Shown piece after piece: positions 1 through 64,000 of a DNA stretch of 64,000 bases. The notes beneath the pieces are model-generated. The model ran no database searches, was not told the origin of the DNA, and was given only the letters and a program-made list of their open reading frames with translations. Each line of letters begins with the position of its first letter. The first letter of the stretch is position 1. Where the stretch lies: contig JBAWWL010000009.1 of the NCBI GenBank assembly GCA_037146775.1, positions 68,575-132,574 on the forward strand. The letters run 5' to 3'. Both the position numbers and the translations under genes were made by a program. This stretch comes from Candidatus Omnitrophota bacterium. GTDB taxonomy: Bacteria; Omnitrophota; Gorgyraeia; Duberdicusellales; 4484-171.

Positions 1-1711
1 TTACTAAAATCACCCGGCCGCTGCCTAATATCGTCGCTCCGGCAATATTTTTAATCTTACCTAAAGGGTCTCCTATACTTTTTGTAATAATTTCCTGCCG
101 GCCAAGCAATTGATCGACCATAAGCCCGATTTTTTTCTCGGCAGATTGCACAATGACTACCGGAAAGAACTTTTTTTCAATAATACCTTTTCTCGGCAGA
201 CCAAAAATATCATTAAGCCTCACTAGCGGAAGTATCGCGCCTCGGACGCTTATGGCTTCCTTGGTTTCCACGGTTCTTATGTCTTCAGAGCTTATCCTTA
301 TGGTTTCTACTACCGCGTCAACCGCGATAGCAAAGATATCGCTTCCTACTGCAACCAACAAACTTTCGGTAATGGCCAATGTCAGCGGCAACCTGACGAT
401 AAAACGTGCTCCTTGGCCGGGTGAAGAATTTACTTCTACGCGCCCTTTTAGCCTGGCAACTGTTTCTCTAACGATATCTAAGCCCACCCCGCGACCGGAA
501 ACATCAGAAACTTCCGCTTTAGTGCTTAAGCCTGGTGCAAAAAGCAATTGGAAAACTTGCTCATCAGACAATTCATTAATTCGCCCCTCGGGTACTAAAC
601 CTTTTTTTACCGCTTCTTCTTTGACTCTGGTTATATCCACACCGTTACCATCGTCAATTACCGAAATCATTATCTGCGATCCTTCCTGGCTGGCAGAAAG
701 AATAATCTTCCCCATTCTTGGCTTACCTTTAGATTCCCGCTCTAATACCGGTTCTATGCCGTGATCGACAGCGTTACGTAATAAGTGCGTAAGCGGGTCT
801 TTTATCTGGTCTAGGAGCGCTTTGTCAAGCTGGGTTTCTTCTCCCGTAATCTGAAAATCTATTTCTTTTTTACGTTCATAAGCTAAATCACGCATAGCGC
901 GCGGGAAAGTATTAAAAAGGGTTGCCACAGGAAGCATGCGCACTTTCATCATCTCAGCCTGCAAATTAGCGGTTAACAGATCAATGGTTTTATCAACTCT
1001 TTCTAAATCTTTAGTTAAAATATTTATTGATTCAGGGAAATTTTTTTGTTCCTCTACCTTCGATACTAAGTTTTTTACTAATTCTTGTAAACGGATCTTA
1101 GAAATAAGCAGTTCGCCGGAAAGATTTCCCAGCTTATCCAGCTTATCAATATCAACCCGAACGCTTTCTTCACTTGGCCGGCTCTCGGTAACAGTATGGG
1201 TGTTGGCAACCGGTGACGACGAGGCAGAAGATGGTTCTTGCTGTTTAAAAACTGTTGGCTTAAGCACAGGAGTGGAAGATGGTGTCTGGGCCTGCGTGGT
1301 TCCCTGCGCCGGAACTTTATCCGGGAAAATAGCCTCAATTTTCTGACAGAGCTCATCGACAAATGGCCGTTCTATACCCTTATCCTGCCAAGTCACCTTA
1401 TCTTCCAAAAGCGACTCAATAGCATCCAAAGACCGCAAGAGAACATCAAACTGTTCCCTTTTTAGCAATATACCGTGTTTCAGCGCTTGCTCCAGACCAT
1501 CTTCCATTCTGTGGCCAATATCTGAGATTCGCTTATATCCCATCATCATGGAAGCGCCTTTGATGGAGTGCGCTTCGCGCATCAGGTCTTCTAAAAGCGC
1601 TTTGTCATGCGGTGATTTTTCTAATTTGATCAACCCAAGATTCAGACGCTGGAGCCGCTCACGCACTTCCGCCTTGAATTTTTCAAGAAGTTTAGTTTTA
1701 TCAAAAGGCAT
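1..1711 (-). CDS. cheA: Chemotaxis histidine kinase CheA. The 3' end runs off the window start; the start codon is at 1709-1711.
   Basis: Translating the minus strand from the ATG at 1709-1711 gives an HPt domain (MPFDKTKLLEKFKAEVRERLQ...HSIKGAS), a dimerisation region, a HATPase region (NAVDHGIE, GRGVGLD) and a C-terminal CheW-like region (ILGSGRVILV) still open at position 1. An RBS-like AAGGAAAAA lies upstream. The ORF is absent from the supplied track because it has no stop inside the window. Confidence 0.85.
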   Translation of the reverse strand, partial: MPFDKTKLLEKFKAEVRERLQRLNLGLIKLEKSPHDKALLEDLMREAHSIKGASMMMGYKRISDIGHRMEDGLEQALKHGILLKREQFDVLLRSLDAIESLLEDKVTWQDKGIERPFVDELCQKIEAIFPDKVPAQGTTQAQTPSSTPVLKPTVFKQQEPSSASSSPVANTHTVTESRPSEESVRVDIDKLDKLGNLSGELLISKIRLQELVKNLVSKVEEQKNFPESINILTKDLERVDKTIDLLTANLQAEMMKVRMLPVATLFNTFPRAMRDLAYERKKEIDFQITGEETQLDKALLDQIKDPLTHLLRNAVDHGIEPVLERESKGKPRMGKIILSASQEGSQIMISVIDDGNGVDITRVKEEAVKKGLVPEGRINELSDEQVFQLLFAPGLSTKAEVSDVSGRGVGLDIVRETVARLKGRVEVNSSPGQGARFIVRLPLTLAITESLLVAVGSDIFAIAVDAVVETIRISSEDIRTVETKEAISVRGAILPLVRLNDIFGLPRKGIIEKKFFPVVIVQSAEKKIGLMVDQLLGRQEIITKSIGDPLGKIKNIAGATILGSGRVILV

Positions 1712-1728
1712 TTTTTCCTTATGCGAAA

Positions 1729-3606
1729 CTATACTAATTTAAACTTACTGGAAATTTCTTTAAGCTCGTGCGCCATTTCGTTTAATTGCTTTACGGCAGC
1801 CTGTGATTGCTGCGCGCCTGCAGCGATCTGCTTCATGGCTTCGTCAATATTAGCCATGGCATCAGCGATCTGTTTGGAACCGGAAATCTGTTGCGTAGTA
1901 GCCATGGCTATTTCCTTGGCTTTTTCCGCGGTCTCCTGCGCGAGCCTTGTTTCTTCCTCCACGCTAACAACACTGGTTTCCATGGACATTACTGAATTAG
2001 ACATTTCATGCTGGATAATTTCAATCAAACCGGTGATATCTTTTGTAGACTTGGCGGTTGAATCCGCGAGTTTACGGATTTCATCGGCAACTACCGTAAA
2101 ACCCCTGCCTTGTTCACCGGCGCGTGCTGCCTCGATAGAGGCGTTCACCGCTAAAAGATTGGTCTGATCCGCTACATCATCGATTACTTCGGTAATTTTA
2201 CCGATCTGTTGGGACTTTTCGCCTAAAGAAGTAATCATCTGGCCGGTTTTTCCGATCGCCTCTTTAATTTTAACCATACCGCTCACCGCATGCATAGCAG
2301 CCTGTGCTACGCGCTTAATACTTTCACCAACCTGCTCGGAAGTTGCAGAAAGCTCTTTAGCTGCCGAGGTTGTTTCAGCAACAGCGGAAGACTGCTCCCG
2401 TGCGCCCGCAGCCTGTTGTTGGCTAGCGGCAAGAATTTCTTGGCCGGCCGAGGTAATTTTATTCACTGCCTCTTGCGCTTTGCCTAAAACCGTTTTAAGA
2501 TTCTTAAGCATGTCATTGAAAGACTGCGCAAGTAATTCAATTTCGTCATTAGTTTTAATGGAAATATTTTTGGTGAGATCTCCGCGTCCAACATCTTCCG
2601 AGAATACTGATAATTGCTTAATTGGCCCTGCGATACTCATGGCTATCCTTAACGCAAAAAAGGTAATACATGCCGCAGTTATTATCGTAATGAGAAAAAT
2701 AATTTTTCCTAGCTGGCTGGTTTCTGCAAACGCCTCTCTTACATCAATCTCAGTAAGGATAAGCCAACCTAAATTAAACTCTTTGCCTAGCTTACCGGAC
2801 ACAGAAACGCCAAGTACAGGCTGGTTACGATAATCCGGATAAATTCCGGACGTATTTTTCTTTTGGTCTAAAAATAAGCGTACTGGCTGGGTATCGATTT
2901 TTTCTTTTAAAAATTCATTATTATTGCTCCTCAATTCTGTGATAACATATCCGTTCTTATTAACAATATAGGCCTCACCGCTACTGCCCAGTCCTGTGCG
3001 CTCAATCATAATTTCATTAATCCTTTTCATTTCATAGCGGAGCACAATAATGCCAAGCAATTCACCGGTGAGTTTATTTTTTAGCGGTCCGGAAAAAGCA
3101 ATAGTTGGCTTGCCGCTTGAAGCCATATACGCATCCTTTATGTGAATATCGTTTTTTCCATTGATAAAATAGTCATCTTGAGATTTATCCACGCCAACCA
3201 TGTCTTTTTCTGTAGATACAATGATTTTTCCTTGAGGATTTAATATATATATAGAGTAAATTTGCGAGTCAACAGGCATCTTGTCTTCGGTAAGATATTT
3301 GGTAAGCTCTTGCGTCAATAAGGTTGAGTCAGCGCTTTTCGAGCTGATTTTTTCCATAGATTCCAAAATAAACCTGTCTTTGCAAAAAGAATCAGTCCGC
3401 CGTTCTTTTTCGTGTAGATAAGAAACCATGTTCTCCTCTCTACCATGACCGATGGCCCCAAAATCATTCAGCACCTGCTTCTTTATGGCGTCCCGGCCTA
3501 GGCTAAAACTAAAGTATCCGACTATAGCAATCGGAACCAGCGAAACAACCAAGAATGAAAAAAGTAATTTAAACTTTAAACTTCCTAAAAAAATATTACG
3601 CATCAC
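1729..3606 (-). CDS. Methyl-accepting chemotaxis protein (two TM segments, periplasmic sensor, HAMP, MA signalling domain)
   Basis: The 625-aa ORF has an N-terminal TM helix, a periplasmic sensor region of about 250 aa and a second TM helix. HAMP and a C-terminal methyl-accepting coiled coil ([29 protein letters not shown]) follow. It sits immediately upstream of cheA. Confidence 0.85.
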
Positions 3607-4124
3607 TAACCTCCTGTCTTCCGTAACGCTTCCACCTCTTCTGAATGTAAAACTTTTTCTAAATCCAACAAAATTAAAATTCTATTCTCAAGCTGCACAT
3701 GACCTTTCGTATATGCTAACACCTTTTCGGGCAATGTTGCTAACGGCGCTTGGATTAATTTTTCATCAATATCAATAGTATCTTCAACTTTATCTACCAA
3801 TATCCCGGTCAAAGACCCGCTAATATCAGTAACTATTACCCTGGATTGCTCATTCCTCTCTCGTTGCTCAAGGCTGAAAAAATAGCGCAAGTCAATAAGT
3901 GCAATAATTTCACCGCGTAAATTGATTACTCCGGTAATAAACGGCACACGGTTAGGAATTCTGGTAATTTCAGGCAAAGCAAGCACTTCTTTTGCCTGTT
4001 TTATTTCTATACAATAATATTCTGCGCCTAAAGCAAACACCAGCACACGCACCATATTCTTTTTTTCTGCTGCTACTTCCAGGTCTTCTACTTCGATAAT
4101 AATTTTTTCTTTGTCCTGAGCCAT
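3606..4124 (-). CDS. cheW: CheW-like coupling protein
   Basis: 172 aa. CheW-domain pattern ([13 protein letters not shown]...[20 protein letters not shown]). Lies in the chemotaxis operon. Confidence 0.8.
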
Positions 4125-4130
4125 ATCTTC

Positions 4131-4601
4131 CTATTTAGATGATTTTTTCCTCACCTCAATACTTTCCTGTACTTTTTGTATGCTTTTAGCCGCATCGTGG
4201 CTTAAAAGCTTTAATATGTCGACGATAAGAATTAAACGCTTTTCTCTTCTCGCTACTCCCAATAAATAATCCGCCCCCTTGAGCATATCATCGGGCATGG
4301 TAATCGCCTCTTGCGTTATATTAAGCACCCCGGAAACATTATCTACGATCACGCCCGCCATATGTTCGTTAAACTGCGTTATAATAATCCGGTTAGTTTT
4401 CTGAAGCTTTTGCTTCGCAAGGCCTAATTTCACCCGCAGATTAATCAAGGTTATGATTTTTCCGCGCAGGCTCACTACACCCTCTACAAAATCTGCTACG
4501 TCTGGTATGGAAATAACCGGCCGCATCCGAATTACTTCCCGCACCTGTATAATATCTGCTCCATATTCCTTATCGCCGACAGAAAAAACAACTATTTTCA
4601 T
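4131..4601 (-). CDS. cheW: CheW-like coupling protein (second copy)
   Basis: 156 aa. CheW-domain pattern (EYGADIIQVREVIRM...VEGVVSLRGKIITLINLR). Confidence 0.8.
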   Translation of the reverse strand: MKIVVFSVGDKEYGADIIQVREVIRMRPVISIPDVADFVEGVVSLRGKIITLINLRVKLGLAKQKLQKTNRIIITQFNEHMAGVIVDNVSGVLNITQEAITMPDDMLKGADYLLGVARREKRLILIVDILKLLSHDAAKSIQKVQESIEVRKKSSK

Positions 4602-4700
4602 TCTTGTATCCTAATCAAAAGTATACTTATCATTTTTTACTATCCTCTATTCTCCCCACTATATACTACATACTATGTACCATGTACTTTGTATTATGCA

Positions 4701-6248
4701 TTATTCCATTTTAAGCCGTTCAATATTATCCCGGCATATGTTCGCTAACGTCGCCACGCTAAATCCTCCGCTATAAGCAATTATAGCGTCGAGAGAATAC
4801 TTTGACAATCCTTTTAGCGTATTTCTGTACTCGCGTATCGCCTCCTGTAAACTATCTTCTGTTCTATAAAGGTTCGCTAAATAAAAATGAGCTAAGGAAA
4901 AATCCTTATCCAGGTATAGAGCTTTACGAAAACTTTCTTTTGCCTTATCCGGCTCTTCCTCTTCGATATACACACAGCCAAAGAGATAGTGTGCCGCCGC
5001 GAATAAAGGGTTCAACCGTAACGCAGACATAAGCATTCCTTTTGCCGCGGTAAAGTTACCCTGATTTATATAAATTTCTGCCGCCAGATAATACGGCTCT
5101 AGCGTATTTTGATACAGGCGGATAGCTTCTTCGGCTAAAGCAAGCGCTTGGGTGTATTTTTTTAAATGCGTATATTTAATAATGTCGGTAATGAGCTCCT
5201 CCGCATTGCCGGGGGTAATCTGTTTTCCAGAAATAATACCTAATTCTACCTTTGCCTCACAGCGGGAAAGCTCTTCAATAATTTCTTCAAGATCAACCTT
5301 CTCGGCCGGATGCTCGATAGTCAAAGTAACTGGGCTTACCGAGGCTGTTTCTTTACGGTAATAAATCGCCTCATCCCAACTCACCATCGTAAATTTATCG
5401 CGCATAAAATGCAGGTTTTCGGAATAACCGATAAACAAGTAACCGCCGTCAAAAAGACTGGAATGAAATTTGTACATAGTATTAACGATGGTCTCAAATT
5501 CAAAGTAAATAACCACGTTACGGCAAAAAATAATATCAAAGCCTTGGGGAAATTCATCCTCGATCAGGTTATGGAAAACAAAATGCACCATTTCTTTGAT
5601 GTCGTTTTTAACAGCATAAGACTTGCTGTGACCGGAAGTATCCAGGTCAAAATACCTTTCCAGGCATTGTTTTGGCACCAACTTCACCGCGTTAGCGTTA
5701 AAAACTCCTTTTTGCGCCCGATCAAGCGATTCAGTGGCAGCATCGGTGGCAAGAATATGAATATCCCAGTTCTCGATATCAGGAATGATATCTCTGACTA
5801 CCATAGCAATCGAGTAAGGTTCTTCACCGCTTGAACAACCAGCACTCCAGATACGCAGGGTAGGCTTCCTGGCTAAGAGGTCAGTGGTTACGTTTTGAGA
5901 ATTATCTGTGCTTTCAAAAACCGGTGGCCGATTACCAAATTGAGTTAATTTGCGCTGGATAATTTCCGGTAGAACCTTCTCCCGTAAAGCCTTAAACTGA
6001 GATTCATTTCTAAAAAAATAAGTATGATTGACCGTTAACGCATTCAGGAGCTGCCGAAATTCCTCTTCTCTTTCCGGCGATGAAGTCAGGTAGGTATAAT
6101 ACGTAAAAACAGAATCAAGGCCACGCACGGCCATTCTTTTAGCAATAACATCTTGGAGGTTTTTTATTTCGTGATCGCGGAAATAAAGGCCGCTGCGGTT
6201 AGTAATAAAGTTTTTAAGTTTGAGGTTTAACTCTTCCGAAAAAAACAT
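4701..6248 (-). CDS. cheR: CheR-type protein-glutamate O-methyltransferase fused to C-terminal TPR repeats
   Basis: The N-terminal roughly 300 aa carry CheR SAM-methyltransferase motifs (IWSAGCSSGEEPYSIAMV, FCRNVVIYF). The C-terminal roughly 200 aa are TPR-like repeats (YYLAAEIYINQGNF...AHYLFGCVY...). Confidence 0.8.
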   Translation of the reverse strand: MFFSEELNLKLKNFITNRSGLYFRDHEIKNLQDVIAKRMAVRGLDSVFTYYTYLTSSPEREEEFRQLLNALTVNHTYFFRNESQFKALREKVLPEIIQRKLTQFGNRPPVFESTDNSQNVTTDLLARKPTLRIWSAGCSSGEEPYSIAMVVRDIIPDIENWDIHILATDAATESLDRAQKGVFNANAVKLVPKQCLERYFDLDTSGHSKSYAVKNDIKEMVHFVFHNLIEDEFPQGFDIIFCRNVVIYFEFETIVNTMYKFHSSLFDGGYLFIGYSENLHFMRDKFTMVSWDEAIYYRKETASVSPVTLTIEHPAEKVDLEEIIEELSRCEAKVELGIISGKQITPGNAEELITDIIKYTHLKKYTQALALAEEAIRLYQNTLEPYYLAAEIYINQGNFTAAKGMLMSALRLNPLFAAAHYLFGCVYIEEEEPDKAKESFRKALYLDKDFSLAHFYLANLYRTEDSLQEAIREYRNTLKGLSKYSLDAIIAYSGGFSVATLANICRDNIERLKME

Positions 6249-6420
6249 AAGGCGTTACTACCACCAGTAACAGGCAACCTCTCTTTTTACAAAATGAAGC
6301 GTTCTATTGGTTATGGAAAATTCCTTGGTTGTTATTTTACGGACTTTTTTTGTTCTCTATCTATAAAAGTTGATCGTGACGAGATCTCGCCACCTTTGGC
6401 GGCAGACCAGAAAGGTTCAC

Positions 6421-6765
6421 CTAAAAATTCATAAGGACTGACAACATCTTGCAAATCTCGTCCAATCTTTCTTTAAATACTTTAGCGTCCTCTTCTTTGA
6501 TTAACTTCTTACGCTTACATAATTCCAATATCGGAATACACTCGAATGCTGAACCGCGGGCAATTCGAAAAAAGTTAACCCTGTCCGCTTTATGATATTT
6601 ACCATTCCCTTCCGCAATATTAGTCGCTATAGACAACGAGGCACGATTTAACTGATCTGATAAATAATAGTTGCCCTTTGGAAATGTTTCGGCAAGAGTA
6701 CTGAGCTCATCGGCTATTGCGATGGCCTTTTTGCAAACTTCAAGATTTTCGAACAGAAAGGGCAT
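6421..6765 (-). CDS. Four-helix-bundle protein (23S rRNA intervening-sequence protein family)
   Basis: 114 aa. Characteristic N-terminus (FENLEVCKKAIAIADELSTL...QLNRASLSIATNIAEG...ARGSAFEC). Confidence 0.75.
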   Translation of the reverse strand: MPFLFENLEVCKKAIAIADELSTLAETFPKGNYYLSDQLNRASLSIATNIAEGNGKYHKADRVNFFRIARGSAFECIPILELCKRKKLIKEEDAKVFKERLDEICKMLSVLMNF

Positions 6766-6934
6766 CTACGCCATCCTTAGAACAATAGAGCAATAGAAAA
6801 TAGACCGCAATGGAACACTAGCTCTATTGTTCTATTATCTATTGTTCAATTGCTCTGTTTTTTCTGCCGCAGGTAGAAAAAAAGGACCCGTCTGCATCCA
6901 ATTCGAACCGCATCCGAAGTAAAAGCAGAAATTA

Positions 6935-7762
6935 TCATATCACATCTCCGACTAAAGCAAGAGCCTGCAATTTTTCGCGCACAAGGTCCCGTAGGGCCGC
7001 ATAATCAGCAGCCTTATACTTAGTTGTATCGATAGGCGACAACACCACCAACCTACCGGATACTTGTGTCTTAAAGATCCAGCCACCCTTCGGGATAGCT
7101 TCTCTAGTGCCGCCGATAAATATAGGAAGAAGTGGCCTGCCCTCTTTTATGGCAAGCTTGAAGGCGCCATTTTGGAATTCGCTCATCTCGTCTGTGCCGC
7201 TACGCGTACCTTCGGGAAAAAATAACATCGACACACCACGCCTAAGCCAGCCGGCCGCCTGACGATAGACGGACTTTATGCTTCCAAACTCACCTCTGGA
7301 AAGCAGAACGTGATTATTGACCCAAAGCAGCCCACCTATAAAAGGCAGTTTGAGAAGACTCTTCTTCGCCACCCACTTGAAGTACATGTGGGTCTTGTAT
7401 ATTACTATAATATCGGCTAAGCTTTGATGATTAGCTACTATCACATATGTCTGAGCATGATCAATATTCTCCAGCCCCTCTATCTTAAGCTTCCAATACG
7501 AATTTAAAGCAACTAAAGAATCCGCCCACCAAAAGCACTGAGCATGAACCATCTTGTCCCGGATAGAAAACGGAACAAGCAGGATCTTCAGGAATAAGCT
7601 AGCCAAAAATGCGGCCATGGTTATTACAGCGCTTACAATCCATATAAATATAGATTTTAAGATTCTCATTTGTATCCTCGGAATTTCCCTTATCGCTAAA
7701 TTATTCGGAGAGTGAACGATTTGTCCCGCACAAAAATTTCTTAATGGCGGACCCGTGTGCAA
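6935..7762 (-). CDS. plsC: 1-acyl-sn-glycerol-3-phosphate acyltransferase (PlsC family). The true start may be the internal Met near 7669.
   Basis: Acyltransferase motifs VIVANHQSLADIIV and FPEGTRS. An N-terminal TM helix follows the internal MRILKS. Confidence 0.75.
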   Translation of the reverse strand: MHTGPPLRNFCAGQIVHSPNNLAIREIPRIQMRILKSIFIWIVSAVITMAAFLASLFLKILLVPFSIRDKMVHAQCFWWADSLVALNSYWKLKIEGLENIDHAQTYVIVANHQSLADIIVIYKTHMYFKWVAKKSLLKLPFIGGLLWVNNHVLLSRGEFGSIKSVYRQAAGWLRRGVSMLFFPEGTRSGTDEMSEFQNGAFKLAIKEGRPLLPIFIGGTREAIPKGGWIFKTQVSGRLVVLSPIDTTKYKAADYAALRDLVREKLQALALVGDVI

Positions 7763-7960
7763 GCGAACCCTATTCTTCGACTCGCTCCGCTCGTTCAGGA
7801 CTTCGCAGCCTATTAAAATACCACTACTTATAAAAATTCATCGCAAACGCGGTATGGGTTGGCTCATCGCCCTAGACGAACCCATTTTCACCAAACATAC
7901 AAAATCCAAAAAACCGCCGGACTCAGTGCCCTACTACGACTACGTTATTTAGCAACATAC

Positions 7961-8452
7961 CTATTCAGGAAATTTGTCAAAATGTATGAAACTGCACGAT
8001 CCCGTATAAATAGACGATTGTGTGATTAAGGCATTGTCACCGCTTTTTGTTACGGTCATAATAAATTTCTGCTGCCCCTCTTTGTCAATATACAGGGTAT
8101 ACACTTCAATCGTCTCCGCAGGATACAGCACAAAAATAGTAGCCTCGTTTTTCCCTTTATTTAAAACCATAACCTCTGCACCCTGTGAACGAGCAGATTT
8201 TATGCTTTTTGATGCATCAATAAATCGCACATCTAATTTTCCATCAGTTACAACTACCTCAAATATGCCATTTGTTATATTGCCGTCTTGCCAACCAGCA
8301 TCCTTTTTGTTAAGCACGAGTTTCTCATACGCAAAATACGACTTGCCCTTAGGGTTTTCGCCGTGAGCAATTATGTATTCGTCTGCAAATACAGGTTTAG
8401 TAAGGATTAATACAAAAATGAATAATCCTGCATAGATAATTTTTTTCATGTC
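7961..8452 (-). CDS. Secreted hypothetical protein. The start is taken at the internal MKKIIYAG, which heads a signal peptide.
   Basis: The ORF in the track runs 7961..8536, but a clear signal peptide (MKKIIYAGLFIFVLILTKPVFA) starts at residue 29. No family was recognised. Confidence 0.45.
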   Translation of the reverse strand, partial: DMKKIIYAGLFIFVLILTKPVFADEYIIAHGENPKGKSYFAYEKLVLNKKDAGWQDGNITNGIFEVVVTDGKLDVRFIDASKSIKSARSQGAEVMVLNKGKNEATIFVLYPAETIEVYTLYIDKEGQQKFIMTVTKSGDNALITQSSIYTGSCSFIHFDKFPE

Positions 8453-8586
8453 ACGCTCCTTTCGAAACAAAGTGCACAGAGAACAGGATGACCTTCTACA
8501 ACCTCTAGGGTTCGCGTCCACAATTAGTGTGGACAATCTTTACTACCCTCCTCGTCGGAAGGGTTCACCTAAAAACTGGCGGCATT

Positions 8587-8850
8587 TTACTCCGCGGATT
8601 CCACTTTAGGCAACAATCGCTTCTTTAAAAAAGCAAAACCCGAACCAGACTTCAAATACCGCTCTAAATCTTCAGCCGTTTTCTTGTCCCTTAAAACGAT
8701 ATGCGTTTCCAGCTCCCAAGGACTATATCGCTTGCTGTATGTTGAAGTATCAGCGTTGTGAGATTCTAATCGTTTTTCAAAATCGGTCGTCAGGCCGATG
8801 TAAAGACGGTCAGGCTGGTTAACGCTTCTAAGGATGTAAACTGTATACAT
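8587..8850 (-). CDS. GIY-YIG nuclease family small protein. The start is taken at MYTVYILRS; the longer ORF upstream overlaps a tRNA.
   Basis: Motif YTVYILRS...RLYIGLTTDFEKRLESHN is typical of the short stand-alone GIY-YIG proteins. The upstream ORF extension to 9060 overlaps tRNA-Ser, so it is rejected. Confidence 0.65.
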   Translation of the reverse strand: MYTVYILRSVNQPDRLYIGLTTDFEKRLESHNADTSTYSKRYSPWELETHIVLRDKKTAEDLERYLKSGSGFAFLKKRLLPKVESAE

Positions 8851-8997
8851 AACGTTTATCGCCCTGCTTCGCCCTTCGACATATAAAATCCCAGTGGGGC
8901 TTCGCAGCGGCGTTCTTCTTCGCCACCAATAGAAGAATTTCAGTTGCTTCGAAGCCGCCCGCACCATAGTTTTACATAATTGAGCGGCGAAGAAGAA

Positions 8998-9084
8998 CGG
9001 AGAGGCAGGGATTCGAACCCTGGGACCCTTTCGGGTCACACGCTTTCCAAGCGTGCGCACTAAACCGGGCTATGCGACCTCTCC
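8998..9084 (-). tRNA. tRNA-Ser (anticodon GGA), long variable arm
   Basis: The reverse complement reads GGAGAGG TC GCAT AGCCCGGTTTAGT GCGC A CGCTTGGAAAGCG, then a long variable arm, GGGTTCGAATCCC, CCTCTCC and discriminator G. Acceptor, D, anticodon (loop CTTGGAAAG, so GGA) and T stems all pair. Confidence 0.85.
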
Positions 9085-9103
9085 GTATATTGTCAAAACT
9101 TTC

Positions 9104-9131
9104 AAAGAAAACACGCGCCTGGGGTGAGTTG
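9104..9131. repeat. 28-bp perfect direct repeat of the tRNA-Arg 3' end plus 10 downstream nt. The second copy is 9233..9260, which overlaps the tRNA.
   Basis: CAAAGAAAACACGCGCCTGGGGTGAGTTG occurs at 9104-9131 and 9233-9260. Its last 18 nt are the T-arm and acceptor 3' strand of tRNA-Arg. This resembles an attL/attR pair or an integration scar. Confidence 0.7.
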
Positions 9132-9242
9132 TATGTACTCTTTGACGAAGTCAAAGTTTTGAGCCTTAAGTACATCCAACGTTACTCCCAATCAGGCTGC
9201 AATTATACATTTCCACGAATATTTCAAATAACAAAGAAAACA

Positions 9243-9316
9243 CGCGCCTGGGGTGAGTTGAACACCCAACCATCTGATCCGAAGTCAGATGCTCTATCCA
9301 ATTGAGCCACAGGCGC
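9243..9316 (-). tRNA. tRNA-Arg (anticodon TCG)
   Basis: The reverse complement is GCGCCTG TG GCTC AATTGGATA GAGC A TCTGA CTTCGGA TCAGA TGGTT GGGTG TTCAACT CACCC CAGGCGC G. All four stems pair. It is 74 nt and the anticodon loop gives UCG. Confidence 0.85.
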
Positions 9317-9489
9317 ACAATTAGTACATAGTCGTTAGTCGATAGTATATAGCAAGAAAAGTTAAATATTAAAAATTAAATATTAAAAATCAAAATGGCA
9401 ATGCAAAACTCAAAAAAATGTAAATTCTGGTGCTTCATTTTGATATTTACATTTTAATTTTTTATTTTAAAACGTTACCGACAGACATA

Positions 9490-9610
9490 AGACGATACGA
9501 GCTTCGCCCGCTTCGCCGAGCGAATCGAGGCGAGTCACCGTCTGACGACCCCCGTCTTACTACATACTCACGACTATGTACTATGTACGACATGCTATGC
9601 ACTATAAATC
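9490..9610. repeat. Composite dispersed repeat: a GC-rich hairpin (CGCCCGCTTCGCCGAGCGAATCGAGGCGAGT) then ACCGT... then a TACTACATACTCACGACTATGTACTATGTAC module. Other copies are at 11480..11590 and 33087..33195 (the latter lacks the GC part), with partial copies at 4657..4700 and 54895..54960.
   Basis: Direct sequence comparison. All copies have the same orientation and lie 5' of minus-strand genes. Confidence 0.75.
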
Positions 9611-9901
9611 CAACAGTTTCCTGGCTTCACGCTTGCCGATTACTTTTTTTAAGTCTTCAAAATCTATAAAAGTTAAGTGCGGCAGCTCTTCTTTTAATTT
9701 ACGAATATAACCACCCTCGACATGCCTCCTGAATCCCATATATTTGAATTGAACTGAACAATTCGGGCAGGTCACACTCTTTGAATCTATACCGATTTTA
9801 TGGCAGGAAAAACATTCTGCGGAAAGCTCACCCACTACGATCAAGTGTTTTTCTATGTCCTGGATATCCAATCCTTGCCACACTCTCAAAAAGCCAAGCA
9901 T
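9602..9901 (-). CDS. Hypothetical zinc-ribbon protein (CxxC...CxxC)
   Basis: 99-aa ORF with ECFSCHK and CPNCS cysteine pairs. No family assignment. Confidence 0.4.
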   Translation of the reverse strand: MLGFLRVWQGLDIQDIEKHLIVVGELSAECFSCHKIGIDSKSVTCPNCSVQFKYMGFRRHVEGGYIRKLKEELPHLTFIDFEDLKKVIGKREARKLLDL

Positions 9902-9903
9902 CG

Positions 9904-10608
9904 CTATTTTCTAGAGCGCTTCTTATAAAAGTCCTCTACTACCTTTAGGGCCTGAACAGGAGTATCCACAATGGTAAATAAATCGAGGTTCACTCTCAAT
10001 AAGGTTCCCTCGTCAACTATCTGTTTTAGCCAGGAAACTAAACCTTCCCAATAGCTTGAGCCGATTAATATTACGGGGATAGAATCAATACGATTAGTTT
10101 CGACCAAAGCCAGAGCCTCGAAAAGTTCATCCAGCGTGCCGAACCCTCCGGGAAAAACTACGAAAGCACAGGAATATTTGGTGAAAATAACCTTGCGTAT
10201 AAAGAAATAGCGAAATTCTAAAAGATAATTTACGTATGGATTTGGCTTCTGCTGCTCGGGAATCAAAATATTCATTCCTATAGAAAGGCCTCCAGCCTCA
10301 TACGCCCCCTTGTTGGCTGCTTCCATAATACCAGGGCCGGCGCCAGTAATAATACCATAGCCTTTCTTAGAAAACATAGAAGCGCAGGTATAGGCAAGTT
10401 TGTAATACTTCTGGCCGGGAGCGAGGCGTTTTGAACCAAAAAACGAAACGCCTTTTTTAAGGCCGGCCAAAGCCTCAAAAGCGTCGACAAACTCGCTCAT
10501 AATCCGAAATACCCGCCAAGGATCGGACTTCACGAAATCACCGTCATCGATGGGACGTAAACCGTTTATTTTGGAAAATATTTTCTTGTTCATTTTTTGT
10601 TTTTTCAT
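9904..10608 (-). CDS. LOG family / TIGR00730 Rossmann-fold protein (cytokinin riboside 5'-monophosphate phosphoribohydrolase-like)
   Basis: Motifs GGGPGIMEAANKGA and PGGFGTLDELFE are diagnostic of the LOG family. Confidence 0.8.
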   Translation of the reverse strand: MKKQKMNKKIFSKINGLRPIDDGDFVKSDPWRVFRIMSEFVDAFEALAGLKKGVSFFGSKRLAPGQKYYKLAYTCASMFSKKGYGIITGAGPGIMEAANKGAYEAGGLSIGMNILIPEQQKPNPYVNYLLEFRYFFIRKVIFTKYSCAFVVFPGGFGTLDELFEALALVETNRIDSIPVILIGSSYWEGLVSWLKQIVDEGTLLRVNLDLFTIVDTPVQALKVVEDFYKKRSRK

Positions 10609-10934
10609 ACCACAAACCTATCCGACACATTGCTGATAAAAGGTATACGGGCCATTTTCCCGGTTAAGGAATAATAAATGCCGTAAAGGGAAAGAAAAAG
10701 AAAAACGATTAAACCGGCGATATAAAATATTTTTCCTACCCAGGGAATCAAAGAAAGCACACCAAAGGCGAATTCCCCCACAAAAAGCGCGATGCCTTGC
10801 CGGGCGTGAAAATGGGAAAAACGGTTATCTTTCTTCCAAATAAAAGTTAAAATCCAGAGAAAAAATACGTAAGATAAAGCGGCAAACGGCGCACCGTCCT
10901 TTATTTCATCCTCTGTTAAAATTAAATCATCCAT
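10605..10934 (-). CDS. Small membrane protein (DUF4870-like)
   Basis: 109 aa with two or three TM helices and the HFHARQG motif. Its stop overlaps the LOG gene start. Confidence 0.5.
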   Translation of the reverse strand: MDDLILTEDEIKDGAPFAALSYVFFLWILTFIWKKDNRFSHFHARQGIALFVGEFAFGVLSLIPWVGKIFYIAGLIVFLFLSLYGIYYSLTGKMARIPFISNVSDRFVV

Positions 10935-11589
10935 AGCTAACCAAACTCTAAACCGGTATCGTCGCTAGTATAGCGTATGTCGTATATAGTAAATAAATTC
11001 AAATACCAAAGCACAAATGACAAGTAAACTCAAAACTCAAAGCGTAAATCTCAAAACAGTTTTGCGTTTTAAGTTTTTACTTTTGAGTTTTATTCAATTT
11101 GTCATTTGGATTTTGACATTTGTCATTCCCTTCTCTACGTTTTGTCATTTGAAATTACACATATTATACTTTTTTTCTGCGGAAAAGTAAACGATTGTTT
11201 ATTTATGTTAATAGGTTAATAGGTTGATAGGCAATATGGAGAAAGTATGTCGTATGTAGTACGGAGTATATCGTTAAGAAAGCGGTGGGACGGGAGAAAA
11301 ATTAAAGAATTAACGAATTAAAATATTAACGCATTATTATATATTGTAAACGTAAAGCTAAAAACTTAAAATGTAAAATTGTTTACGCATCGTATATAGT
11401 ATGTCGTATATAGTGAAAACGTCTTACGGTTGCGCAACTCGTCACGGTTTACGTCTTACTTATCAAGACGAATAACGTCCGACGTCCAACGAAACGAGCA
11501 TCGCCCGCTTCGCTGAAGCTTTAGCGAGGCGAGTAACCGTTACCTCTATTCGATTTTCACTACATACTATGTACTATACGTCCATAGTG

Positions 11590-11634
11590 GGTAGAAAATA
11601 AGAAGCCCTGTTACGATTACTCGTAACAGGGCTT
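11590..11634 (-). terminator. Rho-independent terminator downstream of the OMP gene
   Basis: A perfect 13-bp stem (AAGCCCTGTTACG / CGTAACAGGGCTT) with a 6-nt loop, followed on the minus strand by CTTATTTTCT. Confidence 0.7.
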
Positions 11635-11658
11635 TGAAATTAACTACGATTTAACTAC

Positions 11659-13149
11659 TTAGAAGTTTAAGTTGATTCCGGCTCTTGCTGAATAGGCTAC
11701 TCCGTCGTTGTTCTCATTGAAATAATCGCCAGGAATAAACCATGCGCCGGTTAATTTAAGCTGTACATCTTCGGTGTAATCATAGGTCGCATAGGCATCA
11801 ACTTCGCTCGCAACATAATCTTCATCAAGCTTAACAGAATATAAATTTGATCTTGCAGGGCCGCTTACCGGCTTGAACCAACCATAAGCGCCAGAATCTT
11901 GGGCTTCGGTATCCTTCTGGGCTTGTGCTAACCAAGTGTAATTTAAGCCTACGGTAATATCTTCTCTGGGCATCAATGAACCACTGACAGTAATTACATG
12001 ACAGTTGGTGTTAGCAAAAAGCACATTGATGATTTCGCCCTGGGTCTGGTCTTCAAATAATGTCTGCCATTCATTGTAAGTACTCTCGCCAGCATAATGG
12101 CTAGAACTATTACCGCTGTTTGCATCATCATCGCCAGACTTGAAGGTGTAAATAAAACCCATTTTCGGGTTGTATTTGGTCATAAATCTGTACTCACCAT
12201 ACACCTGAGCTGCGCCTGCACTTAAGTGTCTGTATTCGTTGATTCCGGTAGCATCTAAATCACCGAGACTGCCGCCTGCGGGCAAAACTACATCGCCAAA
12301 CTGATAACCAGCTTCGCCGCCTAAGGTCAATTTTTCAATTGGGTTAAACTGCATTCTGCCACCTAAGGTGTATACCACTGACTGATTTTCTTTGGGCTGG
12401 AATAGATCATCGCCATTTGCAGAGCGCGCAATATTGTGCGGATTGGTCACTGCCCAGAAATAACCTTCAGTAATACCATCCAAAGAACCCCACTGATAAG
12501 CAGCGTTCATACCAAACATGTTAACATCGTCATACTTAAAACTATCACCTTCAACCGGCTTGGCAGCAACCAAATCAACAGTAAAAGGTGAGAAATCAAA
12601 TACTGCTCGCGCAGCATCAAATGATTTTCTTAGCGACATATCACCCATTACTCGGTTGTTGTAAGTAGTTCCACCCTGAGTTACTTGTTCGCTAGGTGTT
12701 GCTTCAGAAGAAGTCTGATTGGTATCAGGATCGCCGACAATAAACGCATTGCCGTAACGTAAGTTCTGACGGCCAACGGTGATAGTCAACGGCTGATACA
12801 AGAATTCCTTCATATGAATATATGCCAAATCTAAATCGATGTCAGTATCGGAATTGCTTTCTGCGCCCCATAATCTTTCATTGATCAAACGTACGGTGCC
12901 GGAAACATTTTCCGTCAAATCAGCGTCAAAGCGAAGCCTGACTTGCGAAGTAAAATATTCCTGGGCATCCATGAGATTTTCCATACTTGATCCACCATCT
13001 GAAGTCTTTTTCGCTTCCATGCTCAAGTTTCTGGCTACGCCTTGCATGGCGATATCTCCGCTCACCTTAATATTCTGTACGGCAGCGAAGGCAGCACCTG
13101 AAAGTGCGACAGCCATAACTGCTGTCAAAATAATCAATTTTCTACTCAT
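11659..13149 (-). CDS. Outer-membrane beta-barrel protein (porin-like)
   Basis: 496 aa with a signal peptide (MSRKLIILTAVMAVALSGAAFA). Alternating amphipathic beta-strand pattern and a C-terminal ...INLNF aromatic terminus typical of OMPs. Confidence 0.6.
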   Translation of the reverse strand: MSRKLIILTAVMAVALSGAAFAAVQNIKVSGDIAMQGVARNLSMEAKKTSDGGSSMENLMDAQEYFTSQVRLRFDADLTENVSGTVRLINERLWGAESNSDTDIDLDLAYIHMKEFLYQPLTITVGRQNLRYGNAFIVGDPDTNQTSSEATPSEQVTQGGTTYNNRVMGDMSLRKSFDAARAVFDFSPFTVDLVAAKPVEGDSFKYDDVNMFGMNAAYQWGSLDGITEGYFWAVTNPHNIARSANGDDLFQPKENQSVVYTLGGRMQFNPIEKLTLGGEAGYQFGDVVLPAGGSLGDLDATGINEYRHLSAGAAQVYGEYRFMTKYNPKMGFIYTFKSGDDDANSGNSSSHYAGESTYNEWQTLFEDQTQGEIINVLFANTNCHVITVSGSLMPREDITVGLNYTWLAQAQKDTEAQDSGAYGWFKPVSGPARSNLYSVKLDEDYVASEVDAYATYDYTEDVQLKLTGAWFIPGDYFNENNDGVAYSARAGINLNF

Positions 13150-13475
13150 TACTGTCCTCCTTTCAATCCTTAATTACTACAAACAAAATACGCCTATTTA
13201 TGTCCACAAGGTTTTAATCCTTGCAATTACCAATCTATAAGTTATATCATCCACGTTTTTGACAATCTTGGCTTTCTTTTTAATTCCTCACCTCCCCCTT
13301 GGCCAGATTAAGATCGTCTGTGAATGGTATAACCGAGTATTTCTTCATTGAGAAAGAGCTACTTATCTTTTAACAAAAATTCACTCTCTTGTCAAGAATT
13401 TTATGAAAAAAAATGCCAAATTTACATATATATGGGGTTTATTCATCTCTTCTCCACAACATGTAGGCTTTTCGG

Positions 13476-16400
13476 CTAAATAAGATAGACGTCAATACGC
13501 TCGATTTGGCGGTTACGCACAGCAATAGCTAAACTCGAGCTAACAGTATCGCCTTCTACAATATGATTCTTGCCGTCTTGAACAAGCACCACCCTGGACA
13601 CCTTACAACCATCCTTAAAGGTGTCTTTACGCTTAGGATTATGATAGACCACCAGGGTTGAAGAAAATAAATTAAAAGCGAAACAATTCTTATCAAGGGT
13701 TACCACTTTTTCCTTAAAGGTTATGGTTCTATCTTGGGTAGTAAAAAAATCCGCTTTCAGAGTAGGTGAAAATTTAATGTTAAGACTGTTGTCTTTCGCG
13801 ATAAAGAATGGCTCCTTGCCTAAACAGAGCAGCATCCAAATATTGAGGATCTCTACAGTTGCTCCGCTTAAGCGGGCAACAAAACCCTTACCCCATAAAC
13901 TCTTGTCAAGGTAAGCGCTACTGACAATGAAAGAAGAACTCTCCAAAGTATTTCTTCCGTACGTTTCAGGATCAAAGAAGCACACACAACAATTATGAAA
14001 ATCTTTGAAGAATTCTTCGTGGAGTCCGGTTTTAAGCATTTCCAGAAGATACTTATATTCCATATGCAGCCAAATCGACTCATTCTCAAGCCACCCTGGC
14101 ATAAAGATACGGCTCCTGCCTATCTCAAGCGGCTGGCTAGCCAAAGAAGCGTTCAAGCGGTACATCTTCAATTGCTCGTCAAAAAGCTCAGAAGTACGCA
14201 CGGCATGATACGTGCTGCGCTTTTTTTCTACACGCAAACAATGCACCGGGCCTTCTAAAAAATAAGGTAGCGGCGATTTCGTAAATTCTAAAGGCATCAG
14301 CTCCTTTTTCGTAAGATGATACTTCTTTACCTTATAAGTAAAATAGGCGTGGCAAAGGCCGTCACTACTATCTTTGGCTTTCTCGATACCAATAGTTAGT
14401 TTCGCCAACACATCCGCTAAAAAAGATTCAAGTTCCGCTAACTTTAATTCAGTGGTCACGCCGCTTATAGTAAAAAAAGTGCTGCGACGAAATTGCTCTT
14501 TTACGGTATTGGCTTTATCCCACCAGATAATGTCGCGGCTATTCTTTTCACTTATAAGATAATTTTTTAATAAAATCCGCAGGCGTTTAAAAAATAAAGC
14601 GTTCTCCTGAGCACAGGTCATCTTCTTCACGCCCTCTGCTTTTAAATGTGTGATTGCCTCCTGAAGCATAATACAGGCTCTTTTAAGCTCTAAGGTCTCG
14701 CACAAAGAAGAACCAAAAAGCGCAGGCAAACCGTTAAGCGAATCGCACCAGCCGGGCTTATCCGCCTCCATCTCAATGCCAATACCTTCGGGGTCAAGGG
14801 TAGCCAGTTTATTTAAAATTAAACTAAAAATTTTCTCCAAAAGTGTAGTTTTGTAAATCCTTCCTTTTTTATCGCGTAAAAAATTTCCGTTGCTGAGCCG
14901 TTTTTCTACTATCTCTTTCTTTTCAGCTACCTCCTCCACGCTATGCCACTGATAAACCGTATCGTCTTTTAAATGATACCGCCGTCTTCTTTCTTTTACC
15001 CGGTATTCGTCATCCCAAAAATAATATTCGCGGCTTTGATAAAGTTCGCGCAATTTGTCCGGATAGAAATAAAGATAATTTTCGATTAAATCCAAATTAT
15101 AACGCCAGTGGTCTATCCAGTAACCTTCGCCATGAGAAGCAAAAGGCTGACGGCTAGCCTCCTCTACTAGGCGTTTTACAAAAACTTCCTTGTCTTTAAC
15201 TTCCAGGCCTTCCTCCTTAAGCACTTTAAAACACTCTCCCAAGTGAAATCCGCTGGTCAAAAGATGTAGAAGCTTTTTATTGTTAATACGGAATTCCTTC
15301 AAGATTTTACCTGCAGTCTTGGATTTAAGAAACAATCTTTCGCCTTTAACCACCAAAGGATTATAGCCGTCAATTTTTATCAAATTAAGAAAATACACAA
15401 TGTTAGTTTTACCGATACGCGGATTAAAGAATAAATCTATCCTGCGGTTTTGGTTGATATCGCGGTAATTTGCCTCTCCTTCGCTAAAATAAGAAGGCGA
15501 TAGCTTAAATTTATTGTAGTCCCTCTCAAGGTCGCCATGCTTACGGGAAAAGATGTAGTAGATATGTTTGTCATCAAAGGTGTAGGGGTAGCCTCCACGA
15601 AGAACGTTATCCATATAAGAATTCTGCACGTATTCGTCAAACTCTTTATACCCGGAAACAACCAAAGCGTGATTTTTAAGTTTTGTAATTAAGCGCTCGT
15701 TCTCTTTTTCTTTATCTTGAATAAATTGGGCATCGATACCGGCAACAAAATCTTTAATCAGCTGTGACTTAAACGACGAGCCGAAAATACTGTAAAAGTC
15801 ACGGGTCTCGCCGGCAGATAACTTCCAGGAGAAATGGCTGAAAGCACACGGAGTTTTTCCGCAATCAATCTGGCTAAGAGGCACTTTAAAACCTTCTTCA
15901 TAAAAACGTACGGGAAAAGAAAATGAAGTGTCCTGGCCAAAGAGTGCGCTGGGGTCAACAATAAGATAAGGAGCAACTGTCTTACCTGCTTCGGGATAAA
16001 AGGCGTAATTAAAGTTAGCGCCATCAACATAACGAGTCTGGCTTGAATCTTTAGGGTCGACAATCAGACGAAAGGTGGCAAGTTTACCTTCCGCCTTAGA
16101 ATGCATCCACGCTTCAAGCGTACGCGCCAAGTCTTTAAGTAAAACGTGCGATAGACCAAACGGCACTATACGCGGGATGCCGTCAAGCACTTCAAGATCA
16201 ATATCTTTATCGGAAATATTTTTTATCGAAAGAATTCTCACGAGGCTGCCCACTGGTGTGGTAGGAAGCGTAAAATAACGCACACGAAAACTTAAACCAA
16301 GCTTATAATTTGTTTTTCTAATCTCGAAAGAATGGCTGCGAATTACCATTTCCTCTTCCCGCTCATAATCGGAAATGACCCTGAACGGTTCATAGGTTGT

Positions 16401-16667
16401 TTCGTGATTAATTTTTAAGAAGGTACGAAAACCCAGCAAAGGAGCTAAAGAATACGCTTTGTTAGCGGGAAAAAATTCAGCGATAGAATGATCCTTGTCT
16501 TTACTTCCAAAACTGATAATGCCTTGAGCGCGGTTTACGTAGAAAACCCACATTGGCACACCCCAGGCTCCGGAGACACCCGGAAGAAAGTTCGAGAAAG
16601 GATGTTTGCTGTTATAATTTTTTATAATAAAACTGCCGTCTTCCTGAAGCATATAGTCTTTATCCAT
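13476..16667 (-). CDS. Large (1063 aa) uncharacterised cytoplasmic protein. It may be a glycoside hydrolase/phosphorylase-like (COG3459/GH94-type) enzyme, but this is not confirmed.
   Basis: Long ORF with no signal peptide. Only a weak resemblance to six-hairpin glycosidase/phosphorylase-type proteins, so it is left unassigned. Confidence 0.4.
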   Translation of the reverse strand: MDKDYMLQEDGSFIIKNYNSKHPFSNFLPGVSGAWGVPMWVFYVNRAQGIISFGSKDKDHSIAEFFPANKAYSLAPLLGFRTFLKINHETTYEPFRVISDYEREEEMVIRSHSFEIRKTNYKLGLSFRVRYFTLPTTPVGSLVRILSIKNISDKDIDLEVLDGIPRIVPFGLSHVLLKDLARTLEAWMHSKAEGKLATFRLIVDPKDSSQTRYVDGANFNYAFYPEAGKTVAPYLIVDPSALFGQDTSFSFPVRFYEEGFKVPLSQIDCGKTPCAFSHFSWKLSAGETRDFYSIFGSSFKSQLIKDFVAGIDAQFIQDKEKENERLITKLKNHALVVSGYKEFDEYVQNSYMDNVLRGGYPYTFDDKHIYYIFSRKHGDLERDYNKFKLSPSYFSEGEANYRDINQNRRIDLFFNPRIGKTNIVYFLNLIKIDGYNPLVVKGERLFLKSKTAGKILKEFRINNKKLLHLLTSGFHLGECFKVLKEEGLEVKDKEVFVKRLVEEASRQPFASHGEGYWIDHWRYNLDLIENYLYFYPDKLRELYQSREYYFWDDEYRVKERRRRYHLKDDTVYQWHSVEEVAEKKEIVEKRLSNGNFLRDKKGRIYKTTLLEKIFSLILNKLATLDPEGIGIEMEADKPGWCDSLNGLPALFGSSLCETLELKRACIMLQEAITHLKAEGVKKMTCAQENALFFKRLRILLKNYLISEKNSRDIIWWDKANTVKEQFRRSTFFTISGVTTELKLAELESFLADVLAKLTIGIEKAKDSSDGLCHAYFTYKVKKYHLTKKELMPLEFTKSPLPYFLEGPVHCLRVEKKRSTYHAVRTSELFDEQLKMYRLNASLASQPLEIGRSRIFMPGWLENESIWLHMEYKYLLEMLKTGLHEEFFKDFHNCCVCFFDPETYGRNTLESSSFIVSSAYLDKSLWGKGFVARLSGATVEILNIWMLLCLGKEPFFIAKDNSLNIKFSPTLKADFFTTQDRTITFKEKVVTLDKNCFAFNLFSSTLVVYHNPKRKDTFKDGCKVSRVVLVQDGKNHIVEGDTVSSSLAIAVRNRQIERIDVYLI

Positions 16668-16691
16668 ATTTCCTCCTGTAGAATTTTATAA

Positions 16692-16853
16692 ATCAGAAGT
16701 CAGAGATCAGAGGTCAGAGATCAGAAATCAGAGGTCAGAGGTCAGAAGTCAGAGATCAGAGGTCAGAAGTTAGAGGTCAGACACCCTCTGTCTTCTGTCT
16801 TCTGTCGTCTGTCGTCTGTTCTCTGTCTTCTGTCATCTGTCTTCTGTCATCTG
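16692..16853. repeat. Heptanucleotide tandem array as an inverted pair: about 13 CAGAGGT-type units, then the spacer ACACCC, then about 10 TCTGTCT-type units
   Basis: This fills the whole intergenic region between 16667 and 16858. The left half is purine-rich and the right half pyrimidine-rich, at about 70% complementarity, giving an imperfect long hairpin or cruciform. Confidence 0.85.
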
Positions 16854-16857
16854 TTTA

Positions 16858-17499
16858 TCATTCATACAAATCTAATAATTCCTTCAACGAAGAGATTACT
16901 TTTTTATCTTTATATTTCTTTACCGCAGACAGAGAACTCGAGCCGCCCCGGATAAATACAGCATCCACACCGGCGCGACAAGCAGTTTCTAAATCAATGT
17001 CCATATCTCCCACGAAAACAGCGTCTTCTTTCTTAAGTTTAAATCTTCTTAGTATTGTTTTCAATATCTTAGGGTGCGGTTTATTGCTGTGAATGTCGTC
17101 AGCACAAAGAACCATATCGAAATATTTATCGATACTGCGTGCTTTTAAAATTACTTCGGTAAACGCGTGTGGCCGGTTAGAAGCTATGGCCAGAATTTTC
17201 TTTTTTCTCTTTAAAGCAGAAAGTACGCCTTTGACGGAAGGCGCAAGGCGCGAATACTGTACAAGCGCTTGATGATGATGCGCGCGATAAATAACTAAGG
17301 CAGCTTTGAAGTTTTTTTTCGCAAAGAAAGTTTCCATAAAGGCTCTATCGCCCCGGCCAACTTTCTTTTTAGCTTCCAAATAACTTATCGCGCTTAATCC
17401 TAACTGCCTACGCGTAAAGTTCAAGCTTTTCTCTATCGCCCGATAAGCGTCGGCTAATGTCCCGTCTAAATCAAAGATGAAAATCTTTTTTGTTTCCAC
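16858..17499 (-). CDS. HAD-superfamily hydrolase (phosphoglycolate phosphatase-like)
   Basis: Motif I is FIFDLDGTLAD. Motif IV is VFVGDMDIDLETA. Confidence 0.75.
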   Translation of the reverse strand: METKKIFIFDLDGTLADAYRAIEKSLNFTRRQLGLSAISYLEAKKKVGRGDRAFMETFFAKKNFKAALVIYRAHHHQALVQYSRLAPSVKGVLSALKRKKKILAIASNRPHAFTEVILKARSIDKYFDMVLCADDIHSNKPHPKILKTILRRFKLKKEDAVFVGDMDIDLETACRAGVDAVFIRGGSSSLSAVKKYKDKKVISSLKELLDLYE

Positions 17500-17527
17500 C
17501 GCAATACAAAAGTATTATGAAATCTTA

Positions 17528-18064
17528 TCAGGATTGTATTCGACTACAAATACCGGCCGCAACCAGCGCTTTCAGGGTATCACCTACCACGAAAGGTAAA
17601 ACGCCGGCCGAGAAAGCCGTCTGAGGAGAAAAATGATGCAGCCACACCAACCACATTGCGCCAATAGAAAAATAAACGACGCCGGCTAAAAGAAAAAAAA
17701 CAAAATTGCTTACCCACGATTTATTCGCTCTCAAGAAATGCGGAAAAATAAGAGCGACGATAAAAAAGCCGATAAGATAACCACCCGTAGGGCCCAGAAG
17801 ATACGCTAAGCCTCCTCCGGCATTGGTGAAGATAGGCAACCCCGCCACTCCACATAGAATATACAACACTTGAGAGAAAACCGATTTATTTTTTAGAAAG
17901 ATAATACTTAAAAAAAGCACCAAAGTTTGCAGCGTAAGCGGAACCGGTGTAAAAAAAAGAGGGATTCGTACGTAAGCGGATGCTGCCATCAAAAAAGTAA
18001 ACATAAAAATGAGACCAATGTCTATCACCAACGACTGTTTTTGACTATATACACATACGCGCAT
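17528..18064 (-). CDS. bioY: Biotin transporter BioY family
   Basis: Multi-TM protein with a BioY-type segment (PVPLTLQTLVLFLS...GPTGGYLIGF). Confidence 0.7.
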   Translation of the reverse strand: MRVCVYSQKQSLVIDIGLIFMFTFLMAASAYVRIPLFFTPVPLTLQTLVLFLSIIFLKNKSVFSQVLYILCGVAGLPIFTNAGGGLAYLLGPTGGYLIGFFIVALIFPHFLRANKSWVSNFVFFLLAGVVYFSIGAMWLVWLHHFSPQTAFSAGVLPFVVGDTLKALVAAGICSRIQS

Positions 18065-18218
18065 GTAAACCTCCTTATATACAGAAACTACTGCTATTTT
18101 TATATCGATTAACGATCTCTGCTTCCTTATGCTTCTTATGTGGTATTACGAAAAGCTACCAAAGGAAAGTATTTTAAAGCATATTTTTTAAAAAGGCAAG
18201 GAAATTATCCGATCCCGT

Positions 18219-19127
18219 CTATGCTTTTACGAAAGGTTTTATGCGGAAGAACTGTTTGATCTTGGTTATTTTTATGGCCTTACGCAGTAACGCACCTTTT
18301 TCGAGCATCTGCTTTTCCCCCATCTCTACCAGCTCTTTTGCCCGGTCAAAATCTCCCCAGGGAAAACTTTCCAGGTCCGGAGAAAGAAGAAAATCTATCC
18401 CCATAAGACTATCTTCTATGATATGACGGTAACGTATTCTATCCGCTAAATTCATCACGTCCATGGCATTGCGCACTTGAGGAAAATGGTAGCCGGTACT
18501 TTCTAAGTTAATACCGATCACAAAGTCAACTTTTTCCCTGATCGCTTTACTGGGAACCGGCATAAGCACGCCGCCGTCAATGAGTAGTTTGTCTCCTATC
18601 TGTAGCGGTGGGAACAGGCCCGGATAGGCTGACGAAGCGAGAACGGCCTGATACAAGAGGCCGTCATTCACGCAGACGCTTTCTCCCTTCATAAGGTCTA
18701 CCGCGGTAGCGATAAAAGGAATTTTGCAGTCCGCAAAAGTAGCGTCTTCGAAAAAATGCCTAAATATTTTTAAGAAAGCTTTAAGATCGACCAGCGCGGG
18801 CAAAGCAATACGCAAATTCCAGATATAAAATTCTTTTAAAATACTGAAAGACTTTTCCAGAAATGCCGCTTTTTCTGCAATATTGGTCTGCGAAAAAGTA
18901 TTCTTTAGAATTGCCAGTTCCTTTTGGTGTTTTTGGAGAATAACAAAAATGTTCTCTTCTACGTAGCGGACATCGCCCTTAAGCGCATAGAGGCCTCCAA
19001 TAACCGCACCGATGGAAGTTCCCGAAACAATATGCACGGGTATTTCCATTTTCTCAAGCGCCCTTAAAACCCCAACATGGAAAAACCCTCTCGCTACTCC
19101 TCCGCCCAAAGCAAGGCCAATCTTCAT
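18219..19127 (-). CDS. Patatin-like phospholipase
   Basis: GGGVARG oxyanion motif and catalytic GTSIG. A DGG motif lies downstream. Confidence 0.8.
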   Translation of the reverse strand: MKIGLALGGGVARGFFHVGVLRALEKMEIPVHIVSGTSIGAVIGGLYALKGDVRYVEENIFVILQKHQKELAILKNTFSQTNIAEKAAFLEKSFSILKEFYIWNLRIALPALVDLKAFLKIFRHFFEDATFADCKIPFIATAVDLMKGESVCVNDGLLYQAVLASSAYPGLFPPLQIGDKLLIDGGVLMPVPSKAIREKVDFVIGINLESTGYHFPQVRNAMDVMNLADRIRYRHIIEDSLMGIDFLLSPDLESFPWGDFDRAKELVEMGEKQMLEKGALLRKAIKITKIKQFFRIKPFVKA

Positions 19128-19227
19128 CTATACTACCCCCTCACTCAACATTCCTGTGCATTAATTGACTGGAAACAAAAAAAAGGCAGACCCCTATAAA
19201 GGCCTGCCTCAAAAATTCACCGCTAAA

Positions 19228-19446
19228 CTATTCCTTAGCAACCGCAACAGTAATAATACCTACCAGAATTAAAAATAATCCGACACACCCCTTTACTATC
19301 ATCAGCAAGGGATGAATCCAGCGGATGACCGCAGCCAAGCCCAGGGCGACAAAAAGTAAACCCAAGACTATCTTACTCACCATTTTTACCGCGTCTGAAG
19401 ACTTTTTCCCTTCCGCCACGTTTTGAGTTTTTACCTCTTCTGCCAT
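19228..19446 (-). CDS. Small membrane protein
   Basis: 72 aa with two predicted TM helices and no known family. Confidence 0.35.
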   Translation of the reverse strand: MAEEVKTQNVAEGKKSSDAVKMVSKIVLGLLFVALGLAAVIRWIHPLLMIVKGCVGLFLILVGIITVAVAKE

Positions 19447-19523
19447 ACTACACCTCCTTAAGTATCGTTACCACTATTCTCTAAAATAATATATAATTTT
19501 GAAGCGTTTGTCAATACATCTCT

Positions 19524-20519
19524 CTATTTTCTTCTATTGGCTAAACGGACTATTTTTTCTATAGCCTTTTCGTAGGTATAACCTTTATGATAAGCCTGTT
19601 TCATGAACCCGCTATCCCTGTTGATGTCGGGATTGGGATTTATATCCAGTACATACAGCGCGCCCTGGCGTTCGCGCACATCTACCCTGAAATAACTCCG
19701 GCAACGCAAAGCAGCCGCTCCTCTTTGAGCTATCGCTATTATATTTTTTGTTACCTGGTTCTCTACCTCTACCACAGAAGGCGTTAACAGCTTGAATTCA
19801 TCGCAGTCAACCTCCCATTTAGAATCGTACGTTAAATAGGGCGGAAAATTTTGATATTGCGAATAGTCCATTACCGATACCCCCAACGGCCAGCAAAAGA
19901 GCCCGCCCAAAAAGGCAACGCTATATTCTTTGCCTCCTATAAATTCTTCCACCACCAGCCCTTGAGGGAACTCTTTTATCTTTTTCTCTACAACCCGACA
20001 AAGTTCTTCCTTGGTATACACCAAAGAATCTTTGTCGATACCCAGGCTCGCGTCTTCGTGGCAAGGCTTTACAAAAAAAGGTGCGCGCATATCCATGGCG
20101 TTCAGATCTTGCGGATTTTTTACAAAAAGCCCTCGAGGAACAGGTATGTTTTTCTTTTTTAAAATTTCCTTCGCTTTCCATTTACTAAGGCACAGGCTCA
20201 AGGTAAACGAAGAATTACCGGTAAAAGGGACTTTAATCTTTTCCAACAACCTGACAAATGCAGCTTCCTTCTCGGAATCGTCGCTAAAACCTTCAAAAAG
20301 ATTAAAAACACAATAAGGATTTATTGCTAAGATTTTCGCCGCGATATCTTCCTTTTCGGTAAAATCTTTTTTCTCTAAATAGAGCGTTTCGGTAGGCATG
20401 CCTTTCTTAAAAAAAACTTCCTCAACAGATGCTTTACAGCGTAAAATATCGCACACATCTTTTCTGGGTACTTCTTCCTTGTCTACCGCGATAAGTATTT
20501 TTTTATCTTTTCTCTTCAT
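19524..20519 (-). CDS. ATP-grasp ligase (D-Ala-D-Ala ligase-like)
   Basis: 331 aa. An N-terminal pre-ATP-grasp region is followed by an ATP-grasp fold (VVEEFIGGKEYSVAFLGG...YVLDINPNP). Confidence 0.65.
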   Translation of the reverse strand: MKRKDKKILIAVDKEEVPRKDVCDILRCKASVEEVFFKKGMPTETLYLEKKDFTEKEDIAAKILAINPYCVFNLFEGFSDDSEKEAAFVRLLEKIKVPFTGNSSFTLSLCLSKWKAKEILKKKNIPVPRGLFVKNPQDLNAMDMRAPFFVKPCHEDASLGIDKDSLVYTKEELCRVVEKKIKEFPQGLVVEEFIGGKEYSVAFLGGLFCWPLGVSVMDYSQYQNFPPYLTYDSKWEVDCDEFKLLTPSVVEVENQVTKNIIAIAQRGAAALRCRSYFRVDVRERQGALYVLDINPNPDINRDSGFMKQAYHKGYTYEKAIEKIVRLANRRK

Positions 20520-20525
20520 GGTTCA

Positions 20526-21896
20526 TCAAAGCTTAAGAATAACCCATGGCGCTACATGCACAGCAAAGATCCTACCCTTCAAAATAATTCTACTAAAAAT
20601 ATACTGGGGTTGCTTGAGTTCGGAAAGAGGAAACCTTATCACCAGCGTATGCCCACTGGCGCTTAACCGCGCCCCCTTTACATCGATACGCTTTCTCTTA
20701 TCATAGACAAACATAACGCTTCCCTTGGCTTTGAAAAAAATTTTCGGCATTGACGCAAAGTCTTTATCGTAACGATAGCCCATCAGATATATATCCGCCT
20801 TGATCTCCTGGGCCACTTCTTTATTCAACTCAATATTGATATACAAAAACTCGTCATCCTTATTATAATTAATTTCTGACACCAGCCGAGAATCAATTTT
20901 CAGAGAGCGCTTATACGATCCCTTCTGCAAATCGACGAAAGGGTAAAAACAGAGCAATTCGTTGCTTCTTACGAAACTTAAGAAATATGTCTGAGCAAAG
21001 CTCATCTGACTTTTATACAAGCTAATTGCCCGGCGTTTTTTTTCTACTTCTCCAGGCTTTAAAGGGACCTCTTCCCAGGCAATATCGCCTGTCATTAAAT
21101 CCACAGGCGGCTCTAAACCAGTTTGCGGCATGTATTTTCGAGGGTTCGGCCAACCCACTCTGTGGACAAGATAGGGATATACCGCAGGCTTGGGAATGGT
21201 TTTTTCTAAATCCCAGAGCGCAACACGCAGGTATACATAAAAACTGCGGTGGTCCGGATTCGTATCCTGGGGAGAAGATACAAATATTTTGGTCGGTTTA
21301 AAATCGGCTAAGACACTTTTGAGATCTTTCAAAATGCTCTCGCCCGTATACGGCGCACCGGGAGACAGTGCATCCTTGTAGGGCACACGGCTTATGCGCG
21401 TCAGCAAGCTGTTTAACGGATATTTAGGGTTCCAAAAACCCGTTAATATGGTTTCGGTAAACCTATCAGGATAACCCAAGTATGCAAGATCCGTCGGCGC
21501 TAAGCCGAAAAAAGCCATGGCATTCTTTGCTTCGCTGGCGCGGGTTTTACCTATCTCAATAAAACCGGCCTTAGAAAAAACCGGTATTTTTTTATAAAAC
21601 AAATAACTAAATTCGTTATAATCGCCATTGGTAAGATACGCGACTTTCAGCTTCGCTCCACAAGCGCGCGCATGCTGGATGATACCGGCGGCGGCAATGG
21701 CTTCGTCGTCAGGATGAGGCGCCAAAATCAAAACTCTGTCTTCGGGAGAAAATTCGAGGCGGGCAAAACAATTAGCAGCTACGCCAAAAAAAATAGCACA
21801 CGCAAATAAAATTCTCATCATCGTTTTTGCAACTGTCATGATTTTCATTATATACCAATGAGAGCAAGTAGCAAAGCGTAAAAAAACAAAAAACAT
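20526..21896 (-). CDS. PIG-L/LmbE-family N-acetylglucosaminyl deacetylase-like amidase with a C-terminal extra domain and an N-terminal signal/TM
   Basis: LILAPHPDDEAIAAAGII is the canonical LmbE/PIG-L zinc-site motif. The total 456 aa exceed a stand-alone LmbE domain. Confidence 0.7.
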   Translation of the reverse strand: MFFVFLRFATCSHWYIMKIMTVAKTMMRILFACAIFFGVAANCFARLEFSPEDRVLILAPHPDDEAIAAAGIIQHARACGAKLKVAYLTNGDYNEFSYLFYKKIPVFSKAGFIEIGKTRASEAKNAMAFFGLAPTDLAYLGYPDRFTETILTGFWNPKYPLNSLLTRISRVPYKDALSPGAPYTGESILKDLKSVLADFKPTKIFVSSPQDTNPDHRSFYVYLRVALWDLEKTIPKPAVYPYLVHRVGWPNPRKYMPQTGLEPPVDLMTGDIAWEEVPLKPGEVEKKRRAISLYKSQMSFAQTYFLSFVRSNELLCFYPFVDLQKGSYKRSLKIDSRLVSEINYNKDDEFLYINIELNKEVAQEIKADIYLMGYRYDKDFASMPKIFFKAKGSVMFVYDKRKRIDVKGARLSASGHTLVIRFPLSELKQPQYIFSRIILKGRIFAVHVAPWVILKL

Positions 21897-22059
21897 CGTT
21901 TTTTATTCGACGCCGAGAAAAGAGGTGCCCGTATCTGGAGAACAATTTTGTTGTCGGTATCCCGCCCACAAACCAAGACAACAGTGATTTCACGCAAAAA
22001 TACGCAACACACACACCAAACTCAACACTATATTGTTGTATCGAAGAAATAAAAGAAAG

Positions 22060-23079
22060 TTATCGAAGGACAAACCCGTAGCGCCGGAAAGCTTCCTGCA
22101 AAATAACTCGTATCAAAGAAGAATAGCTTCTCCCCTGCAATTTGCACATAATAGGCAGATCACTATACAAAGGCGAAAGGCCGGGCAAAGGATTAATATC
22201 AATGATGTGCGCAACGCCTTTACTGTTAAGCCGGAAATCAATACGTGCTATATCCCGCAGTTCTAAAACCGTAAAAGCGCGCATTGCAGTTTCGGCGACG
22301 GCACGCTTAAGGCCGGAGACGATAGAACTTTGCGGCTCATAAATAATTCTGGTTTTCCATTCCCTTTTATTTTCCTGCGAATAAAGAAAACATTTTGTCT
22401 CCTGCCGCGGCATAATACGCATCATTCCCAAAAGCCGCGGTTTACGATTGCCGCAGACCGCGACCGTGATCTCCGAGCCCTCCAAGAATTCCTCCACCAA
22501 TACCGGCTGTTTATACGCAGAAAAAATATGCTGTGCCTGTTTTCTGAATGCTTCAAACGAAGAAACAACAGAATGCAAAAAAATACCCTTAGAAGAGCCC
22601 TCCCAGCGCGGTTTCACGATATATAATTTTTTCTTGGCAAATAAAGATTTGAGGGAAACTGCCGCAGCAATGTTATTAATCGTATAAGCTAAGGGGACAG
22701 CTACGCCGGCGGCTTTCAGTATAAAACTGGTCAGATACTTGTCGAGGGCAACACCTAAAGAAATGGGGTCTGATCCTGAATAAGGTATACCAAGGCTCTC
22801 GAGAATTGAAGGTACTTGCGATTCTCTTGAACGTCCCGTGCCGATACCCTCGGCGATATTAAGGACAAAATCGGGGCGGACTTTAAGCAGGTGCTGACTA
22901 AGATTGTGGCCCTGTTCAATAAGAAGAGGGCTGAACCCCAACTTCTTTATTTCGCCAGCCAAGGCTTCAATGGTTTCGAACTCGTCGTATTCTTCGCAAC
23001 TGTCGTCCGCGGCACCTTTCTTCTTTAAGTTAAAAACAATACCTATGGTGCGCGGAAACAAATATTTTGCTGCCTGCAA
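22060..23079 (-). CDS. ATP-grasp ligase, Ddl family-like
   Basis: SLGIPYSGSDPISLGVALDKYLTSFILKAAGVAVP matches the central Ddl region. A C-terminal HIIDINPLPGLSP motif follows. Confidence 0.7.
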   Translation of the reverse strand: MQAAKYLFPRTIGIVFNLKKKGAADDSCEEYDEFETIEALAGEIKKLGFSPLLIEQGHNLSQHLLKVRPDFVLNIAEGIGTGRSRESQVPSILESLGIPYSGSDPISLGVALDKYLTSFILKAAGVAVPLAYTINNIAAAVSLKSLFAKKKLYIVKPRWEGSSKGIFLHSVVSSFEAFRKQAQHIFSAYKQPVLVEEFLEGSEITVAVCGNRKPRLLGMMRIMPRQETKCFLYSQENKREWKTRIIYEPQSSIVSGLKRAVAETAMRAFTVLELRDIARIDFRLNSKGVAHIIDINPLPGLSPLYSDLPIMCKLQGRSYSSLIRVILQEAFRRYGFVLR

Positions 23080-23088
23080 AGTTTATCC

Positions 23089-24276
23089 TTACTCTTTTGG
23101 GTTATAATAAAAGAATGACTCGTTTTTATAATTTCTTAATGTCAATCCTTCCGCAGATACAGAGAGAACATAATTAGGATCAATGGGAATTTTACCCTTA
23201 CCATCAATGCCATCCACGACAAACCTAGGAATACACATGCCGCCGGTATGCCCGCGCATGCGTTCCATAAGATCCATCCCCTTCCATATCGAAGTACGGA
23301 AATGATGCGCGCCCACCACCGGGTCACATTGGTACAGATAATATGGCCTTACCTGTATGTGCTGCAAACCATGACATAATTCTTGCATAACATTAGCCTC
23401 GTCATTAATCCCTTTTAAAAGCACCGACTGATTACTTATCGGAATACCACAGCGCTGCAATTTACGGCAAGCGGCCGTGGACTGGGCGGTTATTTCCCGA
23501 GGATGATTAAACTGGGTATTGACCCAAAGATGTTCGTATTTTCCCAGCACCTTACACAAGTTATCGTCTATGCGTTGAGGCATAACCACAGGAGCTCTGG
23601 TGCCAATACGAACCGCCTGAATGGTTTCTATCTGCGCAATAGATGAAAGAATGTAGTCAATTTTTTCCGTCGGAAGTGTAAGCGGATCCCCACCGGAGAC
23701 GATCACCTCGCGAATCTGTTTATTTTCGCGCACATATGTCAAAGCCAAATCAATATCTTTAAGGGTTGGTTCGGGGATACGGCTGCGCCACAAGCGCTTT
23801 CTCGTACAGTGGCGGCAATACATGAAACAACGCCCTGTAACCAGCAACAAAGCCCTATCGGGGTAACGATGCACCAGGCAAGGCGCAGGAGACGTCTTTT
23901 CTTCTCCTAACGGATCGATCTTTTCATGAATTTCGCCGCGGATTTCTTCTACAGACGGGATACACTGCTGGCGTATAGGGTCATGCGAATCGGTAAGGTC
24001 TTTTGCTAAAGAAAGATAATAAAGCGGAATGCGCATATGGAACGTACGCATTACCTGTTTGAGGAACGGCTTTTCTTCTTCGTTAATAAAAATGAATTTA
24101 GAAAGGTCGTCTATATTCTTGAGGGAATTTCTGTAGGCGGTAAGCCAATTCTCCTCGGCTGCAAGCGCATTACATCCTCCGGGCTCCTCCTTGTTCTGAG
24201 AATCCTCTTCCAAAGAATGCATAAATCTCTTTTGGTCAGCCATTCGTTTACCCCTCCTAAAAAAAATCCCCCTCAT
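23089..24276 (-). CDS. KamA-family radical SAM protein (lysine 2,3-aminomutase-like)
   Basis: CFMYCRHCTRK (CxxxCxxC radical SAM cluster), VSGGDPL, and the KamA-type layout of the N-terminal half. Confidence 0.8.
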   Translation of the reverse strand: MRGIFFRRGKRMADQKRFMHSLEEDSQNKEEPGGCNALAAEENWLTAYRNSLKNIDDLSKFIFINEEEKPFLKQVMRTFHMRIPLYYLSLAKDLTDSHDPIRQQCIPSVEEIRGEIHEKIDPLGEEKTSPAPCLVHRYPDRALLLVTGRCFMYCRHCTRKRLWRSRIPEPTLKDIDLALTYVRENKQIREVIVSGGDPLTLPTEKIDYILSSIAQIETIQAVRIGTRAPVVMPQRIDDNLCKVLGKYEHLWVNTQFNHPREITAQSTAACRKLQRCGIPISNQSVLLKGINDEANVMQELCHGLQHIQVRPYYLYQCDPVVGAHHFRTSIWKGMDLMERMRGHTGGMCIPRFVVDGIDGKGKIPIDPNYVLSVSAEGLTLRNYKNESFFYYNPKE

Positions 24277-24322
24277 TATCTCGTGGTGAGAGGGATTTTT
24301 TCATTCTATACTACCAGCGGCT

Positions 24323-24856
24323 TCACTTACTTTTAGCCGGAGCTTCAATGGCAGAAGGAACTACGCCTTCCGTCACGCTAGGCATTGTCGATTCCTCTTC
24401 GAAAATATAATTATAGCTTTTTGCTTTTAAGCCTGTTTCCGTCTTATCGGTGATCACCTCAACGTTATCGCCGACCTCAAGATACGAATCCTCTAAAAAT
24501 TCTTTCGTAGTAATCACTTTGGTATTATCAATCGTAATATAGCTGCCATCTTCGGCAATCTCCTTAACAATACCCTTGATGACTTCTTCTTTGACCGGCT
24601 GAACCGTTGCCTGCGATACCTCGGCTTTTCCGGGCTGCTGTAACGGTGCCTCAACCGGCGGCGTGGCTGTAGATGTTGGTTGTTGTCCAGCTTGCACGGG
24701 CTGTTCTTTTGACGGTGCAGCTTGAACTGGTTGCTGGGAAACATCTTTTGTAACTGCAGTAGCCGCCTTCTCTACTGTGGCGTTTTGAGCAAACCCCGCC
24801 ACGCACAAAACACATACAAGAACAGAAAACATAAACAAAAATCTTCCTGCAATCAT
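24323..24856 (-). CDS. Secreted Pro/Gln/Thr-rich protein. The start is taken at MIAGRFLF, which heads a signal peptide.
   Basis: Signal peptide MIAGRFLFMFSVLVCVLCVAGFA. A low-complexity PQ-rich linker is followed by a small globular C-terminal domain. Confidence 0.45.
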   Translation of the reverse strand: MIAGRFLFMFSVLVCVLCVAGFAQNATVEKAATAVTKDVSQQPVQAAPSKEQPVQAGQQPTSTATPPVEAPLQQPGKAEVSQATVQPVKEEVIKGIVKEIAEDGSYITIDNTKVITTKEFLEDSYLEVGDNVEVITDKTETGLKAKSYNYIFEEESTMPSVTEGVVPSAIEAPAKSK

Positions 24857-24869
24857 TTTTTCCTCCTCC

Positions 24870-25076
24870 TTAGAATTCTTCTCCGCCCTCATCTGCATCC
24901 AAATCATCTTCCTGCTGCACAGACTCGACGACTTCTACCTGTGGCGGTTCAAGCCGAACAATCTTCACCTCTGCATCACAGCTTAAACAAAAAATAGTAT
25001 CACCTGCTTCCAGATATTCTTCCAACTCAATCTCTTCCGCACACTCCGGACATTTCACTATCTTTGTTTTTGCCAT
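24870..25076 (-). CDS. LysW-like zinc-ribbon protein with an acidic C-terminal tail (candidate amino-group carrier protein)
   Basis: 68 aa. CPECAEEIELEE...TIFCLSCDAEVKIV matches the LysW/ArgW zinc-ribbon pattern. The acidic tail EDDLDADEGGEEF follows. Confidence 0.5.
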   Translation of the reverse strand: MAKTKIVKCPECAEEIELEEYLEAGDTIFCLSCDAEVKIVRLEPPQVEVVESVQQEDDLDADEGGEEF

Positions 25077-25113
25077 CTTAAAACCTCTTGCGACTTTTTA
25101 CGTACTATACCTA

Positions 25114-25299
25114 CTAAATAGCCCCTTCCTTCTTTAACTCTTTTTCTGCCTCAAACCAGTTATCCGCGCCATTGCCGGTGGGCCTGCCTTTATGTATCCA
25201 AATATAATAAGCCCGTTCATTAATTTTTTGTAAAACATGTGCCGGATACTTTGCCTGAGGATTTTTTTCCTGCGGTTTTGTGATCTTTTTTAGCGCCAT
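25114..25299 (-). CDS. DUF2934-like small protein. The start is taken at MALKK.
   Basis: ...ERAYYIWIHKGRPTGNGADNWFEAEKEL matches the DUF2934 signature. Confidence 0.5.
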   Translation of the reverse strand: MALKKITKPQEKNPQAKYPAHVLQKINERAYYIWIHKGRPTGNGADNWFEAEKELKKEGAI

Positions 25300-25428
25300 A
25301 GCTACTCCTTTTTTAAAATATTGTTTCAGAGAATACACTCAATTAAAATATACTCAAAAAAATCTCTTTGTCAATACTTTTCAGATTATAAACAAACATT
25401 TTTGGGTGTTTAAACAGGCGGAAGGATA

Positions 25429-25719
25429 CTACGTGCTCTCTTCAATGTTCCAGGCAAAAGCCTTTACACCTTCTTTACCTAAAATAGCGCGCAACTCGCG
25501 TACGCACGATAATAGACGAATAGACGCATCGGGCGCACAGGCAACATAAAGAATATTATTCCGGCCTGGCCAAATATCTGTTCCTAAATGAATCCCCGAA
25601 GTTTCGCCGCTGCCAAATGCTCCCATAATTTTAGTATAATTCTTTAAGCTGCATTTTACCATAAGTTCCATAACCTCATTCTCTATCGCTTCATTATAAC
25701 TGATCATTACCATTTTCAT
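25429..25719 (-). CDS. Small P-II-like / DUF3240-type protein
   Basis: 96 aa with a ferredoxin-like alpha/beta pattern. It lies next to an RND pump, where such proteins often occur. Weak. Confidence 0.35.
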   Translation of the reverse strand: MKMVMISYNEAIENEVMELMVKCSLKNYTKIMGAFGSGETSGIHLGTDIWPGRNNILYVACAPDASIRLLSCVRELRAILGKEGVKAFAWNIEEST

Positions 25720-25745
25720 ATTAACCTCACTCCGTTTGGCAGAAA

Positions 25746-25913
25746 TCAGACGTCAGAGGTCAGAGATCAGAGATCAGAAAAAAAAGAAATAAGAATATTC
25801 TGCCTTCTGGCTTCTGGCTTCTGTCATCTGACCTCTATTTTTTGTCCTCTGCCTTCTGATCTCTGTCATCTGTCCTCTGTTCTCTGACCTCTGTCCTCTG
25901 TCTTCTGTTCTGA
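25746..25913. repeat. Heptanucleotide tandem array as an inverted pair (CAGAGGT-type units, A-rich spacer, then TCTGNCY units), flanked by inverted GGCAGAA/TTCTGCC
   Basis: Same family as the array at 16692-16853. The right half extends into the 3' end of the RND ORF. Confidence 0.85.
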
Positions 25914-28900
25914 TGAAACACCGCATACACCGTAGGAACAAATATCATAGTAATTAAGGTGGACACCGATAATCCGCCAACCATGGTAACACCTATAGGC
26001 TGCCACGTCTCTGAACCCTCACCGTTAGAAAGAGCCAAAGGCAGTAACCCCGCCAAGGTGGTAATGGTGGTCATCAAAACTGGCCGCAACCTATCCTTGC
26101 CACCAAGAGTAACTGCTTCATGCATCGACAAACCTCTGGCACGTAATATTTGGATATAGCTCACCAGAACAATAGCATTATTAACTACAATACCCATTAG
26201 CATAACCACACCTAAATAGCTGATTACATTTAAGGTTACGGGTTCAGGAAAAATGAATTTGAGAAAAGGCAATTGCGTAGCCAAGAAGCCTAAAATTACT
26301 CCCGTAAAAGTAAAAGGAATCGAAAACATGATAATGAAAGGATCAAGCAAAGATTCAAACTGCGCCGCCATCACCATATATACCAAACAGGTACCCAGAA
26401 TTAAAAGCAAGAAAAGGTCCCTGAATGCTTTTCTCTGTTCATCGGCCTCACCCCCAAAATTCACCATAATGTCAGCGGGTAAAGTTATTTTTGAAAATTC
26501 TTTTTTAAGGTCATCGACAATTTCTCCGGAAGAACGTTTATAGGTGTTGCATTCCACCCGTACTATCCTTTCACGATTCTGGCGTTCAATCTCTATGGGC
26601 CCGAGGCTTTCATATATTTTTGCAATATTCGATAGTTGAACCGGCCTTCTTAGACTGCCCCCCTTTAAAGTAATGACATCCTGTAACGGAGTAAATGTTT
26701 TTATGTCTTCCGGTAAAGGCGAAATAATCGGTAAATTCCCGATATCTTCCAGCTTCGAACGAGACGGTTCATCAAGCCGGACATAAATATCGTAGGTTTC
26801 CCCCTTCTCTCTATATTTGGTAGCGGAAGAGCCCTCGATAAATGTTTTTAGGTTACTCGCAATAGTGTACATATCCAGGCTTAGCATGGCTGCTTTTTCT
26901 CGATCAACTTCTATCTTAATTTCCGGCCGGTTTTCATCACGAGAAATAGCCGCATCGACGGTCCCGGGTATTTTTTCCATAATTGCTTTTATTTTTTGTG
27001 CTATCAAATCCGTATCCGCAAAAGAATGCCCAATTATTTCAACCTGTATGGCTTTACCGCTGGTTCCAGTAATTAACCTGCCTATAGGATTGCCGGTAGA
27101 AATGTCTGCCTTGATAACACCGGGAATGTTTCTTATTTTGTTACGTACTGCCTGGCCTACTTCTTTTACGGATCGCTTCCTTTTCTCTTTAGGTACAAGC
27201 TTTGCCCCCGAAGTGACAACATGTGTTCCTGAAGCGTTACCCATGCTTCTTCCTATGCCACTTACTTGTCCGCTTCTTACATAATAAAACCTTGCTTCAG
27301 ACACATCAGCTTTTAAAATTTCCTCTATCCGCTTCGCAACCTTGTCTGTTTCTTCCAACCGCGTTCCCACGGGAAGACTAACCGTAATGCGCAAATCTCC
27401 GGAATCTTCTTCCGGAATAAATTCACTGCCGACGAAACGGGCTAAAAATAAACTCGCGATAAAAGCGGCGAGAAAGCCAAGAAGCACTATTTTTTTATGC
27501 CGTAATGCCCAACCAAGAACGCGCGCATAATAATCTTCCCACGACTGAAACATTTTTTCCGAAATCTCATAAATCTTCTCTTTCCACACCCTCAATCTCT
27601 GCCACCTGCCCCCTGCCTTCTGTCCTCTGACCTCTGTCCTCTGATCCCTCCCCATCCACTTCGAACAAAGCATGGGGCTAAAAGTGGCGGCGGTAAAAAG
27701 AGAAGCGAGCAATGTTACGGTTACAATAATTGCCAGCTCCCCAAACATGATACCTACTACTCCGGGAATAAACAGCATCGGTAAAAATACAACGACGGTA
27801 GTAAATGTTGAAGCAGATATGGATAAAAACATCTCGGAAGTTCCAAAGATTGCCGCCTCGGTGGGCCGGTTACCTCTTTGTAAGCGCCGATAAACATTAT
27901 CCACCACTACAATCGCATTATCTACCACCATACCGGTAGCAATAGCGATAGAAGAAAGACTAATAGTATTTATAGTTTTACCGCTTAAAAAAAGATAAAT
28001 AAAGCTGATAAGTAACGAAAAAGGAATGGTCAAGACGATGATCATACTGGGAGCGAATTGGCGCAAGAAAAACCAAACTACAACGATTACCAAAACTATC
28101 GCTATCCAAAGAGAAGATTTTAAAGATTCTAGTGAATTTATAATATCCTGGGAGGTATCAAAAATAATATTCATTTTAACATCAGCAGGAAGGTTCGTTT
28201 CTAACTCTTTCAGTCTTTTCTTAACGCGATTAGCTACCTCTACGGCGTTGGTTCCGCTTTGTTTTTGCACCATCATAATTATTCCGCGCTCTTGTTTAAT
28301 ACGCACCAGGCTGGTTACTTCTTTAAAACTGTCTTCCACTCTCGCTATATCTTTCAGATAAATAGGTTTGCCATTACGCTTACCTAAAATAACTAAGTTT
28401 ATTTCTTCGGGAGTGGCAAACTCTCCGGGTAATCTTATCAAATAATCGGTAAGGCCGGTTTTAAGGCTGCCTACGGGTTGGGTAATATTTTCTCTTTTTA
28501 AAGCTTCCTGGATGTCCAAGATAGAAAACGCATAACCCTCCAGGCGCTGACGATCTACCCAAATATTGATTTGCCGCTCCAACCCCCCGCCCTGTAACTG
28601 CACGGTACCTACCCCGGGAAGTTGGCGGAGAGCATCACCGATGTTTTTATCCATAAGATCATACAGATCGGGATAGGTTTGTTTTGCGGTCACGCCTATG
28701 GCTAAAATTGGAATATCTGCGGTATTAAATTTATGAATAAAAGGATTGTCCATTTCATCAGGAATATCGGGCAAATTCCTTTTGGCAAGTTCAATGCGGT
28801 CGCGGATATCATTAGAGGCTTCATCTAAATTAGTTCCCCAGATAAATTTAAGGGTGACGATCGAGAAACCTTCCGAAGAACGGGAAGTAATTTTTTCTAA

Positions 28901-29128
28901 ACCGGGAGTAGTACCCAGGCGATTTTCCAGTTCTTGTGTTACTTTCACCTCCACGTCCTCAGGGCTTGCGCCGGGATAAGTTGAGATAACCGTTATCGAG
29001 GGCGGCTCAATTTCAGGCATCATATCTATACCAAGGCGGGTAAGGCTGTAAAAAGCAAGAATAAGAATGGAAGAAAAGATCATTAAGTTAGTGACGGGCT
29101 TTTTTACGCCAAATTCGGGTAGATGCAT
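25835..29128 (-). CDS. RND-family efflux permease (AcrB/CzcA-like). The last roughly 25 codons are encoded by the heptamer repeat array.
   Basis: 1097 aa with a 12-TM RND pattern and two large periplasmic loops. The N-terminus MHLPEFGVKKPVTNLMIFSSILILAFYSLTRLGIDMMPEIEPPSITVISTYPGASPE is canonical. The C-terminal tail QNRRQRTEVREQRTDDRDQKAEDKK is low-complexity and repeat-derived. Confidence 0.85.
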   Translation of the reverse strand: MHLPEFGVKKPVTNLMIFSSILILAFYSLTRLGIDMMPEIEPPSITVISTYPGASPEDVEVKVTQELENRLGTTPGLEKITSRSSEGFSIVTLKFIWGTNLDEASNDIRDRIELAKRNLPDIPDEMDNPFIHKFNTADIPILAIGVTAKQTYPDLYDLMDKNIGDALRQLPGVGTVQLQGGGLERQINIWVDRQRLEGYAFSILDIQEALKRENITQPVGSLKTGLTDYLIRLPGEFATPEEINLVILGKRNGKPIYLKDIARVEDSFKEVTSLVRIKQERGIIMMVQKQSGTNAVEVANRVKKRLKELETNLPADVKMNIIFDTSQDIINSLESLKSSLWIAIVLVIVVVWFFLRQFAPSMIIVLTIPFSLLISFIYLFLSGKTINTISLSSIAIATGMVVDNAIVVVDNVYRRLQRGNRPTEAAIFGTSEMFLSISASTFTTVVVFLPMLFIPGVVGIMFGELAIIVTVTLLASLFTAATFSPMLCSKWMGRDQRTEVRGQKAGGRWQRLRVWKEKIYEISEKMFQSWEDYYARVLGWALRHKKIVLLGFLAAFIASLFLARFVGSEFIPEEDSGDLRITVSLPVGTRLEETDKVAKRIEEILKADVSEARFYYVRSGQVSGIGRSMGNASGTHVVTSGAKLVPKEKRKRSVKEVGQAVRNKIRNIPGVIKADISTGNPIGRLITGTSGKAIQVEIIGHSFADTDLIAQKIKAIMEKIPGTVDAAISRDENRPEIKIEVDREKAAMLSLDMYTIASNLKTFIEGSSATKYREKGETYDIYVRLDEPSRSKLEDIGNLPIISPLPEDIKTFTPLQDVITLKGGSLRRPVQLSNIAKIYESLGPIEIERQNRERIVRVECNTYKRSSGEIVDDLKKEFSKITLPADIMVNFGGEADEQRKAFRDLFLLLILGTCLVYMVMAAQFESLLDPFIIMFSIPFTFTGVILGFLATQLPFLKFIFPEPVTLNVISYLGVVMLMGIVVNNAIVLVSYIQILRARGLSMHEAVTLGGKDRLRPVLMTTITTLAGLLPLALSNGEGSETWQPIGVTMVGGLSVSTLITMIFVPTVYAVFHQNRRQRTEVREQRTDDRDQKAEDKK
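27601..27650. repeat. Short heptamer-array fragment (CCTTCTGTCCTCTGACCTCTGTCCTCTGA) embedded in the RND coding sequence
   Basis: Same repeat family. It encodes an ...EVRGQKAGGRWQRLRV insertion in a periplasmic/cytoplasmic loop. Confidence 0.7.
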
Positions 29129-29137
29129 TGTTTCCTC

Positions 29138-29557
29138 TTAGTTACATTCCCCATGCGGAAGCATGGGGTCTTGCTCCTTTTTCTGATTACGTATATATCG
29201 CCTAACCTTTTCTATTTCTATTTTTTGTACCTGCCGATAGCCGTACCTAGTTGCCCAAAAAGCTTTTCCTTTCTCCACAGGCTTCCGCCTGTGGTATCTG
29301 CATTTCCCTTGCAAACAAAGACCCAAATGTATTTCTCTTGAAGAAACACTTTTTAGAGTTCTCACAACCGCAGATAGTTCTTCTTTAGTATTAACCTCTA
29401 CCAACAAATGCACGTGGTCTTTATTTGTTTCGTACTCTAATACTTTATATTTATGCCTTTGTATGCATTCTGCAAAAATATCCTTAATAGCTCGTTCCAT
29501 CCCATCCTGTAGTATTGGTTTTCTATATTTAGTCACAAACCAAACATGGCAATGCAT
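29138..29557 (-). mobile_element. tnpA: IS200/IS605-family Y1 (HUH) transposase TnpA. It is possibly a domesticated RAYT-like copy; only 9 bp separate it from the RND start.
   Basis: 139 aa. MHCHVWFVTKYRKPIL...DHVHLLVEV carries the HUH motif, with a downstream Tyr. It is flanked on one side by the heptamer array at 29557-29640. No room for a full IS end before the RND start. Confidence 0.8.
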
Positions 29558-29640
29558 CGCTCTGTCCTCTGACCTCTGCCCTCTGTCATCTGCCCTCTGT
29601 CATCTGCCCTCTGTCATCTGTCCTCTGTCTTCCGTCTCTT
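29557..29640. repeat. Heptamer tandem array (TCTGTCCTCTGACCTCTGCCCTCTGTCATCTG...) directly abutting the tnpA start. It also encodes the C-terminal tail of the adaptor protein.
   Basis: Same TCTGNCY family. It translates as ...EETEDRGQMTEGR at the end of ORF 29600..30577. Confidence 0.8.
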
Positions 29641-30508
29641 CCTCAACAACTACTTCCGCTCCCTCGCGTAGACGTTGCTGACCCATAATAACGACAAGAT
29701 CTCCTTCTTGTAACCCCTCGGTTACCTCATAATAGGGACCTTGACGGATACCTAAAGCAATCTTCTTTAATACTGCTTTCTTGTTCTCAATTGTAAACAC
29801 ATACAAATCCGGATATCTGCCTATAATCGCCTCTTTTAAAATAACCAGCGCCTTTTTATGTTCCTGCAAAACCAAGTTAACCCGGGCAAACATTCCTGAC
29901 TGGAGTTTATGCTCATAATTATCCACAGTAATCTCTATCGGCGCAGCACGGGTGCCTAAATCTACAACCGGGCTAATCTTGGTGATTTTTCCGACGAACT
30001 GTTCTGTGGAATATGCATCAACGCTTATGTTTGCACTCTGGCCTAATGAAATCTTGGATAAATATTTTTCAGGAATTTCTACCCCTATCTTTACTCTATC
30101 CATGCTCACCACCAAAGCGATCGCAGTCTGAGTATTCACATTAGTACCTATATCCACATACACTCTGCCTATTCTACCGCTTAAGGTACTTTCTACGGGC
30201 GCTTTCTCAAACTTTAAGCCCACCTCATCGCGATCAATGTAAGCGATTACCTCTCCTTTGTTAATTACGGCACCGTCTTCTTTCAGTTTTTCAATAATTT
30301 TACCGCTTACCTTAGGATAAATAGCGACTTCGTCTTCTGCTTTGATATTACCGACATATTCAAGGATGCTCGCCACATTCTTGAATGTGACTCTATATAC
30401 TTTCACCGGTATCGATTGCAAAGCTTCGTCTTTCTTTGCCCCTTGCGTCGAGCAAGCGCTCATAAACAATATGGCCATAGAAATTATTGCGATATTATTT
30501 TTTTTCAT
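29600..30508 (-). CDS. RND efflux periplasmic adaptor (membrane fusion protein), lipoprotein. The start is taken at MKKNNIAIISMAILFMSAC.
   Basis: Lipobox LFMSAC, a biotinyl/lipoyl-like half-barrel and beta-barrel HlyD-like pattern. Lies between tolC and the RND gene. Confidence 0.8.
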   Translation of the reverse strand: MKKNNIAIISMAILFMSACSTQGAKKDEALQSIPVKVYRVTFKNVASILEYVGNIKAEDEVAIYPKVSGKIIEKLKEDGAVINKGEVIAYIDRDEVGLKFEKAPVESTLSGRIGRVYVDIGTNVNTQTAIALVVSMDRVKIGVEIPEKYLSKISLGQSANISVDAYSTEQFVGKITKISPVVDLGTRAAPIEITVDNYEHKLQSGMFARVNLVLQEHKKALVILKEAIIGRYPDLYVFTIENKKAVLKKIALGIRQGPYYEVTEGLQEGDLVVIMGQQRLREGAEVVVEEETEDRGQMTEGR

Positions 30509-30524
30509 GTTATGTAAAAACATC

Positions 30525-31796
30525 TTACATGCTCCCCTCTGCCTTGTCCAGGCTGCTTTTAGCGATAATATAATCATAAAGCACTTGCTCTCTGTTAAAT
30601 AAAGACACCTTGTATTTAAGATACGCGTCGCTTAGATCAATCACACTGGCTATGCCTTGCTTATATCTCTTTTTCAAAGTATAAAGATTATTCTTATAAA
30701 AATTTGCATCGGACTCCGCAGCTTCTATCCCGCCTACCGCGGTCTTTAAAGCTAAATATGCATTTTTTAACTCTAACGCAATATCTCCGACGGTTCTTTC
30801 GCGTAAAAGCTGAGTCTGTTTTAAATCAACTATTGCCTGCTCTATTTTTGTCTTCGTAGAAAACCCGTCAAAGAGAGGCCAGGTTAAAGTAAAACCATAT
30901 ACATTATAATTCTTCCATTTACTTGAACCGACTGCGGTTGCGGTTACAAAACGGTCGCCACCATAAGAATCCCAGGTCGCATAAATCTCAGGCATATTCC
31001 CGGCTTTAGCTATATTGATTGCTTTTTTGTCTGCTTTTTCCTGCGCCTCATACTGTTTTATTTCCGGCCGCTTAGCCATGGCATTAAGTAATGCCTTATC
31101 ATAAATAACTTCCCGGGGTTCGTAAAAGAACTTTGCTTCGGGTTTTATGCTTACCGAATCTTTCATGAATAATAAATTACGCAGCTGCGCCTCGCTTGTC
31201 TTAGCCTGATTTAAAGAGGCTTCACAGTTTTTTTTAGCACTATCCAAAGAAGCTTTCACATTCAAAAGTTCATTCTCGGAAACTTCGCCTTTTCCGTAAC
31301 GTGCTTCTATCGTCGCATAGTGCTGTTCTGTATTTCTTAAGATTTTTTTATTTAAATCTGCAAAGTAATTTGCCAAAACCAGGGTACAAAATGATTTTTT
31401 GACTTGGAATACTAAGTCCAATTTTGTTTTGTCTCTAAGCGCTACCTCGACATCGCGTTTATATTCATTCTGCTTTATGGTATTAATAATTTTCCCGCTT
31501 TTAAAAATAACTTGTTTGAGGCTTGCATCAATCAAGGTGCTGGTATAAGGCTTATCTCTAAGCTCTTGGGTGGTATCTCGGTCAATAGAAAAATCTAAAG
31601 TAGGCAATATTTCCGTCCACGCTTCTTTAATTTTCCATTTGGCTTTTTCTATTGCTTCAGCGCTCAGCAATATATCACGGTTATCCCTTAAGGCAATCAC
31701 CACTGCCTCATCGAGAGTAAGAGCTACTTCTTTAGCGATAAGCACGGGTAAGAATAAAAAATTAGTGGCCAAGCAAAGTGTAATTATTTTTTTCAT
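30525..31796 (-). CDS. TolC-family outer membrane efflux protein
   Basis: 423 aa with a signal peptide and two TolC repeats of coiled-coil alpha-hairpins. Confidence 0.8.
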   Translation of the reverse strand: MKKIITLCLATNFLFLPVLIAKEVALTLDEAVVIALRDNRDILLSAEAIEKAKWKIKEAWTEILPTLDFSIDRDTTQELRDKPYTSTLIDASLKQVIFKSGKIINTIKQNEYKRDVEVALRDKTKLDLVFQVKKSFCTLVLANYFADLNKKILRNTEQHYATIEARYGKGEVSENELLNVKASLDSAKKNCEASLNQAKTSEAQLRNLLFMKDSVSIKPEAKFFYEPREVIYDKALLNAMAKRPEIKQYEAQEKADKKAINIAKAGNMPEIYATWDSYGGDRFVTATAVGSSKWKNYNVYGFTLTWPLFDGFSTKTKIEQAIVDLKQTQLLRERTVGDIALELKNAYLALKTAVGGIEAAESDANFYKNNLYTLKKRYKQGIASVIDLSDAYLKYKVSLFNREQVLYDYIIAKSSLDKAEGSM

Positions 31797-32251
31797 TTTG
31801 TAACAGGTGGTTCCCCGGTCAAGATATCTTTCATTTGAGTAATAATCCTTAAATAATTATTTCGGTCTTCTTCCGACATTTTTCCGAATACCTTAATCGC
31901 CATTTGCCGCCGGCATTCGCCGATCCTCTTAACAAGCGTATCGCCCTCGGGAGTTAATGTAACATTGATAATCCTGCGATCGCCGGTATCATGCGATCTC
32001 ACCGCATAACCCTCTCTGACCAGCCTATCCACCATACCAGTCATGGCTGCGGTAGTCACGTTCATACAACGAGCTAAGTCAGTCATCTTCGATGAGCCCT
32101 CGCGGTGTAAAGATTCCATGATAAAAAACTGCGGCAGGGTGATATTACCTTTATATAATTCGCCGGTTAAGCGCTTAGCAAATTCCTTCATAATAAGCGG
32201 CATAATCGTATTTAATTTGTCGGCAAAATCGGATAAAGAAATATGTTGCAT
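31793..32251 (-). CDS. MarR-family transcriptional regulator
   Basis: Winged-HTH MarR pattern (LPQFFIMESLHREGSSKMTDLARCMNVTTAAMTGMVDRLVREGYAVR). First gene of the efflux operon. Confidence 0.8.
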   Translation of the reverse strand: MQHISLSDFADKLNTIMPLIMKEFAKRLTGELYKGNITLPQFFIMESLHREGSSKMTDLARCMNVTTAAMTGMVDRLVREGYAVRSHDTGDRRIINVTLTPEGDTLVKRIGECRRQMAIKVFGKMSEEDRNNYLRIITQMKDILTGEPPVTK

Positions 32252-32254
32252 TGT

Positions 32255-32310
32255 TTAATTCTATTAATATTCAACTATATTGATTGTTAACTATGTTAAC
32301 TATATCAGAA
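32255..32310. promoter_or_regulatory. Putative MarR operator/promoter region: direct repeat GTTAACTAT GTTAACTAT plus an AT-rich -10-like sequence upstream of marR
   Basis: TATTAATATTCAACTATATTGATTGTTAACTATGTTAACTATATC lies immediately upstream of the marR start at 32251. Confidence 0.45.
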
Positions 32311-32608
32311 ATAGAAATTTTGTCAAGACAGATAAACCCAGATTCTGCCTGCTCCCGAAGGGAGCGAGCAAAATCTGTCCGAAGGGCCACCGCTAAAATT
32401 TCTAACCAACAGGCGCCCGTCGGGCAGCCTGCTGGGCTATGGAAATTTTGGAAAACGGCGGGGTAATCCCAAAATTTGCATTAGAAAGTGGTTGGCGTGT
32501 TTTACCCATTGAAAGGGTTGTGGCTATACAATTATTTTCTGCACTAAAAAAATGCAGGCAAATTTTGGGATAAAACCGAATTGTTCAGGTTAAATCTCCG
32601 GCGGAAGT

Positions 32609-32839
32609 CTAATTAGGGCATGCGCGAAACAAACTGAACGCAACCAAAACCGCACACAATAATACTATACCCATAATTCTGGTGTTACGGATTTCTTTAC
32701 TAAAAGAAATCGGCTCTATCCTCCAATTAATCCGGGCATAGAACTTCTGCTGTATAGAGATAGCACGGTTAGGATACCGGATAAAAAACACACCGGCAAG
32801 AGCAGCAAAAATACACCACAACAAATATATTATACGCAT
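32609..32839 (-). CDS. Small membrane protein (hypothetical)
   Basis: 76 aa with two TM helices and an RBS-like GGAGGAGGG. A perfect palindrome CCACGGGCATGCCCGTGG lies 15 bp upstream. Confidence 0.35.
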   Translation of the reverse strand: MRIIYLLWCIFAALAGVFFIRYPNRAISIQQKFYARINWRIEPISFSKEIRNTRIMGIVLLCAVLVAFSLFRACPN

Positions 32840-33193
32840 CGACCCTCCTCCACGGGCATGCCCGTGGCAACCACATCAGTAACATTCTGCTTATAACGAA
32901 ATTCATATGAGTGAATTCAAAATTCCAAGTACAAATTACAAACAAACTCTAAACACTAAACTCTAAATCCTAAATAAACTCAAAACGAAAAACTCAAAAT
33001 TAAAAACGATACTGGTTTGAGTTTGGAATATTTGAATTTTGGATTTGTTTAGGATTTAGGATTTCGGATTTAGAGTTTATCATAAGCCGTTACCGTTAAT
33101 CGGTTTTCACTACATACGACGTACTATGTACTACATACTATATACTCAGTACTCACTACTCACGACTATCTACCATGTACTACGTACGACATA

Positions 33194-33586
33194 CTATTTC
33201 ACTGCATATTTTCCCGCGCCCAACATCATAAGCGCCAAGCAGATGCACGCAATAACAAAAGTATATTCGAAACCTCCTTGCTGGATAAAAAATCCTTTAG
33301 ATAAATGCACGGTGGCTGCGGCTACCATGATAAATACCAATAATAATGCCGCCGCCAGTCTGGTCCAGAAACCAACCAGTAAACACACACCACCGATAAG
33401 TTCGCTGCAGGCCGCAATATAAGCCCACACCAAAGACGGTTTAAAACCAAGGCCTGAGAGCATCTGACTAAAACCATGCAGACCCGGACCGGAAAACAAA
33501 CCAAAACTTGCCTGCAAACCATGCCCGATAAACACAACTGCTAAACATAAACGTAAAACTAAAATAGCTACATCTGTCATATACAC
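33194..33586 (-). CDS. DoxX-family membrane protein
   Basis: MTDVAILVLRLCLAVVFIGHGLQ... matches the DoxX pattern. 130 aa with 4 TM helices. Confidence 0.7.
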   Translation of the reverse strand: MYMTDVAILVLRLCLAVVFIGHGLQASFGLFSGPGLHGFSQMLSGLGFKPSLVWAYIAACSELIGGVCLLVGFWTRLAAALLLVFIMVAAATVHLSKGFFIQQGGFEYTFVIACICLALMMLGAGKYAVK

Positions 33587-33659
33587 CTCCTCGTTAAAAC
33601 TTTCGTACCACTAAAGACATCTTATAATTATTCAAAAATTACGATTTTCTCGATATTTT

Positions 33660-34784
33660 TCATGAAACTTTTGACAGCATCAAAGCCTTGAGCACGCCCA
33701 CCTTATTCCTCCAGCCATATAAACGATAGATACACATTAAAAAATGTAAAACTATCGCCAACCTCCCCTTCAAATGTATACCCATAACTTGGCCACAGGC
33801 CCTATTATTAGCCATGGGTATAATATAACCAAAATCAAAAGGCTGATACTCCTTAAATTCCAGGCCCTTGATACTGCGGATAACCTGTGCGCCGGCAAAC
33901 AAGCCTTGTGTAATAGCAAACTGTACTGCCATCCGCAAACAAGTATTACCATACGAAAAACAGGCAGCATCTCCGGCCACAAAAATACTCTCATGTGCTT
34001 TAAGCGACATATCAACTTTTAATCTACCCTGCGGATTCTTCCCTAAAGAAAGCTTCTGGATAAAATCAGCGCAACGCACGCCGGCCGTCCAGATAAGCAT
34101 ACTGTTATTATAGTTCGAAGAATCAGAAAACCGCAGGCTTCTTTCCTCTATTCTTTCGACAACCACGCCGGTAGCAACTTCGATATCCAGCATCCTAAGA
34201 TTATCCGAAACATAAGCTTTCATCCAATCCGGCAGTGGACCTAAAATTGAAACTGCGCGTTCAGCAATAATGATTCTACCCTTTTTTCCGTGGCGGTTAA
34301 GGTAACAACGCAGGCCACAAGCTACTTCTATGCCGCTATAGCCGGCGCCGGCTACAATAAAATTCTCGTATTGGTTCCGGCCTAATGCAGCGGTTATTTT
34401 CACCGCATCTTGCGCACTATCCAACGTGTATCCGTACTTTTTTACGGCATCGTTGCCGTAACTGTTTGTTTCGGTGCCGCTGGCAAGAATCAGATAATCA
34501 TACGGGAATACTGCGTCAGAGGTAATAACTTCTTTCTTTTCTGGATCCAAAGCAATAACTTCTTTATTGAAAAAACGAGCGCCGTATTTCAAAGCAATCG
34601 GCCCAAGCTCACAGGTTATAAAACGCGGGCTGATATTTCTGGCAAAACAATCAGGAAGTAACGGCAGAAAATCAAAGGTTTCTTTTTTGTCGATAAGAAG
34701 AATATCCAGAGGAACTTTTGCGCTTGCCAGCCGAACGAGTGCGGCTATGCCAGAAAATCCCGCGCCAACTATTATAATTCTCAT
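33660..34784 (-). CDS. NAD(P)/FAD-dependent oxidoreductase (type II NADH dehydrogenase / pyridine nucleotide-disulfide oxidoreductase-like)
   Basis: N-terminal IIVGAGFSG Rossmann motif and a second NAD-binding motif FIVAGAGYSGIE. 374 aa. Confidence 0.7.
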   Translation of the reverse strand: MRIIIVGAGFSGIAALVRLASAKVPLDILLIDKKETFDFLPLLPDCFARNISPRFITCELGPIALKYGARFFNKEVIALDPEKKEVITSDAVFPYDYLILASGTETNSYGNDAVKKYGYTLDSAQDAVKITAALGRNQYENFIVAGAGYSGIEVACGLRCYLNRHGKKGRIIIAERAVSILGPLPDWMKAYVSDNLRMLDIEVATGVVVERIEERSLRFSDSSNYNNSMLIWTAGVRCADFIQKLSLGKNPQGRLKVDMSLKAHESIFVAGDAACFSYGNTCLRMAVQFAITQGLFAGAQVIRSIKGLEFKEYQPFDFGYIIPMANNRACGQVMGIHLKGRLAIVLHFLMCIYRLYGWRNKVGVLKALMLSKVS

Positions 34785-35695
34785 CGTATAAAAATGGCAG
34801 CAATCATTATTACGCTTACCATTACCTGTATACAGATGGTAAGTTTCGAAGAAAGCATAAGTTTAGTTTTATCAAGATAGTGGTGTTTCAAAATACCTAT
34901 CGCTTTTACGGCAGGAAATATCCCCAGTAAAGAACATAGCGCAAACGGACTGACGTATCGGCGCTGGACCAGAACCACTATTGAAATAAATCCAGCCACG
35001 ACCAGCAGACGATAGAAAACATAAGCACGATCCAGGCCAAGAATACTTACCCAATTCATTTTTTTTGCCCTTACGTCGTCGCTATAATCAGGAATTTCGT
35101 TGGCAAAAAGAATCGCGGTAGTAAAAATACCGAAAGGAACAGACAAAAGAAAACTCTTCATGTCCGGGAATAGTTTTGTTTGGATAAAATAGCCGCCCAT
35201 GACTAACGCCGGGCCGAAGGTAAGAAAAATAATAAACTCACCACACCTACGGTAAGAAAACTGCAAAGGCTTATGTGAATATGACCAGCCCAACAAAAGT
35301 ATCACCAGATAATATCCGACAACACTTGAAGCCTTAAGCGTTATACTTAAACCAAGAACGCAAAAACCGGCCGCAAGGGCGGTGAACGCGGCTAAACGCT
35401 TAAAAAATAACTCGGAAAATACTTTTTCCTGAATAAGCTTGGAGCCGCCAAAAAATTTATAGAAATTTTTATCCTGCCAGTCCGCGCCGCTTTTTGAATC
35501 CGCGTAATCATTCATCAAATTAGCGCTCAAATGCGTGGCGATTACTGCCCCCAACCCAAATAAAAATGTTATTATATGAAAATTTTCTCTTACATACAAA
35601 GAACCAAAGATAAATGGTAATACACTTGCGCTTAAAAACGGCAGGCGCAAGGCGCGGGAAAGGTTCTTTATTGTAATTTTTTTATTTGCAGCCAT
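34781..35695 (-). CDS. UbiA-family prenyltransferase (candidate lycopene elongase-like or MenA-like)
   Basis: Polytopic membrane protein with an NDYADSKSGAD aspartate-rich motif. It is adjacent to carotenoid genes. Confidence 0.7.
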   Translation of the reverse strand: MAANKKITIKNLSRALRLPFLSASVLPFIFGSLYVRENFHIITFLFGLGAVIATHLSANLMNDYADSKSGADWQDKNFYKFFGGSKLIQEKVFSELFFKRLAAFTALAAGFCVLGLSITLKASSVVGYYLVILLLGWSYSHKPLQFSYRRCGEFIIFLTFGPALVMGGYFIQTKLFPDMKSFLLSVPFGIFTTAILFANEIPDYSDDVRAKKMNWVSILGLDRAYVFYRLLVVAGFISIVVLVQRRYVSPFALCSLLGIFPAVKAIGILKHHYLDKTKLMLSSKLTICIQVMVSVIMIAAIFIR

Positions 35696-35720
35696 ACCAG
35701 CTTCATGTTAACATAAAGCC

Positions 35721-36761
35721 ATGTTTTTGGAAATAAAAAAAAGGATAGAAGCGGAACTGGACAAATATATCCACGAAGCCAATGAACTATACCGCCTAAA
35801 AAAGATATCCCCCCTGCTTTTTAACGCTATAAAAGAGTTTATTTCCCGGGAAGGCAAACGCGTGCGGCCCATTCTTTTTGTAGTAAGCTACCTCGGTTTT
35901 GCGAAAAAAACCGCTCCCGGACTATACCGCAGCGCGCTCTCTCTGGAGCTCTTACACGATTTCATGCTCGTTCACGATGATATCATTGATAAGTCAGAGA
36001 CCCGCAGAGGGAAACCTTCAATGCACGCACTTTTAAACACTTATCTTAGCGAACATACACACGTAAAATTTAGCGGTCAAGACCTGACTATCGTGGTAGG
36101 AGACGTAATGTATGCCATGGCTATTCACTCCTTTTTAGCGATCCGGGAAAAATTAGAGCGTAAAGAACGCGCACTACAGAAACTCGTTGATGCGGCTATG
36201 TATACCGGGAGCGGAGAATTTATTGAGCTTTTAGCCGGCCTGAATCGGATTGACGCCATTAAAAAACAAGATATCTATAAAATCTATGACTTTAAAACTG
36301 CCTGCTATACCTTCGCCACCCCTCTTTCCATGGGAGCGATACTTGCCGGAGCGCGAGACGAGGAAGTAAAAAAACTCTTTGCTTGCGGCATATATTTAGG
36401 GAGAGCTTTCCAAATCAAAGACGATATTCTCGGTATGTTCGGTGACGAGAAAAAAATCGGAAAATCAACTACTACCGATTTACAGGAGGCGAAAAAAACG
36501 ATCCTTATCTGGTATGCCTACCATCATGCTTCTTCCAATGACAAAAAAGTAATCGAATCTCTGCTGGAAAAAGAAATGATAAACACCCAAGATATAGAAA
36601 CTATGCGTGCCATCGTGACCCAATCAGGAGCGCTTATCTTCGCAGAAAAAGAGATAGCAGCTTTGGTACAAAAAGTAAAAACTTTAAGCGCAGCCTCCAG
36701 GATGCAATCGTCATATCAAGAAGCGCTCACCGCTTATTTCAAGAAACTACTCGCCATATAA
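35721..36761 (+). CDS. crtE: Polyprenyl (geranylgeranyl) diphosphate synthase
   Basis: First aspartate-rich motif is LVHDDIID. Second is FQIKDDILG. Confidence 0.8.
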   Translation: MFLEIKKRIEAELDKYIHEANELYRLKKISPLLFNAIKEFISREGKRVRPILFVVSYLGFAKKTAPGLYRSALSLELLHDFMLVHDDIIDKSETRRGKPSMHALLNTYLSEHTHVKFSGQDLTIVVGDVMYAMAIHSFLAIREKLERKERALQKLVDAAMYTGSGEFIELLAGLNRIDAIKKQDIYKIYDFKTACYTFATPLSMGAILAGARDEEVKKLFACGIYLGRAFQIKDDILGMFGDEKKIGKSTTTDLQEAKKTILIWYAYHHASSNDKKVIESLLEKEMINTQDIETMRAIVTQSGALIFAEKEIAALVQKVKTLSAASRMQSSYQEALTAYFKKLLAI

Positions 36762-36765
36762 TCCT

Positions 36766-37641
36766 TCAGTCAGCGGCACAAACAAATTTACAAGTATTAC
36801 TTTTAATATCCAAAACGAGCTCATTCTGAGGGTCAATCGCTAAGGCTTTGCCCAGATATTGCTCATACTGGGCACTATCGCCCTTCCTTTGATATACTTG
36901 AGCCAGGCGCACATAAATATCCACAAAGCCGGGATCGGCATGGAGAGCTTTTTCTAAATAAACTTGCGCTTTTTGCAGATTTCCTCCGGCAAGCGAAGGC
37001 GCCAGAAGATAGAAACTGCCAAGTCCAAATAATACCGCCGCCGCATCCGGCTGCAGGCTTTCGGCCTTCTTTAAAGTTGACAAAACCGACGTGCCGTTAA
37101 TAAGTTTGGAAAGCGGTCCGCCATAATGCGCGATCATTCCTTTTGATCCGGCCGTTAAAAGATACGCCCGGACATAGTTACTTAAATCAACATTATCTTT
37201 ACCCTGCCTTATAACCTCACTCGCCAACGACACCGCCCGCTCAAACTCCATCTTGTTATATTTGATATATCCTAAACTGATATGCGCGGGAGCAAAACGC
37301 GGATGGGAAACAACCACTGCTTCTAGCATAGTTTCAGCGTCATGTACGTTGTGCTTACGCCGATATACCTCCGCCAGGCCCCATTGCGCTTCAACGACCT
37401 CGGGAGAAAGCTTGGCTATCTTAACAAAAGCACTCTCTGCCTCGTTATCTTGGTGCACATTCAAATAAACTAAGGCCAATACATATAGATCGTTTACGGA
37501 ATCCGGGCTCTTCTCGACTGCCGAGACTGCCTGGCTGATATCAATCTTATCAGCAGCCTCGTGTAAATTCTTCCAATCCAGGCCATAGCCGCTGGGCAAA
37601 ACACCAAGAAGCATAAGAAAGAATATTATTATGTGTTTCAT
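36766..37641 (-). CDS. Secreted TPR-repeat protein
   Basis: Signal peptide MKHIIIFFLMLLGVLPSG and multiple TPR-like helical repeats. Confidence 0.55.
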   Translation of the reverse strand: MKHIIIFFLMLLGVLPSGYGLDWKNLHEAADKIDISQAVSAVEKSPDSVNDLYVLALVYLNVHQDNEAESAFVKIAKLSPEVVEAQWGLAEVYRRKHNVHDAETMLEAVVVSHPRFAPAHISLGYIKYNKMEFERAVSLASEVIRQGKDNVDLSNYVRAYLLTAGSKGMIAHYGGPLSKLINGTSVLSTLKKAESLQPDAAAVLFGLGSFYLLAPSLAGGNLQKAQVYLEKALHADPGFVDIYVRLAQVYQRKGDSAQYEQYLGKALAIDPQNELVLDIKSNTCKFVCAAD

Positions 37642-37931
37642 GATTGCCTCCGCTTACCACGCTCCCACAAAACAATACTTACGGTCACCATACTAAAACC
37701 AAAAAGAAAATCCTCAAAAGGTATAGTAAAAATCCTATAGCCTAAAAAAAATTGCGGGTTATAAAGTACCACCTGCCGGGTAAGATAACCATTCACAAGC
37801 AGTTTGAAACAAAGAATTATGAACAAAAAAACACAGAACTCTTTTCTGCACAATAGGCGTGTGCCGCTCATCCTATCAAAAAGCACTGCCGCCAAAACCG
37901 ACGCGACCGAAAGTATGGTATATTCTTTCAT
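37638..37931 (-). CDS. Lycopene cyclase-domain small membrane protein (CrtYc/Yd-, CrtYe/Yf-type subunit). The start is taken at MKEYTIL.
   Basis: About 97 aa with 3 TM helices and the PFEDFLFGF motif typical of heterodimeric lycopene cyclase domain proteins. Confidence 0.55.
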   Translation of the reverse strand: MKEYTILSVASVLAAVLFDRMSGTRLLCRKEFCVFLFIILCFKLLVNGYLTRQVVLYNPQFFLGYRIFTIPFEDFLFGFSMVTVSIVLWERGKRRQS

Positions 37932-38236
37932 CGAATTCTTCCCCGGATATAGTTTACTATTTCCCAGGTAAAAATGCAGCAAAACGGTATGACAACAAAA
38001 AATAATATTTCTTCAATGGGCAGATTAATGATCCGTGCCGGCCACACACTGTGTGGATCAAATGACCAGTGTCCGCGATAAGTAGCAATCACATCCCAGC
38101 CGCCGAAAATAAACACAACCAGCGCTATAACCTTGAAAAGATTTAAACGGTTACGCCAAAAATGAAGCCCTGGCCAGAAACTGGCCAGTAAAGGAATGAT
38201 ACCGCTGGCTAGAAGCGCAAAAAAATATTTCGACAT
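37928..38236 (-). CDS. Lycopene cyclase-domain small membrane protein (second subunit)
   Basis: 102 aa with 3 TM helices and the PIEEILFFVVIPF motif. Confidence 0.6.
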   Translation of the reverse strand: MSKYFFALLASGIIPLLASFWPGLHFWRNRLNLFKVIALVVFIFGGWDVIATYRGHWSFDPHSVWPARIINLPIEEILFFVVIPFCCIFTWEIVNYIRGRIR

Positions 38237-38264
38237 AGCTTTATTGTAGCGTTAGGGAAGCGAT

Positions 38265-39185
38265 TTGCAACCATCAATTACATCTTGGTTTTATGGTAAA
38301 TCCGGTGTAAAATGTTTTATGCACACCAAATACAAAAGCATAAAAAAAGGTTTTCTGCAAGCCAGAGCAATCACCAAAAAGCACGCAAAGACGTTTTATT
38401 TCGCCTCTTTATTTTTATCCAAAAAAAAACAATCCGCAGCATACGCGGTCTATGCCATATGTAGAATCAGCGACGAATCCGTAGACAACACCAGGCAATC
38501 CGGGCAAGATACAGCGCTTACGCGCATCAAAGAAAATATCGCAGCCGCCTATGCAAGTAATCCGCTCCAAGACGATTTGCTTAAAGCCTTTCGAAAAACA
38601 GTCAAAACATACCGCATTCCCAAACACTATTTTGATGAACTCATCGAAGGAATGGATATGGACACCCGCGTCAGCCGTTACGAAACCTTCCAGGAATTAT
38701 ACCGCTATTGCTATAAAGTCGCCGGCGTAGTCGGCCTGATTATGCTCAAAATTTTCGGCTACCAAAACCCGCAAGCCGAGGCTTACGCCGTTGATTTAGG
38801 GGTGGCTATGCAGCTTACCAATATTATCCGGGATATCGCTGAAGATTTCGAAAAAGGAAGGATTTATCTACCGGCTCATGACCTGCGTCAATTCGGTGTC
38901 TCGGAAAAAATGATAACCCAGGGAATTGTTGACGATAAATTCATAGCGCTCTTAAAATATCAGATTGAACGGGCCAGACACTACTACAAAACAGCCTCAA
39001 AAGGCATACCGCTCATCAGCGACAGAAACTGCCGCTTTGTAACTTTGGCAATGCAAGAGCTGTACTCAGGGATATTAGCTGCCGTAGAAAGGAATAACTA
39101 CGATGTTTTTTCGCAGCGTGCCCAGGTAAGCACCATAAAAAAAATTCTTACCGCCTCAAAAATCGCCTTACGCCAAGAATACTAA
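38265..39185 (+). CDS. crtB: Phytoene synthase (squalene/phytoene synthase family). The start may be the Met at about 38319.
   Basis: YAVYAICRISDESVD (first Asp-rich region) and YCYKVAGVVGLIM...DLGVAMQLTNIIRDIAED (second Asp-rich region). Confidence 0.8.
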   Translation: MQPSITSWFYGKSGVKCFMHTKYKSIKKGFLQARAITKKHAKTFYFASLFLSKKKQSAAYAVYAICRISDESVDNTRQSGQDTALTRIKENIAAAYASNPLQDDLLKAFRKTVKTYRIPKHYFDELIEGMDMDTRVSRYETFQELYRYCYKVAGVVGLIMLKIFGYQNPQAEAYAVDLGVAMQLTNIIRDIAEDFEKGRIYLPAHDLRQFGVSEKMITQGIVDDKFIALLKYQIERARHYYKTASKGIPLISDRNCRFVTLAMQELYSGILAAVERNNYDVFSQRAQVSTIKKILTASKIALRQEY

Positions 39186-40651
39186 AAGCCTCTTTCAATT
39201 AAATCAGCGGTTATCCGGGAACTGGCGATTACTACCGGTAATCCTCCTCCCGGTTGAACGCTCGCGCCTACGTAATGAAGATTTTTTATGCGCTGGTCGA
39301 AATTTGCCGGCCTAAAAAAAGCGCTCTGGGTAAGATTATGCGCCAGACCAAAGGTGGCGCCATATTTTATATTATAGCGGTCTAAAAAATCGCGAGGGTA
39401 AAAATGACGCTCCACCTCAATTAAATCTTCTAGATTGCTGCCAATAATTTTGCTAACTTTTTCAAAAATGGTCTTACGAAGCGCTTCTTCGGACGCCTCT
39501 ATATCGCTTTTAGCTTTCTTTAAATTAGGGACTGGAACTAAAATATATAAGATATCTTTACCTTGCGGGGCAAGAGACGAATCGGTCACCGTGGGTACAT
39601 GTATATAAAACGAGGGGTCATAAGGAACGTTTCCGGTTTTAAATATTTGGTCAAGATTAGCAACCAGATCTTTTGCGAAAAATAGATTGTGATGTTCCAA
39701 ACCTTTTACTTTCCGCTTCAGGCCAAGATAAATAAGATACACCGAGCAAGAATAACGGTAGGATTTAAGATTTCGCGATAAAAGACTTTCTTGTGCGTAA
39801 GCGTAGTCGGCATTTATCGCCACACTATCAAAGGATACATCTAAGCCGTTTGCGTTTATGGCAAGCGTACTTTTTTCCGGACGGATATTTTTTATTTCAC
39901 AGTTATAATGAAATTTAGCGCCGAAACGCTTAGCTAAGGCCTCAAGAGCGCGAGGGATTTCATACATACCGCCAAGGGGGTGGTAGATTTTTTGCACATG
40001 GTCAGTATAGGAAATAATACTGTAAAACGCCGGTGCCTCAAAAGGCGAGACGCCCATGAACATCGCTTCAAAAGTAAAAGCGTAACAAAGCTTTTCGTTA
40101 GGAAAGAATTCTTTTACCATATTCCAATAAGACTGAAACGGCCTTATATCTTTAAGCAATGGCCAGAGTAGCGGGTTAAAACAAGCCGAAGGCGTAAAAC
40201 AGCGATACAACAGGGGCCTCACCTTTTCGTATAATACCGTGGTAGCTTTTATGAATTTATCGAAACCTGCACTGCTACCTTTCTGAAGGCGCTCAATCTC
40301 TTCCCGGGTACGCACAGGATCACGGTACACCGTAAAGGTGTCGGAATCCGGATAAAAGAGTTTATAACTTACCTCTAACACTTTCAGACTAAGATGATCC
40401 TCCAGGCGTTCGTTGCAATAGGAAAAAACCTCTCCAAAGAAATCCGGCATAAGCACAAACGAAGGCCCCGTATCAAATTTAAAACCACCTTCGGTAATGA
40501 GATTATTGCGTCCACCGCAAGAAGGTAGCTTTTCAAAGACTTCTACCGGATAACCCTTATGAGCCAACCGGCTCGCTAAAGCTAATCCGCCCACACCACC
40601 GCCAACAATCGCAATCTTTTTTTTCATAAAATACCTTTGGTTTTCTCCCAA
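39182..40651 (-). CDS. crtI: Phytoene desaturase (CrtI family)
   Basis: N-terminal KIAIVGGGVGGLALASRLA FAD-binding motif and the CrtI-type C-terminus GASVQPGGGLPVV. Confidence 0.85.
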   Translation of the reverse strand: MGENQRYFMKKKIAIVGGGVGGLALASRLAHKGYPVEVFEKLPSCGGRNNLITEGGFKFDTGPSFVLMPDFFGEVFSYCNERLEDHLSLKVLEVSYKLFYPDSDTFTVYRDPVRTREEIERLQKGSSAGFDKFIKATTVLYEKVRPLLYRCFTPSACFNPLLWPLLKDIRPFQSYWNMVKEFFPNEKLCYAFTFEAMFMGVSPFEAPAFYSIISYTDHVQKIYHPLGGMYEIPRALEALAKRFGAKFHYNCEIKNIRPEKSTLAINANGLDVSFDSVAINADYAYAQESLLSRNLKSYRYSCSVYLIYLGLKRKVKGLEHHNLFFAKDLVANLDQIFKTGNVPYDPSFYIHVPTVTDSSLAPQGKDILYILVPVPNLKKAKSDIEASEEALRKTIFEKVSKIIGSNLEDLIEVERHFYPRDFLDRYNIKYGATFGLAHNLTQSAFFRPANFDQRIKNLHYVGASVQPGGGLPVVIASSRITADLIERGF

Positions 40652-41067
40652 GATTCTCTTGGCCCGGCTACCTCCAAAAACAACGGGTGGACACTTGTCC
40701 GTTTCGCCTTGATAAGTTCTTTATTCTTATTCTTATCTCTTATTTTTAGCTTTCTTGAAAGATGCGCACATTCAAAACAAATTTGTCCGCGCGAAACTTT
40801 TATTGGTTTGACCCGCCTAGAGAAACTTACGATTTTTTCCTTTCGAAAATCATACCCCCTCCTCCTGCTTTCTTTATAGATATGAGCGAGATAAAATCCT
40901 ATAGCGGAAACCGGATCGGGATGTTTTTTGAAACGCTCAAGCTGGGAATGATGGGTATAACCTTTTGTTTTCTTAAGCAGAACTTTCTGAGCAAGTAATG
41001 CTTCTCTCCAAAGAGCGAGAAGACCTTGACAGTCGAGATGGCGCGGGTGGATACTCCATAGCCGCAT
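40624..41067 (-). CDS. Pyrimidine-dimer DNA glycosylase (T4 endonuclease V / DenV-like)
   Basis: MRLWSIHPRHLDCQGLLALWREALLAQKVL...GYTHHSQLERF matches the Pyr_excise family N-terminus. Confidence 0.7.
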   Translation of the reverse strand: MRLWSIHPRHLDCQGLLALWREALLAQKVLLKKTKGYTHHSQLERFKKHPDPVSAIGFYLAHIYKESRRRGYDFRKEKIVSFSRRVKPIKVSRGQICFECAHLSRKLKIRDKNKNKELIKAKRTSVHPLFLEVAGPRESWEKTKGIL

Positions 41068-41205
41068 AGATTAGCCTAATATATAAAAATTAGCAATTTT
41101 TATTCTAACAGAAATTTTTTTGCGTTGTTATTTTATGTTAGACCTGTACTTATAAAACAATCATTGGAACTTTATTTGCGGTAAGAATGAGCCTTTGGTG
41201 GTTTT

Positions 41206-41679
41206 CTAAAATTTATTCATGCTTACTTCAAATTGCCTTTCTCCATCGCTCAAAATAACCTTATCGGGTCTTATCTCAACTATTAAGTTTCCTTTGACTT
41301 TCTCTCCGACACTTAGGATCTCTCCGTTAATTACTGCTTTTGGATTTTTAGTATCCCAAATGATACCCGAAAGATTAATACTGGAATCCTCTTTTGCGGT
41401 GTTTGCTATTTGACTGCGCGTAAAGGGGTCTCTCCCTAACTTCAATCGATCCGATTCATTCTCAAGCCTATGATACAAAGATCCACCGCCCATGCCGCCG
41501 CCAGCAGAATCGTTTTGGACGGAAGGCAAAACCGCAGCGGAAGACGATTGCGCAATAAAGTTTTTCTGTTTCTTGCCGGCTTTTATGGCATTGACTACGG
41601 CAAATATTAAAATTATCACTAACAATATTACTACGCCAATTTTTATTTTATCCTGCGGCCCTAATTTCATTTCTAACAT
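41206..41679 (-). CDS. pilP: Type IV pilus assembly protein PilP-like
   Basis: N-terminal TM followed by a C-terminal beta domain (AVINGEILSVGEKVKGNLIVEIRPDKVILSDGERQFEV). Lies downstream of pilO. Confidence 0.55.
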   Translation of the reverse strand: MLEMKLGPQDKIKIGVVILLVIILIFAVVNAIKAGKKQKNFIAQSSSAAVLPSVQNDSAGGGMGGGSLYHRLENESDRLKLGRDPFTRSQIANTAKEDSSINLSGIIWDTKNPKAVINGEILSVGEKVKGNLIVEIRPDKVILSDGERQFEVSMNKF

Positions 41680-41697
41680 ATCCGCTTGGCTCCTTAG

Positions 41698-42273
41698 TTA
41701 TGCTACTAAATATACATTAATTTCTATATAAATATCCAGTTTATTATCATTTTCCTGTTTCTTTTCTATCTGCAGTTTTTCTACGGTGATAAATGCTGAT
41801 AGAGACTTTTTTAAGGCCTCCATGTAACAAACGAAATCATAATAGCCACAACGCATTTTTATAGAAATTGGCATTTTGTAGCAAATTTTTCCTTCTATCT
41901 GCTGCGGGATATTGTTGTCATCCACAAAAGCCACCTTACGGCGCGGCTCCATGGAATTAATATCGACTTTCATGTCTCTCGCAATGTCTATAATCAATTT
42001 CAAGGTTTCTTCCTCTGTGGCGGGAAAATATCCGTTAAGTGTATTATACCGTCCTCTTAAAAACTCTATCCCCTCTTCAACAGTTTTACCATTTTTAGTA
42101 ATTGTTTCGACTTCCTGTTTTTGCGCCTCAATCTCTGCCAGCTGTACTTTAAGGGATTTTAGTGTTGCCTGTGTGGGTAAATATATGAATATCAAAAAAA
42201 TAAAAATAGTAAATATCCCCACACCTACAATAATCAGTATTTTTTTCTGAGAAATAGTCATATTCTGTACCAT
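41698..42273 (-). CDS. pilO: Type IV pilus assembly protein PilO-like
   Basis: 191 aa with an N-terminal TM, a coiled coil and a C-terminal alpha/beta domain. Follows pilMN. Confidence 0.6.
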   Translation of the reverse strand: MVQNMTISQKKILIIVGVGIFTIFIFLIFIYLPTQATLKSLKVQLAEIEAQKQEVETITKNGKTVEEGIEFLRGRYNTLNGYFPATEEETLKLIIDIARDMKVDINSMEPRRKVAFVDDNNIPQQIEGKICYKMPISIKMRCGYYDFVCYMEALKKSLSAFITVEKLQIEKKQENDNKLDIYIEINVYLVA

Positions 42274-42281
42274 TATATTAC

Positions 42282-43976
42282 TTATTTTTTAGGCGTTTCC
42301 AGCCGCATGTCGCATTGTATCTCAAACTGCTGCACATTATTAGCATGCCTGGACGAAACCAAGTTCGCCTCCAGGATATAAGATGTTTTCTCAAGTTGCC
42401 CCATAAAACCGGTCAAAACATCTTCTATGGGCGTGCCTTCTTCTAAAATAATACCTTTTAAGGTCAGAAATTGTTTTTGCCGGTCAAAAAACAACCCGTC
42501 TAAAACCATTTCTTTCGGTATTAAGCTGCTTATAAGTTTTAGCAGTCCATACACAGGAGCCCTATCCCGTTGTATAGCAACCAAAAGTTTTTCTCTTACT
42601 TCTATCTTAGTATTTAAATCTTTAATTAATTCTATGATACTCAGTTGCAGCTTGGCATTAGCTACGCGTTTCTTATAGTCATTCACATGAAAGTTAGCAA
42701 TGAAAAGCAAGAATAAAAATACTGCCACAGAGGTAACGGCTATAATCCGAAAAAATGCTTTTTGTCTTACTTCTGTTTTTTGTGCCTTAATTTCATAAGG
42801 CACTAAGTTTATATAATCTTGCTTCATAAATGCAGCGCCCAAGGCACTGCTAAACTGGTTTAAATTTTTAAAAAAGTTTTCCTTATCTTTTTCCTGAATG
42901 ACAATGCACTCCGGCAAAGGCAGCGGTTCAATCCTGACATTAAGTTCACCGGCCAAATACGTGCTGAGGTTTCTCAGATTAGCGCCGCCGCCAGTGACGT
43001 AAAGCAAAGAAGGCTGGTCTTCTTTAGAATTAGCGGCAAAATAGTTAAGAGAAAGTCTTAACTCTTTTACTAAATTTTCTAACTGCGGCCGCATTAAAGA
43101 CAAAATGTAAATCGCCGGAATATTATCCTTCAATACCTCCGAATTATCCTGAGGAATCCCAAATTCTTTTTTTATCTCTTCTGCTTTTTCCAAAGAAAGT
43201 TCAATTTTGCCTTTATCCGACATAAGGGCGCCTGTCAACGATTGAGTAACCTTATCGGAAGAAAACGACAGGGTTCTCATAAAGCAGGGCTTATTGTCGC
43301 GGAAAACGCAAAGAGTTGATTCATTATAACCGATATCCAACACAGCAAATATATGCGCATTATCACTGCTGCAGTTTAGTATCTGGGTATAATTGATCAG
43401 GGGTACTGAAATTTTGGTGACAGAAAGGCCACAGCCGATGACAATAGCTAAATACTTATCAACAAACTCACGCTTGGCGAAAACACACACCACATCGCTT
43501 TTCTTTACGCCATTGGCATCTGTGTATTCGCGCAACACCCTGGTATCCATCAGGGCCTTTTCTATATCAAACTGCACATCATCCTTTAACTGCCATTTTA
43601 CCGCTTGCGGGATTTCTTTTTCAGGGATAGAGGAAAGAGTTATTAGCTTAATCACGAGGGAATCAGGACTGGATACAGTTAAAATAGCTTCTTTGGTAGA
43701 TACGTCATTCCTACGTAGAAAATCGCTGATAAAACTTTTTATTTCCGTCAATCCTTCCTGTCCGGATAATACCTTTTTTAAATCATAGGACAAAAGCACA
43801 GGGATCGCGCCTTTGTATCCAATATAAACGATTTTTACAAAAGACTCGCCCCAATCAATAGAAATAAGCTTTTTTTTGTGTGTGGCAAAATCAAGTTTAC
43901 CTAAACCGGAAAAAATAGCCTTAGAATTTGATGTCTTTTGAGGTAATCCCTTGATTTTTCCGCTAAATAATTTCAT
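42282..43976 (-). CDS. pilMN: PilM-PilN fusion protein (actin-like ATPase-fold PilM fused to TM/coiled-coil PilN)
   Basis: The N-terminal roughly 380 aa are PilM-like (LISIDWGESFVKIV, TGGGANL). A TM helix (FFRIIAVTSVAVFLFLLFIANF) and a PilN-like C-terminal region follow. Confidence 0.7.
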   Translation of the reverse strand: MKLFSGKIKGLPQKTSNSKAIFSGLGKLDFATHKKKLISIDWGESFVKIVYIGYKGAIPVLLSYDLKKVLSGQEGLTEIKSFISDFLRRNDVSTKEAILTVSSPDSLVIKLITLSSIPEKEIPQAVKWQLKDDVQFDIEKALMDTRVLREYTDANGVKKSDVVCVFAKREFVDKYLAIVIGCGLSVTKISVPLINYTQILNCSSDNAHIFAVLDIGYNESTLCVFRDNKPCFMRTLSFSSDKVTQSLTGALMSDKGKIELSLEKAEEIKKEFGIPQDNSEVLKDNIPAIYILSLMRPQLENLVKELRLSLNYFAANSKEDQPSLLYVTGGGANLRNLSTYLAGELNVRIEPLPLPECIVIQEKDKENFFKNLNQFSSALGAAFMKQDYINLVPYEIKAQKTEVRQKAFFRIIAVTSVAVFLFLLFIANFHVNDYKKRVANAKLQLSIIELIKDLNTKIEVREKLLVAIQRDRAPVYGLLKLISSLIPKEMVLDGLFFDRQKQFLTLKGIILEEGTPIEDVLTGFMGQLEKTSYILEANLVSSRHANNVQQFEIQCDMRLETPKK

Positions 43977-43998
43977 ATTAAAAAAAATTACACCGATT

Positions 43999-44075
43999 AA
44001 CTAATCCCTGTCTACCGGCCCTCGTCTTCCCGTCTCGCCTTCGGCTCGCCGAGGCGGACGCCGCGAGGTGAGCAA
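43999..44075. repeat. GC-rich hairpin repeat (CCGGCCCTCG[T/G]CTTCCCGTCTCGCCTTCGGCTCGCCGAGGCGGACGCCGCGAGG[T/C]GAG). The second copy is at 46325..46400.
   Basis: The two copies are nearly identical over about 70 bp and contain nested inverted repeats CTCGCC...GGCGAG. Confidence 0.8.
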
Positions 44076-44099
44076 ACAGATGTATAATCATCTATTTAA

Positions 44100-44327
44100 T
44101 TAACCGTGTGTCTTAAATAAATAATAGGAGACGAACAAACACAAAGCAGAAGCCAGCAGAAGTGAAATGCCTACCCCTATTTTTAAATTATAAATCTTTT
44201 CTTCCGTTGTTACAAGCACTTTATTGGTTACCGCTTCAAGTTTGCGCAATCTTTGCGGCAAAAACAAAAGCAAAATACCAAAAATGAACGCAACCGTTCC
44301 CGCACAGATTAAAAATAACATATACAC
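44100..44327 (-). CDS. Small membrane protein
   Basis: 75 aa with two TM helices, lying inside the pilus cluster. Confidence 0.35.
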   Translation of the reverse strand: MYMLFLICAGTVAFIFGILLLFLPQRLRKLEAVTNKVLVTTEEKIYNLKIGVGISLLLASALCLFVSYYLFKTHG

Positions 44328-44329
44328 CT

Positions 44330-44425
44330 CCTTACTTTAGAATGATTACGCAGATTCTTAAAAAAGATTACACAGATTAATTAATCAGTGTAATCTATAT
44401 TTTAATCGGTGTAATCATTATAAGC
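44330..44425. promoter_or_regulatory. Cluster of GATTACACAGAT-type motifs (4 copies, both orientations)
   Basis: GATTACGCAGATT, AGATTACACAGATT, AATCAGTGTAATC and AATCGGTGTAATCATT lie between the PilX-like gene and the small membrane gene. Confidence 0.6.
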
Positions 44426-44437
44426 TTTACAGGATGT

Positions 44438-45673
44438 CTAGTATATCTCCTTCCAATCACTTGGCACATAAGCGCCCGGAACAAATGACGGTAAGCTGGC
44501 CAGTGACGACAATGCGTCGTCATGATGTATTGCTGACCCACCCCACATATTCATTGTATCACCGATAAATGAACCAAAGAGCCCTCCCTGGCCATGAAAA
44601 GTAAGGGCCCCGTTTGGAGCATAGACAGCTGCGTACATATCAGATTGCGAAGTAATAGCTATTGACTGCGACGTACCATTAGAACCATACATCTGAAAAT
44701 TGGAAGGTAAATAAGTAAGATTATTTATATCTCCTTTGATGTCTAGATTTCCAGCAAAATATACCACCACCGGCCCAGTGCTTGCGCTGGACACAACGAT
44801 AGCCCCGCCGCTTTTGACATCCATGGATGTGCTACCTGTAATATATATATTTGCCGGACCGGTTATTGTTATGGTATCCTTATTTTTAGGGGTGAATGCC
44901 GTATATTTATGATCACCAGTTATGGGGGTTGCCGTACTACTTATCGTACCTTCACCGGCAAGGCCTGTGAGTGAAGTTGGCACCACAACCGGCGGCAAAG
45001 TTACATTAGCATCATGAGCTATGCTCCCGGAAACAGCCGCAGCATTATTAAAAGTTCCTGATGGCCCGGTGGTAGCATTCCCGCCTATAGTAGCAGTGCC
45101 GCCAACAGTTATATCCGCATTCGTACCCACATCCCCGTGCAGACCAATATTTCCATCTACATTATATCTACCGATACTGGAATCATAGCTATCTGTAGCA
45201 GAATTGCCAGTCAAACCCGCTCCAATACTACTTCCTCCACCTGAACCGCCGCTGAATGATGCGTAGTTACCGAATAAGCTAGACTTCGTAACTTTAACAT
45301 ATACAACTCGTTTCGCTTGTTGCGTAGCTGTGCGCGAAGGAATATAGCCAATAGCAGTAATTTCCGGCGTAGTACCCGTGGGGCTGGCCATAGAGACATC
45401 ATAATCACCGTAGCCAGAAAGAGTTGCCTGTATTGTTTTGGGGTCGGTTCCGGACCAACCAGTCCAATCGGATTTGCTTAAAGCCAAAAGCCCCTTTTGG
45501 ATACCGGATTCAGCAAGATAAAAAGCCTGCTGGGACTGCATATAGTTTACGGAATTCATGGTGTTAGTACCTAAAAGAGAAACAATCGTTGCCGCCATAA
45601 CCGCGACTAAAAGCATAATCACCAAAGCAGCGATAATACTCACTCCTTTTTTGTTAGCCGCACAACGCATCAT
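44438..45673 (-). CDS. PilX-like pilus assembly/tip protein with a large Gly/Thr/Ser-rich C-terminal domain
   Basis: The N-terminal KKGVSIIAALVIMLLVAVMAATIV...NYMQSQQAFYLAESGIQ matches PilX_N (N-terminal helix plus the QQAF...AE motif). The C-terminal roughly 280 aa are GT-rich and repetitive (adhesin-like). Confidence 0.6.
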   Translation of the reverse strand: MMRCAANKKGVSIIAALVIMLLVAVMAATIVSLLGTNTMNSVNYMQSQQAFYLAESGIQKGLLALSKSDWTGWSGTDPKTIQATLSGYGDYDVSMASPTGTTPEITAIGYIPSRTATQQAKRVVYVKVTKSSLFGNYASFSGGSGGGSSIGAGLTGNSATDSYDSSIGRYNVDGNIGLHGDVGTNADITVGGTATIGGNATTGPSGTFNNAAAVSGSIAHDANVTLPPVVVPTSLTGLAGEGTISSTATPITGDHKYTAFTPKNKDTITITGPANIYITGSTSMDVKSGGAIVVSSASTGPVVVYFAGNLDIKGDINNLTYLPSNFQMYGSNGTSQSIAITSQSDMYAAVYAPNGALTFHGQGGLFGSFIGDTMNMWGGSAIHHDDALSSLASLPSFVPGAYVPSDWKEIY

Positions 45674-46191
45674 TGTAACCTCCTTGGGCTGACACCGCTT
45701 TTAAGAGCTAGCTGCGTTCCGCCAAGAGAAAAAGTTAAATCAATCACAACCCTTTTTATATCAGTATCGCTAGGGTTAACCTGGGGCGTAGCTATTTGTG
45801 CGCCCGCGCTGTTGTAATAGGTAAAAGATAAAGAACTTACATTATCTGCCAATTGATTAGAAGTAGCCCCTATAGTGCGCATAAGATGGCCTGAGGAAAG
45901 GTTAAAGGTGATATCGTTATCATTAATATCGATAAAACGAAAAGTAGAGCCACTAGCGGTTATAACGCTTGCCTTGCTTTTTATCTGACGCATCTCGCGG
46001 ATCATCTTATCCATGGCAAGGTTTGCACTTTCCGACATAGTGTTGCGGTCTACGGCAAGCCGCCAACCGTCAACAACAGCAAACATAAGCGGCGCAGTGA
46101 CGGCAAAAGTAATACCTAAAAGCACGACAACGATAATAATTTCTAATAATGTAAACCCAGGTATTAATGGAAAATGCTTTTTCCCGCTCAT
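45670..46191 (-). CDS. Minor pilin / pseudopilin (PilW/GspJ-like) with a prepilin N-terminus
   Basis: PGFTLLEIIIVVVLLGI prepilin cleavage/methylation motif. Confidence 0.65.
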   Translation of the reverse strand: MSGKKHFPLIPGFTLLEIIIVVVLLGITFAVTAPLMFAVVDGWRLAVDRNTMSESANLAMDKMIREMRQIKSKASVITASGSTFRFIDINDNDITFNLSSGHLMRTIGATSNQLADNVSSLSFTYYNSAGAQIATPQVNPSDTDIKRVVIDLTFSLGGTQLALKSGVSPRRLQ

Positions 46192-46244
46192 TGATAATTA
46201 GTTGACAAGTATTGTAACATCGTTGACTTTAAATTAGAAATTAT

Positions 46245-46445
46245 TAAAACCATAAACACTAAACTCTAAATCCTAAATAAACTCAAAACTAAAAACTCAA
46301 AACGATAATGTTTTGAGTTTGTTTACCTGCCTGCCGGCCCTCGGCTTCCCGTCTCGCCTTCGGCTCGCCGAGGCGGACGCCGCGAGGCGAGTAGGCAGGG
46401 AGTTTAGGATTTCTGGTTTAGGGTTTGACATAATCTTGTTTCGAA
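46245..46445. repeat. Composite intergenic element: AT-rich inverted arms (AAACTCTAAATCCTAAATAAACTCAAAAC ... GAGTTTAGGATTT...GGTTTAGGGTTT) around the GC-rich hairpin core
   Basis: A large imperfect palindrome. The same AT-rich arms recur at 32925-33085 and, in degenerate form, at 10990-11130. The GC core recurs at 43999-44075. Confidence 0.75.
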
Positions 46446-46497
46446 TTTCGAGTTCAATGTTCAATAAATCTTTTTCGGGTAAACGATGCCTTGACGT

Positions 46498-46848
46498 TCA
46501 ATAATTAGTCTTTAGAAACGCGAGCCATACGCTGCCTATAGCAACGTGATAAACCCTGACCTCAACAATCTTGTTATCAGCGTTGACGCTGGTAATCGTA
46601 ACCTGATAGCTGTAACCGGAAAAATTTCCGCTGTAGCTTTGCAAAGATTCGTTGACCGCTCCGGCGAAACCTGTTCCTATAATCCGCTCAGCTTCTTTTT
46701 CAGCCAGAAGTGTTGCTACCGACATAACTCGCGGCTTATGGATATTTGAAAGGACCTGCTGCATGGTTACGGCCAGACCTAAAAATGATACGCCGACGAT
46801 GACAATTACCATAATGACTTCGACAAGAGTAAAAGATTTTTTATTCAT
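46498..46848 (-). CDS. Minor pilin / pseudopilin (PilV/GspI-like). The start is taken at MNKKSFTLVEV.
   Basis: KSFTLVEVIMVIVIVGV prepilin motif. About 117 aa. Confidence 0.6.
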   Translation of the reverse strand: MNKKSFTLVEVIMVIVIVGVSFLGLAVTMQQVLSNIHKPRVMSVATLLAEKEAERIIGTGFAGAVNESLQSYSGNFSGYSYQVTITSVNADNKIVEVRVYHVAIGSVWLAFLKTNY

Positions 46849-46866
46849 TTTAATAAAAGATTGCAC

Positions 46867-46932
46867 CGATTTTACGAAAGATTACACAGATTTCTAAACC
46901 AAAAACAATCTGTGCAATCTGTGATATACAGA
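46867..46932. promoter_or_regulatory. GATTACACAGAT-type motif cluster (3-4 copies)
   Basis: GATTGCACCGATT, AGATTACACAGATT and AATCTGTGCAATCTGTGATATACAGATTA. Confidence 0.6.
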
Positions 46933-47283
46933 TTAAAACATAAACCGCTTTACCTGACAACTCTTATTGCCGAAATTAACCAATAAACCAACATGTAAGT
47001 CAGACACCTTTAAATACGAAAGTAACTGATATTTAAACACCTCTGGAGTATCACCGGTTAGAGCTTTAATTTCTACAATAACCTTGTCTAGTACGATCAA
47101 ATCTAACTTAAAAGAGCCTATTTTTTTATCTTGAAAAGAAACCGTAAATTCCTTTTCTGTTTGATATTCTAAACCTGCCGATTTTAATGCAAGCTTTAGT
47201 GCATTGTGATATATCTTTTCCTTAAAACCAGGCCCTAGCTCAGAGTGAACTTTAAAGCAACAAGAAATTATTTGCTCAGTCAA
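46933..47283 (-). CDS. GxxExxY family protein
   Basis: 116 aa. CCFKVHSELGPGFKEKIYHNAL...GLLVNFG matches the TIGR04256 GxxExxY pattern. It is inserted between two pilin genes and flanked on both sides by motif clusters. Confidence 0.75.
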   Translation of the reverse strand: MTEQIISCCFKVHSELGPGFKEKIYHNALKLALKSAGLEYQTEKEFTVSFQDKKIGSFKLDLIVLDKVIVEIKALTGDTPEVFKYQLLSYLKVSDLHVGLLVNFGNKSCQVKRFMF

Positions 47284-47436
47284 AGGATCTCTGCTATCCT
47301 TCTCCAGTTTTCCCCCTAAATCTGTGTAATCTATTAGGGCGTCACAAAAGTGCCGCCCTTGATTACGCAGATTAAAAATCCGATTACACAGATTAAAAAC
47401 ATCGTCGGTATTATCTGTGTAATCTTTATGAAATAT
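47284..47436. promoter_or_regulatory. GATTACACAGAT-type motif cluster (5 copies)
   Basis: AAATCTGTGTAATCTATT, GATTACGCAGATTAAAAATCCGATTACACAGATTAAAAA and TTATCTGTGTAATCTTT. Confidence 0.6.
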
Positions 47437-47976
47437 CTACTGGACCTTCCCCGTATTCGGTTCAACGGTAACTACCACTCCTGTGTTTAAGGTCACCACA
47501 CCTTGGCTGAAAAGCACCGTTACTGCGCCGCCGCCAGGGCCACAACTACAAGGCGTTCCCGCAGCATTAAAAACAAGGCCGTTACCAATGCCGTCAAAAT
47601 TTGCCTGGACAATACTCACTCCATGATATTCGCCTACACCTAAATTTACGGTAAAATTTACTTTGGTTAAAGGGTCGGAAGTTATGCTCCAGGTGCCGGG
47701 ACTTGATTCATAATAGACACTGTAGCTATTGGAAGAGGCATCAAAATAAATCCTTGTCTTCTTTTGGGAACTTAGAGCGTAACTTTGCGTATATCTGATG
47801 TCGGATTTAATTTTTGTGGCCGCCTGAGTAACGCGTATTTGCTCTAGATAATGCTTGGGGCTTAAAGCTACAACGCCAACGATCGCGATTATTAAAAAAG
47901 TAATGACTAGTTCTATAAGCGTGAAACCATTTGGATTCTTTAGTTCAATAAGTTTAATTTGTCTTAAGCCTACCAT
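47437..47976 (-). CDS. GspH/FimT-like pseudopilin
   Basis: NGFTLIELVITFLIIAIVGVVAL prepilin motif. 179 aa. Confidence 0.65.
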   Translation of the reverse strand: MVGLRQIKLIELKNPNGFTLIELVITFLIIAIVGVVALSPKHYLEQIRVTQAATKIKSDIRYTQSYALSSQKKTRIYFDASSNSYSVYYESSPGTWSITSDPLTKVNFTVNLGVGEYHGVSIVQANFDGIGNGLVFNAAGTPCSCGPGGGAVTVLFSQGVVTLNTGVVVTVEPNTGKVQ

Positions 47977-48175
47977 ATTAAATTCGAAGCAAGATTTTAA
48001 ATCACTGAAAGAGCTGCGTCAACCGGTTACGGTTACTCGTCTTGCTAAAGTTTCGGCGAAAGAGAATAAAAAGTATAAAAAATCATAAAAGCAGGAAAGC
48101 AGGTTAGGCTTTTATGCCGCACCTGCTTTCCTTAATTTAGTATAAATTCTTCTTTAGTGTTAGTCTTTATGCTGT

Positions 48176-48553
48176 TTATTTCAAAGAACCGTCTGTGCTG
48201 CTGTAAGTGTAAGTGGTGCCTGCCGGACCCGTATAAGTAGTAGCGCTGGCCTTAGTCCAATCTGCCGTTACCGGTTGCGCAAGCACATTATCAAAACACT
48301 TATTAGTAGTAGTGCAGGCTCCGGTAAAGCTTGTAGTCTCTAAAGATGACGGATACGCGCAAGTTCCACCATTACACTCATTCGCATAATAGGTGCTGAT
48401 TCCTGAACGCACGCCGCCAACCACGCCTTTTTCTGCAGCGGTTTTAGCATTAGCCTGTAAATCGAAATATTTTGGTATTGCTACTGCGGCCAAAATTCCC
48501 AAGATAACAATAATCATAACCAATTCAATAAGCGTAAAACCCCTTCTCTTCAT
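48176..48553 (-). CDS. pilA: Type IV major pilin PilA. The start is taken at MKRRGFTLIEL.
   Basis: RGFTLIELVMIIVILGILAAVAIPKY is a textbook type IVa pilin N-terminus. A C-terminal Cys pair is present. About 125 aa. Confidence 0.75.
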   Translation of the reverse strand: MKRRGFTLIELVMIIVILGILAAVAIPKYFDLQANAKTAAEKGVVGGVRSGISTYYANECNGGTCAYPSSLETTSFTGACTTTNKCFDNVLAQPVTADWTKASATTYTGPAGTTYTYSSTDGSLK

Positions 48554-48699
48554 GACTAGACCTCCTCCTTTTACATTACCCATATTCTATACTCAAAAAT
48601 ACCTTATAAATTTGACCAGTGCTATTTATTCTGGCTTAAACTTATCTCTTATCCCTAAGCTCGGATAACTGCTATATTTTATAATATCTATCTTCAAAA

Positions 48700-48821
48700 T
48701 GCAAAAACTATTTTTACTTTTTTAAAATGATTACACCGATTAATGAATTTGTGTAATCTTGGCGTCACTATGCCATCTAATCTGTGTAATCTTTTAAAAA
48801 TCTGTGTAATTTATTATAAAA
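48700..48821. promoter_or_regulatory. GATTACACAGAT-type motif cluster (4 copies) upstream of pilA
   Basis: AATGATTACACCGATTAATG, TTGTGTAATCTTG, TAATCTGTGTAATCTTTT and AAATCTGTGTAATTTAT. Confidence 0.6.
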
Positions 48822-50039
48822 CTATTTTTGAAATAATTGCATCAAATTCCACATCGGCAAAAATATGCCCAGCGCCATCAATAAAACCCCGCAGCCAAGC
48901 ACAAGCAACAACATCGGCTCAATCAAAGAGGTAAGGTTATCAATCATAAAACCCGCCTCGGCATCATAATAATCTGCTACATGCAATAATAATTCGTCTA
49001 CCTTTCCGGTATCTTCACCCACAGAAACCATCTGTGTTACTACAGGAGTAAACATGCCGCTTGTTTTCATTGACTCGGCCATCCCCTTGCCTTCACTAAC
49101 TCCAACTCCAATGCTCGCTATTGCGCGGGATATTACCGTATTATTTACGCCTTGGGCGGAAAGATCCATGATCCTTAAGATAGGCACGCCTGCGCGCATC
49201 ATAGTTCCTGTAACCTTGGCAAATCTTCCCATTTCTATTTTAATCATGAGCGAACCAAAAACCGGAAATTTCAATCGCAGGCTATCCCACCAAAGCCTAC
49301 CCTTCTTGGTAGCGGTAAGTCTACGAAAACCATAGATTAAAGCTGCGATAATAATAATCAGTGCCCACCAGAATTTTGTAACCGCCTTATTTGTCCAAAT
49401 GAGGATTAAAGTAGGCAGCGGCAAGTTTACGCCGGCAGACATATATACTTTCGCAAAGCGCGGAACAATCAAAAGAGTCAAAATTAAAAAAGCAATACTT
49501 ATGGCAACGACGACTATGATAGGGTATCTGGTTGCTCCCTTGATGCGCGAATTAACTTTCGCGTCATACTCTCTCAAATCTGCCAACCTCTCTAAAGCCT
49601 CGACAAGAGTTCCACTCTCTTCCCCCACCTTAACCATATTTGTGTATAAAGAGTCGAACAGTTTCGGATGATTTTCAAAAGCAGCAGAAAGGCTTTTACC
49701 TGAGTTTATATCTATCGCAATATGATCGAGCGTTTCTTTAAAAACCTTATTTGTGGACTGGTTGCTCATCGCGTTAAGGCTTGCAATAACACTTACCCCC
49801 GCCTTCTGCATTACGGCAAATTGACGCGTAAACATATTTAATTCCGTAGGCCTTACTTTTCTAAAAAGCTTTGTAAAGATTTTATCGAATCCTGACTCTT
49901 TTCCGGCTACCTCGATAGAAACCGGTATAAAATCGGCTTCTTTTAATTTGTCGGCAACCGCGCCCTCTGAAGCAGCCTCCATAAATCCGCTAGTAAGCTT
50001 TGCGAATTTATCCCTAGCTTTATATTGATACTTAATCAT
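48822..50039 (-). CDS. pilC: Type IV pilus platform protein PilC (GspF family)
   Basis: 405 aa with two GspF repeats and 3 TM helices. Lies downstream of pilB. Confidence 0.85.
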   Translation of the reverse strand: MIKYQYKARDKFAKLTSGFMEAASEGAVADKLKEADFIPVSIEVAGKESGFDKIFTKLFRKVRPTELNMFTRQFAVMQKAGVSVIASLNAMSNQSTNKVFKETLDHIAIDINSGKSLSAAFENHPKLFDSLYTNMVKVGEESGTLVEALERLADLREYDAKVNSRIKGATRYPIIVVVAISIAFLILTLLIVPRFAKVYMSAGVNLPLPTLILIWTNKAVTKFWWALIIIIAALIYGFRRLTATKKGRLWWDSLRLKFPVFGSLMIKIEMGRFAKVTGTMMRAGVPILRIMDLSAQGVNNTVISRAIASIGVGVSEGKGMAESMKTSGMFTPVVTQMVSVGEDTGKVDELLLHVADYYDAEAGFMIDNLTSLIEPMLLLVLGCGVLLMALGIFLPMWNLMQLFQK

Positions 50040-51709
50040 TATTCCACCTTTGTTACGCGTAGCACTTCTTCGGCGGTCGTAATACCCTTAATCGCTTTTT
50101 CTAAACCGTCTTTATACAGTGCCTTCATTCCCGATTCAACGGCTTTATTCATTATCTGGTCAGCAGAAGCCTTATTGTTAATCATCTCCCTGATGGCATC
50201 ATTGATTAACAGCATTTCATATACACCAATTCTTCCGCGATAACCGGTATTCTTGCATTCCGGGCACCCCTTGCCGCGATAAAGCTCTTGTTTTGGAGCC
50301 ATGCCTAAATCTTTCAGAACAGATGCGTCAGGCGAATATTTTTCCTTACATTTTTCACAAATTTTTCTAACTAATCTTTGCGCAAGTATACCTATAACAG
50401 AACTAGAAATTAAAAATGGTTCTACCCCCATATCTATTAAACGCGCCAAAGATGATGGCGCATCGTTGGTATGTAAAGTCGAGAGAACCAAATGTCCGGT
50501 CAAAGAAGCTTGTATGGCAATTTCGGCCGTTTCTTTATCGCGTATTTCGCCAACCATGATGATGTCCGGATCTTGACGTAATATCGCGCGCAAGCCATCG
50601 GCAAAAGTTATGCCCGCCCGAGGATTCACTTGAGTCTGCCTGATCAAGGGCAACTCGTATTCAACCGGGTCTTCTATGGTAATGATATTCTTTTCCATGG
50701 TACTGATAGTGCTTAACGTTGAATATAACGTGGTGGTTTTGCCGCTTCCGGTTGGACCGGTAACTAAAATTATGCCGTTAGGGTGACGGATAAGTTTATC
50801 GAAAATTGTAAGTTCGTCTTTGTCAAACCCTAAGTCTTCCAACCCCAAAACAACTGCCGACTTATCTAATAACCGCATTACTACATTTTCGCCATGTATG
50901 GTCGGAAAGGTAGAAACCCTCACATCCAAATCTTTATTCTGCACTTTCAAGCGGATCCTGCCATCTTGGGGTTTTCTACTTTCGGCAATATCCATCCCCG
51001 ACAGCAGCTTTATCCTGGAAGCAATAGCCCGATGCAGGTGCTTGGGAAAAGTGTAGGCCTCATGCATAATTCCGTCTATTCTGTTACGCACCCTTGACGC
51101 GCCATGCTCCGGCTCGACATGTATATCGGAAGCCCTGTCTTTGACTGCCTGCATAAACATCATATTAACCAACTTAATGACCGGCGCCTCTTCAACAATT
51201 TCGGACAAATCTTTCTCTTCTTCTGTACCAACCTTCTTCGTCTCTATAGACTTAACTATTTCGCTTATAGAACCGCCGACAACGTAATAATAATCTAAAA
51301 TCCGCTGTATGCCTTTCTCGGTAGTAAGGACCGGGTCGATAGAATCCTTTTTGCTCACTTTCCGCACCTGATCCAACGCGACAATATCCTGCGGGTTAAC
51401 CATAGCCACAGTAAGGCTTTGACCGATCATAAAAAGCGGCACCACTTTGTATTTCTTCGCGATATTTTCGGGAATTAGCTTTACTAGTTCACTGTCAATA
51501 ATATAATCTTTTAAATCCATGAAAGGGACATTTAGGTGTACGGCAAGTGCGCTCGCAATATCATCCTCACTGATAAAACCCAATTTTTCCAGTGCCCGAT
51601 CAAGAGAAAGCCCGGTACGCTTAACCTCATCTTGTGCTTTAGTAAGTTGCTCCTGGGTAATTAAGCCCTTTTCCAGTAATAGATTAACTATTTCAAAATT
51701 TCCTGCCAT
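50039..51709 (-). CDS. pilB: Type IV pilus assembly ATPase PilB (GspE family)
   Basis: N-terminal GSPII domain. Walker A is VTGPTGSGKTTTL, with an Asp box, Walker B and a CPECKNTGYRGRIGVYE tetracysteine motif. Confidence 0.85.
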   Translation of the reverse strand: MAGNFEIVNLLLEKGLITQEQLTKAQDEVKRTGLSLDRALEKLGFISEDDIASALAVHLNVPFMDLKDYIIDSELVKLIPENIAKKYKVVPLFMIGQSLTVAMVNPQDIVALDQVRKVSKKDSIDPVLTTEKGIQRILDYYYVVGGSISEIVKSIETKKVGTEEEKDLSEIVEEAPVIKLVNMMFMQAVKDRASDIHVEPEHGASRVRNRIDGIMHEAYTFPKHLHRAIASRIKLLSGMDIAESRKPQDGRIRLKVQNKDLDVRVSTFPTIHGENVVMRLLDKSAVVLGLEDLGFDKDELTIFDKLIRHPNGIILVTGPTGSGKTTTLYSTLSTISTMEKNIITIEDPVEYELPLIRQTQVNPRAGITFADGLRAILRQDPDIIMVGEIRDKETAEIAIQASLTGHLVLSTLHTNDAPSSLARLIDMGVEPFLISSSVIGILAQRLVRKICEKCKEKYSPDASVLKDLGMAPKQELYRGKGCPECKNTGYRGRIGVYEMLLINDAIREMINNKASADQIMNKAVESGMKALYKDGLEKAIKGITTAEEVLRVTKVE

Positions 51710-51795
51710 ATTTTTCTCCTTTTAATAAATGATTACACGGATTAAGTCAAGATTACACAGACCTATTAATCGGTGTAATCATTTTTTTTCTAAGC
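51710..51795. promoter_or_regulatory. GATTACACAGAT-type motif cluster (3 copies) upstream of pilB
   Basis: AATGATTACACGGATTAAG, AAGATTACACAGACC and TTAATCGGTGTAATCATT. Confidence 0.6.
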
Positions 51796-52167
51796 TCAAG
51801 CCTCTTTTACCAATTCTTTTATTTTTGTAAGTAAAGCCTGCGGATCGAAAGGCTTAGTAACGTAAGCATTGGCACCGGTTTCTTCACCCATCTTTTTGTC
51901 GGATTCCTGCGCGCGGGCGGTAAACATAATAATGGGTATATGCTTATATTTCTCATCAAATTTAAGCATCCGGCATACTTTATAACCGTCTATCTTGGGC
52001 AGCATAAGATCTAGTATGATCAGGTCGGGTTTTTCTTTTCTTGCCTTGTCTAGCCCCACAAAACCATCGTGGGCGGAGATTACCTCATAACCATTTGCCT
52101 CCAAGCGAAAAGTTACTGTCTCTACCAAATCTTTCTCGTCGTCAATAATTAAAATTCTTTTTTTCAT
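51796..52167 (-). CDS. Response regulator receiver protein (single domain). The start is taken at MKKRILIID.
   Basis: ILIIDDEKDLVE...PDLIILDLMLPKIDGYKVCRMLK...IIMFTARA is a CheY-like receiver. The longer ORF upstream overlaps the kinase gene, so it is rejected. Confidence 0.75.
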   Translation of the reverse strand: MKKRILIIDDEKDLVETVTFRLEANGYEVISAHDGFVGLDKARKEKPDLIILDLMLPKIDGYKVCRMLKFDEKYKHIPIIMFTARAQESDKKMGEETGANAYVTKPFDPQALLTKIKELVKEA

Positions 52168-52168
52168 T

Positions 52169-53485
52169 TTACCGCTCACTCTTTCTAATATCTCTGGGCA
52201 ATATGACGCTAAATTTGCTTCCTTTACCGATTTCTGAATCGAGCCGTACCTGGCCGCCATGTACATCAACGATACCCTTGACGATAGAAAGCCCGAGGCC
52301 AGTACCTGGAACTTCTCCTCTGGCATGCATTGCCATACGGTGGAACCGGTCGAAAATTTTTTCAAAATCCTCGCGAGGAATCCCCATGCCAGTATCAATA
52401 ACGGTAATTTCTACCATCTCTCCCTTCTCTTCAACGCCTACTTCTACTTTTCCTTTCGGCCTGTTATATTTAATAGCATTATCAACAAGATTGGTCACCA
52501 CCTGCGTAAGTTTATCCGGATCTCCCCAAATCTCAATAGGTACACCGGGTAATATACTGGTAAAGAGAAGCCCTTTTTCCCTGGCAAGCGGACTTAAGGA
52601 GCTTGCAACGGTTTTCACCATTCCGGCAACATCAAAAAGCTTTCTCTTCGCCGGCGCCTTCTTCGCGTCAAGCTTGGCCAGCTCAAGCAACTCATCAATA
52701 AGGCGGCCGAGACGCTCGATATTCTGTTTTGCCACCTCAAGAAATCTTTTCTGTTCTTGCGTAATTTGCCCGGTCATCCCCTCCAGGAGAAGGCCAACCG
52801 CTTCTTTAATTGCGGTTAATGGGGTACGCAGTTCGTGTGAAACATTGGAAACAAAATCAGACTTAAGCTGATCTCGGGAACGTGCTTCTTCCTGAAGCCT
52901 GGCATTCTCGATAATAACCGCGGCAAAATCAGCGATGGTCTTTAGAATATCTAAATCCTCTTCTCGAAAAACTTCCTTAGTTATCTTGTTGTTTACATTA
53001 ATAACACCGATAACCCTGTCACGTACTTTAAGGGGGACGCTAAGCAAAGAATTGGTATAATACCTTCCGTTACTGCGCTTAGAAAATCTTGAGTCGCGGT
53101 CCAGGTCTTTAATAAGAAGGGGTTCTCCTGTCATCGCGATCCAGCCGGCAACGCCTTCGCCAAGTTTTATTTTGGCTTCTCTAATAATTTCGTCGTTGAG
53201 CCCCTTAGCAAACTTTATCACTAAACCGCCCTTGTCCGTATCCAAAAGCATCAGAGATACAATTTCCACCGATAAAAGATCGGCGATCCTGTTCGCCAAA
53301 ATCCTGAGGCATTTCTCAAAATCAAACACAGAAGACGCCTCTTTGCCGATATGATACGCGGCCGCCAGCTCAAAAAGACGGCGCTCAAGTATGTCTCGAT
53401 TCTGCCGGTGCATGTCGTCAACCATGGTTTTTATTTCAAAATTATCTGCTACCGCGCTTATGCTTTCCTGTAATTTATCTTTCAT
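52169..53485 (-). CDS. GAF-domain sensor histidine kinase
   Basis: GAF (residues about 40-190), HisKA (SHELRTPL) and HATPase (DNAIKYN...GTGLGLSIVK). Confidence 0.8.
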   Translation of the reverse strand: MKDKLQESISAVADNFEIKTMVDDMHRQNRDILERRLFELAAAYHIGKEASSVFDFEKCLRILANRIADLLSVEIVSLMLLDTDKGGLVIKFAKGLNDEIIREAKIKLGEGVAGWIAMTGEPLLIKDLDRDSRFSKRSNGRYYTNSLLSVPLKVRDRVIGVINVNNKITKEVFREEDLDILKTIADFAAVIIENARLQEEARSRDQLKSDFVSNVSHELRTPLTAIKEAVGLLLEGMTGQITQEQKRFLEVAKQNIERLGRLIDELLELAKLDAKKAPAKRKLFDVAGMVKTVASSLSPLAREKGLLFTSILPGVPIEIWGDPDKLTQVVTNLVDNAIKYNRPKGKVEVGVEEKGEMVEITVIDTGMGIPREDFEKIFDRFHRMAMHARGEVPGTGLGLSIVKGIVDVHGGQVRLDSEIGKGSKFSVILPRDIRKSER

Positions 53486-53488
53486 ACC

Positions 53489-53884
53489 TCACCTCTTGCC
53501 GCTTGACAACTTTTCTTCTATCATATGAAGCGTTGATTTCAACACACTCTGCATATCGCTATACATGCTCATTTTAGGAATATACGTGCTCACCCCTAAC
53601 TGTTCCGCCCCCTTAATAGAGCGCTCATCAGGATAAGCAGTCATCATAACAACCGGGATACTTGCGGAAATTTTTCTTATTTCTTTTAAGGTCTTAATAC
53701 CGTCCATCTCGGGCATCATATAATCCAAAATAACGATATCGGGCTTCTTGGTTTGCATAATACCTAACGCATCCTTGCCGTTTGAAGCCGTAATAGCACC
53801 ATACCCCCAACTTTTGATTCTAGTTGCCATCAGCTCAAGAAAATCATGCTCATCATCTACCAACAGAATTGACGGCTTTGCCAT
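53489..53884 (-). CDS. Response regulator receiver protein (single domain)
   Basis: ILLVDDEHDFLE...PDIVILDYMMPEMDG...VVMMTAY. Confidence 0.75.
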   Translation of the reverse strand: MAKPSILLVDDEHDFLELMATRIKSWGYGAITASNGKDALGIMQTKKPDIVILDYMMPEMDGIKTLKEIRKISASIPVVMMTAYPDERSIKGAEQLGVSTYIPKMSMYSDMQSVLKSTLHMIEEKLSSGKR

Positions 53885-54069
53885 AATAACTCCTTTTTCT
53901 CTGTTCTTTTCGATATGCGCAGCAACAGGTATACGCTTACTAAAACACTATAATAACTTTTAATTATAGCAACTAAAAGAGCTCTCGACAACCATTTTTC
54001 TCCTACCGTAAATATCCTCCCACTCGTAAGCTTACTTTTTTGGATAGCAATTACGTTCTTAGATAATCC

Positions 54070-54588
54070 TTACTTTTTATATTTAGCTAACTCCGCTTCA
54101 AGCTCTTTTATTTTGTTTTTAAGTTCGATCATCTTTAATTCGCGACCAATGGCAACATCGTTAAAAATCTTAAGCTGCCTGTTTTTTTCAATAAATTCCA
54201 GGTAAATCTTCCTGATACGCATCATTACTTCGACCTTGGCGATAAGTTCGTCTAAGTTATCCGGCATATAAAAATATTCTTCCGCCCCACTGTCCAGCAA
54301 CGCTTTCAGCTTATCCGCAATATCTTTATAGGTGGCAGAAACGCAAATAATCGGAATATAGCGCGTTTCTTCCTTGTGTTTCAAGATGTGTATCATTGTG
54401 AATCCATCCATTATAGGCATCGCCAGGTCGGTAACAATAATATCAATCTCTCGTGTCTGAGCTATTTTTAGCCCCTCTTCGCCGTTTCCGGCATCTATGA
54501 CGGTATATTGTGCGTCTTCGAGCGCCTTTTTATAAATGGCTTTCTTAGTTTCGCTGTCCTCAACAAGTAAAATTAAACCTTTGGTCAT
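54070..54588 (-). CDS. Response regulator receiver with a C-terminal coiled coil
   Basis: ILLVEDSETKKAIY...IDIIVTDLAMPIMDG...ICVSAT, followed by a C-terminal helical region ELKNKIKELEAELAKYKK. Confidence 0.7.
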   Translation of the reverse strand: MTKGLILLVEDSETKKAIYKKALEDAQYTVIDAGNGEEGLKIAQTREIDIIVTDLAMPIMDGFTMIHILKHKEETRYIPIICVSATYKDIADKLKALLDSGAEEYFYMPDNLDELIAKVEVMMRIRKIYLEFIEKNRQLKIFNDVAIGRELKMIELKNKIKELEAELAKYKK

Positions 54589-54940
54589 TGTTCCTCCTTT
54601 TGCCGATACGATCGGACTAAGGCGTAATCCTTGCTAAAAAAATAGCTATCGTCCAACACATTTCTTTATTCTTCCCAACAACCCATCAAAAACAATCATC
54701 CAACAAACTGGCTATATTTTATATTTTTAATTTTTGATATTTGATATTTAATTTTTCTGACCCTTCCTGCCTACTAACCTATCAACATACTAACCTATCA
54801 ACCTATATTCTTTCCCCAAATAATTCGTTAATCATTTAATCCGTTAATTCTTTAACCTACTAACCTATCCACCTATCAACATATCAACCTACATAATACT
54901 CACAACTATATACTATGTACTCAATACTCACGACTATATA

Positions 54941-56242
54941 CTATAGCGACGCATCTACCTCAATAAAAATACCTAAAATAATATCTCGCCCGGCAAGATG
55001 CATAGTTTGCGCATTGAGAAAAACTGGTACAATGGTACCATTTTTATGCTGCACTTCAACCGCAATATCTTCTGTACGGCCCCTTTGTGCGTGTATATAA
55101 AATTTTTCTTTATACTTTTCTTCCTGGCCAAAAGGATGCAATTGCCACTGCTGCATACCGACCAACTCCTCGTGGCTATAGCCCAAAAGCGTTTGCGCCT
55201 GCCGGTTACACTCAATGATATTGCCGGTTTCAATATCAGCTATAACCATTGCTGTACCCGCATTATCAAAAATAGTCTTAAATTTTTCCTCTGATTCCCG
55301 CAGCGCCAACTCAGTCTTCTTGCGTTCGCTAATGTCAACATTTACCTCCGCTACCAGCCATTCACCGTTTTCATTTTGGAAAGGTATGGTTGTTATCTGG
55401 ACGGGCCTGTTATTTTCTTTTACTAATACTTCTTCCGTAACTTTTAGCTGTTTAGTTTTTAAAGCCTCTACGATACCGCAGCCGGGACAAATATCGTTGC
55501 GGCCCATGAAATACTGATAACATTTTCTTCCCTGCACTTCGCCATATACTTTCGCCCATTCCGGATCAATATAACGTATATTGAATTCTGTATCAATGAT
55601 ATCCAGCCCTGTCTTGGTAGCTCCGAGAATATATTCTATTTGTTTTTTAAGCGTGCCTAATTCTAGCTGCATTGTTTTACGGTGCGCAACCTCTTCCTGT
55701 AATTCCACGTTTGTCCTAGCTAATTCAAAAGTACGCCTTTGTACGCGTAGCTCTAAATCTTCTTTCACTTTTTCAAGTTGAGCCTCAAGTTTATGGCGCT
55801 CGGTGATATCGCGGAAAATACCGGCCACATATTGCTTCCCGCCGCAATTAAGCATGAACCCTTTAATATCAACATGCAATATTTTTTTATCTTTCTTAAG
55901 TAAAGGGATATTTTTTGCTAAGGTAATCTTTTTGTTGATAATCTTCTCAAACTGAGCCAATACGTAGGGAAACTCTCCTGCGGGATGAATTTTATCAATA
56001 GTCAGCTTTTTAAGCTCTCCAAGGCTATAACCCAGCATTTGGCATATACTTTTATTGCCTAAATATATTTTCTTAGTTTTTGGTTCCGCCAAGAGCATGC
56101 CATCATTAGCATAGTCAAAAATATCTTTAAAAATCTCTAGCGGCGCCGCACACATATCTCTCGTTTCACCTCGTAGCGTGCCTTTGGATAAAAAATTCTT
56201 CCTATGTGATAATTTATGCATAATTTTTTTTGTCCGCTTCAT
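54941..56242 (-). CDS. PAS-domain signalling protein (multiple PAS, no output domain recognised)
   Basis: Several PAS-like segments separated by coiled coils (e.g. FDYANDGMLLAE..., IEYILGATKTGLDIID..., FKTIFDNAGTAMVIADIETGNIIECNRQAQTLLGYSHEELVG). No kinase, GGDEF or HTH domain. Confidence 0.6.
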   Translation of the reverse strand: MKRTKKIMHKLSHRKNFLSKGTLRGETRDMCAAPLEIFKDIFDYANDGMLLAEPKTKKIYLGNKSICQMLGYSLGELKKLTIDKIHPAGEFPYVLAQFEKIINKKITLAKNIPLLKKDKKILHVDIKGFMLNCGGKQYVAGIFRDITERHKLEAQLEKVKEDLELRVQRRTFELARTNVELQEEVAHRKTMQLELGTLKKQIEYILGATKTGLDIIDTEFNIRYIDPEWAKVYGEVQGRKCYQYFMGRNDICPGCGIVEALKTKQLKVTEEVLVKENNRPVQITTIPFQNENGEWLVAEVNVDISERKKTELALRESEEKFKTIFDNAGTAMVIADIETGNIIECNRQAQTLLGYSHEELVGMQQWQLHPFGQEEKYKEKFYIHAQRGRTEDIAVEVQHKNGTIVPVFLNAQTMHLAGRDIILGIFIEVDASL

Positions 56243-56260
56243 GTCAAAATATTAATTTTT

Positions 56261-58342
56261 TTAAACTCGGCGGTCTACGATAGGGAGCAAAAAGCTAAAG
56301 GTTGAACCCTTGCCAAATTCTGACTCTACCCAGATTTTTCCCTTATGCGCCTGTATAATTTCCTTAGAGATTGCGAGCCCCAAGCCGGTACCCCCCGTCT
56401 TTCTATCCATAGGATTCTCCAGCTGCTCAAACTTTTGAAATAATCGGGGTATATCTTCTTCCTTAATACCGGGCCCGGTATCTTTTACCGAAACTTTAAT
56501 AGTGTTGCTTTCTTTGGCTGTAGCAACACTGATGGAACCGGAACGCGTAAACTTAATAGCGTTATCCAGAAGATTGGTCAACACCTGGGTAATCCTGTCT
56601 CGGTCAAAAACAATTTTCGCTAAATCGTCCTGGAGGCAAAGAGAAAAATCTAGTCCTTTCTCTTTGGCTACGGGAGCCATTGCCTGCGCCGTTTCTCGTA
56701 CGATCTCGTTTATATTGTTTTCGACGAACCTAAAATTTATCCTGCTTGCTTCGAACTTCTGAAAATCTAAAACATCATTAATTAATCTGGCTAGCCGGTC
56801 AACATTCCTTTGGGCAATAGTTAAGAATTCTTTCTGGCTAGGATTAAGGTTCCCGGCCGTCTCATCTAAAACTATTATTATACCTTCTTTGATGGCAGTC
56901 AACGGAGTACGTAACTCATGGGATATCGTTGACGTAAATTCAGATTTTGCTTTAAGCGCTTCTTCAGCTTTCTTTTTTTCCTCAATCAGATCCTCAAGGA
57001 TATTAAACGTTGCTTCCTGGGCTCGGATCAACTCTTTTGTCCGTTCTTGGACTTTCTGCTCTAACCCACTTGAAAATCTTTCAAGATCCTGTCTTGCGCA
57101 AATCAACTCATCTTGTTTTTCCTTAAGAAACTCGCGCATGGTTTGCAAGGCATCAGCAAACTCCTCTATTTCATCGCGCGTTCTTATGCGTATAGGATAA
57201 TCCCATTCGCCGGCCATAATCTTTTCAACAACTATGTGTAATTGTCGAATAGGCCTGGAAACAAATCCCCCCAGAAAATACCCCGCCGGGAACATCATCA
57301 TCATCAATGCGATCCCAGCTAAAACAAGATATAAAGTAAGCTTATGTAATGGCGCGAGCGCCTTAACCGTATCGTTAATTACCAACACGGTCCACGCAAT
57401 GTTGCGTTGTACCAGGAAGGGGGCCTCGATATCTGTGTCGGTCACAAACGCTTTCATCTTATGCGGCGCATCAACTGTAATTATTTCATAGGCACGCCTA
57501 CTCGCCAATATTTTTCGTATTGCTTCATCGCCGGCAAGCTTACTGCTTAATGGGGTTATGCCGCCACCGAACAGAATGCGGCCATTCTTATTCATGACGA
57601 AAATACTGCTGACATCCGTAAGTTCAAGAGCGGCTATCTGCGCAAACAGCCGATCAATAGCAAAAGCCTCTTTACATACCCCGACTATTTTGCCTGTTCC
57701 AGGCTCACGCATAGGCACTGCCAGGGGAATAACCCAAGTCTTCGAAGAAGCATCATACTCCACGTCTCCCATATAAAGTGCGCCGTTACCATTATTATAC
57801 GCCTTCTGCCACCACGCTTCGTCAGCCTGATAGAAATCGCTGGTTTTGCCCGAAGCAGCTACAAGCGCACCAAATTTATCCGTAATGAAAATTTCTGCTA
57901 TATCTTTTCTAAGCACAGTCACATCTCGCATAGAAAGGCTAACTCGATTTTCTAAATATTCCTTCATTAAAGAAGAGCCTGCCTCGGACTGGATCCATAA
58001 TTTATCCATTTCCAACAGCTGCTGTTCGATTACTTCCCTTCCTTTGTTACTATATTGCTCATTACTTTGCTTCACCACATCCACCCATAGCGGCCTAGTC
58101 GCAATTATCTCAAGAAACCTTATTTCATCCATCAGTGCCATTTCTATAGAATGAGCAAGCGAATGTGAAACATTCTTATACCCAACACCGATAGCCTCGG
58201 TAAGCAAATAAGAGCCAACCGCATAACCCAGCATAAGGCCAATAATAATGATACATAAGGTACCGAAAAAAATAAAAAAAGCAGCTTTGTACCGAATACT
58301 GTTTTTAAAGCGCTTCCAACCTTTAAAAAATATCATACTCAT
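56261..58342 (-). CDS. Sensor histidine kinase (periplasmic Cache-like sensor, HAMP, HisKA, HATPase). The start is taken at MSMIFF.
   Basis: Two TM helices flank a periplasmic domain of about 280 aa. HAMP, HisKA (SHELRTPL) and HATPase (DNAIKFT...GTGLGLAISK) follow. Confidence 0.8.
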   Translation of the reverse strand: MSMIFFKGWKRFKNSIRYKAAFFIFFGTLCIIIIGLMLGYAVGSYLLTEAIGVGYKNVSHSLAHSIEMALMDEIRFLEIIATRPLWVDVVKQSNEQYSNKGREVIEQQLLEMDKLWIQSEAGSSLMKEYLENRVSLSMRDVTVLRKDIAEIFITDKFGALVAASGKTSDFYQADEAWWQKAYNNGNGALYMGDVEYDASSKTWVIPLAVPMREPGTGKIVGVCKEAFAIDRLFAQIAALELTDVSSIFVMNKNGRILFGGGITPLSSKLAGDEAIRKILASRRAYEIITVDAPHKMKAFVTDTDIEAPFLVQRNIAWTVLVINDTVKALAPLHKLTLYLVLAGIALMMMMFPAGYFLGGFVSRPIRQLHIVVEKIMAGEWDYPIRIRTRDEIEEFADALQTMREFLKEKQDELICARQDLERFSSGLEQKVQERTKELIRAQEATFNILEDLIEEKKKAEEALKAKSEFTSTISHELRTPLTAIKEGIIIVLDETAGNLNPSQKEFLTIAQRNVDRLARLINDVLDFQKFEASRINFRFVENNINEIVRETAQAMAPVAKEKGLDFSLCLQDDLAKIVFDRDRITQVLTNLLDNAIKFTRSGSISVATAKESNTIKVSVKDTGPGIKEEDIPRLFQKFEQLENPMDRKTGGTGLGLAISKEIIQAHKGKIWVESEFGKGSTFSFLLPIVDRRV

Positions 58343-58446
58343 CTTGTTCTTAAACTGTTTCTTTTGCCTTTGTTCAAGAATAATTCCGCAGGCCAAAAGG
58401 ATATTAGGTACTTTTCATATCCGCGAATATATACACGGTAAAAAGA

Positions 58447-60255
58447 TTACCCTTTCCGTTCAAGCTCATTTTTCAGGTGCCCAATCTCTTCTTTGAGTTC
58501 TTTCATTCGTAATTCCCGATCGACAGTAACTCTCTGAAACTGCTCGAGCGCCGTCAGGCGATGAATTAGTTCTTCCTCCAACTTTTTACGCGCTTCACTT
58601 TCAAGCATTTCTGAAATAACATTAGCTACCGAAAGCGCAAAGTTTTGTTCCTCTAAAAGCCATTCCCGCCGAGGCCCTATGTGCTCAAAACACAATACAC
58701 CGGCAAGGCATTCCGCCAGACGCAACGGAACGACCATCATCGAAGTAATACCTAAGGGAATAAAATAACTGGTAACAAATTCTTTTACGCGGCCATCAAT
58801 AGATACATCGTTGGCAGCGATAACCCGCTCATCTTTCAACACCTTATGGTACAGAGGGTATCGCTCCATTATCAGCTCTAAGCCTTGCGAATAGTTCTTT
58901 TTACTGAGCTCAAATAGCGCTCGGCAAACCAACCTTGATCCATCGGTATTGAAGCGCCATATACTCACGCGCTCGACCTCAAGCGTTTTTGCTACGCTTT
59001 CCGCAACCATATTAAAAACTTCTTCCGTGTTGCCAGGCTTAAATAACGCCGGGTCAGTTAAGTCTACCAGTATTTTATTCTGCCTGGCTAATGTGTCCTT
59101 ACTTTTCTGGAGTACACTTTCCATTTTCTTTAATTTGGAAATATCTTTACCGACATGAACAATCTTAGTCAGCCCCCCTGCTTCGTCAAAAATCGGCGAT
59201 GTCGTTACCAAAAGAGGTGTTCCAATATGGGGATCATCAATCTCAGCTACGTGAGAAGCCTGATCGTGCCTTGTCTTCTCCAAGGGACAATCCAACCAAG
59301 GTTTATCAAGTTTGTGAAAAACCTCATAACATTTTCTTCCGACAACATCTTTTGCCTCTACGTGAAATATATTCAAAAATGCTTCGTTTACCTTTAAGAT
59401 AGTATGCGCTGTGTTTATGATAATAATGGTATCCGAAACAGCATTAAAAGTTTTTTCCCATTCTCCCACTGCGGCAAAAAGCTGTTTTTCAGTGTTTTTA
59501 CGTTCGGTAATGTCTTCGTATACAGCGACAATCTCTCCGCTGGGAAGTTTGTATACATAGTTTTCTCTCCATCCCACTAATCTATCGTCGTGATACAAAG
59601 AAATAGGCTGATGCACTGACTGGCCGGTTTCCCACACTTGCTTGAATATATCAAAAAGGCCAAACTCTTTGACTCCAGGAAATATCTGCAACACGCTTTT
59701 CCCCGCAACGTCATCACGCCTTATTTTATCAATACGTTCAGCGGCTCTATTGATATCTTTAAAAATGAAATCCTCGCCGTTATTCTTTGCTTCATATACC
59801 GCAACCGCATTATGCATGTCGCTAAAAAGCTCGCGGAATCTTGTCTCGCTGGAATGTAAATCCTCTTGTGATTTTTTTTGTTCGCTCACATCAACGATGG
59901 TAGTTATTACTCCCCGGATCTTGCCGCCCTCATCTACGTGCGTGGTTTTACGAAACATAACGTCATGCAAGGCACCGTCGCGAGAACGCAGGCGCACTTC
60001 ATACGTGTGCGTACCTGGCTGCGCCAACAATGCGTCATCCATGCGGCAATAGGTGTCTCTTGAATCTTCGGGCACAACGCCATAGACAGGTTGGCCGACA
60101 ATCTTGTCCCGTGACAAACCGATAAATTCTTCAAATGCTTTATTAGAGCCTTGGCAGATGCCTGAAATATCTTTATAAAAAACAGGGCTGGAAATGCTAT
60201 CAAGCAATAATTGTAGGAGTTGATACTGAAGAAAATTTTGATGATCGTCTGACAT
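58447..60255 (-). CDS. PAS-PAS-GAF signalling protein with a C-terminal coiled coil (no catalytic output)
   Basis: Two PAS-like regions, a GAF-like region (residues about 400-540) and a C-terminal coiled coil LEQFQRVTVDRELRMKELKEEIGHLKNELE. Confidence 0.6.
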   Translation of the reverse strand: MSDDHQNFLQYQLLQLLLDSISSPVFYKDISGICQGSNKAFEEFIGLSRDKIVGQPVYGVVPEDSRDTYCRMDDALLAQPGTHTYEVRLRSRDGALHDVMFRKTTHVDEGGKIRGVITTIVDVSEQKKSQEDLHSSETRFRELFSDMHNAVAVYEAKNNGEDFIFKDINRAAERIDKIRRDDVAGKSVLQIFPGVKEFGLFDIFKQVWETGQSVHQPISLYHDDRLVGWRENYVYKLPSGEIVAVYEDITERKNTEKQLFAAVGEWEKTFNAVSDTIIIINTAHTILKVNEAFLNIFHVEAKDVVGRKCYEVFHKLDKPWLDCPLEKTRHDQASHVAEIDDPHIGTPLLVTTSPIFDEAGGLTKIVHVGKDISKLKKMESVLQKSKDTLARQNKILVDLTDPALFKPGNTEEVFNMVAESVAKTLEVERVSIWRFNTDGSRLVCRALFELSKKNYSQGLELIMERYPLYHKVLKDERVIAANDVSIDGRVKEFVTSYFIPLGITSMMVVPLRLAECLAGVLCFEHIGPRREWLLEEQNFALSVANVISEMLESEARKKLEEELIHRLTALEQFQRVTVDRELRMKELKEEIGHLKNELERKG

Positions 60256-60283
60256 GAGCTTTCCTTGTTTATTCTTTCCGCGC

Positions 60284-60802
60284 TTAATGAGACGCGCGCA
60301 ACCGCTTCCTTTCCAGTTGGCCGCCAGGACCGATACACACGACCTCTTCTATTTTAACTTTAATGACGACTACCCGCTCCGGCAACTCAACCTCAAAGTT
60401 TTTGTGCTGTCTCTCGCTATGCACCCCTTCCGCGATTCTCTTTGCAGACAAATCAAGCTGCCTCTTGCTCATGTCTTGGAATATTTTTTCATATTCTGTA
60501 CCGCTAGATAAAATCTTTGCCGTACCGTTTAACTGATAACCGGTCAATGTTTCGATGCGTACCGTTGAAAGCGACACAAGCGGGTTAAGCTCTAAATTCT
60601 TCAAAGTTCTGCCAAGCACGTAATCGGCCAGATAGACGGAATCGCCTTCTATTTTAATAAGAAATTTTGGCGCAACATTCGGCCGGTTGTTAAAATCACA
60701 GGTAGCAATATTAATAAATTCTTTTGTTTCAAGAAATCTGCGTAACGTATCGCCAAGAATGGATTTCATAGTTAACAGCACTATACGGGATTCCGTTTGC
60801 AC
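60284..60802 (-). CDS. Pyridoxamine 5'-phosphate oxidase-like (FMN-binding split-barrel) family protein
   Basis: FINIATCDFNNRPNVAPKFLIKIEGDSVYLADY is typical of PNPOx-like split barrels. Confidence 0.5.
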   Translation of the reverse strand: MQTESRIVLLTMKSILGDTLRRFLETKEFINIATCDFNNRPNVAPKFLIKIEGDSVYLADYVLGRTLKNLELNPLVSLSTVRIETLTGYQLNGTAKILSSGTEYEKIFQDMSKRQLDLSAKRIAEGVHSERQHKNFEVELPERVVVIKVKIEEVVCIGPGGQLERKRLRASH

Positions 60803-60856
60803 AGGAAAAACGTATAGGGTAATTATAGCAGAAATAGAAAAGATTGAGAAACTATT

Positions 60857-61075
60857 TTATGTAGTATATTTGAGGTCAAAACGATGGTCAAGGCAAGTAT
60901 TTTGTCTACGCTCCATCTGCCTTCGTTCTTTTTCCCGGATAACTAAAGGCTGTCCGCAACGCTCACAACGGTACACAACCCGCTCTCTATGTAATTTGAC
61001 CATGCGCAGGTCTTTCACCTTTTTAAAACTATGGCCGGCTATTTTACAAATCCAGTGTTTTTTAAATCCGAACAT
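60857..61075 (-). CDS. Small zinc-ribbon protein (hypothetical)
   Basis: 72 aa with C..H and CERCGQ pairs and a basic C-terminus. Confidence 0.3.
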   Translation of the reverse strand: MFGFKKHWICKIAGHSFKKVKDLRMVKLHRERVVYRCERCGQPLVIREKERRQMERRQNTCLDHRFDLKYTT

Positions 61076-61268
61076 GACTTTCTTACACTCCTTTATTATT
61101 GTTATAAAAACGTTACGTGAAACGCCTGGTAGCGGAAGAGGTAAAATTATTTTCTGCTAATTTACGTGTATACAAAAATTATCGGTCATGAAAAATAAAT
61201 TATAAACGGAAGTTTTTCATTGTCAACAGCAAAATTAAATTTTTTTAAAAAATGGCGGGGCTAAACGG

Positions 61269-63959
61269 CTATTTTTTCTGTTGTTCCTTTTCTTTTTGTT
61301 TCTCGGCAACAATTTTTTCGGCAATATTGGGCGGGACCGGCTCATATTTGGAAAATTGCATTGAGAACGTAGCGCGGCCACTCGAGAGCGAACGGAAAAT
61401 CTGCGAATAACCAAACATCTCCGCAAGCGGCGTTTCCGACGTAATAAGTTTTTGGTTACTTTTTGCATCTATATTTAAAATTTTTCCTCTTTTTGAACAG
61501 AGATAGCCGACGATACTGCTTACGTATTCCTCAGGAGTTAAAACCTCTACCAGCATGTATGGCTCAATAAGAATAGGCCTGCCCTGCGGGAAGGTTTCCC
61601 GGAAACAACCCATCGCTGCCAGGCGAAAAGCAATATCGGAAGAATCAACGTCATGAAATGAGCCGTCCAATACCGTCGCTTTAAGGTCTACCGTAGGAAA
61701 ACCGGCATACACTCCCTTCTTCATGACTGCCAATAAACCTTTTTCTATCGAAGGAATAAAATTCTGTGGGATTGCTCCTCCTTTAATTTTGCTTTCAAAC
61801 ACAAATCCTCCGCCACGGGGGTTAGGCGAGAATTCAATCACCACGTGCCCGTACTGACCGTGGCCGCCGGTCTGTTTGATATGCTTATATTCGCCGGTAA
61901 CAGCCATTGAAATAGTTTCCTTGTATGCTACCTTAGGCGGGCTTACCTCGGCTTCCACTTTGAATTCATCTTTTAGCCTGTCTACAATAATTTCCAGATG
62001 CAGCTCTCCCATGCCGGAGAGAATAATCTCGTTAGTATCTTCGTCAGTATTAAACGCAAACGTCGGGTCTTCCTCTACCAGTTTCATGATAGCTTTGCTT
62101 AATTTATCCTGATCCTGCCGTGTTTTAGGCGTAATGCTTATTGAAACAACCGGGTCAGGAAATTCTATCGACTCAAGCAGTATTGGCCGATTCGGATCAC
62201 ACAACGTATCACCGGTTGTGGTGCTGGACAACCCTACCGCCGCACCGATATCGCCGGCGCAGATATAGCTTTTATTTTCTTTCTGATTAGCGTGCATCTG
62301 CAAAATTCTACTTACTCGCTCTTTTTTATTTTTTGCGCTATTTAATATATACGTACCCGGTTCAAGATACCCTGAATATACTCTAAAATAAACGAGTTTT
62401 CCTACATGCTGATCCGCTTGAATCTTAAACGCCAGCGCCGCAAACGGTTCGTTTAAAGAAGGCGTTGTTTTAATAATGACCGTAGGGTCTTGTGGATCTT
62501 TTCCCTCGGCCGGCGGTACGTCTAAGGGCGAAGGCAGATAAAAGATAACCGCGTCAAGAAGCATCTGCACACCCTTGCTTTTAAGCGCTGTTCCGCAGAG
62601 AACCGGAATAAGTTTATTGGCGATAGTACCTTTGCGGATAGCGTCTTTAAACTCCTGAATGCTGACTGAATTTTCATCCTTTAAATATTTTTCCATTAAC
62701 GCCTCGTCCATGTGCAGCGTTTTTTCCATAGTACTGTGGCGCCATTTTTTTGCCGTTTCCATATATTCCGGCGGTATATCTGTCACCGTAAATCCTGCCT
62801 CTTGATGCTCTTGATCGTACACATAAGCTTTCATTTCAATAAGATCGATGATACCCCTGAAGTCCGCTTCCGCACCCAAGGGAATCGCTACCACCGCGGT
62901 ATTCGCGGCTAATTTATCTTCTATTTCTTTTACGACTTTGAAAAAATCAGCGCCAACACGATCCATTTTATTGATAAAGGCGATTTTAGGCACATTGTAT
63001 TTATCAGACTGCCGCCATACGGTTTCTGATTGGGCTTCGACTCCGCCAACCGCACAAAATACCACAATAGCTCCGTCAAGTATCCGTAAAGAACGTTCCA
63101 CCTCCGCGGTAAAATCCACATGGCCGGGAGTATCAATCACATTGATTCGCATATCGTGCCACAAACAAGTAGTAGCTGCCGCAGTAATAGTAATGCCGCG
63201 CTCACGCTCTTGTTTCATCCAATCCATAGTTGCTTTTCCGTCGTGGACCTCTCCAACTTTGTGTATTTTTCCGGTAAAGAAAAGTAACCGTTCGGTAAGC
63301 GTAGTTTTGCCGGAATCGATATGCGCCATAACGCCGATATTTCTTACCTTGCTTAAATCAATAGACAATTCACTGGGAGCAACTCTAGTGGTCTGTTCTT
63401 GTGATGCTCCTGCCTGCGCTCCAGCTTCTTCAGCAGCTACACTGTCGGTATCTACCGGAATAGCTTCAGCCGGAGTAAGAGGCTGATCAGGGCTTTCGCC
63501 CTCTTGCGGGGAGGCCGGAGCCGGCAATACAGGTTCTTGTACAAGAGGCGGCTGCTGCACCACGGGAGGCTCTACTGTTTCCGCCAAAAGAGGCGTTTCG
63601 CTGGCTGTTTGTTCCTGAATCGGCGGCAATGCGTCCTGTGCGCCTTGTTCAGGAATCGCTTGCGCTTCTTGCGGCACGACTATGCCTTGGCCGGCGGTTT
63701 CTTTGGTCTTGTTGACTAATTGAGCATGTAGTTGCTGCTTCTCGGCTGTTGCCTTCTCCAATTCTTCTTCTTTAGCTAAAATCTGTCTTTGTTTATGCTC
63801 TACCTCTGCTTCCAGCGCTTCGTAACTTTTTTTTAATTGCTTATACTCGTCTTTCGTCACCCATTCACTCTGCTCTAGCTTACGCTTTAACTCGTTAGCG
63901 AGTTTAGTCTGCTCTTGCCACCGGGCAAGATAGTCTTTCAACTTCGCTTTCATTATCAA
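61269..63959 (-). CDS. Elongation factor G-family GTPase (paralog) with a roughly 200-aa N-terminal coiled-coil and Pro/Gln-rich extension
   Basis: From about residue 205: [21 protein letters not shown]...[22 protein letters not shown], and the full five-domain EF-G layout. The N-terminal 200 aa are a coiled coil ([46 protein letters not shown]) plus a PQ-rich linker. No in-frame Met lies between residue 1 and the G domain. Confidence 0.8.
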
Positions 63960-64000
63960 TATTTCCTCATCCCGCGCCTGAAGATTTTGCTGTAATGACG

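Follow-up and report, generated by a model that had tools for sequence, protein, structure and literature searches.

The 64,000-nucleotide stretch of Candidatus Omnitrophota DNA analysed here (the window) is likely to carry a gene cluster for a cyclic C40 carotenoid and, beside it, a separate quinone-type module built around a MenA-like prenyltransferase of the UbiA superfamily. The earlier note on this DNA had taken the same genes for a C50 signature, with UbiA as a lycopene elongase of the CrtEb/LyeJ type. UbiA groups with MenA (100% bootstrap) and outside the LyeJ plus CrtEb clade (100%), a placement that the note itself had set against its proposal, and because UbiA is not an elongase of this type, the C50 signature fails. 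The carotenoid cluster proper (GGPP-synthase-like enzyme, phytoene synthase, phytoene desaturase and cyclases) is genuine. Every ORF that had been named is present, with position and strand as follows, and each passes its own domain model:

33194 to 33586, minus strand: DoxX-family membrane protein (PF07681, 74 bits)
33660 to 34784, minus strand: NDH-2/FSP1-type flavoprotein, 374 aa (Pyr_redox_2, 107 bits)
34781 to 35695, minus strand: UbiA-superfamily prenyltransferase (PF01040, 71 bits against a cut-off of 34)
35721 to 36761, plus strand: short-chain polyprenyl diphosphate synthase (PF00348, 185 bits)
36766 to 37641, minus strand: putative secreted TPR protein with TAtT-like repeats (TPR_19, 64 bits; TAtT, 34 bits against a cut-off of 26.5)
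37638 to 37931, minus strand: lycopene-cyclase-domain peptide B (CycB), 97 aa, ATG at 37931, ORF to 37982 (TIGR03462, 51.9 bits against 39.4)
37928 to 38236, minus strand: lycopene-cyclase-domain peptide A (CycA), 102 aa (TIGR03462, 65.3 bits against 39.4)
38319 to 39185, plus strand: SQS_PSY enzyme in the CrtB role, 288 aa, ATG at 38319, ORF opening at 38265 (PF00494, 272 bits; under every equivalog cut-off, with 249 against 550 for cyanobacterial CrtB and 246 against 279 for HpnD)
39182 to 40627, minus strand: CrtI-family carotenoid desaturase, 481 aa, ATG at 40627, ORF opening at 40651 (TIGR02734, 412 bits against 238)
40624 to 41067, minus strand: DenV-type pyrimidine-dimer DNA glycosylase (PF03013, 77 bits)

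The flavoprotein, DoxX and DenV genes flank the cluster, as had been described, whereas the TPR gene lies inside it. Matching genes, the 97-aa CycB included, were called on a second, independent assembly of this organism, and the gene order is repeated at dozens of loci across Omnitrophota; the genes did not come to lie together by chance in one genome alone. The stop codon of DenV abuts the start of CrtI, and DenV is found near 3 of the 83 UbiA-anchored loci and near a few CrtI-anchored ones, in variable position. It is a neighbour and not a conserved member of the cluster, and the photoprotection theme that had been built on these flanking genes is weak.

Overlaps of four nucleotides (ATGA) join the stop codon of UbiA to the start of the flavoprotein gene, that of CycA to the start of CycB (at 37928-37931) and that of CycB to the start of the TPR gene, and therefore two separate operons are present: UbiA shares one transcription unit with the flavoprotein and DoxX (DoxX being last), apart from the cyclases, and the cyclase operon consists of CycA, CycB and, as its third gene, the TPR protein, which has a signal-like sequence at its N-terminus. 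The modules to which these operons belong are gained and lost independently. The survey anchored on UbiA covered 80 species-representative Omnitrophota genomes (83 loci), and its counts describe locus neighbourhoods, so that crt or UbiA genes missing from a locus might sit elsewhere in the same genome: the cyclases occur in 15 of 70 loci (about 21%), CrtB in 19 of 70 and the TPR protein in 39 of 70, and crt-positive loci are scattered across the UbiA tree. The CrtI-family desaturase forms at least 120 protein clusters in Omnitrophota (clusters of at least 61% identity), and loci anchored on it contain CrtB (59/61), CycA (51/53), CycB (42/45), the TPR protein (38/43) and the polyprenyl synthase (33/39). 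UbiA is present in 14 of the 28 informative CrtI-anchored loci with both cyclase peptides, and at least four losses of UbiA have left the cyclases in place.

By its sequence relationships, the window UbiA is a divergent prenyltransferase of the MenA/UBIAD1 branch and not a lycopene elongase. UBIAD1, the animal homologue of MenA (1,4-dihydroxy-2-naphthoate polyprenyltransferase), is its top PDB match both by sequence and by fold. In the neighbour-joining tree (200 bootstraps), MenA and the Omnitrophota proteins form one clade (100%) and LyeJ plus CrtEb another (100%), the elongase references being two syntenic LyeJ orthologues, one Haloferax paralogue and one actinobacterial C50 cluster, assigned by synteny and not by experiment (crtD-PT-cruF for LyeJ; crtE-B-I-cyc-cyc::PT for the Arthrobacter CrtEb fusion). 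Among NCBIfam models the window UbiA matches those for MenA alone, as do 31 of 31 members of the Omnitrophota family, with all its scores under the cut-offs (at most 99.7 bits, against 264; 60.7 against 102 for TIGR00751). It gives no match to NF009516, NF009608 or NF010119 even at E ≤ 10, models on which the reference elongases reach 103-469 bits; these in turn score at most 16.5 bits, or do not match, on MenA models. An HMM of the Omnitrophota family gives 78-92 bits for MenA, 14-16 for LyeJ and 1.4 for CrtEb. The window UbiA scores 24.6 bits with LyeJ by BLASTP and 59-61 bits with MenA, bona fide MenAs scoring 86-161 bits among themselves.

Compared with MenA, the window UbiA is collinear over its full length and shares the fold, a MenA-like motif 1 (NxxNDYADxxxGxD, within the common pattern NxxNDYxDxxxGxD) and the Y(S/T)xxP...G(E/D) block, but has a five-residue insertion after motif 1 and reads NE(I/V)PDxxDD in motif 2 instead of NN(I/L)RDxxxD; its Glu and Pro are invariant, and the Pro replaces the Arg of MenA. 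Because of this replacement and of the scores far under the MenA cut-offs, its acceptor may be other than DHNA. Its neighbours also differ from those of MenA, being the short-chain synthase (adjoining UbiA in 64 of 70 loci), the flavoprotein (directly 3' of UbiA in 58 of 63) and a DoxX homologue (about 2 kb downstream in 49 of the 63 with enough flank); a search of the loci found no men, mqn, ubiE or menG genes linked to the module. The top solved relatives of the flavoprotein are the NDH-2 of Caldalkalibacillus (4nwz, 3e-22), YjlD of B. subtilis, the NDH-2 of S. aureus and FSP1/AIFM2. It aligns with NDH-2/FSP1 end to end and has a MenA-like gene as its coupled partner, but this putative enzyme is shorter and is also present without UbiA, as in 9 crt loci where it comes straight after the polyprenyl synthase. 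Phylloquinone synthesis requires a related protein, NdbB/NDC1, after MenA has acted.

The two small ORFs both pass the lycopene cyclase domain model, in agreement with the split, heterodimer-type cyclase that had been proposed, and carry the motifs LPIEEILFF and IPFEDFLF. Cyclases of the CrtYc/CrtYd and fused CrtYcd types are known from Brevibacterium, Myxococcus, Thermus, Bacteroidota and Archaea. The window pair resembles CrtYc/CrtYd in being tandem, coupled peptides of about 100 aa with one TIGR03462 domain each and a PxE(E/D) motif, but the two peptides of Omnitrophota make up a clade by themselves, some 100 clusters in size, to which nothing outside is closely related, and they have the TPR gene attached. 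Among 1.84 billion representative proteins, the nearest relatives of the CycA profile outside the family are fused two-domain cyclases of about 230 aa (roughly 100-110 bits), whereas the cyclase subunits of the Arthrobacter C50 cluster, the one actinobacterial pair sampled, score 24 and 7 bits; the peptides thus look like lycopene cyclases rather than the sampled C50 pair.

That the locus nevertheless specifies a C50 pathway, with the MenA-like UbiA having become a non-canonical lycopene elongase by convergence and with the small peptides as C50 cyclases, is very improbable. UbiA does lie less than 3 kb from the cyclase pair and adjoins a GGPP-synthase-like gene, the complete gene set recurs in 15 of 70 UbiA-anchored and 14 of 28 CrtI-anchored loci, and the scores under all MenA cut-offs, together with the altered motif 2, would formally allow another substrate. 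UbiA also shares with LyeJ (haloarchaea) and CrtEb (Actinobacteria) its superfamily and the proximity of crtB, crtI and cyclase-domain genes, and the actinobacterial C50 cluster (crtE-crtB-crtI-crtYe/Yf-crtEb type, on an Arthrobacter plasmid) offers the same list of domain families within a few kb. However, the Arthrobacter genes all run in one direction as a single operon, and the reference elongases lie within the crt operon, adjoining cruF or, in Arthrobacter, as a fusion with a cyclase subunit, whereas the window UbiA, which falls outside their clade and matches none of their three models, belongs to another operon, where it is coupled to a flavoprotein of the quinone-reductase type, and is inherited independently of crt. 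Most crt-less loci keep UbiA and there are loci that lack UbiA but retain the cyclases, UbiA proteins from crt-positive and crt-negative loci are intermixed in the tree with no crt-specific subclade, and the sampled C50 cyclase is a far more distant relative of the cyclases than the fused lycopene cyclases are.

A C30 (diapocarotenoid) pathway, with a CrtM-like synthase using FPP and a CrtN-like desaturase, is quite unlikely, although the desaturase scores 308 bits on CrtN (Staphylococcus, Microvirga) against 243 on Pantoea CrtI, the SQS_PSY enzyme scores 143 bits on Staphylococcus CrtM against 127 on Pantoea CrtB, and the polyprenyl synthase, whose top solved relatives are FPP and GGPP synthases, has as its best one a protein named FPP synthase. 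These score gaps between CrtN and CrtI and between CrtM and CrtB are small, and CrtP, CrtQ and CrtO-type tailoring genes are absent among the gene calls of the window and of the independent assembly. In the polyprenyl synthase family, the first Asp-rich motif reads DDxxD and lacks an insertion in 73 of 73 members, position -5 being Phe and position -4 non-aromatic; this chain-length signature resembles that of type-I GGPP synthases, and the enzyme probably takes the CrtE role as a GGPP synthase. Moreover, 4,4'-diapo end groups lack the carbons required for an ionone ring, yet cyclase-domain peptides are conserved in the crt loci. For the UbiA module, it is unlikely that the acceptor is a non-quinone one such as a lipid or phenolic compound, with the flavoprotein and DoxX as mere respiratory or redox neighbours. 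The flavoprotein-DoxX pair is kept without UbiA in 9 loci, genes for head-group biosynthesis or methyltransferases are not linked at the loci, motif 2 is unlike that of MenA, and a patchy distribution of quinone pathways has been reported for Omnitrophota (PMC10066038). Against this, every affinity to curated models and structures is to MenA/UBIAD1, the scores of UbiA with MenA are not far past the lower end of the bona fide range, and UbiA overlaps the adjacent flavoprotein gene.

For the C40 carotenoid cluster, the chain length and end product that we infer follow from the predicted roles of its enzymes: the polyprenyl synthase would supply GGPP, the SQS_PSY enzyme would convert two GGPP into phytoene, the CrtI-family flavoprotein would take phytoene to lycopene or a near-lycopene polyene, and CycA and CycB, as a membrane heterodimer of the CrtYc/CrtYd type, would cyclise psi ends to yield gamma- or beta-carotene, with the putative secreted TPR protein made from the same transcript. 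UbiA would most likely draw on the same prenyl chain, a short one, and link it to an aromatic head group that is probably of the naphthoquinone type, and the product would be a membrane quinone reduced by the coupled flavoprotein; lycopene elongation by UbiA, and with it a C45/C50 carotenoid, would not be expected. The UbiA module is thus probably a phylum-wide system for a prenylated quinone in Omnitrophota, and the locus would join two isoprenoid modules through one short-chain polyprenyl diphosphate synthase as their common hinge.

The region between 33.2 and 41.1 kb of the window contains ten ORFs, exactly the set that the earlier note had described. Independent gene calls in a second assembly agree with them, and an identical copy of the UbiA-family protein has been deposited for a Candidatus Omnitrophota MAG.

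Genes of the cluster (window coordinates, strand, product and domain match)
33194-33586, minus, DoxX protein (PF07681, 74 bits)
33660-34784, minus, NDH-2-like flavoprotein (Pyr_redox_2, 107 bits)
34781-35695, minus, UbiA-family protein (PF01040, 71.4 bits, above the Pfam gathering score of 34.2)
35721-36761, plus, polyprenyl synthase (PF00348, 185 bits)
36766-37641, minus, secreted TPR protein (TPR_19, 64 bits; TAtT-like match, 34 bits, cut-off 26.5)
37638-37931, minus, cyclase-domain peptide B, CycB (TIGR03462, 51.9 bits, cut-off 39.4)
37928-38236, minus, cyclase-domain peptide A, CycA (TIGR03462, 65.3 bits, cut-off 39.4)
38265-39185, plus, SQS_PSY synthase (PF00494, 272 bits)
39182-40651, minus, CrtI-family desaturase (TIGR02734, 412 bits, cut-off 238.1)
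40624-41067, minus, DenV glycosylase (PF03013, 77 bits)

The stop codon of the UbiA gene overlaps the start codon of the flavoprotein gene in an ATGA (34781-34784), and both are therefore co-translated, with the DoxX gene next. Two further ATGA overlaps, one between the CycA stop and the CycB start (37928-37931, read directly in the sequence) and the other between the CycB stop and the TPR start (37638-37641), indicate that the cyclase peptides and the TPR protein are translated together. The two units are separated by the polyprenyl synthase gene, which runs in the opposite direction. Promoter and terminator scans gave counts that were not above the shuffled background. One possibility for the secreted TPR protein, whose translation is coupled to that of the second cyclase peptide, is a role in periplasmic carotenoid or lipid handling.

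The UbiA-family protein had been proposed to be a lycopene elongase. The literature offered neither a usable elongase/MenA phylogeny nor published elongase sequences, and the references, few in number and identified by synteny, were taken from plasmid records, by way of CrtI matches on a Halarchaeum plasmid and, from there, an Arthrobacter plasmid; tblastn searches of plasmids retrieved nothing useful with a cyclase peptide and only MenA genes with UbiA. The Halarchaeum plasmid carries crtB, a crtI-family gene, a prenyltransferase gene and cruF, an order that matches the haloarchaeal crtD-lyeJ-cruF arrangement (PMC8305020), and a second example of the haloarchaeal elongase LyeJ came from Halocatena. 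The Arthrobacter plasmid contains a co-directional operon (crtE-crtB-crtI-cyclase, followed by a cyclase::prenyltransferase fusion) that supplied the actinobacterial reference, CrtEb. This complete C50-type operon (locus L085:2361-7720, from the 1-Mb plasmid NZ_AP024649.1 of Arthrobacter sp. StoSoilB13) has no features in the gene table consulted, and its last gene encodes a 399-aa protein in which a cyclase subunit is fused to an elongase domain (NF009608, 469 bits).

Halarchaeum LyeJ scores 397 bits on NF009516, 103 on NF009608, 130 on NF010119 and at most 16.5 on MenA models, and the Arthrobacter elongase domain scores 134, 469 and 150 bits on the same three models and matches no MenA model. 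The window UbiA has no match to NF009516 even at E≤10, nor to NF009608 or NF010119, and matches nine MenA models, all below cut-off (best 99.7 bits, against 264 for the MenA equivalog; TIGR00751, 60.7 against 102.15). MenA models were the best match in 31/31 sampled members of its Omnitrophota family, NF009516 being matched weakly in only six of the 31 (best E-value 2e-9). An HMM built from this family gives 78-92 bits to three MenAs, 14-16 to LyeJ, 1.4 to CrtEb and 4 to E. coli UbiA. By BLASTP, the window protein scores 59-61 bits against MenA, over about 250 residues, and 24.6 bits against LyeJ, while bona fide MenAs score 86-161 bits with each other; to judge from these scores, the window protein is not much more divergent from MenA than the least similar MenAs are from each other. 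A neighbour-joining tree (200 bootstraps) groups MenA and the Omnitrophota proteins in one clade and LyeJ and CrtEb in a separate one, both with 100% support, and the best solved match, by sequence and by a PDB fold search with a confident predicted model (pLDDT 88.8), which has the UbiA fold, is UBIAD1. Lying outside the LyeJ and CrtEb clade and without matches to the elongase models, the protein is not an elongase of the LyeJ/CrtEb type, and it is very probably not the lycopene elongase that had been proposed; unlike LyeJ and CrtEb, it is also encoded in an operon separate from the carotenoid genes.

With MenA, the protein shares motif 1 (NxxNDYxDxxxGxD) and clade membership, but its family has an insertion after this motif and its motif 2 reads NE(I/V)PDxxDD, where MenA has NN(I/L)RDxxxD, with E200, P202, D203 and D207 invariant. 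As far as these motifs indicate, the family is not an ordinary MenA; it is a distinct MenA-like subfamily and may represent a new variant. The subfamily is represented in at least 185 species-level genomes, and its gene is coupled to one for an NDH-2-type reductase. No men, mqn or MenG/UbiE methyltransferase genes were found in the 64-kb window or linked in related loci.

Gene neighbourhoods were analyzed from both sides of the cluster, presence and absence being read at the flanks of each locus and denominators counting loci with enough flank. A scan of one genome per species recovered at least 185 UbiA relatives, nearly all from Omnitrophota, of which 80 loci were kept, and their neighbours were also clustered independently de novo. 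In this set, UbiA is accompanied by the polyprenyl synthase in 64/70 loci, by the flavoprotein in 58/63 and by DoxX in 49/63. The cyclase pair is found in only 15/70 (55/70 have UbiA without cyclases), CrtB in 19/70 and CrtI in 11/51, the last with an upstream flank of at least 6.5 kb required; the TPR gene persists in 39/70, including many loci from which the crt genes have been lost. On the UbiA tree, crt-positive loci are scattered, and their sister is often a crt-negative locus from a very long contig; there is therefore no crt-specific UbiA subtype.

The CrtI-anchored set (80 loci from metagenomes and three from protein look-ups, reduced to 77 by de-duplication) shows a tight association of CrtI with CrtB (59/61), CycA (51/53), CycB (42/45), the TPR protein (38/43), the polyprenyl synthase (33/39) and IspH (59/67). 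Among the 28 loci with cyclases, synthase and at least 1.3 kb beyond the synthase, UbiA is present in 14 and absent from 14, and in nine of the latter the flavoprotein and DoxX genes follow the synthase directly, leaving no room for another gene. One Omnitrophota lineage (related loci L093, L125, L135, L136, L141, L147, L149, L157 and L167) has a complete crt block and retains the flavoprotein-DoxX pair, but the interval from the polyprenyl synthase to the flavoprotein contains no UbiA gene. The UbiA-less loci comprise one main lineage and three scattered cases, which implies at least four losses of UbiA, with the cyclases conserved afterwards. Dissociation in both directions is expected of two independent modules and not of an elongase whose product is passed on to dedicated C50 cyclases. 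The C50 pathway was therefore set aside: UbiA is MenA-like and is inherited independently of the cyclases.

Between crtI and crtB, most related loci carry ispH (LytB; for example, L093:11443-12288); the gene is missing from this position in the window, where crtI and crtB converge directly. A DenV-type pyrimidine-dimer glycosylase is found near the locus in a minority of cases (L004, L047, L080, L096, L106, L112, L136 and L147), at variable positions, upstream of crtI in some relatives and beyond DoxX in others. A photoprotection island, the theme suggested by the flanking genes in the earlier note, was considered and rejected, DenV being rarely linked to the locus.

The lycopene-cyclase-domain assignment of the two small ORFs was borne out by TIGR03462, and both also pass PF18916 (39.1 and 51.9 bits against 27). 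In a word-based search of a 5.8-billion-protein collection, their family comprises only about 100 clusters, all of the Omnitrophota type. When 1.84 billion representatives were searched with a profile, two-domain cyclases about 225-235 aa long came next (about 100-110 bits); the cluster names of more distant relatives were uninformative. By contrast, the Arthrobacter C50 cyclase subunits reach only 24 and 7 bits on the Omnitrophota cyclase profile. The desaturase passes the TIGR02734 subfamily score and misses the equivalog (CrtID, 366 against 640), and the SQS_PSY enzyme passes only its domain model (cut-off 26), missing the CrtB equivalogs (249 against 550, 186 against 500 and 154 against 480) and HpnD (246 against 279). 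Squalene genes of the HpnCDE type were rejected, there being a single SQS_PSY gene and a desaturase with 41 bits on HpnE. A C30 pathway has in its favour that the desaturase scores 308 bits against CrtN and 243 against Pantoea CrtI, and the SQS_PSY enzyme 143 bits against CrtM and 127 against Pantoea CrtB, somewhat better in both cases for the C30 enzyme, which may point to an ancient common origin with the C30 branch and not to C30 chemistry. We regard it as a minor rival because the cluster encodes ionone-ring cyclases, for which 4,4'-diapocarotenoids provide no substrate.

The polyprenyl synthase scores 148 bits on GGPP-synthase equivalog models (cut-off 500), and its nearest solved structures are FPP and GGPP synthases. 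The first Asp-rich motif is free of insertions in 73/73 family members, with Phe at position -5 and a non-aromatic residue at position -4, a pattern that we take to be the type-I GGPP-synthase signature under established chain-length rules; a C20 product is presumed. Over its full length, the flavoprotein can be aligned with both bacterial NDH-2 and FSP1.

We propose that the locus combines two modules. In the first, GGPP would be converted to phytoene by the SQS_PSY enzyme, phytoene to lycopene by the CrtI-family desaturase, and lycopene to gamma- or beta-carotene by a membrane heterodimer of CycA and CycB. In the second, the polyprenyl synthase, common to both modules, would supply the prenyl donor to the MenA-like transferase, which would prenylate an aromatic head group, the presumed acceptor, and the coupled NDH-2/FSP1-type enzyme would reduce the prenylated product, this functional link between transferase and flavoprotein being a putative one. 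DoxX proteins are generally associated with quinones.

Other genes of the window include four co-directional genes at 19524-24276 (two D-Ala-D-Ala-ligase-like ATP-grasp enzymes, a PIG-L-family deacetylase and a lysine-2,3-aminomutase-like radical SAM enzyme), which may form a small-molecule or beta-amino-acid conjugate pathway, and a 1063-aa ORF (13476-16667) with no Pfam match at E≤1e-5. An AcrB-family RND transporter (839 bits), followed by ORFs for a putative periplasmic adaptor, a putative outer-membrane factor and a putative MarR-type regulator, occupies 25835-32251. Directly beyond DenV, at 41206-51709, there is a type IV pilus or type II secretion-like cluster, with PilB-like (T2SSE) and PilC-like (T2SSF) proteins and ORFs with prepilin-type N-termini.

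A conserved crt cluster (crtI, usually ispH, crtB, a split cyclase, a TPR gene and a GGPP-synthase-like gene) is widespread in Omnitrophota, an uncultivated phylum of mostly ultra-small cells in which CrtI forms at least 120 protein clusters. No paper on carotenoid genes in this phylum was found, its main genomic survey never mentions carotenoids (PMC10066038), and the literature on its carotenoids or quinones yielded general statements only. Discarding a C50 pathway far from Actinobacteria and haloarchaea spares expression work aimed at the wrong product. The MenA-like subfamily is relevant to whether Omnitrophota use a quinone and, if so, which one, complete men, mqn or ubi pathways being reported as patchy in the phylum (PMC10066038). 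It is conceivable, if rather improbable, that the phylum-wide unit of GGPP-synthase-like, MenA/UBIAD1-like, NDH-2/FSP1-like and DoxX proteins makes and recycles a short-chain (C20, MK-4-like) quinone, with the head group imported from a host or the surroundings instead of being made by the cell. Such a quinone-salvage unit would parallel, in bacteria, the UBIAD1/FSP1 vitamin-K system of animals, and it would account for a membrane quinone in the reduced-genome nanobacteria of this phylum despite their patchy pathways.

Follow-up and report, generated by a model that had tools for sequence, protein, structure and literature searches.

REP and REPIN repeats with their RAYTs (REP-associated tyrosine transposases, IS200/IS605-like Y1) are short palindromic intergenic repeats that are dispersed in a genome, often lie in operons and form stem-loops; they bracket a small nuclease-type gene with inverted copies, lack target-site duplications and exist far more often as gene-less units than with the gene. 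The cassette that we describe here shares all of these traits. It differs, however, in that the bracketed gene encodes a PD-(D/E)XK protein (GxxExxY) rather than a Y1 HUH transposase, in that its unit is a non-palindromic 12-13-mer arranged as direct pairs in inverted arms (REPs are self-complementary with a GTAG head), in that the gene-carrying unit appears mobile, with contexts that differ in close relatives, and in that the repeat spans many phyla whereas REPs are species-specific. Similarly, MITEs and the autonomous parent transposons whose subterminal regions hold multiple binding sites (IS21, Tn7, Mu and IR/DR Tc1-mariner ends, for example) resemble our case in that a gene-carrying parent and its short non-coding derivatives have the same terminal inverted repeats, in that two repeats resembling binding sites lie some two helical turns from each other at either end and in that decayed-gene intermediates occur; yet here target-site duplications and a DDE, serine or tyrosine transposase are missing, the only ORF is a 116-124-aa nuclease and insertions are almost always sense between co-directional genes. 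The 23S rRNA intervening sequences, too, place a small ORF (PF05635 23S_rRNA_IVP, four-helix-bundle proteins) within inverted repeats inside a transcribed unit, but the host here is a protein-coding operon and not rRNA, and the repeat is conserved in sequence, not merely complementary. Going by the TIGR04256 description, such intervening sequences presumably carry GxxExxY proteins as well. In the literature we found no report that connects GxxExxY proteins with a DNA repeat of any kind.

Our analysis suggests that the motif is probably a protein-recognition subrepeat at the ends of a compact cassette, of which the window (the whole 64-kb stretch analysed here) holds one gene-bearing and about five gene-less copies. 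A sequence-only reading had described a 12-bp motif repeated and clustered in intergenic DNA of the type IV pilus locus, and this much is real: with up to two mismatches, GATTACACAGAT has 26 matches in the window as opposed to 4.08 +/- 2.0 in shuffles (0/100 reach 26) and its dyad form 20 (1.5 expected), and a position-weight scan built from independent copies finds GATTACAC[N]GATT in 19 strong copies from 43986 to 51780 (~4 expected), intergenic throughout and outside long ORFs. Copy 46859-46870 overlaps the minor pilin ORF solely in the GTG-extended reading of that ORF, the likely start of which is the ATG at 46848. While ~6 clusters fall into 8 kb of the pilus locus, the other 56 kb hold one strong isolated copy (35498-35509, inside an ORF), which corrects the claim that the motif is absent from the rest of the window. 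It does not occupy every pilus intergenic gap, as had also been said, since 46192-46497 and 47977-48175 carry other repeats. The features are as follows.

43986-44090, cluster A: single copy (43986-43997, + strand) and degenerate inverted partner (~44077-44090), just upstream of pilMN
44007-44079, 73-nt GC-rich hairpin element inserted within cluster A, splitting the copy from its inverted partner
44344-44416, cluster B: complete gene-less module, four copies (++--) around a 6-nt centre, in the gap that separates the PilX-like gene from a 75-aa ORF
46859-46919, cluster C1: gene-less partial module, three copies (46859+, 46880+, 46908-), with the cassette on one side and the minor pilin gene (ATG 46848) on the other
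46922-46934, - strand, downstream (right) end repeat of the cassette: degenerate, overlaps the stop codon, matches the canonical '+3 after stop' repeat position
46933-47283, - strand, GxxExxY gene, cargo of the cassette: PD-(D/E)XK nuclease, PF13366/TIGR04256
47320-47331, - strand, upstream (left) end repeat of the cassette: followed by GGGGGA (Shine-Dalgarno-like) and then the ORF, which fits the canonical layout of 78/80 related loci
47320-47424, cluster C2 as a whole: four copies, made up of the upstream repeat of the cassette and an outer partial module
47335-47358, small GC-rich hairpin AGGGCGGCAC-TTTT-GTGACGCCCT, read from sequence, between the partial module and the upstream repeat of the cassette
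47361-47424, outer part of cluster C2: gene-less partial module (47361+, 47382+, 47413-), which reads + - - in gene orientation
48729-48811, cluster D: gene-less module, four copies (48729+, 48747-, 48780-, 48800-), between pilC and pilA, ahead of a sigma-70-like site (48705-48676)
51731-51780, cluster E: gene-less module, three copies (51731+, 51751+, 51769-), filling the gap between a receiver-only response regulator gene and pilB

Because its inverted partner is degenerate, we assign cluster A tentatively. The five modules have their repeats in common, not their spacers and loops, and are therefore not recent copies of one master element. Upstream of pilA, no sigma-54 promoter (TGGCAC-N5-TTGC with up to two mismatches) was found in 48584-48821, in agreement with the earlier reading.

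What the motif is, is decided by the GxxExxY gene: it is a cassette end repeat and not a set of regulator sites. Among 80 metagenomic loci encoding relatives of the window protein (47-81% identity), the motif lies within 150 bp of the gene in 78, and copies adjoining the gene (322 in 23.7 kb) are 55-fold denser than elsewhere in the same loci (52 in 209 kb). Their polarity is fixed, with 151 '+' and 7 '-' copies upstream as opposed to 9 '+' and 155 '-' downstream, and 69/80 loci combine '+' upstream with '-' downstream. The canonical ++[gene]-- layout is found in 43 units of 430-493 bp. Two inward copies just precede the start codon, which touches the inner one or overlaps it, and the stop codon lies 2 nt ahead of two inverted copies. 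This bracketing identifies the motif as the subterminal repeat of a ~430-490 bp cassette. The gene is co-directional with its downstream neighbour in 70/71 cases and with its upstream one in 56/62, and finished replicons of isolates show it in the orders fabD|GxxExxY|fabG and radA|GxxExxY|FAD-dependent protein gene. Short-period, sequence-related arrays (GACGCWGATTWCGC, CACAGAGGA, ACACAGAGA) also flank the gene in a clade of Planctomycetota and in distant members of the family (Bacteroides, Bernardetia), inverted across it in Bacteroides and Bernardetia; Treponema has a single inverted ACACGGATTCG copy on each side, and in the second clade the repeats are sometimes direct on both (L218).

The gene in the window, described as inserted before, is the element's own cargo. 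Its product scores E = 3e-34 against Pfam and 125.6 bits against TIGR04256. This copy (46922-47331) has a degenerate right end, AATCTGTATATCA, which departs from the consensus AATCTGTGTAATCA by one mismatch and a 1-nt deletion, and has lost its ATG; with CTG in its place, the start must be CTG or TTG at 47283, and in-frame codons further upstream (to ~47304) still encode the N-terminus of the family, (L)EKDSRDP. Residues E22, Y25, D61, E71 and K73 are invariant among 38 homologues, and the catalytic core of the nuclease (E…D…ExK) is intact in the window protein. Our structure look-up gave no solved structure for any member of the family; the AlphaFold model (pLDDT 87) has a Cas4/Hjc-like fold and is structurally closest to Cas4 SSO0001 and Hjc resolvase. 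As signs of mobility, the closest homologues (87% and 82% identity) lie in unrelated contexts, their assemblies break 28 bp before the gene, and the syntenic pilus operon of L206/L207 has no copies.

Nor is the unit 12 bp long, as first described: it measures ~21-22 bp and consists of GATTACACNGATT and an A-rich tail. Direct copies are spaced by 19-23 bp, i.e. about two helical turns, and copies face the centre of their cluster (~90 convergent as opposed to 3 divergent neighbouring pairs), with centre gaps that peak at 16-17 nt and, to a lesser extent, at 6 and 26-27. Outer ends mostly read 5'-TG...CA-3', and target-site duplications were looked for and not found. Between the two arms we saw no covariation at variable positions, nor are the spacers complementary; it is the sequence rather than the hairpin that is conserved.

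The two-forward/two-reverse module occurs beside unrelated housekeeping genes at more than 120 loci from more than 15 phyla. Complete ++-- modules number 49 among 120 genome loci, and the neighbours (recA, lpxC, trpA, aroA, gatB, glpX, queA, ATP synthase genes and others) reveal no pilus theme; modules sit between convergent genes in 17 cases and divergent ones in 8, and also at 3' ends. The motif thus belongs to a longer repeat that is dispersed and has no relation to pilus genes, which the sequence-only reading itself had named as speaking against its proposal, and its suggestion of a locus-specific MITE was right in kind, not in being locus-specific. Some modules keep ORF remnants: those in L081 and L103 end in ...QVKQFMF* and ...KIMF*, L102 holds a degraded whole gene and L059 a 3' fragment. 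With one intact gene in the 120 loci, gene-less copies are vastly more numerous.

We envisage, then, a cassette that consists of two units of T-GATTACACNGATT plus A-rich tail, the GxxExxY nuclease ORF and the same two units inverted (~430-490 bp in all), and gene-less derivatives that are probably both ends joined head to head (50-95 bp), wedged here into an operon that is tightly packed in a related genome. The cassette is apparently mobile and its gene-less copies are MITE- or REPIN-like. As a minimal Cas4/Hjc-like PD-(D/E)XK nuclease, the GxxExxY protein may bind the repeats as double-stranded DNA, cut at the ends and move or copy the cassette that encodes it as well as, acting in trans, those without the gene; by analogy to REP-RAYT or MITE-transposase pairs, albeit with a different enzyme and no target-site duplications, it would recognise and mobilise the repeats, and its gene would be expressed by read-through from the host operon. 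Counting against this picture are the missing target-site duplications, the large excess of gene-less copies, the direct repeats around the gene in L218, the degenerate right end and lost ATG of the copy in the window, the unshared spacers and loops of the window modules, and the pattern in viral contigs described below.

An alternative scenario seems unlikely to us, in which the palindromic modules form a repeat family of their own (mobilised by another agent or arisen through slippage) and the GxxExxY gene, as a parasite akin to a homing nuclease, inserts at their centre. The gene does sit exactly at the module centre, always; gene-less modules are far commoner and more widespread than gene-bearing ones, other small genes and GC-rich hairpins likewise nest in module centres, and PD-(D/E)XK homing endonucleases exist, one of which (I-Bth0305I) is among the weak fold matches. 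However, the first and last ORF codons overlap inner repeat units and the 16-17-nt loop is not split on either side, ORF remnants in otherwise gene-less modules mean that gene loss occurs, and the repeat sequence varies with protein clade, which favours a cognate protein-end pair over a generic target.

We consider it similarly doubtful that the modules are host-serving, REP/BIME-like RNA elements, i.e. stem-loops between cistrons whose main role is to stabilise or terminate operon transcripts or to direct their RNase III-type processing, with the gene as an 'intervening-sequence'-type passenger excised as RNA and a protein that moves no DNA. The transcribed strands of the window modules fold stably (-19 to -27 kcal/mol, z = -2.4 to -7.5; cluster B: -26.6 kcal/mol, z = -7.5; cluster E: -20.9 kcal/mol, z = -6.4), modules fill gaps within operons with the gene always in sense, and many cassettes are flanked, immediately ahead of the host Shine-Dalgarno sequence, by accessory hairpins of variable sequence. 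Moreover, the same pilus-operon site is taken in the relative L205 by a 23S_rRNA_IVP (PF05635) gene with inverted heptamer arrays on its flanks, and IMG/VR viral contigs carry the motif solely as direct pairs with a strand bias, 31 antisense and 5 sense to flanking genes and none with a GxxExxY gene nearby, a pattern that symmetric transposon ends do not predict. Against this stand the arms without compensatory covariation and the non-complementary spacers, a 12-mer conserved across phyla as no hairpin requires, the strict polarity (convergent, almost never divergent), a nuclease active site under strong purifying selection and related compact operons that manage without modules. Strong stem-loops between cistrons of a polycistronic mRNA are, on the cassette reading that we prefer, a likely side effect of the copies.

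That the repeats are operators of the pil genes, bound by a transcription factor dedicated to this locus and possibly by one of the response regulators next to it, as originally proposed, is highly improbable. In favour of it, copies are concentrated in the pilus locus, clusters lie upstream of pilB and pilA, and ~21 bp two-turn spacing and absent arm covariation fit protein binding. But the same module lies between convergent genes, at 3' ends and, in more than 15 phyla, by unrelated housekeeping genes, and it brackets GxxExxY genes wherever found; the related Omnitrophota genome L206/L207 lacks it in its syntenic pilus operon (gaps 3-38 bp), it is placed differently in the 80%-identical relative L202 (no copy in the pilC-pilA gap equivalent to cluster D), and the adjacent 51.8-60.3 kb block encodes kinases, PAS/GAF proteins and receiver-only regulators without a DNA-binding domain. 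For the pilus genes, the repeat copies are passengers, not operators.

The remaining gaps of the window are full of short-unit repeat arrays. Cyanobacterial STRR heptamer repeats and E. coli BIME mosaics are comparable to these, being 7-9-nt intergenic arrays and mixed palindromic units; no cognate gene of the GxxExxY kind is known for either family, and their sequences are unrelated to the motif. The window's own Y1_Tnp gene (29138-29557) abuts a different heptamer array.

With up to two mismatches allowed, the window contains 26 matches to the 12-mer GATTACACAGAT, where dinucleotide-preserving shuffles give 4.1 +/- 2.0, and 20 to its dyad form, where 1.5 are expected; a weight-matrix scan built from independent copies places all 19 strong copies between 43986 and 51780. 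The six clusters (43986; 44344-44416; 46859-46919; 47320-47424; 48729-48811; 51731-51780) lie in a pilus locus whose genes are all on the minus strand, here in order of transcription:

Receiver-only response regulator gene, minus strand, first in the order
50039-51709, minus strand, pilB
48822-50039, minus strand, pilC
48176-48583, minus strand, pilA
47437-47976, minus strand, GspH/FimT-like pilin gene
46933-47283, minus strand, GxxExxY/PDDEXK_3 gene
46498-46848, minus strand, minor pilin gene
45670-46191, minus strand, PilW-like gene
44438-45673, minus strand, PilX/DUF7305 gene
Between the PilX/DUF7305 gene and pilMN, minus strand, 75-aa ORF
42282-43976, minus strand, pilMN, last in the order

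The sequence-only reading, which had clusters in every gap of this locus and none elsewhere, holds for the motif itself and its intergenic clustering but not for its extent: six of the eight gaps are occupied, the other two (46192-46497 and 47977-48175) hold other repeats, and an isolated high-scoring copy (TGATTACGCGGATT, 35498-35509) sits without a partner inside a 304-aa ORF (34781-35695), as either chance or relic. Just 3' of the pilus assembly genes there is also a pyrimidine-dimer DNA glycosylase gene (PF03013; 40624-41067, minus strand).

Searching GTDB species-representative genomes for the two-copy pattern GATTRCRCNGATT-N6-11-GATTRCRCNGAT, for which we calculate about 1-2 chance matches, returned at least 120 stretches. 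The matches listed come from Nitrospirota, Desulfobacterota and other 'Deltaproteobacteria', Bacteroidota (many Mucilaginibacter isolates), Omnitrophota, Elusimicrobiota, Planctomycetota, Acidobacteriota, Gemmatimonadota, CPR Magasanikbacteria, Firestonebacteria, Stahlbacteria, Cloacimonadota, Atribacterota, Chloroflexota, Clostridia and Alpha- and Gammaproteobacteria. At 49 places among them we find the same module as cluster B of the window, a gene-free array in which two copies 19-23 bp apart are followed by a centre of mostly 16-17 nt and then by two inverted copies; opposite-orientation neighbours in the matches listed are convergent about 90 times and divergent three times. Modules in these matches are sited between co-directional genes (86), convergent genes (17) or divergent genes (8) and mostly span the gap in full, leaving 5-20 bp to either gene. 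Their neighbours include recA, lpxC, trpA, aroA, aroC, gatB, glpX, queA and ATP synthase genes, and a Pfam census of genes flanking the 120 matches listed, in which no family appeared more than three times, revealed neither a constant neighbour nor a pilus theme. Copies can be dense, with at least eight loci from a single MAG (JACRNI01) and some six clusters in the window; at one genome locus (L100) they separate coaD, pilB and pilT in turn, with another module upstream of recG, a placement beside pil genes that reflects copy density rather than function. A Gemmatimonadales MAG (L037, 4241-6930) carries a tandem array of about 2.7 kb whose plus- and minus-oriented clusters alternate every 130-140 bp, some copies being contiguous 9-bp repeats.

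Since the genes flanking the 120 matches listed are unrelated housekeeping genes, the proposal that the motif is the operator set of a pilus regulator falls away, and nothing indicates that the modules regulate pili. Nor did the expected conservation upstream of pil genes materialize in relatives, which vary in the pilus gaps that carry the motif: two loci with PilC 59% identical to that of the window (L206, L207) lack the motif and keep the pilus gene order with 3-38 bp between genes, and a closer one (L202, PilC 80% identical) has a motif-free pilC-pilA gap of 126 bp and copies upstream of pilB and downstream of pilA. The adjacent response regulators (51796-52200; 53489-53884; 54070-54588), named as candidate cognate factors, are receiver-only and lack a DNA-binding output domain; the remainder of that signalling block encodes kinases and PAS/GAF proteins. 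What does stand is the reported lack of a sigma-54 promoter upstream of pilA, as TGGCAC-N5-TTGC is not found with up to two mismatches in 48584-48821; a sigma-70-like site (TTTGCA-18-TAAAAT, 48705-48676) lies between cluster D and pilA. To our knowledge, the 12-mer fits none of the sites for DnaA, IHF, Fur, Fis, Pho box, dif/Xer, integron attC or the Tn5 mosaic end.

A structured RNA was another candidate. On the transcribed strand the modules have predicted folds of -19 to -27 kcal/mol (z = -2.4 to -7.5), from which strong stem-loops between cistrons are expected in the operon mRNA, as with REP elements. Rfam gave no family for the region at gathering score or E <= 5, and only chance hairpin matches for the interiors of two long-loop modules. 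A conserved RNA or DNA hairpin as the cause of conservation was rejected because the arms do not covary: at variable positions 5, 7 and 9 they agree no more often than shuffled partners and the spacers are not complementary (38% identity vs 50% in controls). Hence, what is conserved in the 12-13-mer is its sequence and not a stem. Two helical turns separate direct copies, centre gaps have their main peak at 16-17 nt with small ones at 6 and 26-27, and outer copies usually follow a T so that the ends read TG...CA. Helical spacing, sequence conservation and TG...CA ends fit a protein that reads double-stranded DNA.

What that protein may be is suggested by the gene that the motif brackets in the pilus locus. 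An identical copy of the window GxxExxY protein is listed by NCBI under a Candidatus Omnitrophota MAG, which assigns the window to that group, and hundreds of relatives with 70-87% identity lie on contigs of their own. We fetched 80 metagenomic loci encoding relatives at 47-81% identity, and 78 of these have the motif no more than 150 bp from the GxxExxY gene. Plus-oriented copies typically lie at -50 and -28 relative to the start and minus-oriented ones at +3 and +24 relative to the stop, copies upstream being 151 plus to 7 minus and copies downstream 9 plus to 155 minus; with 322 copies in the 23.7 kb beside the genes and 52 in the other 209 kb, density differs 55-fold. The strict form, two plus copies, gene, two minus copies, accounts for 43 units of 430-493 bp. 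Here the inner repeat runs into or up to the start codon (...GATG or ...GATT ATG), and 2 nt separate the stop from the inverted repeat. Because the same repeats bracket GxxExxY genes in so fixed a layout, the gene-less modules are the two ends of this cassette minus its cargo. Gene-loss intermediates occur at four genome loci:

L102, whole gene, degraded, between the arms
L059, 3' fragment of the gene
L081, loop encoding ...QVKQFMF*, the C-terminus of the GxxExxY family
L103, loop encoding ...KIMF*

Precise deletion of the ORF leaving a leader was rejected, as the ORF abuts the inner repeats, and a pair of A-rich repeat tails facing each other accounts better for the typical 16-17-nt centre. 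Taken together, we consider it likely that the motif constitutes the repeat ends of a GxxExxY cassette found across phyla and accompanied by gene-less progeny.

Cassettes sit in operons in sense. The GxxExxY gene runs in the direction of the downstream gene in 70 of 71 cases and of the upstream gene in 56 of 62, and is never convergent with both; six metagenomic loci have it in the rpsK-rpsD gap. Distant family members on finished replicons of cultured bacteria give the same picture, lying between fabD and fabG in Sphingomonas, between radA and an FAD-dependent protein gene in Bacteroides finegoldii, and between ade and a mannose-1-phosphate guanylyltransferase gene in Bernardetia. The closest homologues of the window protein (87% and 82% identity) lie between quite different genes, and several of their assemblies break 28 bp before the gene. 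Many cassettes and modules are additionally bordered by small hairpins, variable in sequence yet kept as hairpins, and the right-hand one stops just ahead of the host gene's AGGAGG. On the left these are of type AGACATCC..GGATGTCT or AGGCTGTTGA..TCAACAGCCT, on the right of type AGGTATAAT..ATTATACC or AGAGATTGTTGA..TCAACAAGCTCT (flanks of the metagenomic loci L122-L201, e.g. L128, L134, L136, L143, L167 and L193; further L004, L029, L065, L086, L104 and L111).

In the window, clusters B, D and E represent modules without a gene; the cassette itself is built as follows (gene orientation, from its outermost upstream part):

47424-47361, partial module with one plus and two minus copies
47358-47335, GC-rich hairpin, between the partial module and the left repeat
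47331-47320, left repeat of the cassette, followed by GGGGGA and the ORF
46934-46922, degenerate right repeat, overlapping the GxxExxY stop
46919-46859, second module with one plus and two minus copies, between the right repeat and the minor pilin ATG

Its ORF retains the N-terminus of the family intact, but with CTG in place of ATG. Cluster A is a plus/minus pair split by a 73-nt GC-rich hairpin element that recurs at 46326-46398. The two copies of this element (44007-44079, 46326-46398) are 90% identical, have a G+C content of about 70% where the genome has 42%, and a predicted fold of about -40 kcal/mol, and each occupies the centre of a different palindromic module; it has no Rfam match and was not found in the other loci compared (through L226). 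A Logan contig (L001) terminates inside it, and shorter hairpins of the CCTGCCTGCCGGCAGGCAGG type occur inside modules of L006 and L099.

The cargo scores 118 bits against PF13366 (cut-off 22) and 125.6 bits against TIGR04256 (cut-off 35), and 38 homologues all keep E22 (the E of GxxExxY), Y25, D61, E71 and K73 unchanged. A structure model (pLDDT 87) matches Cas4 SSO0001 (4ic1, E = 2e-4) and the Holliday-junction resolvase Hjc (2wiw); no solved structure of a family member was detectable by sequence. With a catalytic E...D...ExK core and a modelled restriction-endonuclease-like fold, the protein is a predicted nuclease of the PD-(D/E)XK superfamily. Repeats that flank GxxExxY genes include GATTACACA and GACGCAGATTACGC. 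Distant GxxExxY clades keep the architecture with other repeat sequences, their genes being flanked by GATTCCAGYGAT (L192), GATTCCTGAGATT (L135), TTTTAGACGCWGATTWCGCWGATTACGC (a Planctomycetota clade), ACACGGATTCG (Treponema), ACACAGAGA (Bernardetia) and CACAGAGGA (B. finegoldii). A cognate pair of nuclease and ends would be the most economical reading of these repeats. That GxxExxY proteins act enzymatically on their repeats we nonetheless hold at somewhat less than an even chance. One survey of the superfamily gives the family's function as 'unknown' and notes 'multiple transfers'; the literature we searched links neither GxxExxY, PF13366 nor TIGR04256 to any DNA repeat, and the 12-mer was not found there in a relevant context.

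As to classification, the fallback of a locus-specific MITE was right in kind but incomplete. Short, non-coding modules (50-95 bp) share inverted ends with a longer element (the 430-493 bp GxxExxY units), and decay intermediates link gene-less with gene-bearing forms; what the fallback missed is a cross-phylum cassette of nuclease gene, repeat ends and gene-less progeny. Target-site duplications, expected of MITEs, are lacking: in 49 modules, direct duplications of 2-9 bp were not in excess at any of the offsets tested, so cut-and-paste with such duplications is rejected. REP/REPIN-RAYT systems, the other close analogue, employ a Y1 (HUH) IS200/IS605-like transposase whereas the gene flanked here is PF13366 PDDEXK_3; their unit is an imperfect palindrome in inverted doublets whereas our 12-mer is not self-complementary and the arms are direct pairs. 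Because the enzyme is not a Y1 transposase and target-site duplications are lacking, the cassette works like REP/REPIN-RAYT and MITE-parent pairs, its closest analogues, without being a member of either.

Part of the family fits less well. IMG/VR viral contigs (L227-L265) have the paired motif 39 times, solely in direct pairs that recur many times along a contig on a single strand (31 antisense and 5 sense to genes), with no GxxExxY gene near the motif in these contigs; at some second-clade loci direct repeats flank the gene on both sides, and only one intact GxxExxY gene lies near the motif among the 120 genome loci listed. Owing to these three observations, a strand-specific role (in RNA or single-stranded DNA), or 'solo ends', is possible for part of the family. 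The viral copies include a GC-rich variant with an added conserved head, TTTCCCGCA-GATTACGCGGAT-TGGGGCGCA-GATTACGCGGATT.

A tempting false lead, the 'pilus regulon' motif, is thereby removed and the GxxExxY/PDDEXK_3 family (thousands of members) gains a concrete candidate DNA partner, the pair being small (one 120-aa protein and one 13-bp site). If the protein acts on the repeats, it would form with them a compact gene-plus-ends unit that colonises operons without disruption, and part of the short-period palindromic intergenic repeats in many uncultured phyla could be explained. For annotation, modules break assemblies (contig ends) and inflate operon gaps, and should not be taken for promoters or operators. 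A wider proposal, which we offer speculatively and would not yet favour, is that GxxExxY proteins, minimal PD-(D/E)XK enzymes that form a very large, uncharacterised family, may mobilise pan-bacterial selfish cassettes that lie in sense in operons and end in inverted arrays of 7-9-nt period - a nuclease-only counterpart of REPIN-RAYT - whose gene-less derivatives would make up much of the palindromic short-repeat intergenic filler in Omnitrophota, Planctomycetota, Bacteroidota, Nitrospirota and others, with four-helix-bundle '23S rRNA IVP' genes perhaps a parallel system with arrays of its own. In this context, a further pilus relative (L205, PilC 61% identical) has a PF05635 '23S rRNA IVP' gene between its FimT-like gene and the next minor pilin gene, the exact pilus-operon site of the GxxExxY cassette in the window, and this gene has heptamer arrays in inverted orientation, (AGTCATA)n ... 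(TATGACT)n, on its two sides (2890-3320 of L205). Literature searches on intervening-sequence proteins returned nothing on flanking repeats.

The window, which has no rRNA gene, has a 23S_rRNA_IVP four-helix-bundle gene as well (PF05635, E = 6e-30; 6421-6765, minus strand), adjoining a palindromic 8-mer array, TAGAACAA ... TTGTTCTA (6778-6856). Only two HIP1 sites (GCGATCGC) are present, which we counted against a cyanobacterial origin. Short-period arrays are common but diverse (TRF), and nearly every sizeable gap of the window holds arrays of 7-8 nt repeats, a forward array and then its reverse complement, for example (R)GTCAGA / TCTGAC(Y), TACTATG, AAACTCT / AGAGTTT and CTATCAA:

16673-16856, 25726-25931, 27584-27660 and 29547-29651, short-period arrays
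4643-4704, 9558-9605, 11537-11577, 33108-33197 and 54890-54937, short-period arrays
10994-11127, 32912-33078, 46247-46302 and 46400-46430, short-period arrays
54770-54894, short-period array

An IS200-like Y1 transposase gene (PF01797, E = 3.5e-26; 29138-29557, minus strand) has its start codon abutting 11-12 heptamers of CTCTGTC type (29560-29644), which are unlike the pilus motif and form palindromic arrays also at 16.7, 25.8 and 27.6 kb. Gene and heptamers have the look of a true REP-RAYT-like pair, within the genome that also carries the cassette. The AAACTCT array is common to the window and another Omnitrophota MAG (L119), and a 36-nt inverted repeat (11509-11544 with 48025-48060, 86% complementary), a further dispersed element, connects the pilA-fimT gap with a long gap, rich in repeats, at 11 kb.
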